From: Raillietiella orientalis
Lineage: Eukaryota
Reading direction: 5' to 3'
Assembly: GCA_036172245.1 (NCBI GenBank)
Contig: JAYWIR010000051.1
Location: 496,001 to 560,000 of the forward strand
Length of the DNA: 64,000 nucleotides
The position numbers and the translations under genes are program-made. Positions 1 to 64,000 of the stretch are shown in pieces. Numbering within the stretch: the first letter of the stretch is position 1; each line of letters begins with the position of its first letter. Under the pieces are notes generated by a model, which was not told where the DNA came from, made no database searches, and saw only the letters and a program-made list of their open reading frames with translations.

Positions 1-2652
1 GCGCGCCCCAGCCGGGGCCGCTCCCACCGAGTAGAGTCTCTTCGCTCCCGGACTGGGAGCGGAACCTCCAGAGGGATCGCGAGAGGGAATTCCCCTTCGG
101 GAAACGATCTCTACGGGGAGGGTCCGCATCCGATTCCTGCCCGATTCCCGTCTGGACTCCCTGGACGCTCCGGAAGAGCCCTCCCCTCCCGTCCCAACTC
201 GCCAGTGGGATCGGAGGGAATGGGATCCGCGTCTTCCCCTCGGGATTTTCTTCTCTCCTCTTCCCGACTTCCGTGCCAGATCGGCGCCACTCTCGTCCCA
301 TACTTCCTGGTGGCGCTGCTCGTCCGCCTCCGCGAACGCCGCTCCTGCCTGCTGGTGCAAGGCGGCGGCGTGGTCCCCGCAGATGGCCCGGGGGCACAGA
401 AAGATGCGCGCCGATCCCTGGGGGCCGAGTCACACGGAGAAGCTTGCCTTCGGCACCGGAGGGCGGTGCCCTCCGCGGGGACGGGAAGCTCCCGGATCCA
501 GATCGAATTGAGCCAACCCACCGGGCACTCGCGGACGACCAGCCGCCGATGGCGTCGCAGACGGCGGCCGACATTCCTGCCCCGGGGCGGGACGATGTTG
601 ACTCGGCCGTGACCCTGGAGGCGACGTGGCCTTCCCCTGGTCACTCCCTTGGCGGGTAGGATCTCCGCCGCGTCGAACGGCCTCAGCGCGCACAGACGTC
701 GTTTCCTGTCGGACCGCTTCGTTTCCTCGCCACGCAGCGACCTCTCCGGCAGCTGAGCGCGCGAAGCGGACGACGGACGGACGCTCCAGCAGGAGGGGAC
801 TGCCACCTCCGCGCGCCCTTCCTGTGTCGGAGATCACACCTCCACTCGCCCAGAAGCGGGGGGTGTATCGCCCCACCCTGTGCGTCCTGAAGTGTTCTGG
901 CGGCGGTCTTCCGAAGGGTCGAAGCTGCAGTCCTCCTCCCGTGCTGGAAGGAGGGGGGAGAGGGGACGAGGTGGCCCTTCCCCCCTCCCCGTTCTACCCC
1001 TCCCACGCTAACACCCGAGTTCCTCCGCGGGCTCCGAGCCCAGGGATGGTGGCTGCGCACACGTTGTGCCTTTCTCTTGGCGTTGCGCAGGCGCACCCCG
1101 TCGTCGTTGGCGACTTGCTGGGAGCAGCTGCCTCCTCACCCAGCGCCGGAGCTCTCTGGTTCGTCCGACGGTCACGAATTGGCTCCGTCTCGCACACCGG
1201 ACGGCGAGCGTCGTCCTTCTGGCGCGCGATGCCCCATAATTTCCCACCTCCTCCTTTCTCCCCTTGTCCATGTTCATCCCTTCCATCGTGGCTCCCGGTG
1301 CCTTTCCGTCCTTCCTTGCAACCCCCCCGACTTCGCTGAGTACCCCCCGAAGCACGTCTTCGGAGGGGTCAGCGTCTTCGGGACGCCTTGCGGCGGCGGC
1401 CCGAAGGGAACAGAGAAAACGATGCTTTCGGGACCTCCAGATGCTCGAGGCGAGGCATCTCCAGGATCCTCGGGTGCAGGCCTTGAGGTCGAAACTGTCT
1501 CGGGAGAGTGGAGGGAGCGCTGCTACCGCGCCGCGAGTGCCGCCGTCAACACGCGTGCAGAGGGAGGCACGCAACGGCTCCCACAGCCGGCGAGGGCAGC
1601 ATCTGCACTCGGGCGAGCCAGGCTGAAGAGCAGACGAAGGGTGATGGTGCCTGGAGGAGAGAAGCGTGAGTCTGCGTGGGTTGCCAGAGCCACTCGGGCG
1701 GCGGCAGGGAAGGCGCGAAGCAACACAACAAGGAGGGGGCGAAGCCACACGGAACCTTGCACTCCAGGAGTGGCAAGGAGCGGCGGAGGCCGCCATGGTG
1801 CCTGCGTGGGCGGACTCGTGAAGGAAAGTGGCGCGAAGGGAGCCTCATGTTTATACGGGTAGCTGGAAGCCAGAAAGATCCCTGGAAGGGAGGACAGCAG
1901 CGAATTTCTGGCCCGTGCGCGCGCCTAGGACCCGTCCAAGATCACCGGGGCAGAGGCATCTGCGGTTCCGATTGCAGTGGTCCTTGGCTCTCTAACCGCT
2001 CTGGTTCCAACGCGGCGGCATCATCGCCTGTGGATGAATCTTTGGGGAGGATGAGGAACCCGAAGGTCCCGGATGACGGGGATGCGGCCCCTTGGGGAAC
2101 AACACCTGGTTGGCTAGCTCTCCCCTGAGCCACTCGGCTGCGGAGATTCCTGGGGAGCCTGGGGCCCGACTGCGATAGGGAACGTCCGCAGAGGGTCGCT
2201 TACCCTGGCTGCCACGAAGCCAAGAACCTGCGCGAGCGCGCGGAAGGGGGGGAGGAGTTCCGCGATCTGCTGAGGCGCCTGTCCTCAGTCGACCACTTTC
2301 CAAAACGTGCGCCACTTTGCGGGTACCTGGAAAAGCGAATTCGGTGGCACGGGAGCGAGAAAGCCATGCCCCCTCTCTCCCCGGCAAGTCTTCCGGACTG
2401 AGCTTTGCGTTTTCCTCCCAGCCGGAGGGGGTGGGTGCGAGGGTGGCTGCCGCCAGGACGGAAAACGCATCTCTCCTCTACAGGATGGAAGGTGGCTGGA
2501 AAAGAGAGGAGAGAGATCGGAGCGCGGCCCAGCACGTGTGCACGCTGCTGAGAGACAATGGCGAGCCGTGTGGAAGGCGGGAAGGCAAGCGGATGGCCGA
2601 CAAACCCTGCAAAGGGTCGTGAAGCAGCCCGTGTAGACAGTATGGTTATCAT

Positions 2653-2658
2653 TTTATT
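2653..2658 (-). promoter_or_regulatory. Putative polyadenylation signal (AATAAA) of the EFHD-like gene
   Basis: TTTATT on the plus strand about 100 nt downstream of the stop codon at 2759. Confidence 0.55.
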
Positions 2659-2758
2659 GTCAACTCTGCGGCAGCAGAGCGTTATCTCGTGATAAAAGAC
2701 GTCCTGCGCTGCTGGGCAACGACGCTGGAAGTCTTTCGCAGTGGGTCTTCGAAGGTGG

Positions 2759-3988
2759 TCAGTGGTTTTCGAAGAAGGACATGGTTTTCTTGAAGCTTTG
2801 CTGCCGCTGCTGCCTCTCCATCTGCTGGCGCTTTTGCTCCTGAATTTCCAGGTTGCGCATATCGGAAGACAACATCGCGTGCTCCTTGATCTGGAACGGC
2901 AATTCCCCTTCACCCCTTTCCGCTCGGGAACCTCCTCCCCTGTCCGCACCTTGGCCTCATGAAAGCATCTGGCCTGGTTCACGCCAATCTGCTCTTCGGA
3001 AACCTCGCTCCTTGTGGAGGACTCCACGGCAGCGCTTTCTTCTTCAAGGTGCTTCCTTTTGAAGAAGCATACCAGCCTAACAAACTAGGGAAGGATGGGA
3101 GTAGACTCTGTCCGTTTGGCAACTCCCCTCGACACTATCCCAGACAGCAGCAAGGCAGAGGCACAGAAAAGCGAATTCGCTCCTCTTGGAAAACGACCGA
3201 CAGTGAATGTCTTTTTCAAAAGCAAAACAAGGCAAAAGGCCTCTCGCATCACCGAGAACCCACGGTCGAAGATCCGAGCGAGTGATGCAAGCAGCCTCCG
3301 TCGGCGGTGTCTGGCGCGCGTCGCATCCGAAAACGGGAAACCCGTTCCTCCCCCCCCCCTCCCCGGGACGAAGACCTCTTCCTCCTCCTCCTCCTCAGCT
3401 GGCTTCGGATTCCACCGGACGCAGTATTCCGTTCCTTCGGGACGAAAGCGGACCTTCTCCGGACGCGATTCCTTCCAGAGCCTGCTGCCTGAAGAAGGAT
3501 CGGTGACTTCACCGCACGTAAGAGGAGCACAGGGAAGAACGCACGTGCGCGCACCGTACGTACGCACGCACTCACAAAGCCGAAGGTGTAACCCCAATGG
3601 GAAATCCTTTGAAAAACGCAGCACTACCTGTTCGCAATCCAACCGGGCATTCCGCTGCCCTCCGGCGAACTGCTGGATGCACGACTTCAGCGCGCTGTGG
3701 GTCTGAGGGTATCCCAGCTTCTCCATCGCGAGCTTCGCCTCCTCGATGCCCAGGCGCGCGTCATGTTCCGCGGCATACCTAACGAGAGCTGATTTGAAAT
3801 AACCATAGCAACGGGTGAGCGAGAATGCAACTAAACTGCTTGAAAATCTTCAGACAGTTCTTCCTTTCGTCATTGGAGAGGTAGCGGTTCGTTCCACACT
3901 GAAGCACGATGCATGGCCCCTGGTCAGGAGCATCGATGGCCAACTGGCGGCGCGCCAGCTTCGAAGACAACTCCGTTTCGGCCAACAT
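2759..3988 (-). CDS. Swiprosin-1/EFHD-family EF-hand coiled-coil protein, divergent (4 exons, ~189 aa)
   Basis: Exons 3988-3837, 3778-3628, 3084-2950 and 2890-2759 join in frame (570 nt) across GT-AG introns. Product: MLAETELSSKLARRQ...NCLKIFKQYAAEHDARLGIEEAKLAMEKLGYPQTHSALKSCIQQFAGGQRNARLDCEQFVRLVCFF...IGVNQARCFHEAKIKE...QEQKRQQMERQQRQQSFKKTMSFFENH. This matches EFHD hallmarks as I recall them: ELxxKLxRR N-terminus, LKLMMEKLGAPQTHLGLK, GAKxFFEAK, and a C-terminal coiled coil. Confidence 0.88.
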
Positions 3989-4225
3989 TCTGAAAACAGG
4001 GCAACACTGAAGCACTGCGACATTCTGCCGGAGCTGGATCTGCCCCGAATGCCCGAAGAGTCCTCTCTGCATCCCGAGGGGGCAGGTTTGCGACCGGCCC
4101 TCCATCTCGAGAGAGACCTCGGCAGCAAGGAACGCGACGCGACAGCCCCCACACGCGCGCGCGCACCAGCCCGCACGTGCGGACGGACTACGAATGGGGA
4201 CACCTCGGAAACAGCGACGCCGGCT

Positions 4226-4686
4226 TCAAAAACGAAATTGTGCATGGTTCGCGGTACGAGGGCGCGATCCAAAGTTCCAAGACCTCGCTTCGGGGCACCA
4301 CTCGGCATGACTTTGTAACATCGACTCGTAAAGCCTTCGACTGGAGCCTTCTAGGAAGAGAGGTTTCGGTGCTGGTGGACGCAGGCGTAAGGCTATAGGG
4401 AACCGCAGCAAGCCGTTCGAAAGTGGTCCATGGCTGCTGCATTGCAGCGACACCTTCGCCGCCTCCAAATCGCTAATCTTGGAGCGGGGCAGCGAGGGAT
4501 TAGGAACTAAGAAATGCTTCCCTGGCGGCGCACTCTCTGCCAGCCGGTTTTGCCCGGACGTCGCGCGATGGTAGCCGGCGATTCGCTTTCCGTCCAACGA
4601 GAGCAGCCTGCCGAAGATACTCAGGTCCTTGTAGACCCATATCAACAGCATCCAGGCGAGCGTGATGATCGCCCGAGGCAGTGCCT
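4226..4686 (-). CDS. Possible terminal exon of an unidentified protein with one hydrophobic segment
   Basis: A ctcctag acceptor is followed by an open frame ALPRAIITLAWMLLIWVYKDLSIFGRLLSL... to a stop at 4226. A GTAAGC donor at ~4924 is phase-compatible. No family recognised. Confidence 0.25.
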
Positions 4687-7522
4687 CTAGGAGTCGGCTG
4701 CGGCGAAGCTGACTTCTGGCAGCTTCTTCCGAATACCGTCTTCGGATGGGGGGGGGGGACAGAACCGGAAGAAAGTCGCACCCGACCGTCTTTTAAGGAA
4801 CGCAACCATTCGGAAGCCGCCGCCTTCCCCCATCCGGCGAGGGTTGCAAAAGTGGCACGGGGGGGGGAGGGGGGCACGCGCGGCGCTTGAGAGTGGAAAC
4901 GCTGCGAAGCAGGCTGTTGCTTACGCCGAGACAACTTTCCTTGGGTCCAGTCCCCCGCGTGATGACACACTGCACCGCTGTGCCCCTTTCGGAAGCAGGG
5001 ACGAATACTGCTGCTGCTGCAGTTGAGTCACCACCGCCATGCGACGCGACGCAACCGCACGAGGGTGTTAGTTGCTGTTGCAGTCGGTGCGGTGGGAGAC
5101 AGAGAGCTTTCCGGATCGGCGCCGACTCGAAACCGGAAGTGATGAACCGGGAAAAGTACTACACGTTTGTCTATGTACTGATGCGAGCCCTCCGGAAAAA
5201 GCTGCGTGGAGGTGATGTGGGCGCGTTGAGTGGCACGGCTCGAGAAAGCGCAGCCTGAATGGGTCGGCCCATTTCGAGAGACCAGCAGGTGTGGAGCCGT
5301 GGGCGACGTCTTTCTCCCCCTGCGGGATTCGCTACGACGGTGAGAGTGCATTCCAGGAGTCGCGAGAGCAAAAAGTACCACAAGACCGTCGGAGGTGTCT
5401 GCGTGCCATTTGTCTAGCAGCCACGGCTCCGAGTACCGGAAAAGCTCCGACGACTGGAGCTCTCCAGGAGAAAAGACCGACCCCCTTCTGCGAAGACGCA
5501 CAAAGATGCCCTTCCAACTAAAACTGCCACTTGCCATCTTGGAGGAAGACTCGGAGGAAGCCGCACAGGGAGGAGCGACGGCGAGGGGAGATCCGCCGAA
5601 GACTGCAGCGCACAACCCCGAAGCAGCTGCGAGGAAGCGATCCCTGGGTCTCCGGTGCGGGGGAGACCAACGATGCAGGCTGCGGGAGATCAAAGGCGTC
5701 CCGAGGGATCGAATCTCGAGAACCAGACGCGAGCGATGTTTCTCCCGAGAGAGAGGGCAGGGGGACGGGGACGTTTTCGTCAGATGCGGTCGGTTCGGGT
5801 GTCCGTCAGAGACTACGAGGAGGGGGGCTGCGAACGGATGCCGCGATCTGGGAAGAATAAATTTGGGTTTCTCCGAGGGAGGGGGTGAACAGACGCACGC
5901 AGATGGTTGAACGCGCGTGCAAGCGACCAACAGCGGCGGAGATTCCGGCCGAAGAAGAGGATCACGACGCATGACGGATTGGTTGAGGGAGCAGATCTGC
6001 CCCCGGATTGTTGGTTGCCAACATCGGATTCCTTTCGGGGAAGGAAGAGGGAAGCTTCCGCTTCAAGGGAGAGGCGCCGAAGTGTGCAGAGGCCTCAGCA
6101 CGGAGGCGGAAATGGTACACCGCGATTCTCGGGCCCTACCACCGCTGGACCGAAGGAGAAGCAAGGAGAAAGGACTCCTGCATCCTCCGACAAACTCCGC
6201 TGCGCGGGGGCGAGGGGTTGCAGTCCACCGCCCCTGCCGTCGTTAAGGGACAAGAAGCGTCCCAGTCCACGACGAATCCTCCACGGGGAAGCCGATGCCC
6301 AGCATCCTCATCCCTCAAGGAGGCATCATCATCAAGCATCCGTCCGATTGGGAGCGGCGGGAGCAGGTCACGTGGACACTCGAGGTGGACTCGCAAGTCC
6401 CATAGCGCAAGGCATCTCAGATCTGCGTGGCATGCGTCCAAACGTGGTGAGGGAGGAAGAGAACGAAGTAGCCCCATGGAGGCTGGGAACGTTCTGGAAG
6501 GACACGAGGGAGGCATTCCGTTGGGGGGTGGCCAACTTCGACGTGCGGCCTCCCTACACGGCGCGCGGTTGCACGTTTCGGGTCTGCAGGAGTAGCGCGG
6601 CGGGGGCGGAACGATTCGCAACGTGATGCAGGGCTGCACACATGCCGGCGAAGAAATGCGATCCCGAAGAATCCGCATGAAGAGAATGCGATGCCACGGG
6701 CATACAGTGGGAAGGGAGCAGCTCCCACATTCGCGAAGAAGACAAAGGTAAAAGGAGGGTGGAGGGGGGACGAAAAAACACGGAGGATGGAAGGAACGAG
6801 ACAAAGGAAGAAATCGGCTGAAAGAAAGAAGCGTTCACTGTCTCTTACATTAGCTGGCTGTAATGCGCCACTGCTGGGTGGGATGGAGACTCCCACCAAA
6901 GAGTAGAGGCAGGCCGAAGCAGCTCGCCTGTCAACGGAATTTCGGCCTGCACGGCGTGCACGTCTCTCTGTGCGTCCCTCGCAGCGAGCCGAAATCCCGG
7001 ACAGGACGCTGATGGCGGAGAGGACCCGGGAGTTTCCGCACGAGTCCACTCCGCCCGGATGGCTCCCGAGTCGCTGGCAGCGAAGAGAGTCCTCGGGAGC
7101 TCTACACGGTTTTGGAGTGACCTCACTGGGAGCGGGTGAACCGGGTCATCGCGAAAAAGGCCCCAAAACCTCACTCTGGGATTCATACGGCAAGATGGGG
7201 CGGGCAGATGCGAAGTCGATGCTGATCGAGCCCCTACGTCGCGTCCAGGGGAAGTCCTCGTGCCCGTCACCGCCTCGAAATCTGTGTCCTCGTCCACAGT
7301 TTTTCCAGATGCAGTAGCGGTGATGAGTACGGCTAAACGCAAGGAACTTCGAAGAGAGCCGGAGCAGAATGGCTACCAAGGTTAATTCTCGAAAAGCAAA
7401 CGCTCCTTCCGGTCCTTCCTCCCAGACAGGAGCATTTCGATTCGGACGGGAGTGCCTTCCACTGCTCTTGGGGAACAGTTCCGTCCCAGAAGAATGTGAA
7501 CTCGCCGAAAGCATATATCTGA

Positions 7523-7590
7523 GTAGGTGGGGTAGGTTACGTGAGGTAGGGTTCGTTAGGTTAGGGGGAGGTTTAATCAGGTGGGTAGGT
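7523..7590 (+). repeat. G-rich degenerate (T)TAGG/GTAGG repeat patch
   Basis: gtaggtggggtaggttacgtgaggtagggttcgttaggttagggggaggtttaatcaggtgggtagg: several TAGG units and strong G skew. Confidence 0.5.
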
Positions 7591-10500
7591 GACCATCTTT
7601 TTTGCTACCGAAGGCAACGTTTGCGGTGCTAACTATGGAAAAGGGGCGTGGCTGCAGGATCCCTAGCAACAAGGAGGAAGTCGAGGAAATTGAGACCAAA
7701 GCGATCCCGCCAAAGTGACGAATACACTCCCCCAAAAGAGTTACAGCAGGGCAAAAAATCCTGAAAGTGGACCTTGAGGTACTGACAAGAATCGGTTGTC
7801 AATCGAAGCACCTGGCAAACGCGGGTGGCAAATTTCTCTTAGACTGCTGGTTAAGAAACTGCAACGGAAGCCCTACGGAGAGGAAATCTAATGCCATCCA
7901 TGGAGGAAGATCATGTTGCCAACAGTGAGGATTCGGAAGATCTCTCAACTGCCGCCCAGACAACGAAACCATGGGCACGCGTGGTGCAGCCCCAAAGAGT
8001 GAAGAGAACGCTCGCAGAGGTTACTCCCCTCAACTTCGTGAAAACCAAGAACAGCCCTTCGGCAAGCACCGGTGGCTGGGCTTCGGCAAGGCTGGTGGTG
8101 GGGTACAGCCTATTACGTATACCCCAGCCGTGACCTGAGAAGGGCCATGTCCACATCAGGTGACCTCCTGCGCTTGGTTGAAAGAGGTCATTGAAAGTGA
8201 GACGAACTGTCGCGCGCGCGCACACATGCGCACACCATACCTCAGGAACTGCAGCCGATCAAACGACTTGAGCTGGGGGTAACGACCGTGTCGCGAAAGA
8301 GCGCATGGGTTCATTCAAGGGTCACACATGCACAAAGCAACGTACTAGCCCTTGCACTTGATGGAATCACGACTGAACGAAGGAAACAGGATTTCTTCTT
8401 CTTCTTCCTTCGTCTGGAAGTGCCTTCGTGTTTGCTCGTTATCATCATTTTTTTTGCTTGATGTTGCTGAACGTTTGCAGACACTTCGGATCATGCTAGA
8501 AAGCAGGAAGAAGCTCCAGGATTGGTGCACTTGCTTGTTGAATAGACGATACGGATGGGAATGGTTGTACGCGATGGGAATAAGCTTGAAACGATTCCTC
8601 CCCTCCAGGAAAAAAGGGAAGAAAGAAAGCCACCCGCACAGGAAGGTCGCCCAAGTCACGGCGAAAAGAACTGAAGGGGAAAGCCACGTTCCGCTCAACC
8701 CCGTCTGGAACACCTCGTTGTACGCAAGCGAAGCCCCCGGCGCGGCGCACCGGGACGTGCGCGCCCTCAAGGTGCGCCGCTGGAAGCGTGAAAAGTTTGA
8801 AGTGAAGCTTTCCCAACAGCGCGAGAAGACCCGAAACGCTGCTGGGTATCTCGTGTGTTGCACCCAGAGGCCCACAAAAACCTGCAGCTAACATTGCAGC
8901 CCCGCTATTGTGCTTGAGGACAGCATGCTACCGATTGGCAAGGTCAACTTCGTTTCCGAATGGCTGTTCCGAGAAACGATTTCCCGCCATAACCGAACGA
9001 ACGGACGGCGACTCCCACGGAGGATCGTGCGGAGCCGCCGGGGAAAGCCTCCTACGATATTTCCGCTGCGCGAACTTGCGACTACTGGCGCGCTCGTCGT
9101 CGCCACCGGGCATTACCCGCCCGCCCCCGCTTCCCGCGGGGGGACGACCCCGGCAGTCCCTCCGCTATTGAGGGGAGCCCACTCTGCAAACAGCATCCGG
9201 CTTTTCTCTCCCTCCCCGCGCAGAAGCCTCTCCGGTGCGCTGTTGCCAGTCCTTCCCGGAACTTCCGACACCCGCCGTTCCCGTTGCCTTCAGTACTGAC
9301 ACTGGTTATTCCCAAGAAAAACAGCACATCACGGGCATCATCAAGAAGGATCACGGAGTGCGTGCCCAACAATGGCTGGGGGTATTCGTCAGGAACGGGG
9401 AATCGTTGGCGGAATCCGGCAGGGACCTGGGAGGAACGACAGATACAAATAGAGCGCCTTCCCCCCCCCCCCCCGAAACGCGGTTCTCGGATCGCCGTGC
9501 TCACGACTCGCCTCCTTTTGTGCTGGCAACGAGGCGGGTGCCGCCGACGACTCCTCGACTCCCGAAGCTGCCACGGAATTCTTTTGGAAGCGGTCTGTGC
9601 AAGATGGACTGGATGGGCATGCGGGAGAAAAATGAGTGATGTGGGTGCTCCGGAGACGATCATTCTAGCGGACGATGCATCATCGAGCGTCGCGCATCAA
9701 AGTCGTGGAAAAACCGGCAAGGGTATTCAGCCCCGCGACCGACCGCATGGAAATTTCGCTGAAGGAAACGAATCAGAAACAGCGCGAGTGCAGGGGGAAA
9801 AAAACAAACAAAAAACAACAACAAAAAAAAAAAAAAAAACAGTGCACCCAGATGCAGGACAGATAAATGTGCGAATAGATTTTCCAAGGTCATCCGCACT
9901 CCGGGCATCACAGCAAAATTCGAGAGAAAACGCGACCGCCGTTTCTCCTTCTTCCCTCCCCATTTCGAAAAAACGAACATTCCGTCAGTGAGAATTCCAC
10001 GGTGCACATCCACGAGGAGCGCCCAGCCACGGGCTGAATTACGCAGAGCAGCGCCCGCCGCTTGCGAGCGGATTTGCGCACTCGTTGTGCCCGCGGTTTG
10101 CAACTGAACACCCCCCCCCCCTTCCCCCAGGGAAAGTGTGTAGCTTTTCAAGTGCACGACGGTCAGAGAGGCAGCGAGTCGCGGACACGCGAATACTTCT
10201 GGCGCGTTGGTAGGGGGGCAACAAGAATTCGGTTCTTCCCACTGCTCTTCTCCAGGCCGATGCCTGCGTTCGCCTTCCACGCAGTGGCACACGCAAGCAT
10301 CGAATTACAAAGAGCAAAAGGAAGGACGTGAGAAAAACAACAACAACGACGACAAAAGGGATGGAAAGGCAGAAGAGGGCGGTTGGCGAAACTGTCCTCT
10401 GGAATCCGGGCACTACAAGCCGAACAAGGCACACAGGAGTGCACCCGATCGAACACCCAGGGACCCCCCAGACCCAGGGCGTTTGTCTTCTCCTCCCCCA

Positions 10501-13500
10501 TCACTACAAAAGGCAAGCAAAGTTCCGTTTACTCACGGCACTCAAGAATCGTTCGGCGCACGCACGGTAACCACCAACACCCAAATAGGCGCACCGCTGT
10601 GCTACATTTGAAATGGGAGCTCCACACAACATTCTTAACCCCAACGCTCATTCTGAAGACGCGAAGCGCCATTTCCCGCCGCTGTAACTCTATGCCCGAA
10701 TTGTGTGGAGTTCACGCTCGTTCCGTCGACGAGAATCCCGTATCAAAAGGATTCCCCCTCGTTCCTCGTAGGGGAGGAACACCGCGGGACTGGCCCTCGA
10801 ACCATGGGCGCGCTGTCACAGGGAAGACGGCGCTGAGGGAAAATCCATCAGGCTGACGACTGCGTTTCCCAGTTGCTCGTGAGTGCTCGCACACGGTTCG
10901 GAAATTTTTTCCCGTCGTGCGCCCGCCGAATCCGGGAAATCCATCATGGTTTCCGGGAATGACAGAACCCCATTTTCGGCAAGCTTGCGTGCGGCAACTG
11001 GAGAATGAAGCAGCGCACTTGATTGCCGGCGCCACCCGAATTCCTGAAATCCTATGAGCGGGGCAGCTGTAACACAGTCACGGCCGCAAAAAAAAAAAAA
11101 AAAAAACAGTATCCACATGCTGGTTCTTGGCGTCTTGCTAGCTCTCCTCCACCAGCAGCGCTGCAATCCAGCTGTGAGGCCGCGGCTCCTCGCGAAAGTG
11201 CATGAAAGGCGTGTTCCGCCGCGGGAAGCGGATCCTGCGAACGACGAGCACGGCGCGCGCGCCCGGGTGGCACCGGAGCTGCGAGCTCGCCTCCGTGGCC
11301 AATTCCAGCCTCGGGAAAGCGGGCGCGCTCGCTGTTCCCGGCCGGCCCGCGCGCCCGGGAAGCGGTTGGGAAAGGTCGCGCCGTGCGTCCCGGTAGCTCG
11401 AATCTCTCTTCTGGTCGGAAAACCAATGAGCCTTCTTCCCCTGTTGGCGCGGTGCTACCGTTCACGCGCGCGACCTAACACTATGTCGATGACGTTAACC
11501 ATTCCTCCCGAAGCGCCCCTGCGGCTCGGCTTCCGTCCAGATTCTTTGTTCCTCCACACGCCGCATAGCAACCAGGTCCTTTCTTCGTGCGCGCTATTCC
11601 TCGGCCTGATGTGAGAGTCGGATGGGTAGCGACAAAAAAAAAAAAAAAAACTTTGACCGCTCGTCGTGAGCTGCCAGCGCTCCTGGAGAATGTATGCCAT
11701 ACAGGGCGGCAGCACTGCAGCACTTGCTCGGGAGGGTGACTTCGCGTTGCGCCCAGCCCAGCCTCGCTTTCACCGTACGGTTTTCCCCAGCGCTTGCAAG
11801 CAGTGATTCTCTCTTTGCGCTTCTCTTTCCCATGGAAACATCCAAAGGAAATTTGGCTGTTTTCCTGGCGCTCTTTGGCTGTTCTGCAGTGGCAACTCAA
11901 AGGACTTGCCCTGTAATAAGGGAGCACGACTACGCACCCACTTTAAGCGCACTGGATTTGGGGGTTTCCCGTCGACGGTGTTCATTTCACAGACCACTCC
12001 GTCGCGAGTACCGCGACTTCGTTTGCAATGCGTCTTGGTCGTGGACACCTCCTCCAGCCTGTTCTTGAATCAGAAAGCGCCGGGTCACACACAGAACATG
12101 GACCCTGCATTTCACCTTCCAGGTATAGCGGAAGCAAACAGGCTCTTCGAGAGAGAAATGGAAAGAGCCTCCAAGGCTTCCTTATTTGGAAAGAAGCCTC
12201 CATCGCATTCGAGTGGTTCGGTTTTCGTGAACTCCAGGCTACCGGCCACTTGACCTGGGGTGCCGCTCGCAGACTTCCAAGCATGGAGAGAGCGCATCTT
12301 GTCGCGCAAGTCAGCGCATAAAGGCAACCGAGCACGACGAATGCTTCTCGGAAAGAGAAGAAGAGCATGACCGCAGGACAAGACCACTGCTGGGAGCCGG
12401 AAGCAAACAGGAAGTTCCCGCCGAACTACCTACCAGGAGATGACAGCAGGTGCGGGTTGCCTCTAAGCCTTTCGGAGACGCACTGGCAAACAGCAAACAA
12501 AGCGTCATCAGGGATCGTCGAGGAACGCCTCTTGATTTCTTCGGCAGGTCACTACGTGTTTCTTATTGCCCAGTAGTCATTTGAAAATACGCAACCTGAT
12601 CAGGATTCGTGATTCAACCTGATCGTGAAGACTTATTATTTTATCAAGCGCACACGCACAGAAACAAGCGAACTAATGCTGAGGACGGGAAATGCAAGCT
12701 CCCTTTCCAAACCAGGGAATTTCTCCTTGCAAATTTTTTTTTCTCAGGCGATTTTATCTTTGGGATATCTTCCTGGTCTCCTGATCGTGGAGGCCGACGA
12801 CCCCATTCTCGGCGGGCAAAGAGCAACTGAGTGGTCTGGACGCGAGTACAGCTGGTTCAGACTCCGCACCGGGGTCTTCCACCCACGCTCGCATCTTCTA
12901 GACTCGGAAATATTCGGCGGAAGTCCCCCCTGACAGGCTGTCTCATCTCCCCCAAACCCCACGTATCTCCGTCCGAGGAAAGTCTTTGACGAGGTTCCTT
13001 AATCCACTTTTCGGCGAGCGCCATCTAGTCTTCTTCGGATGCCTTTCCGGATTCCCAGATTTTCCTGGTGCTCCTAGCCAGATGCGGATCCCCTCACTCC
13101 GACCCTGGACCAGGGCAGTAGTCTCTCACTGAGCTGACTCTACTGTTGAGGCTTCTGTTTTCCACCACGGTTCAATGACAAACGGAGTGCGAGCAGGAAT
13201 CAGAAACGATGTGTGCTCGCAAGTCTGCTTTCAATCCTCCTGGATACCGCCGTTAATTTCAAGAGACAGCCGAGATACATCGTCTCTTGAGCTCATTTGA
13301 GCTGGTCTTTCCGAGAATGCCACGACATCGAGGATAGCATGGAAACGTTTGAGCGCGTATGAGGGAAGGAGGCGGATTTCGATCAAGGTTCCTACTGTAC
13401 TGGACAACTCTTTTTGTTGCATTCAACTGCAAACATGGAAGAAGCAGGTAGACCTATGGACGGTCCAAATGGTCCATCGAAAGGAGGCAAGCAACACAGA

Positions 13501-16500
13501 AATCAAGCGGAAGAGACTGAGGAAGATGGCAATACATCAACCGACGCAGAGGAAAGGAACTGAGAATCATTTAAGAGAACAGTCATCAAAATTCAGTTGG
13601 GTTTTGTTGCAAAACCCAACTGTGACTTGAATTCTTTTGCAGTTCTTGAATTTTCTCTTGTTCTTGAATTCCGCGCGCATTTTGAGAACGAGGACCTAAG
13701 AAAGCAGGCAAAATACAGTGTCAACGAGTATGTCAAACACCTCAGGATGCGAAAATGACCGGCAACGTTGTGGAAAGAGTTTCGCCTCAGAAGGAACACA
13801 GAACCACTGACAGTGCTTCCAGTTGACCACTGTGCCTTCATACACGGTTGACTTCTTGAAGTTATTCCCTCTGATTTCCGAATCTGTGATGCCGTGAAAC
13901 CATTCGAAAAGCGGCCGCTGGCCTCTGGACTTGTACGTGCGTAGGCACCATGTTGTTCACTGCTCCAAGACCATCATTATCTTCTTGCTATTCTCGGCAG
14001 TGGGGTGGGGGGAGGGGTGGGGGGAATCCCAGAATCGCAAGGATAGCAAGAGTGTGAAACTGGCAGTGCCGGAGCAACGCAATCCGTATGTGAGGATTCC
14101 TTCCCACGGGTTCCGGATATTGTGCGTCGGTTTTCCCTCCCCCTCCCCTTCCCACGTGTTTGATCACTGCCACCGTGGTAAGAGGTGGCGCACGCTGCCG
14201 CATCATCAGAAAACGGTCACTTGGAAATGCAGCTGTCCGGGCGGCAAGTCGGACCACTTGACCGACCGGGGGAAGAGAATGCAGAAAAAAACAATAGGTT
14301 CACCTTCTGAGAAATGCTGCAGATGAGGAGCCGCGAGCCCTTTCGATGTGCTTTCCTCAAAACCAGGCAGACCCCCGAACATTAGGGAAAACTAGAGCAT
14401 CAGATAATCAGGAGAGGTTCCTCCCCCCCTCCACCGTCAAGTATCCTTACTCTGATGCGGCATCGCGTGCACTGATGAAAAGGCCGCTTAGATGATTGGC
14501 CCAAAGATTTGATAGAAGCTCTCGTGATTCAACATGGCGACAAAAACAAGAGACAGGAAGAAAAAGAGCAGATTTTGAGAGAAGTTCGCAAATGATCGCA
14601 GAAAGGTAGGTTTTTTTAAAGTAACGCCTTGAAGCACTACCACTTGTTCGTTATTAGATCCAACGTGTTTGGAGAGGGAGGGGGGACCATGGAGAAGTCC
14701 CACGCAATGGACAGGATCATCACACTCATTCGTAAAAACAATAAACAAGTGAATAAATGAGCGACCCACTTAATGGCTCAAGTTGCTGCCTTTATCAGAA
14801 GAACGTTCTGGAACAGATAGCAGAATTGGCAAGATATGATAAACAACGGAAAAATTATTCGTCCCAACGGGGGACAACGCGGAAAACGAAATGTTTGCTG
14901 ATTAACGTGTGCGGCTCGAAGTTGGCAAGAGGAACGTGAAGCTGGGCTCCGGCATCCAGCTCGGCTCGGCTTTCTCAAGTACACAGTCGGCAAGGAAGTC
15001 GCAGGGGAGGAGGAGGAGGAGGGAGTGGGGGAGGCGAAAAATGAGGAGGCCTCCCAACTCCCCTCCCAAAGCGCCTGGTGGCTCGCAGGGCCGGGAACCA
15101 GCGTTCGACTCGTTCGAATGGTATGTGAGAACTTCCAAGGGGTTGCCAGGGAAGCACAAAACAAGACGGGCAACAAAGGCAGCTCATCCAAGATTTAAGA
15201 GAGAGAGGGAGGGAGGGAGGCAGAAAAGCAAAAATATATGTATACACTCACTGCACGAGTAGCTCTTAATGAATTTGGATCCAGCAACGCATCCGTACCG
15301 CACGTGCGAGGCGGCGACAACTCCGGTACTGCACGAGGGCAACAATGAGGGCAAGCCAATAATACGAATGCGCCAGGGAGGAGGAGGAGGGGGGGGCGGA
15401 AGTGGGGGGAGAGAAAAGAAAAGTTAGGCGCGCCAAGGAGTGACATCACACCGTGCCAATGAGCTCTGCCGGTTTCCAGGAAAGAGATTTGCGGTTGCCA
15501 AGAGACGGCACGAGGCACACTCGGCGATTGGCGGGCGGCGACGCGCCCCGGGTCCTGCCGCTACCGGTTCGGAAAGCCCCACGAGGCTTTTCCCCGAGAA
15601 CCTTCCGCCGAACGGAATGCGTTACGATGCGTTTCAGGTGCTCCGCGTATGAAATTGCCAGGAAGATTCCGCCCGCACCGACGTTCCACCCAAGGCGTGA
15701 CGCTCGAGATGTCTCCAGATGTCTTCCTTCCGCCCCTCTGGTTCCCAAGTACCCTGGCAAATGCTCCGCTCAACCTTTACCTGTACGCTTCAGCTGGTTC
15801 CTTTTTACCTACTACCTGTCAGCAATGTTGATCAGGTTCCCCCGTTTCCAGGATAATTGTCTTACCCCTCCCCCTCCCTCTTCCTCACAAAAGGAGATCC
15901 ACCCGGGACAATGCCAAATCGAAACAGTGACCCACGACCACCTCCTCACTGTGCTGCTGATTTACGATTTGAGGATGCCGAATGTTCGGTGATTTATTCC
16001 CCGCGAAGCCACAATTACAGGAACAACTGCAACACGAACAACCAGTGCACGAAGATAACGAAGCCGATGAAGAAGACGACTCCATCCGGAACGACGAGCT
16101 GCATCTGAAGGTTCACTGCTTCTGGTAGACGGGGGTCGTACGGCTCGCTGCAGGAGTGCCAGTAGCGGAGACCAACAAAGTGCCAGGGCTTGAGACGGCA
16201 AGCGTTCCCCTCCCGAGAGCAGTAAACGGCGACGGCGGCATGGCGAAAGAACGCCATGAAACTCGGGACTTGAGTTTCGTCGGGAGCTTTGATCGCGCCC
16301 GTCGTTCCCTGAGCACTCATCGGAAGCGGAAACGAAAAAAAGCAAGAGAAGGAATTCTGCGTTCATCGAAACACAGGTGACCGCACAAATCGGCTGAGTT
16401 TTCGAAACCCCGTAAACAGAGGAATAAGTGGATGAACGAAGCGAGCTCTTCTTGGTACTTGACCTTCTTCCTTCCCCGACCTGGAGAATACGAAATTCCG

Positions 16501-19500
16501 CTTCCGTTCACTTCGTTCACCTCGTGAGTGGTCGGGCGGAGGGGCAGATCCGGATGCGGAAGACTTCGAGGAGGTGTCTGAGAGGGAGGCGCTTGCCACG
16601 TGGAGGTGACACGCCCAAGAGGAGTCTCCAGGGACGAGGGAATGTCACTTCCGCCCGACATCGACCGCAGAAAGCGACGCCCGGGTCCATCTGACCCGCC
16701 TCACGGATCGAGGTAGGATCTCGCACCTGCGCAAGCGGGTGCCGCTCGCGTGCACCGGATGCTCGTGCAAGAAGAGGTCGCTGCTGCAGCAGCTGGTGGA
16801 GTGGGAGGATCCGCGTCCGCCTCGGAAACCGTCCGTGGCCGGACGGAGGAGGCCGGGCAGTGAACAGCGGCAAAGAAGGCGACGGAACGTGCTGACCAGG
16901 CTCTGGTCAACGAATCGCTGCCGATCATGGAGATTGCGGGAGGCGCCCTCCACCTCGTTGCAGGGGTACCAGTAGCGCTTCGCTGATTGGAGACGGACCG
17001 GGAGGAAATGCGCTGAAGAGCCGCGCAGACTTCGCGCGACTCCCAAGTGAGTTGACCTTGCCCGTTTCCGCCCGTCGGCGGCCATCCGCAGCCGCTCCCG
17101 AGCTCGGGCTAGGAGGATCCAACGCCCGCGGACACCTCTGAGCTTCTTGCCTCAGGCCGCATCCAAGTCGTCTCGGCGGACGAAGGGGTCCGTGTCGACC
17201 CCTTCTGACCCCTACTTGACCTCAAGGTAGGGACGCGAACTCCCGCAGCGGACGCGTCCATGCAGTGCGATGGCCAGAAGGGTCGCAAGAGGCTGGTTCG
17301 GGTTCATTCCGACTCCGTGGCTGGGAGGTCACGGATTCTCCGTCCGGTGCCGGACTGGCGGACGTCCGGGTGCGGCGAGCGGGAAGCCCTGCCAGAGGAG
17401 TTCCTGCCTCTGGTTCTGCCGCGTTCAGGAGGAAGAACCGCCTGCCTCTGTCCGGCTGTCAGGGGCGGCTTCTCCTGTAGTCGGACGTGGCCCTCTTCCA
17501 TCGTCCCTTCGGCATGCTCCCTACCTTCCCCATCCGGGGGAAGTTCCCGGAACGGGAGGACCTCAAGAGTTGGCCACAGAAGTCCCGTGGGGAGAAGGCG
17601 GCAGCGGCTTGGCCGCCGGGACGAGATCTGGAAATGGAGAGAGATGGCCTGGATGCTCCCATGCTTCCGTTGGGACTCCTCCAGAAAGGAAGCGCTCCCA
17701 CTTTGACTTGGGGGGGAGGCGGAGCGGCAAACCTGCCTGCGGACGCTGACGCGCGGAATGGGAACCCCCGGGAATAGAACCCGGTCGGCCCTGCGCACAA
17801 CGGCGTGGAGGACGCTGACTGTTCCCAGCTTCTCCCTTCCTCCCAGTGGCATTCCGGGTTCCCTCCGAGTTTTCGTCCTCGAATGATCCCGCGGAGCCGC
17901 ATCCGTGTCCCTCTTGTCTGCGGTCACCCCACGCAGCGGCGTCGCCGGCTCGGTTTCTCTCCGCCGCCACTCCATCGCTGGGGGCTGACGTCACACTTCA
18001 ACCCCCCGCGGATCCTCCCCGCCACTCCAACCGGCGACGGCCACTCACGGGCGAAAGTCGGCTCTCTGCACCTCGGAGCCACGAAGAGAAACGAAGACTG
18101 CAACCTGTGCATCGGATGACCTCATTTTCTGGCTGGTTCTTTGAAGACCATCGAGGTTTGGCTGACCCGTCGAGAGGGAGGGGGAGAGGCGCGACGAGCG
18201 AACGCAACCCGCGCGTAAAGGGAGCGGAAGAAATCCGAGATGACGGACGAGGAGGACAGCGACGAACAGGGAGCGACGTGTCTTCCCGCGCCTCCTGGGC
18301 AGCGGAGAAGCCAGCTCCCGGGCAGGTGGAGAAACGGGCGCGCGCGCCCGTACCTCCCCCCCCGAAAAAAGTTGGATGAGAAGTGAAGGGGAGCGAGAGC
18401 GAGCATTCTGGGAAGATTCCCGTCCCCAGTCCCGTTCCCGGCCAGCTGCGTTCCCGAATCGGGAGTTGCGCTGGGGCGATCCGGGGAATTCGCCGCCGCT
18501 CCCGGCAGAGAGCCCCCGTCGTCCCAGACAGCACTGTCGACGGTAGCCTCCTTTCCCAAACTTTTACGATCGCGGCTCTTGCCTCGCCTTCCCCTTCGAG
18601 CGAATCCCTGCTGCGGATGAGGCAGCATCCCGCCGTCTGCAACGAAAACTGAGTTTTATTATTGTTGTTGTATTTCCCCTCTGTCCGGAAAGGACTTCCA
18701 GTCTGTTCGCGGATGCTGCGAGGAGCAGTGCGGACTGCATGCCTGTTCTCGTCCTGCGGTTTTCTGAGAGGTCACCGGGAGGTGAGGGTCGGGGGCGGGG
18801 GGAGGGGGAGATGACGAGGACGGGTCCGAACGGCGGGAAGGAAGCCGCCTATGCGCCTCGGTCGGGGCTGCCGTGGGAGACGGCCACACTGACGAGGCCC
18901 CCCGCACAGTCGCCGCTTTCCTGTCACGTGGTCTTCCGAACGGCGCATCCGCAGCGGGACCCTTGAGGGAGGTGCTGCCGCTTCTGGGGCTGGCGATAGG
19001 CACGCCCTTCGTTGGTTTCCGCCTCCTCTCTCTCTCTCTGTATGCAGCCGCCGGCTGCCGCGCTCGTCACTCCGCTCACGCGGAGAGCCCCGGCAACAGA
19101 GACGGTTTCCAGGGAGGAGGAGGGGGGCGGGGCATCCTGGCCCCGCCGCCAGTGTGCTGACCTCGAACTAGGCACTCACTCACTCCGGACTGAAAAAAGT
19201 GGCGCGCACAGCCAGCTCCCGGGAGACGTTGCAGCGGCGGCTGCGAGCGATCGCCCACCCCAGCGGCGAAAAAAGAACCTCGTGGAACGCGTTCCGGGTC
19301 GCTCGCATCTTCCGCTGACGGGCATACCGCCTGCTTCTACGCCGGGCGACCACCCTTTCTTCGGATGGGGAAAAAAGAGGTCATCCGGTCTCTTGCGCTC
19401 TCCCGCCGCGAGGACAAATTCCGCTTTGGTTCACGAGAGGCTCCTCGGACACCATACTCGTGGGCAAGCCCATGGGTCCCTCTTCCCCCCCCCCTCCCTT

Positions 19501-22500
19501 CCCCCCAACGTTCTGAACGTTCCAAGGGGGATCGAACTGAAACATTAAAAGATTTTGAAGAAACACTTAAAATTTATAATGAAGTTCTCAGTTTTCAAAT
19601 CCGTAGCTGTTGTTGTTCCATCCGGGTGCGACGGAACTCTTCGGCCGACACGAACGCTGTTGGCTGAAGGAGGCGCTTACTTGACCCTGCCACTGGCGCC
19701 ATGTACGGACGAACGGTCAGAATTCTGCCCTTGCGCCCGGGGACAGACTCGTCGCCTCCTTTTTTCCCCCCTCGTCAACCTGCCACGCAGGTCTGGGAGC
19801 CCTCACCCTCTGGAGGTTCACCTGGGGTCACCAAGGCAGCGGCAGCAGCAGCTCTTCGTCGCGCTTTCCAATTCATCCTACACCTCCTTTCCCCTCTCTC
19901 CAAGGGGACACACGTCACATCTGATGGGTCAGCCGCCAGGCCATGGATCCGATCCGCCTCGACCTCCAGAGGGAAGCCTGCGGGACCGCCCTTTGGTGCC
20001 CTCCCCTTCCCAGGAACGGCGAGGCATCCAGCCGAGTATCCGCCCGGCTCGTTGGGGGATGCATGCCGTCATAAGGAAGCGAAAGCGTCACAAGGATGCT
20101 AAAGCTGGGCGAGACCGGGAGCGGTCTCGCCTAGCCCTCCTGGGAACCACGAGATACGCGAACGTGTTTCTCTCCACGTGGCCCTGAGGTCGGCCTACCG
20201 TGCCCCGCCCTCCATTAGAGCGGGAAGCCGCTCGCTGCGGAGGGAGGTCCCATCGCCTCGCCCGTGCTCGGCGGACAAGAACTTCCCTGCCCTCCGCCGA
20301 CACAGAGCAACTCTGTAAGAAGTTCCCCTGGTCCGACCGCAGGTGAGCCGCTTCATTTGAGGCGCGCGTCCTGCTTGTCGTCGTCAGCCTCGAACGTCTC
20401 CGGGAGTGTCTTCGGAGCAGGCCTTGATTTACATTTCCGTCGACAAAGAGGCGCTCCAGAGGCCGTGGGACGGTCCAAGTCTGTGCAGACACACGGGAGG
20501 GGGGCGTAATTCGTGGATCGGTCGGACGTGATGGTTAGAATCCATTGCCTCGGGGTTTCCTTCCGAGCCGAGGGCGAGAAAATTCCGGCTCGTTCCACCG
20601 TCGTGGCGGAGGGGGAGAGGCAAACGCAATGGTCCCCGGCGCCGACCTTTCGCTAAGTCCCTCCCTTCCCCTCCCCTCAATCCCGAAGGCTCTCGCGGAT
20701 GGCTGGAAATGCCTCGCGGTGTGCACTGCCCGGATTCCGGCGTCAGGGAGACGCAGCGGTCTCCCCGGAGAAGTGCCATGGAGATCAGCAGACCCCCTCC
20801 AGGACGTCGCCCGTGTCCGACGCGGGGCTTCCCGTGGTGAGGAGCGTAGGCGGGCCGACTAGGGGATGTATCTCGGAGACATCTCAAGTGCTGGGGCGGG
20901 GAAAAACCACGTTTCCGCGGAGTCGTGGCCGACGGCTACTGCCTCTGGGCTCGCACGTCCCATCCTCCTCTTCGAGTGTCCCAGAAGATGTTCGTATTTG
21001 TCGCTGTCCATCCAAGCGCTGCCTCCGCCGACGGCGCGTAATCGACGCCGGGGGCTCGCTGCATCCCCGCTCCAGCAGCCGTCCCGACGCCCACGGGCGG
21101 GTCGTCCTCCGGTCGATTCCGGTTCCTCCCGACTCGGTGTAACAGCTCTGTCTGGTCCCGCGGATCGGCGGTTCCACCACAGGACCGATAGTTCGGCATT
21201 TGCCGAAGCGTCGAATGGCGGCCATATTGAACCGCAAATTGCGGTCTGATTTGTCCGTTTCCAGCCCGCCACGCGTTTCCGCCGCATCCGCAAACTTGCA
21301 GCGTGCACCTGCCTTCGGACGGCGGGACAATTTCCAGGATGCGCGTTTCCCTTCTAGGAGAAGGCAGTTCCCCCCCTCCCCCTCCCCCCGACTCGACAGA
21401 CGGACGCCCACGCCACGACCAGGCGCGGAGGTTACTCCGAGCAAGACAAAAGCAACACGTCCGCGGCGGATTTCCGATCTCCCCACGCATCGCCCGCGCG
21501 CGCCCCTCTGCTTGGCGGCCTTCGTTTCCATCCTCTTCTCTGAAAACGTTCGATTCTCTTTTGTTTTGTTTTTTTTCCAGGGGGAGCGGAGGAGAGGGGG
21601 AATCTTCGCGTGCTCTTCCAGCACGGCACCCAACGCGAGCAAAGAGCACCCGCACATCACGCCTGATAATTTCCGTCTTCCTTCTTTCCATTTTCCTGCA
21701 GTCAGCAAGCTCTCGCCTTTGACGGTGGCACGTCGAACAGGGGTGAACAGAAGCGCCGTCCAGGAAGGCGTGCTCCCCTGGAGCAGAACGAGGAAAGCGC
21801 AGCCTCCTTTGCATTCAAGCGGAACTCGATCCCGATCACAGGAACGCACGAAAAAATATCCCCTTCGACTTACAGCATGGAAGGAAGTCCGGAGGTTTCC
21901 GGAGGCTTTCGGATAGCATCCTAAGGTGCTGCTGTCTTGCATATTCCTTCGAGCGGCGGCGGCACCATTTGCAAAAAGGAAAATAAAAACGAAGCAAAAC
22001 ACAAAGACAAAACGTCCAGTTTCTCGGTCAGCCGACCAACGAGCGTCACCTGGAAACATCTTCCTCCTTCAGGTTTCCCGTCATCGCGAAAGCGGGCGCA
22101 ACGAACATACCGCCCGCATTCGCTTCCCAACGGGAAGGTAGGAAACAAAAACAAAACAAAGGGAGGAGGAGGAGCAAAAGGGCGTTGTCCAATGAAGGAG
22201 CTGTCGGTGACGGTTCAAACGTGATTAATGAATCTCAGCAACTCGAGCTACCGCCATGGGTACTGCGGGAAACGCGTGGCCGCTGTCCGCGGCTCTGCGC
22301 GCGTTCCCGCGGTGTCCCGGAAATCGCGCCTGCACCTTCGCGGAGGCACGGCGCGCACGGATCCACCAGCCGCCATCCACACCGGATGAATCGACTGGAG
22401 TGGCGTTCACTGAAGCACCGGCTGGCTCCCTGAGCCCCGGAAAGCGACGCGCCAGAGCCGCGCTAAATTGGGCCGGTGCTGGCCACGCGCTCCTGCGGAC

Positions 22501-24287
22501 ACCCGGGCGAACCGCTCGCACGCCTTCTAAGAGGAAAGAAGGTCGGGTCAGGCGAGCAGAGCGAAGGAGCGCGAGGAGAGTCCTCGTCTTGTTCGAAGAA
22601 AGGCTCGCCCCGCTGGTGTCGTTCTCTCCCTTTCACGCTGGATGTGGGAAGAATGGCCCGACGCTGAAGACAACCCATTCTTCCGTCAGAAAAGCAACGG
22701 CTTTCCGGCGCGACGGACGGCGGTTCTGGAACGAGTTATCAGTTGGCCAGGATGCCGACTTCCGAGGTTTGCCGAATGGAAGCCCCGCAAAAATCAAAAA
22801 AAAAAAAAGAGAGCGGGAGAGAGGGAGGAGGGGGGGGGGAGAGAGAGAAAAAGGCTCAGTGCGCAGTACCCGCGAGTTCAGCTTTCCTCCTGAGATGACA
22901 CTTGTACGAGTCTGCTCCGAGACCCCAACGCAATGCGCTCTGCAAGCCGCTTGCAGGCGAACGTTGGCTCGAACGGTCACAACGCCCACGCACGCCACCA
23001 AACTACCTTCTAGTCGTTACCTTCTGTGTCAAACAGATTTGTCTCGCCAGTCATGTGATTACCACGTCGTGATGAAGGCTGCTGCCGGCAAACAGACGCG
23101 GGGAACGACGGGCAGCGGGCTCGGGAGGGAGCCCCCCCCCCTCCCTCCCCTTGCCAGCATGCTTGCGGGAGACCCCGGGACAGCTAGCGCGCGGCAGCCC
23201 GGACGGAGGAATCCAGACGAAGGGAACGGAAGTTCTCGTGGGCGCTTCCGCTTTCCACGGGGGCTTCCGGGGAACACCTTTGCTCGGACCGCTTCCCAGG
23301 GAGCGAGTGACATCCGGCGGCGGCGGCGGGCGGCGGGAGAGAAGCAAAAAAGATCGCCGTGACGAAACGCAAGTGTGGCGGCGGCGCGACTGCGTGGCCG
23401 CTTCGGATCTGCTCCCGGCGGGACCTTAGGAGCGCATGCAGCCACGCATACAAGATGAGTCGGGAACGGTAGCAGCAGGCGGAGGAATGCTTGCAGCGCA
23501 CTCGAACGTGCTCTGGGGCCAGGTGGAAGTGGCTGCGAGGGCGCTCGAGAGGGAACCGGGGAGAGTTCTTCTCGACGAGCCACTCGACAGCTCCCCTGGA
23601 GGCGGCGGCGAAACGGCCACCGCGGAGGAATCCACACGCCAGAAGAGAGGGCGCACGCGCCGTAGAGGAAGAGCTGGTTCCGGGAGGAATTTGGGGAGGG
23701 GAATGCGTCCGGTTCCGATGTCTTCCGCCGCCGCCTCTCTCGCCAGGAGAGGACGCGCTCCGCCGTGGCGCCTACTTCAGGCGGAAGAGCCTCGCCCTCG
23801 GAGGCGCATCGCCGGAAATAAAAGAAAAGACATCATCTGTTCAGTCCATTTCACATCTTTTATTGCTGAGACGTGCATCGGGGAGAAAGGGGAGTGCACA
23901 CCGCATCCCCGTCCGCTGCTCCTGAAAGTCCACGAGCCTCCCTCCCACCCCCTCAAGAAACTGCGCTGCGTTTCCCGGTCAGCGCTCCCTGCTCCCACGT
24001 GCTAGGTGCACTCGTACGCAACACGCGCGCGCGCGCACGGGTCGCACACATCAAGTGCGCCCGGCCCTGCGAGGATCCACACGCACGCAATACTTGCCCC
24101 GGGGTACCGCAGGCTGCTGAAAATTTCACCACCATCCGTTCATCCCCCTTCCTGAAGTCCCACCGAAACAGAGACGCGTTCGCACACACTTCCCCCCCCC
24201 GCGCGCGTGCGTGCGCGCGAGAGAGATCTCCCTCGCTCCGCGGCAGAGATCGCGCCATTGGGGGAGGGGCAGCAGTATAAAACGGGG

Positions 24288-24293
24288 TTTATT
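24288..24293 (-). promoter_or_regulatory. Putative polyadenylation signal (AATAAA) of the NR2C gene
   Basis: TTTATT on the plus strand about 105 nt downstream of the stop codon at 24398. Confidence 0.6.
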
Positions 24294-24397
24294 GGGCGGA
24301 AGACAGAAAAAAATGTTTTCGGGACTAGACGAACTCTGAAGAAAATTCATACGCTGGATGAATTCTTCTTCCCCTTCGATTCACGATCGGGAAAAAA

Positions 24398-27300
24398 TCA
24401 CTGGGATATCAGACGAGGCATGACCCCTTCCTCTTGCCCGTCGGAAGGGTGTATCATCCCCGACGTGTAGTCGCCGGTCTCCATCCGGAGGATGTACGGA
24501 ATGACCGAGTCGATCTGCACGTTGCCGATCAGGCCGGCGAAGAACACCTCTTCCATCACGGCGGGCTGCAGTCCGCGCAGGGACAGGAGGCGCAGGAAAA
24601 GCCGGCACAACCGCCTACTCTTATCGGATCCCTCGAGCTGCGCCCACATCTCTTGAGCAACCCTTTCCTGCACTTGCTCGACCTGCTTACGTATCTGCAG
24701 CTCCGGGGTATCTGCACATGTGGTGTCTTGCTTCAGCCATCTCCCCCCGGGACCAAGAGCCCGCTGCCCCCGCTCACCTGGGCTGAACAGCACCAGTAGC
24801 CGCAGGTACGCATACTCGGCGTCCGAGACGCCGAGGCGCGTCATGCAGCGAACGAACTCCTGGAGACGGCAGATGTGGTTGGTCACCTGCGTGACCTCGT
24901 GCACGGTCACCTTGTCCTGGGCGACGCTGCTCTCCAGCTGACACACCACGGCGTCGAACATGGAACGCAGCTGGATGATGTTGGCGCACTGGGTGAGTCC
25001 GAGGGCGAACAACTGCGCCCAGCACGACCGCAGGAGGACGATTTGGGAGTCCGTGCTAGAAGCAAAAAGGGAGGAGGGATGCAGTGAGGACGCTTCCCCT
25101 TGTCTTTCTTCGCCCGCGCGATGTACCTCAACGAGCGAAAGGCCGGGATGGCCCGCGCCCAGTGCACCGACAGGAAGAGAAGTCGGGACGCGGTCTCGCA
25201 GGTGTAATGAGCGCTGAAATAGGGCGTCAGTGGAGCCGGCGTGGTGATCGAGAACGGGATCTGCTGGGCGGTCAGCAGGGGTTCGTCCTTCTCCAAGAAG
25301 TCCCTCGTCAGACTGTCGTCAGCGTTGTTGCTGGAGAAGTGGCCGTTGACTTCCTCCTGGAGAACGGAAAGGAGGGGGGATTGGCGCTGTGGGTCCCGAG
25401 CTTTCATTGGGCGCGCACGGGGCGGTCCGACCTCCTCCATGATGCGACTGACGGAATCCAGGGCTCTGGTGATCTCCTGACGCTCCGCCGTCGACAAACC
25501 CATGTTTTCCCCGCTCATGGGCGAAGGGACGCGCAGGCCACTCAGGCTGTTGGCTACCGTGGCCAGCGTGTTGAGGTCGGCTCCTGCGGTGCTGCCACTG
25601 AGGCCACCAGTCTGCAGGAAGTTGGCCACTCTGTCGGGCATGTCTCCGATGTCGGCACACAAGTCGCGGCGAACAAAAATGCGCGCCGGCGAGCTCCCTT
25701 CCATAGGGGAGGTGCACTCCTGCTTCGGACTAGCACACCCATTGTCTATGGGTTCCTTTTTGAATTCGAACGAGGATGAGTTGGGCTTGCGCTCCGACTG
25801 CACGGCTGTGGGACGGTGAGCTTTGCATGACTCATGGTGGTCTGAGCCCCAAACCGAAGAAACTTACAATCACTACGCATCCCCATTTCCAGACACTTTT
25901 TGAGGCGGCAGTACTGGCAGCGGTTCCGGTGGTGCTTGGTGACCTCGCAATCTCTATTGCCGCGGCACTGGTAACCCAGCTGCTTGCGAATCGAACGCTT
26001 GAAAAAGCCTTTGCAACCTTCGCAACTGATGGCCCCATAATGACGTCCTGAAGGAACAGAAGTAGTTGGTTAATGGTGCGCAAACTTCGCAGCAAAGTTT
26101 CCGCAAATCGAGCCAACAAGCAACCACTATTCTGAAACGACGATCACTATCTTCGGGAAGGGACAGAAGGTGTTCTATTCGAAGGTTCGCGGACCCTCAT
26201 GACACGGATCGCTTGGGAGGAAAAGTCCGTATCCTTTTCTGCGCTCTGTGTGCCCATGTTGAGCATTCTTCTCATCTTCAGTGAGAAGCGACATGCTGCA
26301 TGCATGATTACTGTCATTGGTACTGACTACCGAAAGCTGATATGTGTCACCACAGGCGCGCACACGCATGTACCCGAGAAAAGTTCAACATGTCAGAGTT
26401 CACAGATGGACACACAGAACAGTGCAGAAAGCGAGCCCCGTGGACTGGTGGACGCGAAAGAAAATTGGGAATGCCGCGAGACGCTACACGAAGGCTTCAG
26501 AGAACACGAGAAGTTTCGAGGCACCACCCTGATAGCGCACGTGCACCACCACCGTGGGCGCGAAAGCGCCTTCGCAGAACACAACTGCACACCTCTCTAC
26601 ACCACTTTGCCGAGGTACTGAAAACAACCGGCGGACGGAATTCGAGGAACCACCCGAATTAGGCTGGATCCAAGAACATCCGCTTCCGAAAACCAGCGCC
26701 GGGTCCCTGGAACGCCGGCATCAAGCCCAGAGCTGCGACTCGCAGGGAAGTGCAGTAAGCTCTTCCTGCATTTCGAAACAGCACGGGAAACGAGACGCAG
26801 ACGATTCGGTGAGGCTGAGCCACAACTCCAGCGTTCTCACTGCAAGACGAGCATCCGCTTTTCATCACTTCGTTCGTGTTCCTGAACGAATAATTCACCA
26901 ATAACCGACGCTGTTGATTATCATGGGGTGACTGCTCATTCCAATGAGACTGATACAAGTTGTAAACGCTTGCACTGCAACCGTAGATGGAAATTTAAAG
27001 TGGCACTAGCATGTATAATTTAGTTAACCCAAATGAAGGGGTTCGTTGAATTCCACTTCAGATGCAAAGTGAGCCATAAGTAATTTTGAAAAGGGGATTC
27101 ACACCTGAGGATTACTCGAAATGGTAGATTCTACTTTTCTGTGCCACTGCGTGGAATGATGGCCACAGATTTTGAAATGCCTCGAACACCAAACACTTCG
27201 AACTGGCAGACGCCACCCTATCCGAAACCCTAGCAAATACCGAAAACCCACCTTGTTTCATTGGGTCCATTGGTATTTATCCGTGAGAACAGATCCAAAA

Positions 27301-27554
27301 TTCTTTTCGGACAGTTTTCCCTTTAAACGAACACTGTGATCTGCAGTCCCAACAGGTTTCATGAACAAATACATCCCCGATGCTCATTCGTACTGCCAAC
27401 ATGTGTCTCCGAGACTACACGTGAAAGCAAAAAATGTCAGGTACGGAACATGGCCTGCCTCTCGTTATTGCCCTGGCAAAGATGCCAGAAGAGATGGGTG
27501 GGAGCCCAACCATGGAGCAAAATAATCAGAAAACAGAAGTTTTTTTTTTTCTTT

Positions 27555-27588
<34 letters not shown>

Positions 27589-29698
27589 AAATTCTCTTTC
27601 AACATCTTCAACTCCGTGTCTCAATTTAAGAATCCAATGCCTGCTTTTGCCGATTACTTCATGTTGACTCTTGTTTTCTTGTTGAAAGCAAATTGGGAAA
27701 CGGACGCATGTCTCATCATTAACGTCCTAGTTACCACATCCATCAACCAAAAGACAAAAATTCCAAAGATCGAATCGGGATTGTGCCCTTGTCAGGCCCT
27801 GCCTTCGGTTCACTTCGAATGTACTTTTGAACTGGCCGGAGCACGTCGTGTTTAAAAAATACGTATCATGCAAGCCAGTGATCTACTATTCCAGATATTT
27901 TCAGTAATGAGGCAGAAAGACGTGCTTGCTGAGGTCGCCGAAAAGGGCAACATCACACACCAGGGTTAGAAAACATCTGCTTTTTCAGAAAGCACCCTAA
28001 GGTTGAAAAAAAAAACAAAGAAGCTTTGATTCCCACATTTTCTTTGTTTCAGAATTTAGCGATACAGAAATTTTTGGATGTTTTGTTTGCCAAGCATAGG
28101 ACGATGACTCGCCGTGTTTCATGACTATCGAACGAACAGAACCAGAATGCATACGTTGCAATCAATTTATATCCACGAGAAATCCAAACTGCAACTGTTT
28201 CTTCTAAGACAGACCATCTGCCAGCCAACTCGATTTCTCCGACACACACACTCAGCTTCTCATGGAAGCTGTACGTGCAGACGTGATTTGTGCGCACCGT
28301 ACGCACAAACGGTAAGCCACCACCCAAACAAACCTAGGTGGAAAGTAATCTCGTGCACAAAGAGTAGGCAATGTGGTAAACAACGTCCTCCACCTCCACT
28401 GCATGCGTGCAGCATACTTGGCTTCAACGTTTCCAGCCAGTTACTACAGGGATCTCTATCCACCTGGAATGCAGAGAAGCGTGAAGCGGAAGCTTTCCAG
28501 AAGGTGGAAAAGCTTGCTTTCCACCTTCTGGCGTGGTTGGACACGATCCTCACGCATTCACGGAATTCGACCACACGCAAAAGCGTTTTGAAACCAAATG
28601 AGGAGAGAACACGGGACATTCCTTGCTTTTGCATCTCTGCCCTGCCGGATCTCTCTCAACTCCATTCTGAAAGTGATTGTGTACTTCGATGCATCCCTTT
28701 TTTTTTTTGAGTGGGTGAGATCACTGTGAAAATCACTCTCACGGTCAGGAACAGAAAGGATAAGTGTGTGAAATTCATGCACTGCACAGAAGTTCGCGCG
28801 TACACGTTTATGGCTTATTCAATTGCCATAGCACATATTTTCAGATGCCATCAGGAATACAGCACGAGTACATCGAGCTGAATTAGGGACATCCAATAAA
28901 ATGCAGATTACAATGCTGACCCGATTTTTGCTACACGTGACCTCGTCAGTTGCAGTGAAATGTGCGACTGCCTAATGATGGCACGGTAGTCCTAGAAGAA
29001 CGATGGTGGACCTGATTTAGCCTTGAGAGCGAGACCCAAAAGAAAGAGGAAGCGATGACCACATTCAAAGCGAAGCACACCCGGCGGCATTTTTTCTTTT
29101 CAAAAAACAGGGAAACCGTCAGGAATAAATTTCAGCAAAAGCCATGGCCTGAAGAAAGCCCTCAGCATGTCACACACCCCTGAAAGTACTGTCTCGACAC
29201 CGATCCAATTGGAATCATGCGCTCTAAACATCATCCATCTTTTTTTGAGCAAGTGATTCCCAATGCCAGGAAACAAAGGTTTTTTTGTTTGTTTGTTTGT
29301 TTTTTCTCCTCGCCTAACAAGTTTGCCGATTCTGATGAGCAGGAATGCAAGAAGAAGAAGAAGAAGAAGAAGTCAGTGCGAGGGCAATGGCTGCCAAAGA
29401 CAAACTGTGGAGAGGTTTTTTTTTTTTTTCCTGCTACCGAAGTGTCACCATAATCCTCCTTAAACCTAAACTTACTGAAGACTGAAAATCATCAGAAGCA
29501 ACGAAAGCGCTTCCTTACTTAACTTTGGGTGGGTCTGATTTCGAAACGGAACTTTTCAATGCGCAGCAGCAGTTTGAGCATATTTAATTTGAGCACCGAA
29601 ATGAGTGTGCTGCCTGTAAAACTGTAAAGCTCGCCCAAAGGGCGCCTTTGTTTCAACTCACCAGAAGCTCGGTCGCCACACACCATGCACAGCTCCAT
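24398..29698 (-). CDS. NR2C: Nuclear hormone receptor, NR2C subfamily (TR2/TR4; Hr78/nhr-41-like); 5' end uncertain
   Basis: Exons: 29698-29662 ([13 protein letters not shown]); 26047-25868 ([59 protein letters not shown]); 25805-25127 (VQSERKP...[23 protein letters not shown]); 25055-24778 ([20 protein letters not shown]...[13 protein letters not shown]); 24711-24398 (...[27 protein letters not shown]...). All introns are GT-AG with consistent phases. The C4 zinc fingers and the [22 protein letters not shown] terminus are typical of NR2C. Confidence 0.95.
27540..27585. repeat. Long interrupted poly(T) tract
   Basis: About 46 nt that are almost all T, inside the large NR2C intron. Confidence 0.9.
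28672..28737 (+). ncRNA. Candidate bantam/miR-80-82-family microRNA hairpin (tentative)
   Basis: 28716-28737 TGAGATCACTGTGAAAATCACT resembles bantam TGAGATCATTGTGAAAGCTGATT (recalled sequence; 15 of the first 16 nt match). The upstream arm AGTGATT... pairs only imperfectly with it. Confidence 0.3.
29349..29372. repeat. (AAG)8 microsatellite
   Basis: Directly visible tandem AAG units. Confidence 0.9.
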
Positions 29699-30169
29699 CT
29701 ATACAGTCAAAGCCGTAGTAACATCTCACAAAGAATTTACTCGGTAGGAATTCTTCACGACTGAAGTCACACCCTGAAAAGTGTCATCAAAACATTATTT
29801 TGGATCCTGGGCATGAGCTTCCTCCAAATGTATTTCCAACGCAATCACTGAGCAACATCCTGTCTCGGATGCATTGCAACATTTTGGAACATATCCGAAA
29901 TGGGCAAATTTAGATAATATCGATGCACGAGCTGATTGGCAGTGCATTCTGTTGGCAAAAGAACCTATCAAAAAATATATGGCACTCACTGGACCACGTG
30001 CAACCACTTACAAATGTGAAACCGTGGCATGTGAGTATACCTTAAAGCGGGCGGATCGTCGCTAGCCACGGTCGTGGTGCATCTGGCCACCCGTGTCACG
30101 CGAGGCGACGGAAAGCAAGCTCTTCCCAGCCAAACAGGTCACTGCAAGAAGCAAGACGTACGTACGTGT

Positions 30170-30192
30170 GGTGTGTGTGTGTGTGTGTGCGC
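30170..30192. repeat. (GT)n microsatellite
   Basis: gtgtgtgtgtgtgtgtgtgcgc run. Confidence 0.9.
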
Positions 30193-31132
30193 ATCCCCGA
30201 CTTGTGGGGGGGAGGGGGGAGCCTGCACTTTTGTTTGCGAATTCCCTGCTCGGATCGCGCGTCACAACGGCACGACCAATATCGATGTTGGCGAAGTGTG
30301 ACCTTCGCTGTCAGCTGCTTTTCCCCTGGCTTCAATATCACGGCTTACGTCGACCCGGCTTTTTAATGCGCGCAGCCGCAATTCCGCTCGAGATTACGAA
30401 AGGAAGCTCCCCCCTCCCCAGGTACGGACGGGGAAACTGTGGAAACGGCGAGGGTTGCACAAATGCCATGCCCAATATCCTCAAAGGAAGAAAAAAGAAG
30501 AAGAAAAGGCAGATTAAATATGCTGATGAAGCAAGATTGCGATCGTGAAAATAATGAACGCCGAAAAGCGCTCTTTGTCCTACTTTTGTTTCTAATGATA
30601 TTCTGGAGGAATAACAAGGTCACTGACTATCCATGGAAGCGAGATGCACACGTTTCTGCCCTCCCCCCTCCTCCCCCGCACTCCTTTCCAGGAATTGGGC
30701 ATCCGAGGTGTGGTGGATGCCTGGTAACCAACCACCTCTCCATGAAAAGCAGCCTAGACGATGAGCACATTCTGGTCCAGAGGGGGGAGGGAGGGGGCAA
30801 CCCACGCCGCAACTGCTCGTTTCTTAATTCCGCTCGATCCTGTTGGTACTGCCCACAAGCAATACATTTTAGGAGATGCCTACGAAACCTCAGGAGTGGC
30901 TCGATTCGAAATGGGGATGGTGTGGGGGGGGGGGGGGGAAGAAAAAAAAAAAATAAAAAAAAAATTGGACGGCACAGCCGGTTCCGCTAGCTCGAGAACA
31001 CGCACACACACACACACACAAACTCCTGCAAGCACCGTGTACAACCGGGGGTACTGTCAGAACGAACGAGCTGTACGCTATTCCAATACGGAGGAAATTC
31101 ACTCGGCAACGCACTCCCTTTGTTCCACATAT

Positions 31133-31137
31133 GTACA

Positions 31138-31170
<33 letters not shown>

Positions 31171-31174
31171 ACGT
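31133..31174. repeat. Compound (CA)n(CG)n alternating purine-pyrimidine tract
   Basis: An (AC)n run followed by (GC)n and acacgta, giving about 40 nt of uninterrupted RY alternation. Confidence 0.9.
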
Positions 31175-31659
31175 AAAAAAGGAAAAAAAGCAGGAATTGT
31201 GCAAAAAGGAAAAAAACACACAGGTACCTTTGTGGCATGAAAGCAGGTTCCGGTGGTCGACTCGACGTGCGTCAGACGGAAGGTACGGCGGTCCTCGGAG
31301 ACTCGGTTCTGGTACACAACATACTTGAACCCAAATGCCGAGAGCCCAGCGACAACGCAGCGATGGCTGCTCGCGCTTTGATCACCGGACGACTTTCCCA
31401 GGTCAACGTCTCAGTGTTCCCTAGAATCCAGATCGATACAATCAGCGTGCACACTGCAGATGACGTAATGGTACGCTTCACTAAACTTGGAAACAAACTT
31501 TCGAGCACACGAACGCTCGCGCGGGATTCCGCGTGTGGTCTGTGGATTTCACGCTGCGAGGCGTCGTCCCCAACGCCGAGAGTGGTCGGTGTGGCTCGTG
31601 CATCGCCCTTTCCCTCCCCTTCCCCCCCCCCCCTCCCGGGATAAAATCGGGCTGCTGTC

Positions 31660-31660
<1 letters not shown>

Positions 31661-31692
<32 letters not shown>

Positions 31693-31815
31693 CCGCCCTC
31701 CCCTCCCCCCCCATCATCGGAAAACCACGTGCTGCCCTTTCTTTTTCCTTTCTTCTTCTTCTTCTTTTTTTTTTTTTCTTTCCCCTCCTCTTTTTTTTTT
31801 TTTCTTTCTTTTTTT
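31661..31815. repeat. (CGT)n/(CGC)n triplet repeat followed by a long polypyrimidine tract
   Basis: (CGT)7 starting at 31661, then a C/T-only stretch at about 31734-31816. Confidence 0.85.
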
Positions 31816-31912
31816 CGAGCGTATTTTCCTTAATTTTTACACGCGCAGAGTCGAAAGCTAAAACGCGTCGCACCCTTTACCCTTCGCAGGTTACGTAAGT
31901 TTTGCCGCAGCT

Positions 31913-31959
31913 TGCGCATGCGCCGTCGGCTGACCCCTTATCAAGCTCGCATGACGTCA
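31913..31959. promoter_or_regulatory. Promoter-like motif pair: NRF1/EWG-type TGCGCATGCGC and CRE TGACGTCA
   Basis: GCGCATGCGC palindrome at 31914-31923 and TGACGTCA at 31952-31959, about 2.2 kb upstream of the first recognisable NR2C coding exon. Confidence 0.45.
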
Positions 31960-34900
31960 CCTATACAATATACAGATTCTCTAGTTCGTCGACCCTACTT
32001 GGTTACAACGTGAAGGGCACGCATTGCAAGGCGGGCGTTCACAGTGAGTAGCAGCGGCGTGCCGAGCAGCCATCCAAACTCCAAACTCTACGGATTTTGG
32101 ACTTTGGAGAGTCGGAAACATCTGCGGGGACGGAAGTGCGTTGCCATCGGCCCCTCGCGAAACACAGCAACCGTTTTCTGGTTTTCACGCGCGCCTTTTC
32201 GCGTACATGCGCGTGCGCGGATTCTATTTTTTGTATTGTCCGACGGCCATTTTGGATCGTTTCCACGCAGAGCCGCGAGAGGAAAATGCTCCAGCTCCCC
32301 CGTAAACAGTTCTTGGGGGATTCCTCATACAGTTTGCAGCACACAGTCCATCATCTTGCCTCTCGCCTCTGGGCCCGAAATTAGGGAGAGCGCACTTGCG
32401 TTGCAGGGCAGCTTCCCGACGTAAGGTCGTACGCACATACCTCCAAGAATAAATCACTGGTAACATCTGCAACCATGGCTGAGTCACAAATGAAAACTAA
32501 AGGTAAAAGTTATAAAAGTCTGATAACCACCACAAAGAACCCTGCAAGCCATTCGAGCCGTGAGAAACGGAACAGGCGCGGGTCCTTTCACGGGGATGCT
32601 TCGCATTTCCGAGTTTCCTTGGACGTTACAGGATATTTATGCACATCACATCCTTCGTGCAGAGGCTGCCGTCTCGCAAGAGTACCGGTTATGCAAAAGA
32701 AAAAAAAAAAAAAAAAAACACGCCGTCGGCCCTACGAGGGCACAGAAAGGATGACCCCTCCCGGGCAGGCGCGACTGGCACCTTAGGCTTACGCGAAACG
32801 CTCTCCACGAACTTACACACGTCTCGCAAAATAAATAAAAAATATTTAAATAAAAAAACACGCACATGCAGACGTAAAATCCCGTAATCACCACGTGATG
32901 CCCTGACTACCACCCATTTTGCGAACGTCCTGGCACCACCTCCTCCGAGGGAACCGCGCGGATTAGGAATAAAAAGCACCAAACCTTGTGACAGGGAGCG
33001 ATGGCGTGAATTCTACTCGTGTTCAAACGAAACTGGACCGCAAGCATAGTAGGAACGGAAAACTTTCAAATATCTTCAGTCGCACACGGGCTCACTATTT
33101 TGCATACACACGCGGTGGTCGTGATCGAAATTTTTGCTCGCACAAATAAAGTTGGACAGATGCGCAATAAAGTTTCATCTTAACTAACGCAAGGCGGTGG
33201 GGGGGGGGGGGGGCAGGGTTCCTACTATCTTCCTCGGCTGCTACTATTACGATTTTTTTTTTTTTTTTTATCGTGATTCGAATCGAAATCGAACGGCAGT
33301 CACCGGAAAAGAAGGGAAAAAAAAGAAGGAAAAAAAGAAAGAAAAAAGAGACACGTTACGTAAGCCTCACCAGTTAGCTACATTACAGAAACAGATCATT
33401 TCGTATTTACGATGTGTGCCCGATAGATGGCACGGTGTGTGATGCAAAACTCCCTATCCCTCTGGCTCTGGACCCAAGTTTTCCACGAAATCCAAACGTG
33501 GAAACGTTACAAAACTCCACAGATGGGGCTCCCTGCCCAGAAAGGTTGAAATTCACGCAACTTTGGTTCCGACAGGAATTACGTGCACATCTCGGTCGTG
33601 AGATGATCCTCCCAGCAGATGAGCGATTGACAAAAGAACCAAATAAAATGCTACCCGGTGGAAAAGGGAGGGCACGAAGCCCCCCAAAATAAAGTGGGGG
33701 ACAACATCGTTTCCAGGAAACCGAATCGCTCCAGATCCTGATCTTCAACCACATTCTCCCGCAAATATCCGAAAATCGAGAAGCATGGATTAGTTGAAAG
33801 TCGGTTCTTAATTGGGGCTTATTGGAGAGTTTTTCCTTTTCCATAAAAAAAAGCAAAACACACACGAAAAAAAAATGAAACCAATTCTGCTCTGGCCTGC
33901 CAACAAAAAAAGAAGCAAAAACTTCTCATGTAGAGTTCATTCATGTAACTTGACGTTTATACATACGTCCTAGTATCAGATTGTATGTTTAAAAGCATGT
34001 TCTCCTAAAAATTTTGCCTTCAGTCTAAATATCAATTTCTGGTTCATATCGTGAACTGCAGTTTATGGACGTCTCACATTCAGTCGTAGCATCATCTCCA
34101 GAGGATGAGATTAATGACGCAGATGACCAACCTGGAAAGAAAAAGCAATTTGCAAGGAACCAAACCAAGGCATCGTGGTAGTCGACAAATGTGCTGGGCA
34201 CCAAGGGTCCATGAAACAAGATGAATTTCACGGATACTCGATAAAGACTCCACAAATAAGTCAGTTAATTTTTGCAGCAGAACGCTTATTCTATTGTTAG
34301 TCAGCAATTACTGCATTTACAATTCGGTAGTAACACTTTCCTGATGAAAGCTTCCAAGTAATTAAGTCTTTTAGAAGAGAAATTGGAATAAATGGAGCAG
34401 TCGAAGAAGAACAGTCTATGGCTAAACAAATAATGCCAACGATCACGAAATTTGGCTGGGCGATTTAAACTTGGAAAATGCTGAATTGGTTTTTAGCTAT
34501 CTGTGGCAGTCCCTCATGATAGTCAACTCTTGGGCCTGGTCCTGAAAAAGAAGAGAAAAATGTAATAAAAGAACTACTGGGAGGGGAGATTAATGATCAA
34601 CGAAAACTCCCAATCGAGAAGGAAGCAAGCATTGGAATATGGGTAGGGACGATTTTTCTCGTTGACTCCTTCACGGTCACCAGAAAATATTGAAGAAAGC
34701 TCGAAAATGGCAAGAAATGATGGCAACACAGCACCCCCGGATAGCTCGGGATGGATGCAGTCAGGGGCTGCGACAGGTTTCATCACACAAGCATGAAACA
34801 AAAAATATAGAATGCTTTCACAATAGCGCTTCGAATAGATTAAAACTTGAATCCAGAAGACTCAGAAGTTGGTATCACACAAGTGCAGAAACTTTGCTCT

Positions 34901-37900
34901 TCAGAAAACTGTCAGAACGAATGGCAAGGAAAAGAGATATTCTCCCCCACGCATCAAAGTTTCGGAGTTTGATTTGAAAAGCCTCTAGGAAGACTTGAAA
35001 CTGTCAAAATTTTTGTGCTCGATAGATGTGTAGCCTGGATAGCCTCTCTCCTCCCCCCGCCCCTCTTCCTCACTTTAGCATGGGCAAAGAGGTAGCAAGC
35101 AGATGAATTTTTTTTTCCACAGCCAGAACCGGACAAGTGTGCTTCTAAGCCAAAAGATTTAAAATAAGAATGCTTCTCATTAGTTGCTCAGTAGTAGTAA
35201 CCACGTGTGCAACTAGAAACACTGCCAGCAGCACTATCGAACCACACGACGGTAGGTTTTTCGAACCCTCAATGGCATAATGAGCAACAACTCTGCAAGT
35301 AACCTAAGAAGAATTTCGGCGGCAGTTGAAGTTCAGTTTGCCAACTTCCGCAAAGGCTCGGTTTTTCAAGGTTGGTTGAATTACCTGACTCTTAAACGGC
35401 ATCTTTCATCAAGAGTAGCATCTTTAAACATTTTGATAAGGACAAGATCTGTTTAAATTGCTGTTAGGAGGTTCTCGGTTTAAAACTGAAATTCGAATTC
35501 GCTGTCGTCGTTTAGAAAAAGAAAGACATGAACACGACTATTGAACTGCACAAGAGTATTGCAACACTATTAGGTTGGTGGCCAAAGTGCAAGATTGGAA
35601 TTCAAGATCAGAAAACAGGAGATTCAGAAAGAGGTTTCGAAGGAGTTTTCAATAGCAACTCCACAATGAAATGGGGAAGGAGAAAACAAGCTACAGGTGG
35701 CCGGAGTTTTTGATCAAAGATTGCGTTGAGCTCATTTTACGGTATTGACACCCCTTCCATAGAAAGAATGGAAGAAAAATCTATTTACAAGCAGCTTCGA
35801 AAGGCATTCACTATGCAGCAATATACAAAGTGACATGGATGGGATGTGCAATCTTACCCGTATTATTTTCCCATAACGAATTCGTCCCATTCCAAAATGA
35901 TTACAGTTATAAAGTTGATGATCCACGTTGGTGATAGGATGCTCGTCAAGAAACGGGAAGATCGTAACTGGAGTCGAAAACCGAATTGCAAGAGATGCCG
36001 GGGATCCAACTGACTGCATCCTGGACTCTCAGAGGGGCATTCTCAGTGCGAACACGAAAAAGCTGACATTCTTCTCACAAGCTGCTAAACGTTCTCGATA
36101 GAATGAGGCAATGGAATAAATTCTCGTTTATGGCACGGTGGAGAGTCTAATGCTCCTGCATCAATGCAAACGGAGTGAAACAGATCGACAGCATTCTCGA
36201 CACAGAACTATTACAAACTTGCTGGAACGCGGGGATAGGGTTAAGAGCAGAGGTGGTCTACTTTGTTCCTAACAGCAGGGTGTCCCTTGGCTTGGGACGA
36301 ATGCTCCTCTTTGCAGGAGACACTTTTGGCTTTCGAACGCTCCGAGTTATGCTGTGCCCGACATGATTTCTGATCCTCTCGTCTCCATCATCCATCGTCT
36401 TAAGCAGTTCACTCCGTTGGCAACAAATTTCGGCTTTCGCCTCCCTTTTGCATTTCGAAAGAGCTACTCGGAGGCGATTCGGACGGTAGTGCGTGTGCTC
36501 CCGGACGACTTATTAGCTCCCGGATTAAAATGTCACTTGATTACTCACCGCCATTTTCTGTCGAAGCTGATAGCTTCCAAGACCGTGCCTGTGACATCAA
36601 GGATTTCAGTCCCTTCCCTGATCTCCATCGATCGTTATTTCGAAAAATGCTCTTAAATGTACTGACGGATCTTTCAATGACGAATGTACATTTGTGCCCC
36701 GAAGGAATTTTGTCAAAAGAGCAAAACTTTCGCTGTTTATTGGTACTTTATTGGCACCAACAAAGACAGACAAACAACACTGAGACATATGTTTCTGAAG
36801 TCATGGATTCACATTTTCGGCTTTCATGGGTACTGATAATGCTGGAATATTTTTAATGAGTAACAGAAGCTCTGCCTCATTCAGAATTTTCGAGCCAGCT
36901 CCTCTGCCATTTGGAAACATGTTCAGCTCAGTTTGAAAAACAAAAATACGTCCTTCGTGACCTGCCTTCGGGGGTCGCACCAACCCACTGAGACCGCGAA
37001 CGACCCTCACTTCACTCTCTTAGTTCTCCACCCTGCGTCCAGATGCCACGCCACGCCACGAAGTGATGCGCGAAAACACACACCAAAGTGTTGGAACGAC
37101 GTGTTTCAAAGACGATGCAGAGCAGTTCTCGTTGTGGAACCGGATTTCGAAGCTTCTGGAATGCTCATGGAATGCTAATAGGCAGTGCAGAACTTCGTGG
37201 CCAACACAGAATCGGCTTCCTTCGAAAATCAAGACACGTTATCCATCCTCGAAATGCACTTGGACGAAGCAAAAGCCAGAAAAAAATTTCATGATGAGCC
37301 AAATCAGCGCTGCACTCACACGAGGCATTCTTTTTAAGATTTACTTTTCAACATTCTTGAAACACTCGACACGGAGAAGTTCAGCATTTTTTTTTTTTTT
37401 CTTCCTTTGATCGTAGCACGTTCTTCTGCATTCCCATACTCACCAATGAACCATCACCAGTTTTGCAAAGAGTGAACTGTTCGCAGTGCCTCATTTCTCG
37501 TCAAAAGACTCCACTGCACCCACTTTGATCTCCCTCTTGTGATTAGACATCCAGCAAATTCGCCCTTCCTTCTCATCCTGAAGCTCTTCCCGTTGCCTAA
37601 GGCCTTGTCAGCTCGAAAGTTTTCGGTGGTTTCTGATTCGAAAGCCTGCCGCAGTTTCTTGACGCTGCTAGAACGAAACCAAAGGTGCTTCGGGCTCGCA
37701 GTTTTCAAGAGGCAATGAAATATTTGACAGCGAAGACACTCTCGCTTTTCTCAAAACCTAATGGGGAAAAAAACAAAACAAAACAAATCCAATGAATGGT
37801 TCATCGAACCGTTTTTTTCGTATCTCCTAACAACAGCAGATAACCACATTATCGTTAACACTGCAGTTACTCACACCTTGCACGTCGGTTTCCACAAAAC

Positions 37901-39906
37901 GGGCATTGTGTTCCAGCAGACGAATATTGCATCAGACTGGAAGAATCTTCTTACCTCCAAGATGATACAAAAGCCAGCGGGACCTCATAAAGGATCGCAG
38001 GAGGGAAAATCAAAGAAATCTTCTTTGCTCCCATAAACTTTACTCCACCATCCACGAGTGCTAGTTGGGTCTCTTGTTTGCTGATGAGGGCAACACCATT
38101 CCTGGATTGGAGAAAGTTAATTTGAAAAAAGCAGATCTCTCGGAAATGTTTTCCCTTATGGAAGCAGAGAGATTCTGGGTATGCACTGTAAGAAAGTTGA
38201 TCTCCAATGAAGAATCGGTTCCAGCGGAAGCTGAGAAATGAATGCGAAGATGGGAAAATGCCTTGCAAATTTGAGTGCCACGGGTCCCCAGCTACTCCCT
38301 GTTGGAGAACTCTGACAAGAAAGAATTTTAGGCTGTTGGCGTTTTTCGCGGATGATTTCAGCCAGGATTTCGGGGGGTTGCCGGAATGTTGCGAAAAGCA
38401 TCACTGCATCGTAAGATTCGCGTCAACGCAAAAATAACAGAAATGGAAAAAAACTGGACCGACATCTTCCCGACGAAAAAAGAAAAATGAATTCGTCTCC
38501 TGGGAGCGTGCATGTACCCGAAAGTTCTGCCTCCTCGTTTCGAGCACGAGCGGTGCTTGGTTGATCTTCTGGTTTCTTTTGGGAGGTCTTGCGTTTATTT
38601 TTTTTCGCCAAAAATCTTCGACGGGAACCTCACGGAACCTCCCTGCGTCTACGGTGTCCTTGCAATTCGAAAATCGGACGCTGCACTTTTTCTCACTTCT
38701 GAGAGTCCTTCCTCCCAGGGAAGAAGTCGAATGGAAGCTCCGGTGCAGGACTGAAGCTGGAGGAAGCGCACCAAAGCGGATCGACTTGTTGATTGACTGA
38801 TTGGCTGCTTTCTCGTTCCCGAAAGCTCAGATTCTGATCAGAGCAGCGCAATTATCTCATCAAGAGAATCAGAGAACTGTTGGTTTGCTTTGCAACGCTG
38901 CAGGTAATTAAATCCTAAGTTTACCAAAGGGAAAAAGAAAAAAAAAAATGGTCGCATTCAGCCATGAATTAACGCGTTAACGGGTCCACGAAACGATTTC
39001 GAAATGCCCGGCGACACTCCTTTTCCTTGGGAAAATTCCCGAAATCGGCAAGAGACCGATGCTTGCTGAATTCGCAAATATATTCTGAGCACAGATTTGC
39101 GATTTGAAAAAGTTTCCCGAAGCTTCGCAGATGGGGTGAACGACGGAAAGGACCCTTGCGACGTTCTCTTTCAGTTCGCTTCCTCTCGGGATATTTATTT
39201 ACAACTCATGCAGTTGGCATTTTGATTTAAGATTGCATCTAGGATTCGGACTGATGCTGGAGCAGCTGACTTGCAAGACGCGGAACCACACTCGGTCGCA
39301 TGGAACGACTCGAAAAGCAGGGAGCAGGTTTTCTTCGTCGTTGCATCTTTCGAAGTTTTCTTAAGGAGAGCCGCCGTTGCTAGGATGGGGTTTTGATCCG
39401 GAAAAGCCCAGCGTCCGCGCTGGCTTGGATTTTCACTTCTTGCTTTACATCAACAGCTGCTACGCACTTTGATCCTTTCATTCGTCATTATTTTGCATGT
39501 AGACGTTTACTTATTTATTTTTTCTTTTTGAAAAAAAAGAAGAGAAAAGGAGGGAAAACACCATCAGAAACACCATCCTCCTCGTGGGTCTTCACAAATT
39601 TCTGGTCCCGTCTTCGCAGGCCTCTTCTTTCTTAACTGCGGCCAGCGTGCAAAAAGGTGAAAAAAAAAAAAAACATTTATGAAGTCAAGACAGCATTTTC
39701 TTTTGTGACCTCGTAGCGAGACCACGAGCGTCAGGAAACTTTTTTTATGGGCCCTTAGACTGGTATCGACTGTGGCAGAAGTGACCTATTAAATTAGTGA
39801 GTTATAAAATGTATTCATGTTGGGGAAAAAAAAAAAAGGACGCAGATTTCTTTCATCTGTGTGGGTGGTGTGGTGTTTGTGTGCTTTTATTTTTTTTTGA
39901 GGGAAA

Positions 39907-39931
39907 ACACACACACACACACACACACACA
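39907..39931. repeat. (AC)n microsatellite
   Basis: About 12 AC units. Confidence 0.9.
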
Positions 39932-40326
39932 TTGTGTACAAATAATGACAACTCATAACAACCCATTAGTCAGGACCACATCTTTAAGATAAGAAGAATT
40001 GTTTGCAGAAACAAGCAAGATGAAAAGTGCGGCTCCTCGTCTCTGAACATCTTTACTTTTCATCCGCCAGACCATTTATTCATCAGTAAATGAAAATTTC
40101 TGCATTTCAAAAAAAAAAAAAAGTGCCTTGAGAAGATGACGTGCTTCAAATGAGCCTTAAGTAAAAACATAAAGAAATTCTTCTTTCCACCCCACCCACC
40201 CTGTTTTAAGCCAGATGTTCTCCCTGTCAATGAAGTGCGCTGCTGTTTCACGAAACAAAAACTTTGCATTTCTGCCATCGGTCTCTTGAAATCCTTTCAT
40301 AGTGCAGAACTTTGTCGTATGACGCG

Positions 40327-40357
<31 letters not shown>

Positions 40358-40377
40358 GCGCGCGCGCGTGTGTGTGT
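40327..40377. repeat. Poly(T) followed by a (GC)n(GT)n tract
   Basis: About 29 T followed by gcgcgcgcgcgcgtgtgtgtgt. Confidence 0.9.
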
Positions 40378-43300
40378 TTCTTTTGAATGCAGTGGTTTCT
40401 ATTTCCTGTTCTCTAAGATGAATGCAAAGCCAAAAATCAGAAGTTGGAGTGTCGAGAATGGTCTGCAACGCGTCAGTTAGAGAGCATAATACGAAAATAC
40501 GCGAGAGAGGCAGATTCGTACACAGCCCGAGTACTAAGAACTCTTAAAAATAGCCGTTCGGAAAAGAGAGTACAGATAAAACGGATATCCAGGACTCCAG
40601 GTTTGTGCTGAGATATCATCATCATGAATGATTATCGGTTAGCTGTGCGGCAGCTACTCCCTCAAATGGGTGGTGGTCTTCTCTACGGCCAAATGAGACT
40701 CTCCAGAAGCGATGTGCATTACCGGGATTAGCCACAGCATCTACAAGAAATCTGGAAGAAAAAAAGGCAACGTCTACGTTTATCACCGCCACAAACTCTA
40801 ATAACAGCAGTGCTGAAAGTAAAGAACTGAATACAAAATGTGAACGCAGAATCCTTTCCTCTTCGAAGAAGTCCTTTTAGAAGTCCATTAGGAGGCATCT
40901 GGAAGAAAATTATCTGGGGGATGTAATGCAGCAAGAAGGCTCCATCGCCTTCCCTACCGAGGGAGCCGCGCAACTGCGCACACTTTTGTAGTGATATTTG
41001 TGCGGGTAAAAAATTCGACATTCAGCAACTGCGAACACCACAGACTGCTAGACAAATACTGCTGCGACGCTTCCCTGTGCGGCACAAAAATTCGGGAAGG
41101 AAAAATTTACGAAAGTCATCTCCTCGGAATTTTTCCCACATGCGTTTTCCATTCTGCTCCATGTATTCCGTCCTTTTTGGAAATCCTGGAATATTTGTCG
41201 GGAATTCCATGATTTGAACGTGGACGATCCTGTGGAGCCATCGAGGATGTGTGTACGGTTGTTTGCCAACGAAGCGACCGAATTTCCCAAACATTCAAAA
41301 CCCCATTCAGTCATGCACAGGAAGAAGTTCCATTCTGAGAAGACTGGGGCGGCCATCCGTGGGGCCGAGGTGCTCGGGGTTCATGGGTAAGATGCTACCA
41401 ACTTGCACAACGAAGAAAATGAGGCAGCTGCAACCGTGTTTCGTCCTTCCAAACGAGAAGCGTTCGGAAGGTATCTCGACTGAATGCCATCATAAAAAAT
41501 TACTCTTCGGCGCGGACCGTGTCGCCCAAACCAATTCTTCCGTCAACTGGATACACGTGTATCTACAGTAGAAGGTAGAAGGCTGCAATGGGCTTACAGG
41601 GGTTGACGGTTTCAGTACACCATTCCACTTCCCTTGTGTTCATCAATAACCACCGGTTGTCTCTGGATAATTTTCCAATATCCTTCACCTGATCGATTTC
41701 AGCAGCTTCATAGGTGTCACGTGGGTTCACATGCATTCCTCATTTAGCGTATGTGCAAAGTTTGGATCTTTTAGGATGATACAAGTTCCGTAAGGTTGCT
41801 GTAACGTGTAAAGTTTTTCCGTGGATGATATTCTTTTCGAGCTGCACGCTTGTTTGCCCTTGTCTGCATCGAATGCTCACGTGAAAAAACCCCCTGGTGG
41901 TTGCAGCCTTTGCCAATCTAATGTGAGTAAAATCTCGGCATCCTTTCATGAAAGCACTGAACGTCATGCCCTGCCTCCCTCTATCTCTTGCAACATGCAA
42001 GCTGCCAGTTGCTTCCAGGAAATCATCAGAACCAGAATGCATACCCACTTGAATCGCAATGCACAACTGGTTTCTTTTCATGGAAATACCATGACAACAG
42101 CATGGGGTATATCCACGTGGCTGTCCCCAAGCTCAACGTCATAGCATTGGCTATAGACTTTCCCATGCATGCCATGGATGGTCCTCCTTTCTGGTGCTGC
42201 CGCGTGTGGCGTTATTATTACCGTGCTATTTGATGATTCCGATAGAATAGTAGTGCGAATTACTGTGATTTGAAATGAGACTTCGGTAACGACTTGCAAA
42301 TTCGGAGAACAGAGAATCGAAATGTGCCAAGAAGCCCAGGCAAGCGGAACTTGCCATCCAAGAGGCAGTGTACGATAATCGGATGGTATCCCACCCGAAT
42401 GAGGTGTCATCATCAACGTTTTATTCAGTGTTTATTTTCGAATTGATGCACCGTTGGGGTGACCGCAGAGCTCGGTAATACCATTCGCTTACACCCATTC
42501 GATGAGAGGAACAGCTGACCCTCGGTGAATGCACACTTCGTACCAAGAGCAACCCAAAAGAAAAAATTGCACCGGATTTGTTTGATCGGACCCGGAATGC
42601 TGCAACAGATCAATGCTCTGTTCACTTGGATAGAGCATCTACTAATAAACAGTTGCAAACACATAAAATATGGACAAGCTGTGGTTTTTCCGCTGCTGAT
42701 TCTTGCTGACATTTTTTGCACACACACGCTTGTGTGTGTGTTACTTAGGATAAATTGCTCCCCTCATAATGCGTATCAATCCAGGAGAATCTGGAAGAGG
42801 GGGGGGGGGAAATAAATAAATCACAAAGCAGGCTGATGAATTTCAGTTTTTACTCTTCGTTTGTTCTCGATGGATCTGGTGACCACGTGGACGGCTTACG
42901 TCAGCTGCGCTTATGGAAGAAAAGATGCTTTTGTTCTGTCTGCTGTTCGTATGTTTTAAGTAAGAAAAAAAAAAAAGAGTGATGTGGGGAATGCGAGAGA
43001 TAATCCTGTGGATAGAGAGGAATCCAAAAGGTGCCACTTTTATAGAATGTTTCTTAAGGGAAACTCTCTGCTTTCGTCTCCGGAGTCCCCATTTTAAATG
43101 CACGGCTAATGACAAACAGGAAGAACTCATGACTCCCGAGGGCAATGTTTTCCATCCGCCCATGGTTTTTAAAAATGTTTCCCACTGCCCTTGGAACGTG
43201 GGCAGGGTGGATTGTGGGTCCTGCTGGGTCCCAGTGGCACGGGCGTGACCCGCGCAGCGAAGCTTTTTCGGTCTGGTCAGAAGAGCAGAAGAGCAGTGGG

Positions 43301-43784
43301 ATCGCCTGCGTATTCAGCCCCGACGACGGCCACGTCTGATTTCACGACCGCCGCTGCGGCCATTCCGTGGCCATCCCTGCCTTCGTTCCGAGCGATTAGG
43401 GAGGAAGAAGACTTTCGGGGCGCGACCGGGATCCGTAGGGGTATTCCCTCCCGAGGAAACGCGGTCGCGGGAGAGGGAAGGGACAAAGGAAAGAAAGTGC
43501 GACTGAGAGAGGCGGGCGGGAAGGACGGACGGGGGATTCGCAGGCGTTGTCCTGCGTTGTTCCCGGGGGCAATCGATGAAACTCGGCTCCCTCTTCCCCG
43601 TTGCGACGACGGGCTCCCGGAGCGGTCGGCCGTCCCCGGGCTGGCAGGCAGCCCTCCGACGTTTCGCCCGCACGCTGCGCTGCTGCACCCGCGGAAGGCC
43701 GCTGATTTCCACCACCGAGTCGCAAAACAGCAAATCGCCCCGAATGAGGCGCTGCTCAGTGCAGAAGTGATTTGTAATGCGGAG

Positions 43785-43791
43785 CCGCCGC

Positions 43792-43826
<35 letters not shown>
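43785..43826. repeat. (CCG)3(CTG)11 trinucleotide repeat
   Basis: Directly visible, about 270 nt upstream of the UBE2H start codon. Confidence 0.9.
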
Positions 43827-43829
<3 letters not shown>

Positions 43830-43982
43830 GTAGTGGTGGTGAATCGCGCGTCCCCCAGTGGTCGCCCCTACTGCTCGTCGGCTGGGTCGGGATCTGCGCT
43901 GGCAGTGGCGAGGAGAAGTGCACGGGAGATTATGCGACGCTAATGCGTATCTTCGAACAAAAGTGAAGATGTTGAATGTCTT

Positions 43983-43994
43983 TATGACGTCATA
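43983..43994. promoter_or_regulatory. Extended palindromic CRE (TATGACGTCATA) upstream of UBE2H
   Basis: 12-bp palindrome about 105 nt before the ATG. A second TGACGTCA lies at 44234-44241 in intron 1. Confidence 0.45.
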
Positions 43995-44097
43995 GAAAGT
44001 GTCGCCATTGTAAGGAATCGGTAACACACACGGGAAAATTTAAATACAGAGGGGAAGGCGTTGTGGAAGCGTTTTGTCTTGCTGAGGATCGTCCACC

Positions 44098-45563
44098 ATG
44101 TCCTCACCAAGCTCCGGGAAACGTCGTATCGACACGGACATCATCAAGCTGTATCCTTTTTGTGAATGTTCTGCTGAAACTGCAATTCGTGGGAGACGCA
44201 ATAACGAGCTGATTGTTTAAAACAGTTGTTTTGTGACGTCATGTTGTCAATTTTTGGCATTGCTTCCCCCCCCCCTCCTCCCCCCTTTGAAAACTTACCA
44301 CCCTTTTATCATCCGAATGTAATTCGGATGATGATTGGCACTGTCCGTAAAAATGATTCATGCATTCAATTTTGTGTCAAGTAGGTGGTGAGCTTGGAAC
44401 GACACGAAAACTAGCGTTTCAAGCCAGTTTTAGCTGTCTCAGATATAAGAAATTCGAAAATAAGATATGTATTCCCTTTTTGGAATTTCAAGCACCCCTA
44501 TGCAAGCAGCAGCCAGTGTGATATGCTCTGCAGTGTAGCAGGAAGGCTTCCACCAAAATGCCTTTAGCTCCACTCAGATACAGAGCTTCACTTTCCCCGA
44601 ATTCGAATATCCCCTTGCATGTTCACATTAAGCAAAGGTTTTGGCATTTTTACCAAGCATGCATATCCATGGATATTTGTGCTTAGTAAATGAGACAAGG
44701 ACCGGGTTCGTTCAAATTTCAAGTAAACGATTTTTGTATTAGAGATTTTCAACAGAATGGCAAATTGTTGTGATGATAACATGTTGGTCGTGTTTAGTAG
44801 TTAAGTCATTGGGCCCGTAACTGTTATGAAATCCCTTAAATATAGCCTAGTATTGAGAGTAAACATGAAGTTACAGTCCTAAATGGGTTGAATGAATTCA
44901 GTGTTAAATTTTATGGTCCTTGTGGCAGTAAGTTTTCAACATTAATGGTAAAGCCTTTTTTACATGCAGCATTAGCTTCATATGAAGGTGGTGTATGGAA
45001 AGTAAGAGTGCATCTTCCAGAACACTATCCTTTCAAGTCTCCATCCATTGGTTTTATGAACAAGATATTTCACCCAAATATTGATGAAGTATCAGGAACT
45101 GTTTGCTTAGATGTGATCAACCAAGCATGGACAGCCATATATGGTGAGCATTTAGTTGCACTGATCTTGTAGACAAGCAAGTACCCTTTATCAAGTTTAT
45201 CAAAGCATGGCAATGTTTTATAACAAAGCGTAGTCTATGCTTTTCAGACTTATCCAACATTTTTGAATCCTTCTTGCCACAATTGCTAACTTATCCTAAT
45301 CCAATTGATCCTCTGAATGGGGATGCAGCCTCTATGTACTTACACAAACCTGAAGAATATAAAAAGAAAGTCCAAGGTAAGGTTGCCATTCTACTTGCAT
45401 TATGTGCAGATGCGTATTAATATCGTACATAGAATATGTGCAAAAATATGCTACGGAGGAAGCACTTCGTGAACAGGAACAAAATGATTCTTCCAGTAGT
45501 GAGTCTACCATGTCAGATTTCAGTGATTTTAGTGAGGACGAAGCCAGAGATATGGACATATAA
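44098..45563 (+). CDS. UBE2H: Ubiquitin-conjugating enzyme E2 H (Ubc8 ortholog), 5 exons, 185 aa
   Basis: Exons 44098-44150, 44851-44927, 44976-45143, 45248-45376 and 45433-45563 (558 nt) give [154 protein letters not shown]...[13 protein letters not shown]. The HPN motif, catalytic Cys and acidic tail are characteristic of UBE2H. The start context is CCACCATG. Confidence 0.97.
44151..44850 (+). other. U12-type (minor spliceosome) GT-AG intron, UBE2H intron 1
   Basis: The 5' splice site is GTATCCTTTT. A branch-site-like TCCCTTAAA (44832-44840) ends 10 nt before the TAG acceptor, and there is no polypyrimidine tract. Both boundaries are fixed independently by protein homology (KL|IESKH). Confidence 0.9.
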
Positions 45564-45673
45564 TATGATTTTATTTAATTTTATTTTTTTTTAGTTTAAA
45601 TTTGCAATATATAAAGACAGCTATTATAAACATCGATATACCCATAAAATCTATATATTGTACATAAGAGTAT

Positions 45674-45704
45674 AATAAAATGAGATAAATTCCTAAATAA
45701 TAAA
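45674..45704 (+). promoter_or_regulatory. Putative tandem polyadenylation signals of UBE2H
   Basis: AATAAA at 45674-45679 and 45699-45704 in an AT-rich 3' region. Confidence 0.55.
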
Positions 45705-48700
45705 AGGAAACGCAATTCTCCTTTCCCCAAGAAATGTTCCCTTTATGTAGTACCAGTGGTATCTGTTGTCGTGTTTCAGATTGAAATTACTGTTGCTTCT
45801 AAGGCACAGTTGACTGGAACTTTGTGTAGCTCTCAGGTAATTCACCAAAACCTGTTGTATTTATTGTTGATTTTACTGGATGCACTACTGTGCATTTTAC
45901 TCAACAGAAATATGTGTATATTATATGTTTATTCAGATTTTTATTTGTATATTGTGTGACCATCTTATATTTTTGATTACTATTGTTTCCCTCACATGTT
46001 TGTGTGATTGTTCCAAATAACAGCATGTGTTAAATTAGTGCGGGATTTTACATTTCCAACCTTCATTCAGATATTTTGGCCTCATAGCTGTTGTCACAAG
46101 TAATGATTCTAGTTTTGGAAAATTTCGAATGAAATTTTGATTACTAGTTCTTTGTAATTATGTTTTCACTGAACTTGCAAAAATCAGTTGAGAAGTTTCA
46201 AGACTTGGGAAACCCAGAACAAAAAGTATATTCCAAATTGAACTTTGTACGTAAATTGCAGTTAGATTGTCTGCTGAAGTGTTTTAGTAGGTGGTTGGGG
46301 CAAGCTTGCACCTTATGGTAAGCATAAGAGAGTCTAGTTGTTCAGGCTTTAGCATGAGATCTCTGTGAACTCACTGTGTTGCATTTGCTGCCATATGTTG
46401 GGAGGAAATGTTACCCTGAAAGTGCTATCTGTTACCTTATTTTAAATTGTTTGCTGTGTGGGTTGTGAATGCCTTGTCATTGGGCACAAAGCTGGCTCAT
46501 ATTTTGGTCTCTGCATTTGAACCTTCAGTTGTCAAAATTGCAAGCAGCGTTATTCAGTGTGTTCCTGTGATATCCAGCATGCACAACCATTGAATTTGCA
46601 TCATTTTTGCTCCAGATTGCTCTTTGGGTTACTATTAATTTTTTGGAGGAAAAACCAACAGACTGAAAGAGAAAGGAATATCACTGGCAAATATTTTGTT
46701 AAACTTAACAAAATAACATGCAAGTTCCATGGTAGCCTTGTTATTTGTTTATTTTTGTTTATCCGTAATGGAATCGCTTTTGTTTTATGTGTACCAAGGC
46801 CTCATTCAAATCATACCATAAGTGGAGGAGGATTAAGTGTGAAATCAGAAATGTAAAAAGGAAAAAAAAACGGAAGAAAATAGAAGCAGATGGCCCTTAA
46901 TTAATTGAGTAGATACCGTGTGTGTGTGGGGGGGGAAACAAGATTATTTAACACCCAGTGCCTTTTTTTGGGAAAATTTAATGCTCCTTTTTCCTTGTTG
47001 TTATGCTGCATGGAAGGTTAAATGTGTGAAGTCCACCGCGTTCCCCCAGGGCACCATATTTCGACTTGCTCACTGTTGCGGGTCACCACTTTCGCCATCG
47101 CTGATGGAGGTGTGCAGGTCGCGTTTTGCCATATGAAACCATCTGCACATTGGAAAGTTCCTATGCTGACCGCTCGCGAGTTCCATTTTTCCTCCCGAGT
47201 CCCAGGTAGTGACAGCGCCAGAACCGTGTGGCAGATGGGGCGAGGTTGTTTGCCCCAAAGTCCTCGAGCGCAACATGGCTTCCGTTTTTCCCTTGTCGGT
47301 CATGTTCAGTTCATGAGGGATAACCCCTGCAGACGTGTCACGGACGGAGGATATTACCACTGAGGTCATATTGTAGCGGAATGTGGAACTCCGGTCTCGG
47401 GCACGTGCAGCTTTGTTTTGAAAAGCCTTCGCTTCCGAGCAGCTCTTGCGAATTCCTTTCGGGAACGCTGACGATGAATCCGTCGTCCGTGATGGCGACG
47501 AAATGACGCCTCTTGGAAATGTAGGCGGCAGATCTATTTGCAAGAGCAGGTGGTGGTATGGATGGTGCAGAGCAGTGTGGAAAGCCGCGACATCCTTTGG
47601 TCAAGATTTCGACCGTATAGGAAATTCGAGAATGATCTGAAAAGCACCGAAAGCACATTCCATGCGAACGAAGAAGCATGAGGTGGTTCTGCACGTGGTT
47701 TGTGCTCGTCCTGATCAAAGTATTTCTTGCACCGATAGACCGTGCGCATTTCTAGTTCACTTCTGGTTGACCGGGCCGTGTTGGAACTAACGGTTTTGCT
47801 TCCAGGCAGGCACGTAGAGGGAAACTCGTGCAGAGCCCCACGAAGAACGGCGATTTCAGACCCATGGCAAGCGCAGAAAACTGCGAGACTGCTCCAGGGT
47901 GACCGAAGGGAAGTGGAAACCTCGAGAGTGTTCGCTGGGAAACAACATCCAGAAAACGATCAAAGAAGAATCGCATGGAGAAGCGAAGCTCTTACCCTTG
48001 GTAGTGGTCTTTGCGTGGTTGAGGCTTGATTTGGAAGTCGGGTGGCCATTCGATCTTCTGCTCATGCAGGGTGCCGTAGAGCTTCCTTTCCGAATTGCAG
48101 GATGGAAACAAAAGGTGCCGAGGCATCCCGATCGATTCGGGATTATGCGTAGCAGACCATTCTTCGTAGTGGACCTGTGCGTGGACTGAGAAAAACACTG
48201 CTTGTGAGAGCAGGAAATCCAAGCGAAGGACGTCAGATGACAAATGAGGGATTTCTGTCGCCAACAGCAACAACCATTGTGTTTTTCACACAGGAAATTG
48301 CTGCCGATTGGAGGCAGGCAAGCAGTGCGTCTCCCGCACCAGAGGAAGTGTGTGTACAAGTCCAGAGTCCGAGAGATGCAAGCGTGTATATCCCCGAAAT
48401 AGTGCTTCGTAGAATGCTTTGCAGAATGGATCGTCCTAGGCAGTGAAAATAGTAGAATTCAGCATTTAGAGTTCGTAATGCAAGTGAGCCTTTTCAGGAA
48501 TGGGTATGTAAATGGAAAGCATGCAAGATCAGATGAGGGGGGCGGGAATAATCGTCTCACGAGAGAGGCTTCTTCAAGTACGCTTTGCAAGAAGTTTTGA
48601 AGATTCCCAAAGAATTCTTATGAATCGGATACAACTATAAGGTTGGAATAATCCCGTGCCTATCAAAAATGTACGTTGCTTTGTTATTAAGTCCGATGGC

Positions 48701-49391
48701 TAATACGACATGGAATGCAAGTGGATACGGCCTGGGAAACTTTCCCGATCGGTTTGATCCTCAGATCGTTGGTCAGGTGCAGGGAAGCTCCTCAGAAATT
48801 GGACAGGGTGGTGGTCGGTCACAAGGGCCCATTTGGTTTTTTTTTGTGACGAGTTGTGTTGCTGTGTGCTGGTTTTTGTTCCCTTTTGTGAGGGCAGGAC
48901 AACGAGGTGGTCCTTTCGAAGATGAACTTTTTGGCAAAGCATCAGCGGTGCTTGGGAATCCAATCAATGTTCCAGAAATCACTTAATCATGGATATGTAA
49001 CAAATTTGAAACAGATCAAAAACAAATCAGATCAAATCTTGAAGATTTGATCCTTATGGAACACTAAATAAAGATACTAGGTGTGAAGCGTACGTAGTCG
49101 AATGAAGCCACATAATGAATTCCAAGGTCACTCTAGTCAAGAGAGTTGCATTCGTAGAACGAACACCAACACCAGTGCTTCCGAGAGGGCATTTTTTGGA
49201 AAATACCAATTTCAGTTCCCGAATCCGGAAGTGGAAGCCCTCAAGCTGCGATAAAAGGCAGCTCAGGACTGTTTCTTCTGAAAGTAAATTGCTCTGTTGC
49301 TTTGACTGTCGAGTTTCTGGATGTTTCTAACGTCGAAATGCAGTAGGTGGCGGCACCGCGGTTGAATACTTGGTGAACCTCCTGCCATCGG

Positions 49392-49393
<2 letters not shown>

Positions 49394-49424
<31 letters not shown>
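49394..49424. repeat. Poly(T) homopolymer (~30 nt)
   Basis: Directly visible. Confidence 0.9.
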
Positions 49425-49427
<3 letters not shown>

Positions 49428-52400
49428 CGTGGTCCATTGCTTTCGTGAATTCCGAAATGGGGGACATTAGGTGATTTGTCTGGTCATCAAAATTCATGAC
49501 CATGAAATTCCAATGATTATCACTGGACACAATCGCGCATCCGTAACTGAAGAGAAACAACCATTTCGCTCGGATTGCCAGCGCTCTTGTTTCGTGTTAA
49601 TCCATGTCTTCTGCAGCCACGCTTTCCGAATGGTCCAACTTTGGCAAATGCTTCTCGTCATACCGCTCGAAGATTGTAGGTGTAATGGTTTCTATCTTGG
49701 AAACCATGCCCTCGTTACCTGCGCCAAGACAAGCCTGGACGTGACAGCCGCAAGAAATGAAAGCGTGCGGTCGCAATGTATTGAAAGAAAGTGTGTAAAG
49801 ACCAACACCACTGCCTGTTGGAGACACGGAAACACGTGATCAGGCGAGTTGCATAATAGAGCTGAAGAATAATTCCGGGTGCGATGCGAAGATAGCCATT
49901 CCCCGTTGGCCGCAACATAAATACAAACTTTCTCATTGTGACCCCGTAAATGTCACAGAAGCCCACGCAGACTGGGGCATGGGGATGGAATCTGAAGGCC
50001 TCCTCGGGCAGGAGGTACTGTCATGGTTTCTTTTCATGCTTTCACAAATTTGGGCAAATGGTAGATTTCATCGCGTAATTAAACAGTGCACGGTCACACC
50101 CGTTGCTTAGGAAGCGTATTGCGTTCCAGAAGCAGTGCTTTTTTCTAATGACGACGATGAGAGCAAGGGGGGTCGGGCGTGATGATACCGGAGGAGGGAG
50201 TTGCAAGGAAATTCCAAAGGATGCACATTTGGTTTAGCAAGGTCTTTTCGTATGCCATCGTGGCCCGTGGACCCCTCGACACTGGTTGGGTTTTCAGACG
50301 TTTGCTTTTTTTGGAAATGAAGATCAAGTAATTAAAAGGAAAGTGAAAAACGAAGACAGCTACCCACTATCGAATCGGGATGAAAACTTGTATGAAACAG
50401 GAATCACGACTGTGAGCAATCAAATGTTGCTTTTTCCTTAACTGATGCTTGGAGTCATTGGGGTGAAATGCCTCTGATGATTAATCTAACCCTTTCAACC
50501 GCGTGCCTTGGTTTCTTTGCTCATTTCTTGCTGTTTGTTTCTGAAAATCTGGACTCGTGTTTTATTTCATCTTTTATTTGATGGATCAAGTTTTTTTGCT
50601 CTCCACCTCCTCAGCTTCGGCTGTTAGTGGAAGGCAGGAAAGGCGTATCGTTAACTGCAAACAACAAAATTGTTTACAAGCCAGACTGCTTGTTCCATAT
50701 GGTAAGCACCGGATCATTTTAACATGAGGGTTTCAGCCAATGGCTGACGTCGCGCCGCAAGAAAATCCGTTTTTCAATGGTTTCACTCATTCCCGAATAG
50801 CAGGGAAAGGTGACTGCCATTATGGTGGCGCACAATTTTCAATTGTGTGAAACGCCGGTGGCCCTAAAACTCAAAGCCGGAAAAAAAAAACTCCGACCGG
50901 CGCTCGTAGAAAAGTCTGCTGGGTCTGAACTCTGATCACGGGGTGCGGGATCCTCAGGAATACAGTTATTCGGAAAGTCCCCTTTTGGCCGATGTCCCCT
51001 ATTTCCGGTGCTCTTCGCTCCATCAACCAACAGCGCTCGTTTCATCATCGCGTTTTGCTACTGCTGAACACAGTCTCCGTCTCTCTGCTCGCAGTTGGTC
51101 TTCTTCCTGCGCCACTACCTTGTCACCATCACGACGGCGATTGCCTTCACAGCGCTCGTCTGACGCAACTAGCTCGTCTGTAGGAATGCGTCGTTGCGAA
51201 AAGAAAAATAGAAGATGCCACCTCACCACGCCTACTTACAGGCTGAGCCGTGGAGTTCTGATCGCTGTGATCAGAAGAGCGGACCGCACATACACCGGCC
51301 TGATTGGCACTCGGAAAATGCTGTTAGAGGATTTGTGTTTTGGGCTCTGAAGGAGAAGAACGAAAGATGTCCATGCGCGTGCATGGATGAGTTGCCCCTG
51401 GAAACTTCGAGGCCCACTCCATGGATCCGTGAAGAAGCTTACCGGAAATTCTGGTCTCCGTGCTCCCCTCCCCCTCCCCTCCCCACGGCACACGGACGCG
51501 TGCACGCAGACGTTTCCTGCTTAGAACACGCAAGATACTTTCCTTTTGTGCAAACGAAGCCGACATCGGAGACGGGAAGTATTTCGGAGTCCCCGACTTC
51601 CTCAGAGGCTTTCGATCCGGATCTGGAAATCCACCCCAACTTCCGAAGGTAAAGCTCTCGGCCACAGGAATATCAGCTACCTCTATCTTCCGCCTATTTC
51701 AGCGTGCGGCCATAAATCACGGACCCGTTAATGTGCGTGGTTTTGCATATGCAAATGGCGCGCTCTGCAAGCCAGCATCTGCCTACCCTCATTTCGCCAC
51801 TGGCGCACAAGTGATGCTTGTGTATGTAACATAACATCAGCACCAGCTCAAACAACAATCCGTTCATTAAATACATTATGCCGTGTAATATATATTCATA
51901 GTGGTCCTTGATAAGGTCAAAGTACACGATTAACAAAGCACAGAGTAAATGCTGCAAAGTAAGATTCAGGATTGGTTTCTTGTCTCACTGAATCTGTTTC
52001 ATTCACCGATGCTTTTTCCACAATCCGCTCGTTTCTAAAGGCAGCTGAAATTCGGAGCGGCTTACCGGAATTCGAGTTTCGGGTTTTACGGAAGCGCCTT
52101 TGGTTACCACCACTCCTTCGCATGACGGAATGAAGTGGCCAGTCGCGATCATTGCTTGACGACTACCAACCACTGCAGGTGGTGGTCACTTCGCTCGTCA
52201 TAGGGACCACAGGTATTCTTTTTGCCGAGCGATTCGTCGCGGAACGAAAGCGTCCCCGGGCATCTCTGTGTTTTCTTGCAGGCGGCGAAAATGGAAGCTC
52301 AAGAGTGCGAAAGGTCATCCCGTTTTCGGATTGTGGCCCAATTGTCCGCCGCGTGTTCGGAGCTTCCTCGGACTGCTCCCCTGTTGTTTCCGCCGCGGAC

Positions 52401-54064
52401 GCGCACTGCGCGCAACGGGAGCCGTCATCGGACAAATCCAAACAGCGATCCGGAGCGGGGGAGGGAAAAGGTTTTTGAACCGCACGTAGCGACCGTTGAC
52501 CACGAAGGGGGAACGCGCGAAAACTGAGCTCCCTCCTGGATAGGTTCCGCGCCTCGTTCCTTCGCCTTTGGAGCTGCACACTTCAGTAGCGGTGGTTCGT
52601 GCTGTGGCTGTTTGTCGACAACCCCAAGAGGTGGGGGTGCCGTACTTGTTGCTCTGCAGGTCCGGTTTGGTTGAGTCTTTTCCATGAAGGTGGATGGGTC
52701 GTCATTCCCGGATGCGTCTTCGCCGTTCCCAATCGTCCTGTGCACCGACGACTACCGCCTGAGAGGTGGTAGTCGTTGGAAGACTGAGTGCCGTCGTGGG
52801 GCGCTGTATCGGAGGCGTTCCAAAAAGACGGATCAGGGAGCTGGTGAAGGAAGCACTCCTGGCTCCTGGCACGGGTCATGTTGAAGAGCCCGGTGCACGT
52901 CCGGTTTCTTCTTCAAGGCGGTGGGAGGTGGTTGCTATGGACGCGGAAGATGCTGGTTCCTGAGGCGGTGGGCGGGAGGAGCCAGGTTCTCCTCCGTTTC
53001 CGCGCGTTGCTATGGTTTCTCGTTGCCCGGAGACCGCCGCGTCGGCGTTTCTTGCTGCTGCTTGCGCTGCGCCAGCGAGGAGGGGTACTGGCGGTCGAGC
53101 TGCTGCTGCTTCCCGGTTGGTCCCACGTGGGAAGGGAGACGAGGGATCCTGGAAACCAGGCGTCGGTCCCGGACGGTCGTGCAGGGAGCGCCACGGGAGC
53201 ATTCCGGGTTCTCTCTGCAAGGTGGTCCGAAGAGACGTTGGCCCGCCCCCGGGGAGGCGAGGCAGGCCGCATCCCGCGCTTGGGGTCGCCTGCGCGTGTT
53301 CGGAGAGGGCACTGTAGTGGCTTCATGCAGAGCTCGCAGCGGCCGCGGCAGCTGGCATGTGGGAAGGGCGAGATTTCGGAAAGGGTCCGGCGCCGCTCAG
53401 CCTAAGGACAGGGAAGGGTGAGGCGAGAGGGGGGTGACGCGTGCGCGTTTCGGAGTCTACCTCCGAGGTTAGGGACGACGTTGTTGTCACAGAGGGAGCG
53501 GCGAGCGAGAAGAGAGTAGTTGCGGCGACCCTTCCCTTCTTCCTTGGGGCGGTGCGCGCGCGCCCTTTAGGGCCGGGAAACCTCCGCATCACCGCGGGGT
53601 GAAGGAGGCTTCATGGTCGGGGAGGAACCGGGGAGACCCCTGTCCAGGCGGAGGCTGGGCCTCTCTCGGTTCCCACCTCAGGCGCGACGAGACGCAACCG
53701 ACGGAGCTCTCCCGCGCTCATCTCCCCCCCCCCTTCTCTCCCTCTGTTTTTTTTTTTTTTTTTTATTATTCTTTTCCCTTCCGCTTCCAGTGGCGAGGTC
53801 TGCGAGTGCCCGCGAGGCGGCGGCGCGTTGCCGTGGCGAGAGCGCGAGCCTTCTGCCGGGTGGCTTGGGGCTCTCTCCCGAAAGCCGCCGCTCCGCCTTT
53901 TCCCGCGGGCGGGAGGGGGGAAGGCGTGGGAGGGAGGGACCTCCCCAGGTCGCTCGCCGTCGCCGCAGGCGCCAAAGCACAAGAACTGCTGCTGCTGCTG
54001 CTTCTACTCGTAAAGCTCCAAGCGGGCACTGCGCACCGGCCCCGTCCACGCCGCCTCCCCCGCT

Positions 54065-54305
54065 TCACCCCCGCCTCCCCTCCTCGCCGGGCGGGGAATC
54101 CTCTTCCTTGTAGTCCCGCACCAGGAAGGGCTTGCTGCGGTCGTCCGTGCGGGCGTGCTTGAGGGAGCTCCTGCGAAACCTCCGTATGGACTCCAGCAGC
54201 TGGCTCCTGTCCGGCGCGCCCTCCTGCGCCGGAGGCGTGGGCGAGGGCCCCCTGGGGGAGCTGCTCCCTGGAAGAGAAGAGGCGGTTCGCGAGCGGGGGC
54301 TCGCC
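54065..54305 (-). CDS. Probable 3' exon of a WH2-domain (actin monomer-binding) protein
   Basis: After a pyrimidine-rich acceptor (ccctctctccag) the frame reads ...SPRGPSPTPPAQEGAPDRSQLLESIRRFRRSSLKHARTDDRSKPFL. This fits the WH2 pattern R-x-x-L-L-x-x-I-R...L-K-x-x-x-T-x-D-R-S-x-P (54211-54122). Upstream exons are unresolved. Confidence 0.72.
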
Positions 54306-54543
54306 CTGGAGAGAGGGGAATGCAAGGGGGGGAGGAGGGGAGGGAACTCTGACCTTTCCGGCTCCCTTCTCCCCGCCCACTCGGCAGCTCCCCGGAGGTC
54401 TCCCGCGGAAAGGTCGAGGGCAGCGCACACCCCCTGCAGCAGCCCGACCTCGTCCCGCGCGAGTACCCGCCCCCCTCTCCCTTACTCCTCCTCCTCCCGA
54501 GGGGCGGGACGAAGCCGGGAGCACCGGACGATTCCTCCCCGTC

Positions 54544-54584
54544 CCTCCACCCCAGCGACCTTCCTTGGGTCGCTGGGGTGGAGG
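54544..54584. repeat. Perfect 17-bp inverted repeat with a 7-nt spacer
   Basis: CCTCCACCCCAGCGACC-ttccttg-GGTCGCTGGGGTGGAGG. Confidence 0.9.
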
Positions 54585-56703
54585 CTTTCCTTGGCTCAGC
54601 GACTTCCTTGGGGCAGCGACTTTCCTTGGCTCGGCCTCCCCCAGAAGAAGGGGAGCTATTGCCGTACCCATTTGGATGCTCGCGGCGGGTCCGCACACGT
54701 CCTCTGAAAGGTCACCCTTCTCCTGGCTGCTGCTGCTGTTTCTGCCCCAGATCAAGGCGTGGGCCACCTATACTTCCTCATCTGCTCGAAGACGCCCTCT
54801 GCTTCCCTTCTCAGCAGTGGTCGGTCCCAGGAATTCCTCCTCGTTCCCCCCCCCCTTCTCATAGTCCGAGTCAGGGGGCGCTCAGTCTCCTCCGGGAACG
54901 CGCGCGACCCGCCGCACTGCACCCCTGGCGGCGCCCATCGGAGGAGCGCCTTCTTTTCCCCCTCCCACTTTCTTGGCTCGCGACGTGGCTCTCCGGACCC
55001 GTGCCCGCCCCCGGAGTCCTGTGGGTCGCTCACGCGTGTCGTCACATCCTCCTTCACCCTTCCTCCCTCCGCGGAGGGAGTCCCCCACTTCCCATCACCC
55101 CTGCATCTTGCCCATGTCGCGCTCGCTGGCGAAGAGGGCTCGTCCGTGTGTAGGAGTTTTCTACTCCCATTTTTCTCTCCTCCGGGGGCGGGGGCTCCCC
55201 TGAGGATGACTCGGCAGGTCGGCCGTGGCTTCGCGGGCGCGTCGAAATCGGTCACGTGTCCCTCCGGCAAGGGGGTTCCAGCAGCGGTCAACTGGGGCGG
55301 GACGACAACCTCAGCAGCAGGAAGGATGGTCGGGGGGTTCTCCGTGCCCTCGGCGGGAGGGTCATCGCGGATCCGTCCGCTGCGGGACGGCCGTCGTTCT
55401 CCAATGAGACTCTGCGGCTGCGATCCGCGAGAGGTGGTGATTGGGGAGGGCAGCGGTCGAAAGGCGACCGGACTTTGGGGTTTGGCGGAGCGTCCACGGC
55501 CTCGCGGGCGGCTGGGGAGGTGCGTGTGGGACGCGTGGATTCCATTGGTGGGGCCGCGGGAAGAAGGTCAGCGACTCCGGAAGAGGGGAGGAGGGAGGAG
55601 AGTCGGCAGCTGCCACGCGGGTCCGCGTCGCGTCGGTCCGGCGGACGAATTCCCGGACCTCTGAGGCAGGCACGACGCCCCTTCCTCCACGGGTCTGGGG
55701 CCTCGGCAGTGCTGCTCCACTGTGGAGCTGCCCCGCTTCACGCACAGCAGAGGAACATCGCCGGGAGGCGGACGATCTCGTGTCGGAAGGGTGGTGGGTG
55801 GTCTACGATGGTATTACGGAACACCAACAAGATGGCCTACTCGGCACGACCGGAAGCGTTTCCGAGAGAACACTGCTGCTGCTGCCGTCGTTGTTTCCAC
55901 CGCCGTGGCGACCGGTGCTCGCCGTGACCTTCGTTTGCCCCGCGGGCACGGGAAGGAGGAGCTGTCTCCGAGGGGGAAGTGTAAGAGACCTCCGCTCTTC
56001 CTGGAGCAGAGGAATCAGCCGCGTGCCCTCGACGAGATTCCCTGCGGCGCCACTGGCGGCCCTGCATCAAGGTGCCGGGTGCCCCCGGAGGGACCTCCGT
56101 CCGCCCGACGGGCGCGGGAGAGCAGTGCGCGCCGGCTGGAGTCGCGCGAGCTGGCTCGGCCAAAGTGGTCCGGAAAGGGCAGTAGCGGCGCCGCAGGCGG
56201 TGATCCTCGACCTGGGTCGCGTGCGCCTAGACCTGCCCCCGGGGAGATGCGCGCGCGGTCGAGGAGAGGGCGGCGACAAGCGGTGGGGCTGGCGGCTGCC
56301 TCCCGGGGTGGACTATGAGCCATTGTTCCCGCCGCGGGAGAGGGAATTCTCAGCGGCTTCCCGAAGCCGTCGGCTTGGAAACGGAATCTCGGCGGGTCCA
56401 TGCCGGAAAGGCACTCACGGCTGCCAGGATCCTGTGCTGCGGATGTCGGCACGCGGTATCTTCGACTGCGACCTGTCCCCGCCCCGAGGTTGAATTCCCG
56501 TTGCCCTGAGGAGGTTTCCACCTCTGCTTGGGGTGATCACTGCGGAATGGATGACGACGCGGCCGGGGCCGGTAGGGAGTTTGGGGGCGAAGGAAGGGGT
56601 GGAAGGGCTGCCCCCTCCCCCGCGAGAGACAGTGTTCATGTGGGTTGTTCGGATGGTCCATCAGTGGCGGCCCCATCCGCTTTGAGGGGAAGCGCACGGG
56701 CCA

Positions 56704-56750
56704 GCGACCACCGGAAATCTCGGCCGCTGACCGAGATTTCCGGCGGTCGC
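56704..56750. repeat. Near-perfect 20-bp inverted repeat with a 7-nt spacer
   Basis: GCGACCaCCGGAAATCTCGG-ccgctga-CCGAGATTTCCGGcGGTCGC (19 of 20 positions paired). Confidence 0.9.
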
Positions 56751-59700
56751 GGAGCACAGAGCTTGGATGTTGCCCCATGAGGATGGTCACAAGAGGATGC
56801 CTAGAAGGAAGACAACCTGAGGAGAATAAGCAGGGTCACCACGGTGCCCTTGAAGCCGGGGATCATGGGAAGTGACCGGACGACGGGAACTGTCCCGGAA
56901 GGAATGGGAATGCAGCACAGGGACGCGGTTCCCCACGAGGGACGAGGGAGACGCCCATGGTGCTTTGGTCGGGAAGCCCTGCTGTCCGAGCGACCCAGGT
57001 AGGGTCGTTCGGGTCCAGAGGAGTCGCTGGCGTGAACTCGCGAAATGCCGGCACATGCACCTCAGCGCTTTTAGGAAGCGCCAGAGGGTTTTGGGTGGCA
57101 CCGGTCAGACTGATTGCCGCACTCCCGAGGGCACTGGCGGAGAGGGCAGAGGAGCGGTAGTTGGTGGTGGTGGAGGTCGACCAGCTAGCAGATGCGGGGA
57201 AGGAGAAGGGGGGGGGGGCGAGTGGAATCAAACCGAGATGGCTGTGCGCTAACCCAGTGGGGTCACACGAGGAGGAGCTTCCGGCCATATCTTCCGCCTC
57301 GCGACCCGCTACTTCAATCCCGAGCGCCTTCCTGCCGACACGGTCCTCGCGCGCAACCAGGACGAGCGACTAGTGGGCAAAGGAGGGCGGGAGTCCCTCC
57401 GGGAAGGGGGAAGAAGGGATCTCGGGGGACGGCGGTGTGGTGGAGGAGGTCTCCACCTCGTCCTTCCGCGACCAGGCGGGGGGGAGTGACTCCCGCAGGC
57501 AGCGGCGCTTCTCGCGACCCTGGCCGCTCTGGACTCAGTCGGAAGTTCCCGGTTTCGATTTGCATCCCGGAGGTGGGAGACAGGTGCGCGAGGGAGGCGG
57601 AGCACGAAGGCAGGAGCAGCGGAAGCGACGAGAAGTTGCGATGTCGCTTTCCTGCCATTCCGCGCGCAACGATGGGGGTCGTCTTTCGCCGGAGGCAAGT
57701 CGTGCCAAGGAAGCTAGGTGGCAGGTGGGGGGTTGACCTCTGGCCTTCCGGAGGCTCAGCGATCTCTGTGAAGGGGGGTCCGACCGACCAACCCCTCGAG
57801 CTTTTTCGCAGCCCTCGAAGGGCCGAACCCCTCGGAAGAGCTTCAGGAGCCGGGAGGGAGCGGCGCCGAGGGATTCTTTCCGCGCTCTCCGAGCAAACTC
57901 CTCCTTCGTCCCCCACTCGTCTGGCGGTGCGTAGGAGGGAGAGCGGGTTGGCAGGAGTGAAAGGGGGAGGGGGGATGATTTGGACCCCACCAGAAGCCGC
58001 CACGACTTCCACCCTGGAGGGGATGCCACGGAAAGGATGGAGGGCCCTCGCCTCTCATCCCTCGCCAGCGGGAAGTCGTCGTCATCTTTCGCAGCGCGTG
58101 CCGGAGGAGCCCGCGGCCAGGAGGCGCCACGGACAAGGGAGGGGCGTGGCAGCTGCCGTGCGGGATTCACGAAAGGGGACGGCGGGAATCCGGAAAAAGG
58201 CCAAGGGTCCGGTAGAAATGAGGAACGAGGGCCGAACTCCTGTCCGCCACGGAGGGCAACCCTCAGCGCGGGATGCAGCGGGATGAGGCGGCAGAGGCCG
58301 AGGGCGGATCTGACAAACGGCGAAAGGGGAGGAGGGAGCAGCGAGGGGGGTGCCTCTCGCGTCATTGTCTCATGGCGGACTCTGGTGAGGATCTTCAGGG
58401 CCGAATTCGGAACCGCCGCAACCGGGGGAATCGAAGGGGGGCCGCACGGAGTTCCCAGATGCGCCTCCCCATCCGGTGCGGATGTCTGGCCAGCACGAAT
58501 CAAAACAAACCGGAATGCGAGCGAATCAACGGAGTGCTCGTTGTGATCGTAGGTCCGTCTCCTAGGAACGAGGACCCTCTCCCCGATCGCGGTTACCTAT
58601 CTTCATCGTCGCGGCTTTTCAATGCAGTGCGGGCAGTCGCTGCGTCGTCGTCTCGATCCTGCTTCGTGGTAGTCACTGCCGCTGGGATTGGTGGCAGCAG
58701 CTTCACCGCTCTTCTTCCCCCCACTGCACAAGAGAGCGCGGATGCAGTCCGACCGGCACGTTCATGCTTTCCACTTTGATCTTCCCTTTCGGTCTTGCTG
58801 CTGCAGTCCGGTCGCTTTCGTTTGCGGCTCTCCCTTCTGACGATGGTGCCTCCAGCTGCTGGCAGCGCGGGGGAAGATGGGCTCGCGAAGTTGGCGTTCC
58901 AGGGAACGCGCCTTGGCAGCCCCTCTCCAGCGAACTGGGTTGTGAGAGGAGGTTTGCAAGGCGGTTCGCGCGCGAGGAGGTTCCTTTCCCGAAAACGCAG
59001 AATCTACTCTTTTGAGCGCCTCGGGAACACTTGCGACAGGAGCGCGGCTATCGTAACGATGGAAACCGCTGCCGTGCGAGCGGAGACTCCTCCTTGCGCC
59101 AATGCTTCTTCCCCCGCTTTGTTTCACCAGTTTCCCCTACAGCACTTCCCGTGTATTTTCGGAACCTCCACTATTTAGCTGTGCTGACCTTGGTCAATTA
59201 TAGCATCACAAGAAACGCTACAAGCAAAATGGCCAATGCTCGCTATGAGGACAAGAGGACATGACAAGAGTCAACCAGAGTTCCTACTGTAATGGATGCC
59301 TGAGTGGCAAGCAAAGAACAACCACAACAAAACAGAACGGAAAACAAGTGAACTCGTTGTCTTGGGGACGTATTGATTCGTGCTCCCTGGTGTGTTTCTT
59401 GTTCCTGTTTGCTGTCCATAAATGATGAGGAAACGCAAACACCTTAAGTGCAATGCACTGCTTGCGTCATAAAGCACTCAAGAACTGGTGTCTCGGGAAG
59501 CACACAGGCTTCATGTGCCCCCAGGGTCCGTTTGTTGATGCTTGAGTGGTACTGCACTAGGGTCAACTTGTGACAGCAGCGCAGCAGCGGGATCGACAAG
59601 ACCCGTAGGCACTGCACCTACGATGCTTCAGATGGTGATAGCATTTGCGCGTGGATAAAAGTACACGTACGCTACCGTAGTCGCAAGAGCTCTTGGCAAA

Positions 59701-60606
59701 AGTATACAAAATTCAAGAGAATCTCGGCGGTGATTACAACATGGAGGAATATTTACCTGAACGGATTTTAGTGGGTTTTAATCTCGCTTGACTAAACAAA
59801 GCGAGGTTTCCTCTTTTGGTCTCATAATTGTTCATCATTTCTGCAAGCTCTTAAACCTTCATATTCTCTTACTTCAGTACTGAAAAATATATCTTTACTT
59901 CAGTGTGAAAAATCACTCATTCGAACACGTAAGCAGCAGCAACCCTCTCAGTCTATGCTCAAAACGCGTGTTAGAACCTCCATGAGCGGCGGCCGTCTTT
60001 CGTTTTCAGACGTTGCTCAGGCGTCTGGTTCGGGATCTCGCAAATCGGCTCCGCAACCGTCGCCACGACCGCCTAGCGGATTCTTCTACTTCTAGTTGCG
60101 TTTTTTGTTACTGGGGAAACGGACTCTTCGTCGTGTGGCTGTTTCCACGCCGGCACGTTGGTGCGGCGCAGCAGTCCATCGCGTGGTGTGCGGAGCACAT
60201 CTTCACCCTATATGAACTCTGTGGGGCAGACCGACTCGGTGTCTCGATCGGATTAACGGGAAGGAAAAACGAAATTCCGCACTTTTTTTAGGTTTCTTTT
60301 TTCTCCTTTCCTTTGATGTCATCTCTTTTCCTCGAAGGAATCTGTTTCTGATACGGGCGAGAGCGCGAATCGGGGCCGGAAGGAAGCCGGTGGCTAGGTT
60401 CTGAACAGCAAGGAAACTTTCGGCGGTGCGCCGGGTGGTCAGATCGAGTTCCTCCTGGCCCGAAGAGCTCGACTGAACTCGACACTCACAAAAGGATGCC
60501 ACGAAATTTGAGTTTCCTCAAAGTCAGTCCATTACGTTAAAAAGAGTTTCGCTTTTTTTGTGTGGGTAAAATGAACACATAAATAAATTGTGCCCAGCTT
60601 TTTTTT

Positions 60607-60641
<35 letters not shown>

Positions 60642-63600
60642 GAGGCGAGCACTTTCCAAGTAAGCACTGCAGCGGGCGCTTCGGCTGTAAAAACAATAGA
60701 GGGAAGCATCCTCCTTTTCCTTCCTTTTTTTTCTTTTGTGTGTTTGGCTATGACTATGTTTATGCGTTTATTTAAAAAACTTTCCGTGCCCACATTCGCT
60801 CCCTGCATTTCCGTTTGCACAAACGTAAACACCGGCGACTTCATTCCTTCGGGACGTACCAAAGAATGCGTGAGCGCGAACGGGAACACGCTTTGGTGGG
60901 CCAGGAAGGCAGCATCCGCGACATTCCCGGCAGGAAAAGAACAGAAGCTGGGCACCTGCCATGCCGTTGAGAGAGTTATCTGTTCTCTCCGGACAAACTG
61001 CGGACCCTGAACACATGGGAGGTGTGCAGCCCATTTGTGTCTCAGTGGATCTCAGTCACCGTTTCAGTCGTGGTGGCATCACGGCAACCCTGAGGAGGAG
61101 GCGAGTCCTCCACCACCACGTGCTCAGCTGGAGTTGTCTTTGCTCGGAGTTGCGAACGACTGGGCGTTGCTGACGATCTGAGCTCTCCCAAAGCAGACTC
61201 TCACGTGAAAAGCACAGGAAAACACGGGAACACTTGGGGCTCTCGTACCCGGAAATCTTTCCAGCAATTTGGCATGAGAGCGAGGCAACTCGGTCGGTAC
61301 TGAACACCAGTTGATAAAAAAAAAAAAAAAAAAACCAAGCACCTGAGATTCCTGAAATGTTTCAACGAATGAGCAAGTCATTCATTACGCTGCTGCTCAA
61401 AGTTCAGGAGCTGTTAATCATCCAAGAAGTCATCTATTTCGAGTGTTTTCCCCGAGTTATTCAGAAGCAGCATCATCGCAACATCGCGGAAACGACCCTG
61501 TGGCAACAACTCTGCGTACACATATGTACGTCTGTCTGCGAGAACAAAAGAATTGTTTTTGCCAAGATATGGAAAAACCGTTCCGCTCAACCCTTACAGT
61601 GCTTTCTTTTTGGCGAGAGATGTATTTAGTTGTGGTAGGGTATTTTCTCTTTTCCAAACTTGCATGGCTACGTTATCTGCTGTGGCGGCTCGTCTTGATT
61701 CGGGTTCCTTGGATCTGTTTTTTTGCCACTCAGCTTTCCTGTCAATACCCAGAAACTGGAACAGGGAGGGGACACGGAGAGAACTGGGAAAGGGGGTTCT
61801 CGCCGGTGGGCCATCGGGAAAGCCCCAAGCCAAGTGGGCATAGTAGCAGATCTTCTGCTGCTTATCTCTTCTGCTTTCATGAACAAGAAACGGTTTCTGT
61901 CAAAGCACTCCCCGTTGTGACATTCAAACGCGGGCGTATTCCATGGAAGGTCAGCGAGATTCCCTGGTCGACCTGAGCTCCGATTCGATGAACAAGCGTT
62001 CGTCCCTTTACAGTCCCTTCTGCTGCGGCCTACAGCAGTGTTTCTGTTTGTCCCCGGTGAAAGCAGTTATGAAACGACAAACCACTTGAAAAGTGTTTCA
62101 GCGTCGGACGGTGTTTCCCTTCTTCACCTACGAAGAAAGTTTTCTTTCAGCAGAACTCTGGGAACTGAATCCAGAGCCGCTCTCTCGTTAGACGCTGTTC
62201 TAATCGTTCGACAGCTCTTTGCGAAAATCCTGCTGAATCACCCGAGTAATGTGGCAGAATTTTCTGGAAGGCTGCTGAAGGCTCAAGCTTAATTTAACTT
62301 TCTATTTTTGAGACTTTCTTTGATGCGTTTATTTTCGTAACGCATTGATGTTCTACAGTAGACTGACTGTGCTGGCTTGTACATTGGGCCTGGGCAAAGT
62401 TTTCAACTGGTAGCAACTCTGGACTCGGCGGAACCTCGACTGCGCCGCACAGCCAAAGAAATAGAGAGTTCGACGATTTCGACAGATGACGAGTTGAGTT
62501 CTTGGGTGGTGCGGAGGTCGAAAATGGCCGCCGTTTCCAGCTTCCCCTCTGATGCCCTCTTTCCAGTTAGGTCCTGAGTTCTGTGCCTCTTCTGACACTT
62601 CTAGCGAGAGGATCACGTCTACCCTCACTCTTTTCGGTTATATGCTGCCCGACCAATGTGTTCTTTTGTTTGGGCTGCCGCCAGTCGCTGTTAGCAACTG
62701 TCCCGAAATGTTTGAGAAAGAACGGAGTTGCGGCCACCCTCGTTGGTACGACCGTCCCAGGGAAGCCTTCCCCGCAGTGTACACTGAGCTATTTGACATC
62801 CTAAGAAGTGGAATCAGCCAAGCCGATAGAGCTGATGCTAACTGAAACGCATTCTGCGGCTTCACTCGGTTCTCATCTCAGTGTCCGTGCGTTTCCATGG
62901 GATCGGTTCTTGCTGCTCGCTCATCCGTTCCCTTTAAAACTTGTTGTCAGTCTCATATTCTGGACCGCAATGTTTGGAGCACTTCCAAAGACTCAACAAG
63001 AGCGGAAAAAATTTCAAGCTGAACACCTTCGTCTAGGGATTTTTCTTTTCCGTTTCCTCGATTCCTCGTTCCCAATAAATACCGGCCACCTCCACTCTTT
63101 ACATTGAACGGCCGGATGGCCCAGCAATGGTACTCACATAATTCACATGTGGAGTGTTCAGCTGCGTCATCGCAGTGTTTTTCCGGTATCTGTGGGTTTT
63201 GAAAACGGTTGCTTTGCTTTCCATCGACTGGCTGATTCATTTTTGTTAAGGTTTGAGTGGTGGCCGATGTTGGTTGATTCAATTTTCCTGATTCTCCTCT
63301 TCCTGAAAGGATCCTTTCGTAGGAGACGACTTGGCTTCGCTTCTTAAGCTTCCTTTTCGATATGTAACCCGGGATTGTGATTCCGATAATTGCTATTAAA
63401 ACGAGTGGAAACCCATCTCTTAAAAAAAAAAAAAAAACATATTTTCCCCTTTTCTTGACATGACAGTATAATAGTTAACACTATTAACAGTACTTAACAA
63501 AAGTAGTCCACCTTCTTCCTCAATTAAGTGCACATAATCATGAGCTTTTTTGAATAATAAACAGGAGAGCAGTGATTTCAAAACCAATGACTGATTACTT

Positions 63601-64000
63601 TTGTGAAAATTAGGACTTTCGGGAATTTCGTGACGAACTGCGTTTAAAGTTGCGGTACCAGAATGTTTATTTACGAGGGTAGTGAAGAATGTAATGTAAC
63701 ACGTCGTTGCCTAATGCATACCCACACTTGTTCTTCAGTCAGCGAATTCTCTATGTGATGACGTTTCCTGTGACCTTTTTCCTTTCCCAACTGCTCTTCC
63801 GGCAACAGTTTTGATGCTGAGCGTCGTTCCGAGGGTTCGAATCCTTTTCGTGCTACCACGTGACTCGGCCAACCAGTGCAACCCTTCCCTCGTCGAATTT
63901 GCTGCTGCCGTGTACATGCCCCCCCCCCTTCCCTCCCCCAAGGGTTGGTCTCCAACGCCTCGAGGACCTCTCTCGGCAGCAGAAGGCACTCATAAAGGTT

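Follow-up and report, generated by a model that had tools for sequence, protein, structure and literature searches.

A probable U12-type first intron in a compact, arthropod-like UBE2H gene

The stretch of DNA analysed here, 64,000 nucleotides in full and called the window below, contains a compact gene of five exons on the forward strand at positions 44098-45563, modelled by direct reading of 43800-46200. Exon 1 (44098-44150, 53 nt) runs from the ATG at 44098 to c.53 and ends with two nucleotides of the Leu18 codon; the spliced translation of the gene aligns with cDNA-like loci over residues 1-185. It is followed by intron 1 (44151-44850, 700 nt), a GT-AG intron that its motifs, their spacing and comparison with other loci mark as probably U12-type. 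Exon 2 (44851-44927) was placed from the sequence and the spliced translation, exon 3 (44976-45143), which holds the UQ_con core, from Pfam and homology, exon 4 (45248-45376) from its Pfam UQ_con match and the spliced translation, and exon 5 (45433-45563), with the acidic tail and the TAA stop codon, from sequence and translation. The three other introns are U2-type: intron 2 (44928-44975, 48 nt) has a GTAAGT donor, intron 3 (45144-45247, 104 nt) runs from GTGAGC to CTTTTCAG, and intron 4 (45377-45432, 56 nt) has a GTAAGG donor and a weak pyrimidine tract. When the exons are joined and translated by script, they give a reading frame of 558 nt that codes for 185 residues without interruption. 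The original prediction, which placed intron 1 at 44151-44850 and contrasted its 700 nt with the 48-104 nt of the other introns, is correct in all its coordinates by direct reading.

The Pfam domain UQ_con matches exon 3 with an E-value of 4.9e-21 and exon 4 with 9.6e-07. Further, exon 3 shares 91-96% identity with proteins named ubiquitin-conjugating enzyme E2 H in their sources, the full-length protein is about 80-83% identical to arthropod UBE2H, and the acidic C-terminal tail is present in the translation. Because of the domain matches and the identities over exon 3 and the full length, the gene at 44098-45563 is, by sequence homology, an orthologue of UBE2H (the UBE2H / Ubc8-type ubiquitin-conjugating enzyme). 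It had first been set against a nematode background, but its best matches are arthropods: this holds for 39/39 of the rows that name an organism within the 120 best matches of exon 3. The genera in these rows are, as we take them, insects, two springtails and four crustaceans.

A few smaller features of the gene can be listed here. Intron 2 has two in-frame acceptors 6 nt apart, CAG at 44967-44969 and TAG at 44973-44975. The distal AG gives the length seen in the orthologues, while the proximal one (44968-44969) would give an intron of 42 nt and two extra residues. Just 5' of the gene there is a (GCT)11 repeat at 43793-43826, and two TGACGTCA palindromes, presumably CRE-like, lie at 43985-43992 (about 105 nt before the ATG) and at 44234-44241, inside intron 1. 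Intron 1 also contains, at 44309-44331, an inverted repeat with perfect arms of 10 bp around a loop of 3 nt, TCATCCGAAT gta ATTCGGATGA, adjoined by a C-rich tract at about 44267-44286.

In the rest of the window few protein domains are recognised, and scans for tRNAs and tandem repeats gave nothing informative. A Pfam search of 348 stop-to-stop open reading frames (50 + 148 + 150) returned only UQ_con, Hormone_recep, a threshold-level PBD, WH2 and one sub-threshold match. The Hormone_recep match (E 5.3e-17) belongs to a GC-rich nuclear receptor of the NR2C/HR78 type on the reverse strand (24401-25863), whose ligand-binding domain occupies 24401-25318. Its identity is 42-48% whether it is compared with insects, Limulus, Priapulus, molluscs, echinoderms or vertebrates. 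A quick tree of 44 rows places it beside insects, without support, on a branch of length 3.17, and so long a branch suggests a fast-evolving genome. Taken with the arthropod matches of UBE2H, the genome can tentatively be seen as fast-evolving, probably that of an arthropod, and distant from annotated genomes. The receptor frame was also considered as a chordate NR0B-like protein, following protein atlas clusters, and this assignment was dropped as homology searches gave it no backing.

The splice signals of intron 1 set it apart from its neighbours in the gene. The U12-type 5' splice site has the consensus RTATCCTTT, while the donor consensus of the major, U1-type class is CAG/GTAAGT, where the slash marks the splice site. 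Intron 1 interrupts the Leu18 codon after c.53, in phase 2, and its first bases (44151-44160) are GTATCCTTTT. The donor GTATCCTTT at 44151-44159 agrees with the U12 consensus at 9/9 positions and stands directly at the end of exon 1 as defined by homology. Against the U1-type consensus it fits at only 3/9 positions, and it lacks the G at +5 that the other three donors of the gene have; these fit at 6/9, 5/9 and 7/9 positions (introns 2, 3 and 4).

At the 3' end a similar agreement is found. U12-type introns have a branch box TCCTTRAY, whose branch A precedes the 3' splice site by about 10-15 nt. Here the box TCCCTTAAA is found at 44832-44840, within which CCCTTAAA covers 44833-44840 and the CCTTAA core 44834-44839. 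Counted from the last base of the intron, the presumed branch A is 11 nt away if it is the A at 44839, or 12 nt if it is the one at 44838. Compared with the consensus TCCTTAAC the box differs at both edges, with C for T and A for C.

The predicted acceptor AG is at 44849-44850, and a nearer AG at 44844-44845, only 5-6 nt past the branch A, appears to be passed over. If the nearer AG were used, the frame would shift and meet a stop after 12 codons, while the AG at 44849-44850 restores the Leu18 codon and gives the junction DTDIIKL/IESK within a conserved peptide; the earlier claim that the nearer AG is skipped thus agrees with the reading frame. The corresponding pattern D[TS]DV.KLIES[KN] is uninterrupted and in a single frame in 49/80 related loci, the remaining 31 being intron-bearing genomic loci, loci without that part, or more divergent sequences. 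It was because of this protein homology across the junction that the acceptor was assigned to 44849-44850, and the predicted 44150/44851 junction rests on protein colinearity.

Absence of a pyrimidine tract had also been put forward as a mark of the U12 class. The description is true, with a pyrimidine fraction of 0.50 at positions -25 to -4 of intron 1, but the feature discriminates weakly within UBE2H, as the corresponding fractions in introns 2, 3 and 4 are 0.59, 0.55 and 0.45.

How often such signals would occur by chance depends on what is counted. The motif RTATCCTT occurs 4 times in the window on both strands, against 1.51 expected, and 9/100 shuffles reach 4, so by itself it is not rare here. 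What is improbable is the combination of the motif at the exact end of the exon with a properly spaced box: the joint expectation of such a donor and a CCTTRA box is about 1.1e-6 per GT-AG intron, as calculated from the local base composition with the box allowed in six permissive positions before the acceptor. The intron contains no sequence repeated within the window except one inverted self-match of 42 nt (44649-44690), and it shows no sequence similarity to the 80 UBE2H loci used for comparison.

These 80 loci come from metagenome contigs scanned with exon 3 and were selected from 407 confirmed relatives. Most of them are uninterrupted coding sequence, that is, cDNA-like or intronless. The informative ones are the ten genomic loci that contain exon 2; each of them has an intron at the identical phase-2 position in the Leu18 codon. 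Four contigs start at exon 3 (L016, L024, L026, L029), and these carry no information on the c.53 position. A more distant locus (L049, 54% identity here) reads through residues 1-33 and has no intron there. Identities summed over tblastn matches of the metagenome loci to 12 named arthropod proteins carry too much noise to be of use.

The ten introns fall into two classes. In four contigs (L011, L017, L027, L030) the intron has the donor CT/GTATCCTTTG and the branch site TTCCTTAAC, followed by 11 nt including the AG, and by these signals it is U12-type. These introns agree with intron 1 of the window in position and phase, in the donor CT/GTATCCTTT, and in the CCTTAA core followed by exactly 11 nt, but differ from it in having the full-consensus TTCCTTAAC and a length of 1187-1240 nt instead of 700 nt. 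In two more contigs (L020, L022) exon 1 lies outside the locus, and the 3' end is as in the previous four, so they can be called U12-type by the 3' end only; the 11-nt spacing between core and acceptor is common to all six and to the window. As the six contigs resemble one another closely, they probably count as one lineage.

In the last four contigs (L010, L012, L019, L063) the position and phase are the same as in the window. However, the donor is GTAAGT or GTAATT, there is a clear pyrimidine tract and no U12 box, and the introns, of 136-1158 nt, are U2-type. Judged by their sequences, these are most simply explained as minor-to-major conversions, a process discussed by Larue and Roy (2023, PMC10639083). 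The comparison at c.53 proposed in the original prediction has thus separated the orthologues into two intron classes, and with four contigs of the U12-type and four of the U2-type the position is in itself a compact natural example of conversion.

The UBE2H minor intron is also known outside these contigs. In the supplementary files of the Minor Intron Database (MIDB; Olthof et al. 2019, PMC6717393) mouse Ube2h and human UBE2H are both listed as minor-intron genes. Their donor reads GCT/GTATCCTTC, with the 5' splice site entry GCTGTATCCTTC scored at 96.9 and 98.7, the branch site is given as ATTTCCTTTACC, and the lengths are 41,828 nt (mouse) and 71,531 nt (human). As in the window, the mammalian introns are of the GT-AG type and have the exonic context GCT/GTATCCTT, where the window reads AAGCT/. 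They differ from the window in length, which is 700 nt here, and in the branch site, ATTTCCTTTACC instead of TCCCTTAAA.

The mammalian intron also seems to have the same place in the gene. We assume that the human minor intron, which is on the minus strand, has its high-coordinate end no more than a few hundred bases from the 5' end of UBE2H. As the database gives coordinates and no exon number, it is from this gene extent and from the exonic GCT that we take the human intron to be the same intron 1; the human and mouse introns would then fit the position of the Leu18 codon, close to the start of the gene.

The catalogue also puts the branch site into context. The original prediction had pointed out that the branch site ends in TTAAA and had read this as a deviation belonging to the organism. 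The edge of the box does deviate from consensus, but the deviation is not peculiar to this organism. Among the mouse and human branch sites of MIDB file 1 (PMC6717393), CCTTAAC occurs 377 times, CCTTGAC 244, CCTTAAT 137, CCCTTAA 65 and CCTTAAA 18 times. The putative branch site CCCTTAAA is therefore a minority form within the catalogued range, and no special inference on the U12 snRNA of the organism follows from it. In the 5' splice site column of the same catalogue the donor GTATCCTTT occurs 455 times, in agreement with the U12 consensus.

We conclude that intron 1 of UBE2H is very probably a genuine U12-type GT-AG intron and the orthologue of the catalogued minor intron of human and mouse. 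The class had been proposed from the motifs, and it is borne out by the donor matching at 9/9 positions, the spaced branch box, the poor fit of 3/9 to the U1 consensus, and positional orthology with introns that are catalogued as minor or are U12-type by sequence. The novelty that was implied for the intron does not survive, as MIDB and Table 1 of PMC3564746 already include UBE2H among the genes with a minor intron. The UBE2H minor intron is ancient and catalogued, and the one in the window is a correct but ordinary instance of it. Our search found no published work that deals with the class of this intron in arthropod UBE2H, and UBE2H is absent from those supplements of PMC10639083 and PMC11347168 that were searched.

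Splicing of a U12-type intron with these signals would proceed as follows. U11 would pair with GTATCCTTT at 44151-44159, and U12 with the CCCTTAAA box, leaving the branch A bulged at about 44839. The acceptor would be the AG at 44849-44850, the first one far enough from the branch (11 nt), as the AG 5-6 nt from it would be too close for use. Splicing would then join c.53 to 44851 and restore the Leu18 codon.

The signals could nevertheless be present without being used in this way. The minor spliceosome may have been lost in the lineage, with the major spliceosome removing intron 1 despite its U12-like signals. Complete or nearly complete loss of minor splicing has been described for several animal lineages that evolve fast and have compact genomes, some arthropods among them (PMC10639083), and the very long branch of the NR2C gene suggests that the genome of the window is fast-evolving as well. 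Further, weak pyrimidine tracts are tolerated by the U2-type introns of this UBE2H gene, as in intron 4, and the same intron is already U2-type in four related contigs. However, a donor with a fit of 3/9 to the U1 consensus and no G at +5 looks ill suited to the major machinery when compared with the other three donors, and without selection by U11 and U12 one would expect both the 9/9 donor and the spaced box to decay or to convert, as in the four U2-type contigs. We therefore regard removal by the major spliceosome as distinctly unlikely.

Two further possibilities concern the gene itself. The intron might be a twintron as in vertebrate UBE2H, where U12-type and alternative U2-type sites compete and give rise to isoforms. 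Table 1 of PMC3564746 includes UBE2H among 18 human twintron genes, with an ancestral intron of the U12-type, and gives for human UBE2H a U12 variant of 183 residues and a U2 variant of 149 residues; for the window we consider such an arrangement very improbable. The gene model could also be wrong or the gene inactive, with exon 1 belonging to another transcript form, or the whole being a pseudogene, so that the pair of motifs has no function. Exon 1 is indeed a mere 53 nt long, but the five exons join into 185 uninterrupted residues with about 80-83% full-length identity to arthropod UBE2H, the exon 1 peptide MSSPS.GKRR.DTD..KL agrees with the related loci, and introns 2, 3 and 4 begin and end in the standard way. 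A wrong model or an inactive gene is thus hardly credible.

If intron 1 is a functional U12-type intron, as we prefer, it has consequences for the splicing machinery of the organism. From the good preservation of its signals we infer that a working minor spliceosome is present, and the organism likely retains U11, U12, U4atac and U6atac together with the associated proteins and uses them on intron 1. In the 64-kb window an Rfam scan gave 0 matches at gathering score, including for U11, U12, U4atac and U6atac, a result that applies to the window and has no bearing on the genome as a whole.

The length of the intron recalls a pattern known from insects. In species poor in minor introns, among them many insects, Larue and Roy (2023, PMC10639083) report a length of about 100 bp for major introns and of about 200-1000 bp for minor ones. 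The window resembles the minor-intron-poor insects of that study in its long minor intron of 700 nt next to major introns of 48-104 nt, although the published contrast is a genome-wide statistic and the window provides a single gene (PMC10639083).

At the least, intron 1 of UBE2H extends the known range of an ancient and catalogued minor intron by one species. As the c.53 intron is U12-type in mammals, in arthropod-like contigs and in the organism of the window, but U2-type in four contigs, it can serve as a convenient single-locus marker of minor-to-major conversion.

A more far-reaching reading starts from the distribution of minor introns in animals. Extreme reduction is reported for Diptera, springtails, mites and bdelloid rotifers, and apparently complete loss for some mites, chironomids, two copepods, tardigrades and nematodes (Larue and Roy, PMC10639083). 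The lineage of the window could be a fast-evolving, arthropod-like one with a compact genome, from which minor introns are believed to have vanished entirely or almost so; the one in UBE2H would in that case be among the few that survive. We hold this to be rather unlikely. If it were true, minor splicing would persist in the lineage and UBE2H would be a 'last-retained' minor-intron gene. Were the source lineage one that is believed to be without minor splicing, intron 1 of UBE2H would be a concrete counter-example.

Elsewhere in the 64-kb window the search for U12-type introns gave no convincing second case. The three other occurrences of RTATCCTT, at 14441, 26229 and 41678, were considered as U12 donors and set aside, having no gene context. 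The branch-like boxes at 31826-31834 and 50431-50442, considered as U12 3' ends, and a weak donor-like site at 48388 were likewise rejected, as they are not tied to any gene. In the window as a whole TCCTTRAY has 6 matches against 7.6 expected, and RTATCCTTT with one mismatch has 28 against 19.2 expected; the counts of RTATCCTT and TCCTTRAY are within chance.

A few isolated sites are still worth recording. A second perfect GTATCCTTTTC is found on the forward strand at 26229-26239, outside any recognised gene. At 31826-31848 there is a box TTCCTTAAT with an AG 16 nt on, and at 50431-50454 a box TTTTTCCTTAAC with an AG 14 nt on.

The GC content of the window forms a mosaic on a scale of about 10 kb. 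The UBE2H region (44001-46000) has 37% GC, while the blocks at 1-2000, 16001-26000 and 52001-58000 have 60-67% and contain many long stop-free frames in which Pfam recognises nothing. A WH2 actin-binding motif (E 9.6e-06) lies in a GC-rich open reading frame on the reverse strand at 54068-54481, and the threshold-level P21-Rho-binding domain (PBD, E 3.4e-04) is found on the forward strand at 37728-38033, 16 kb from the WH2 frame.
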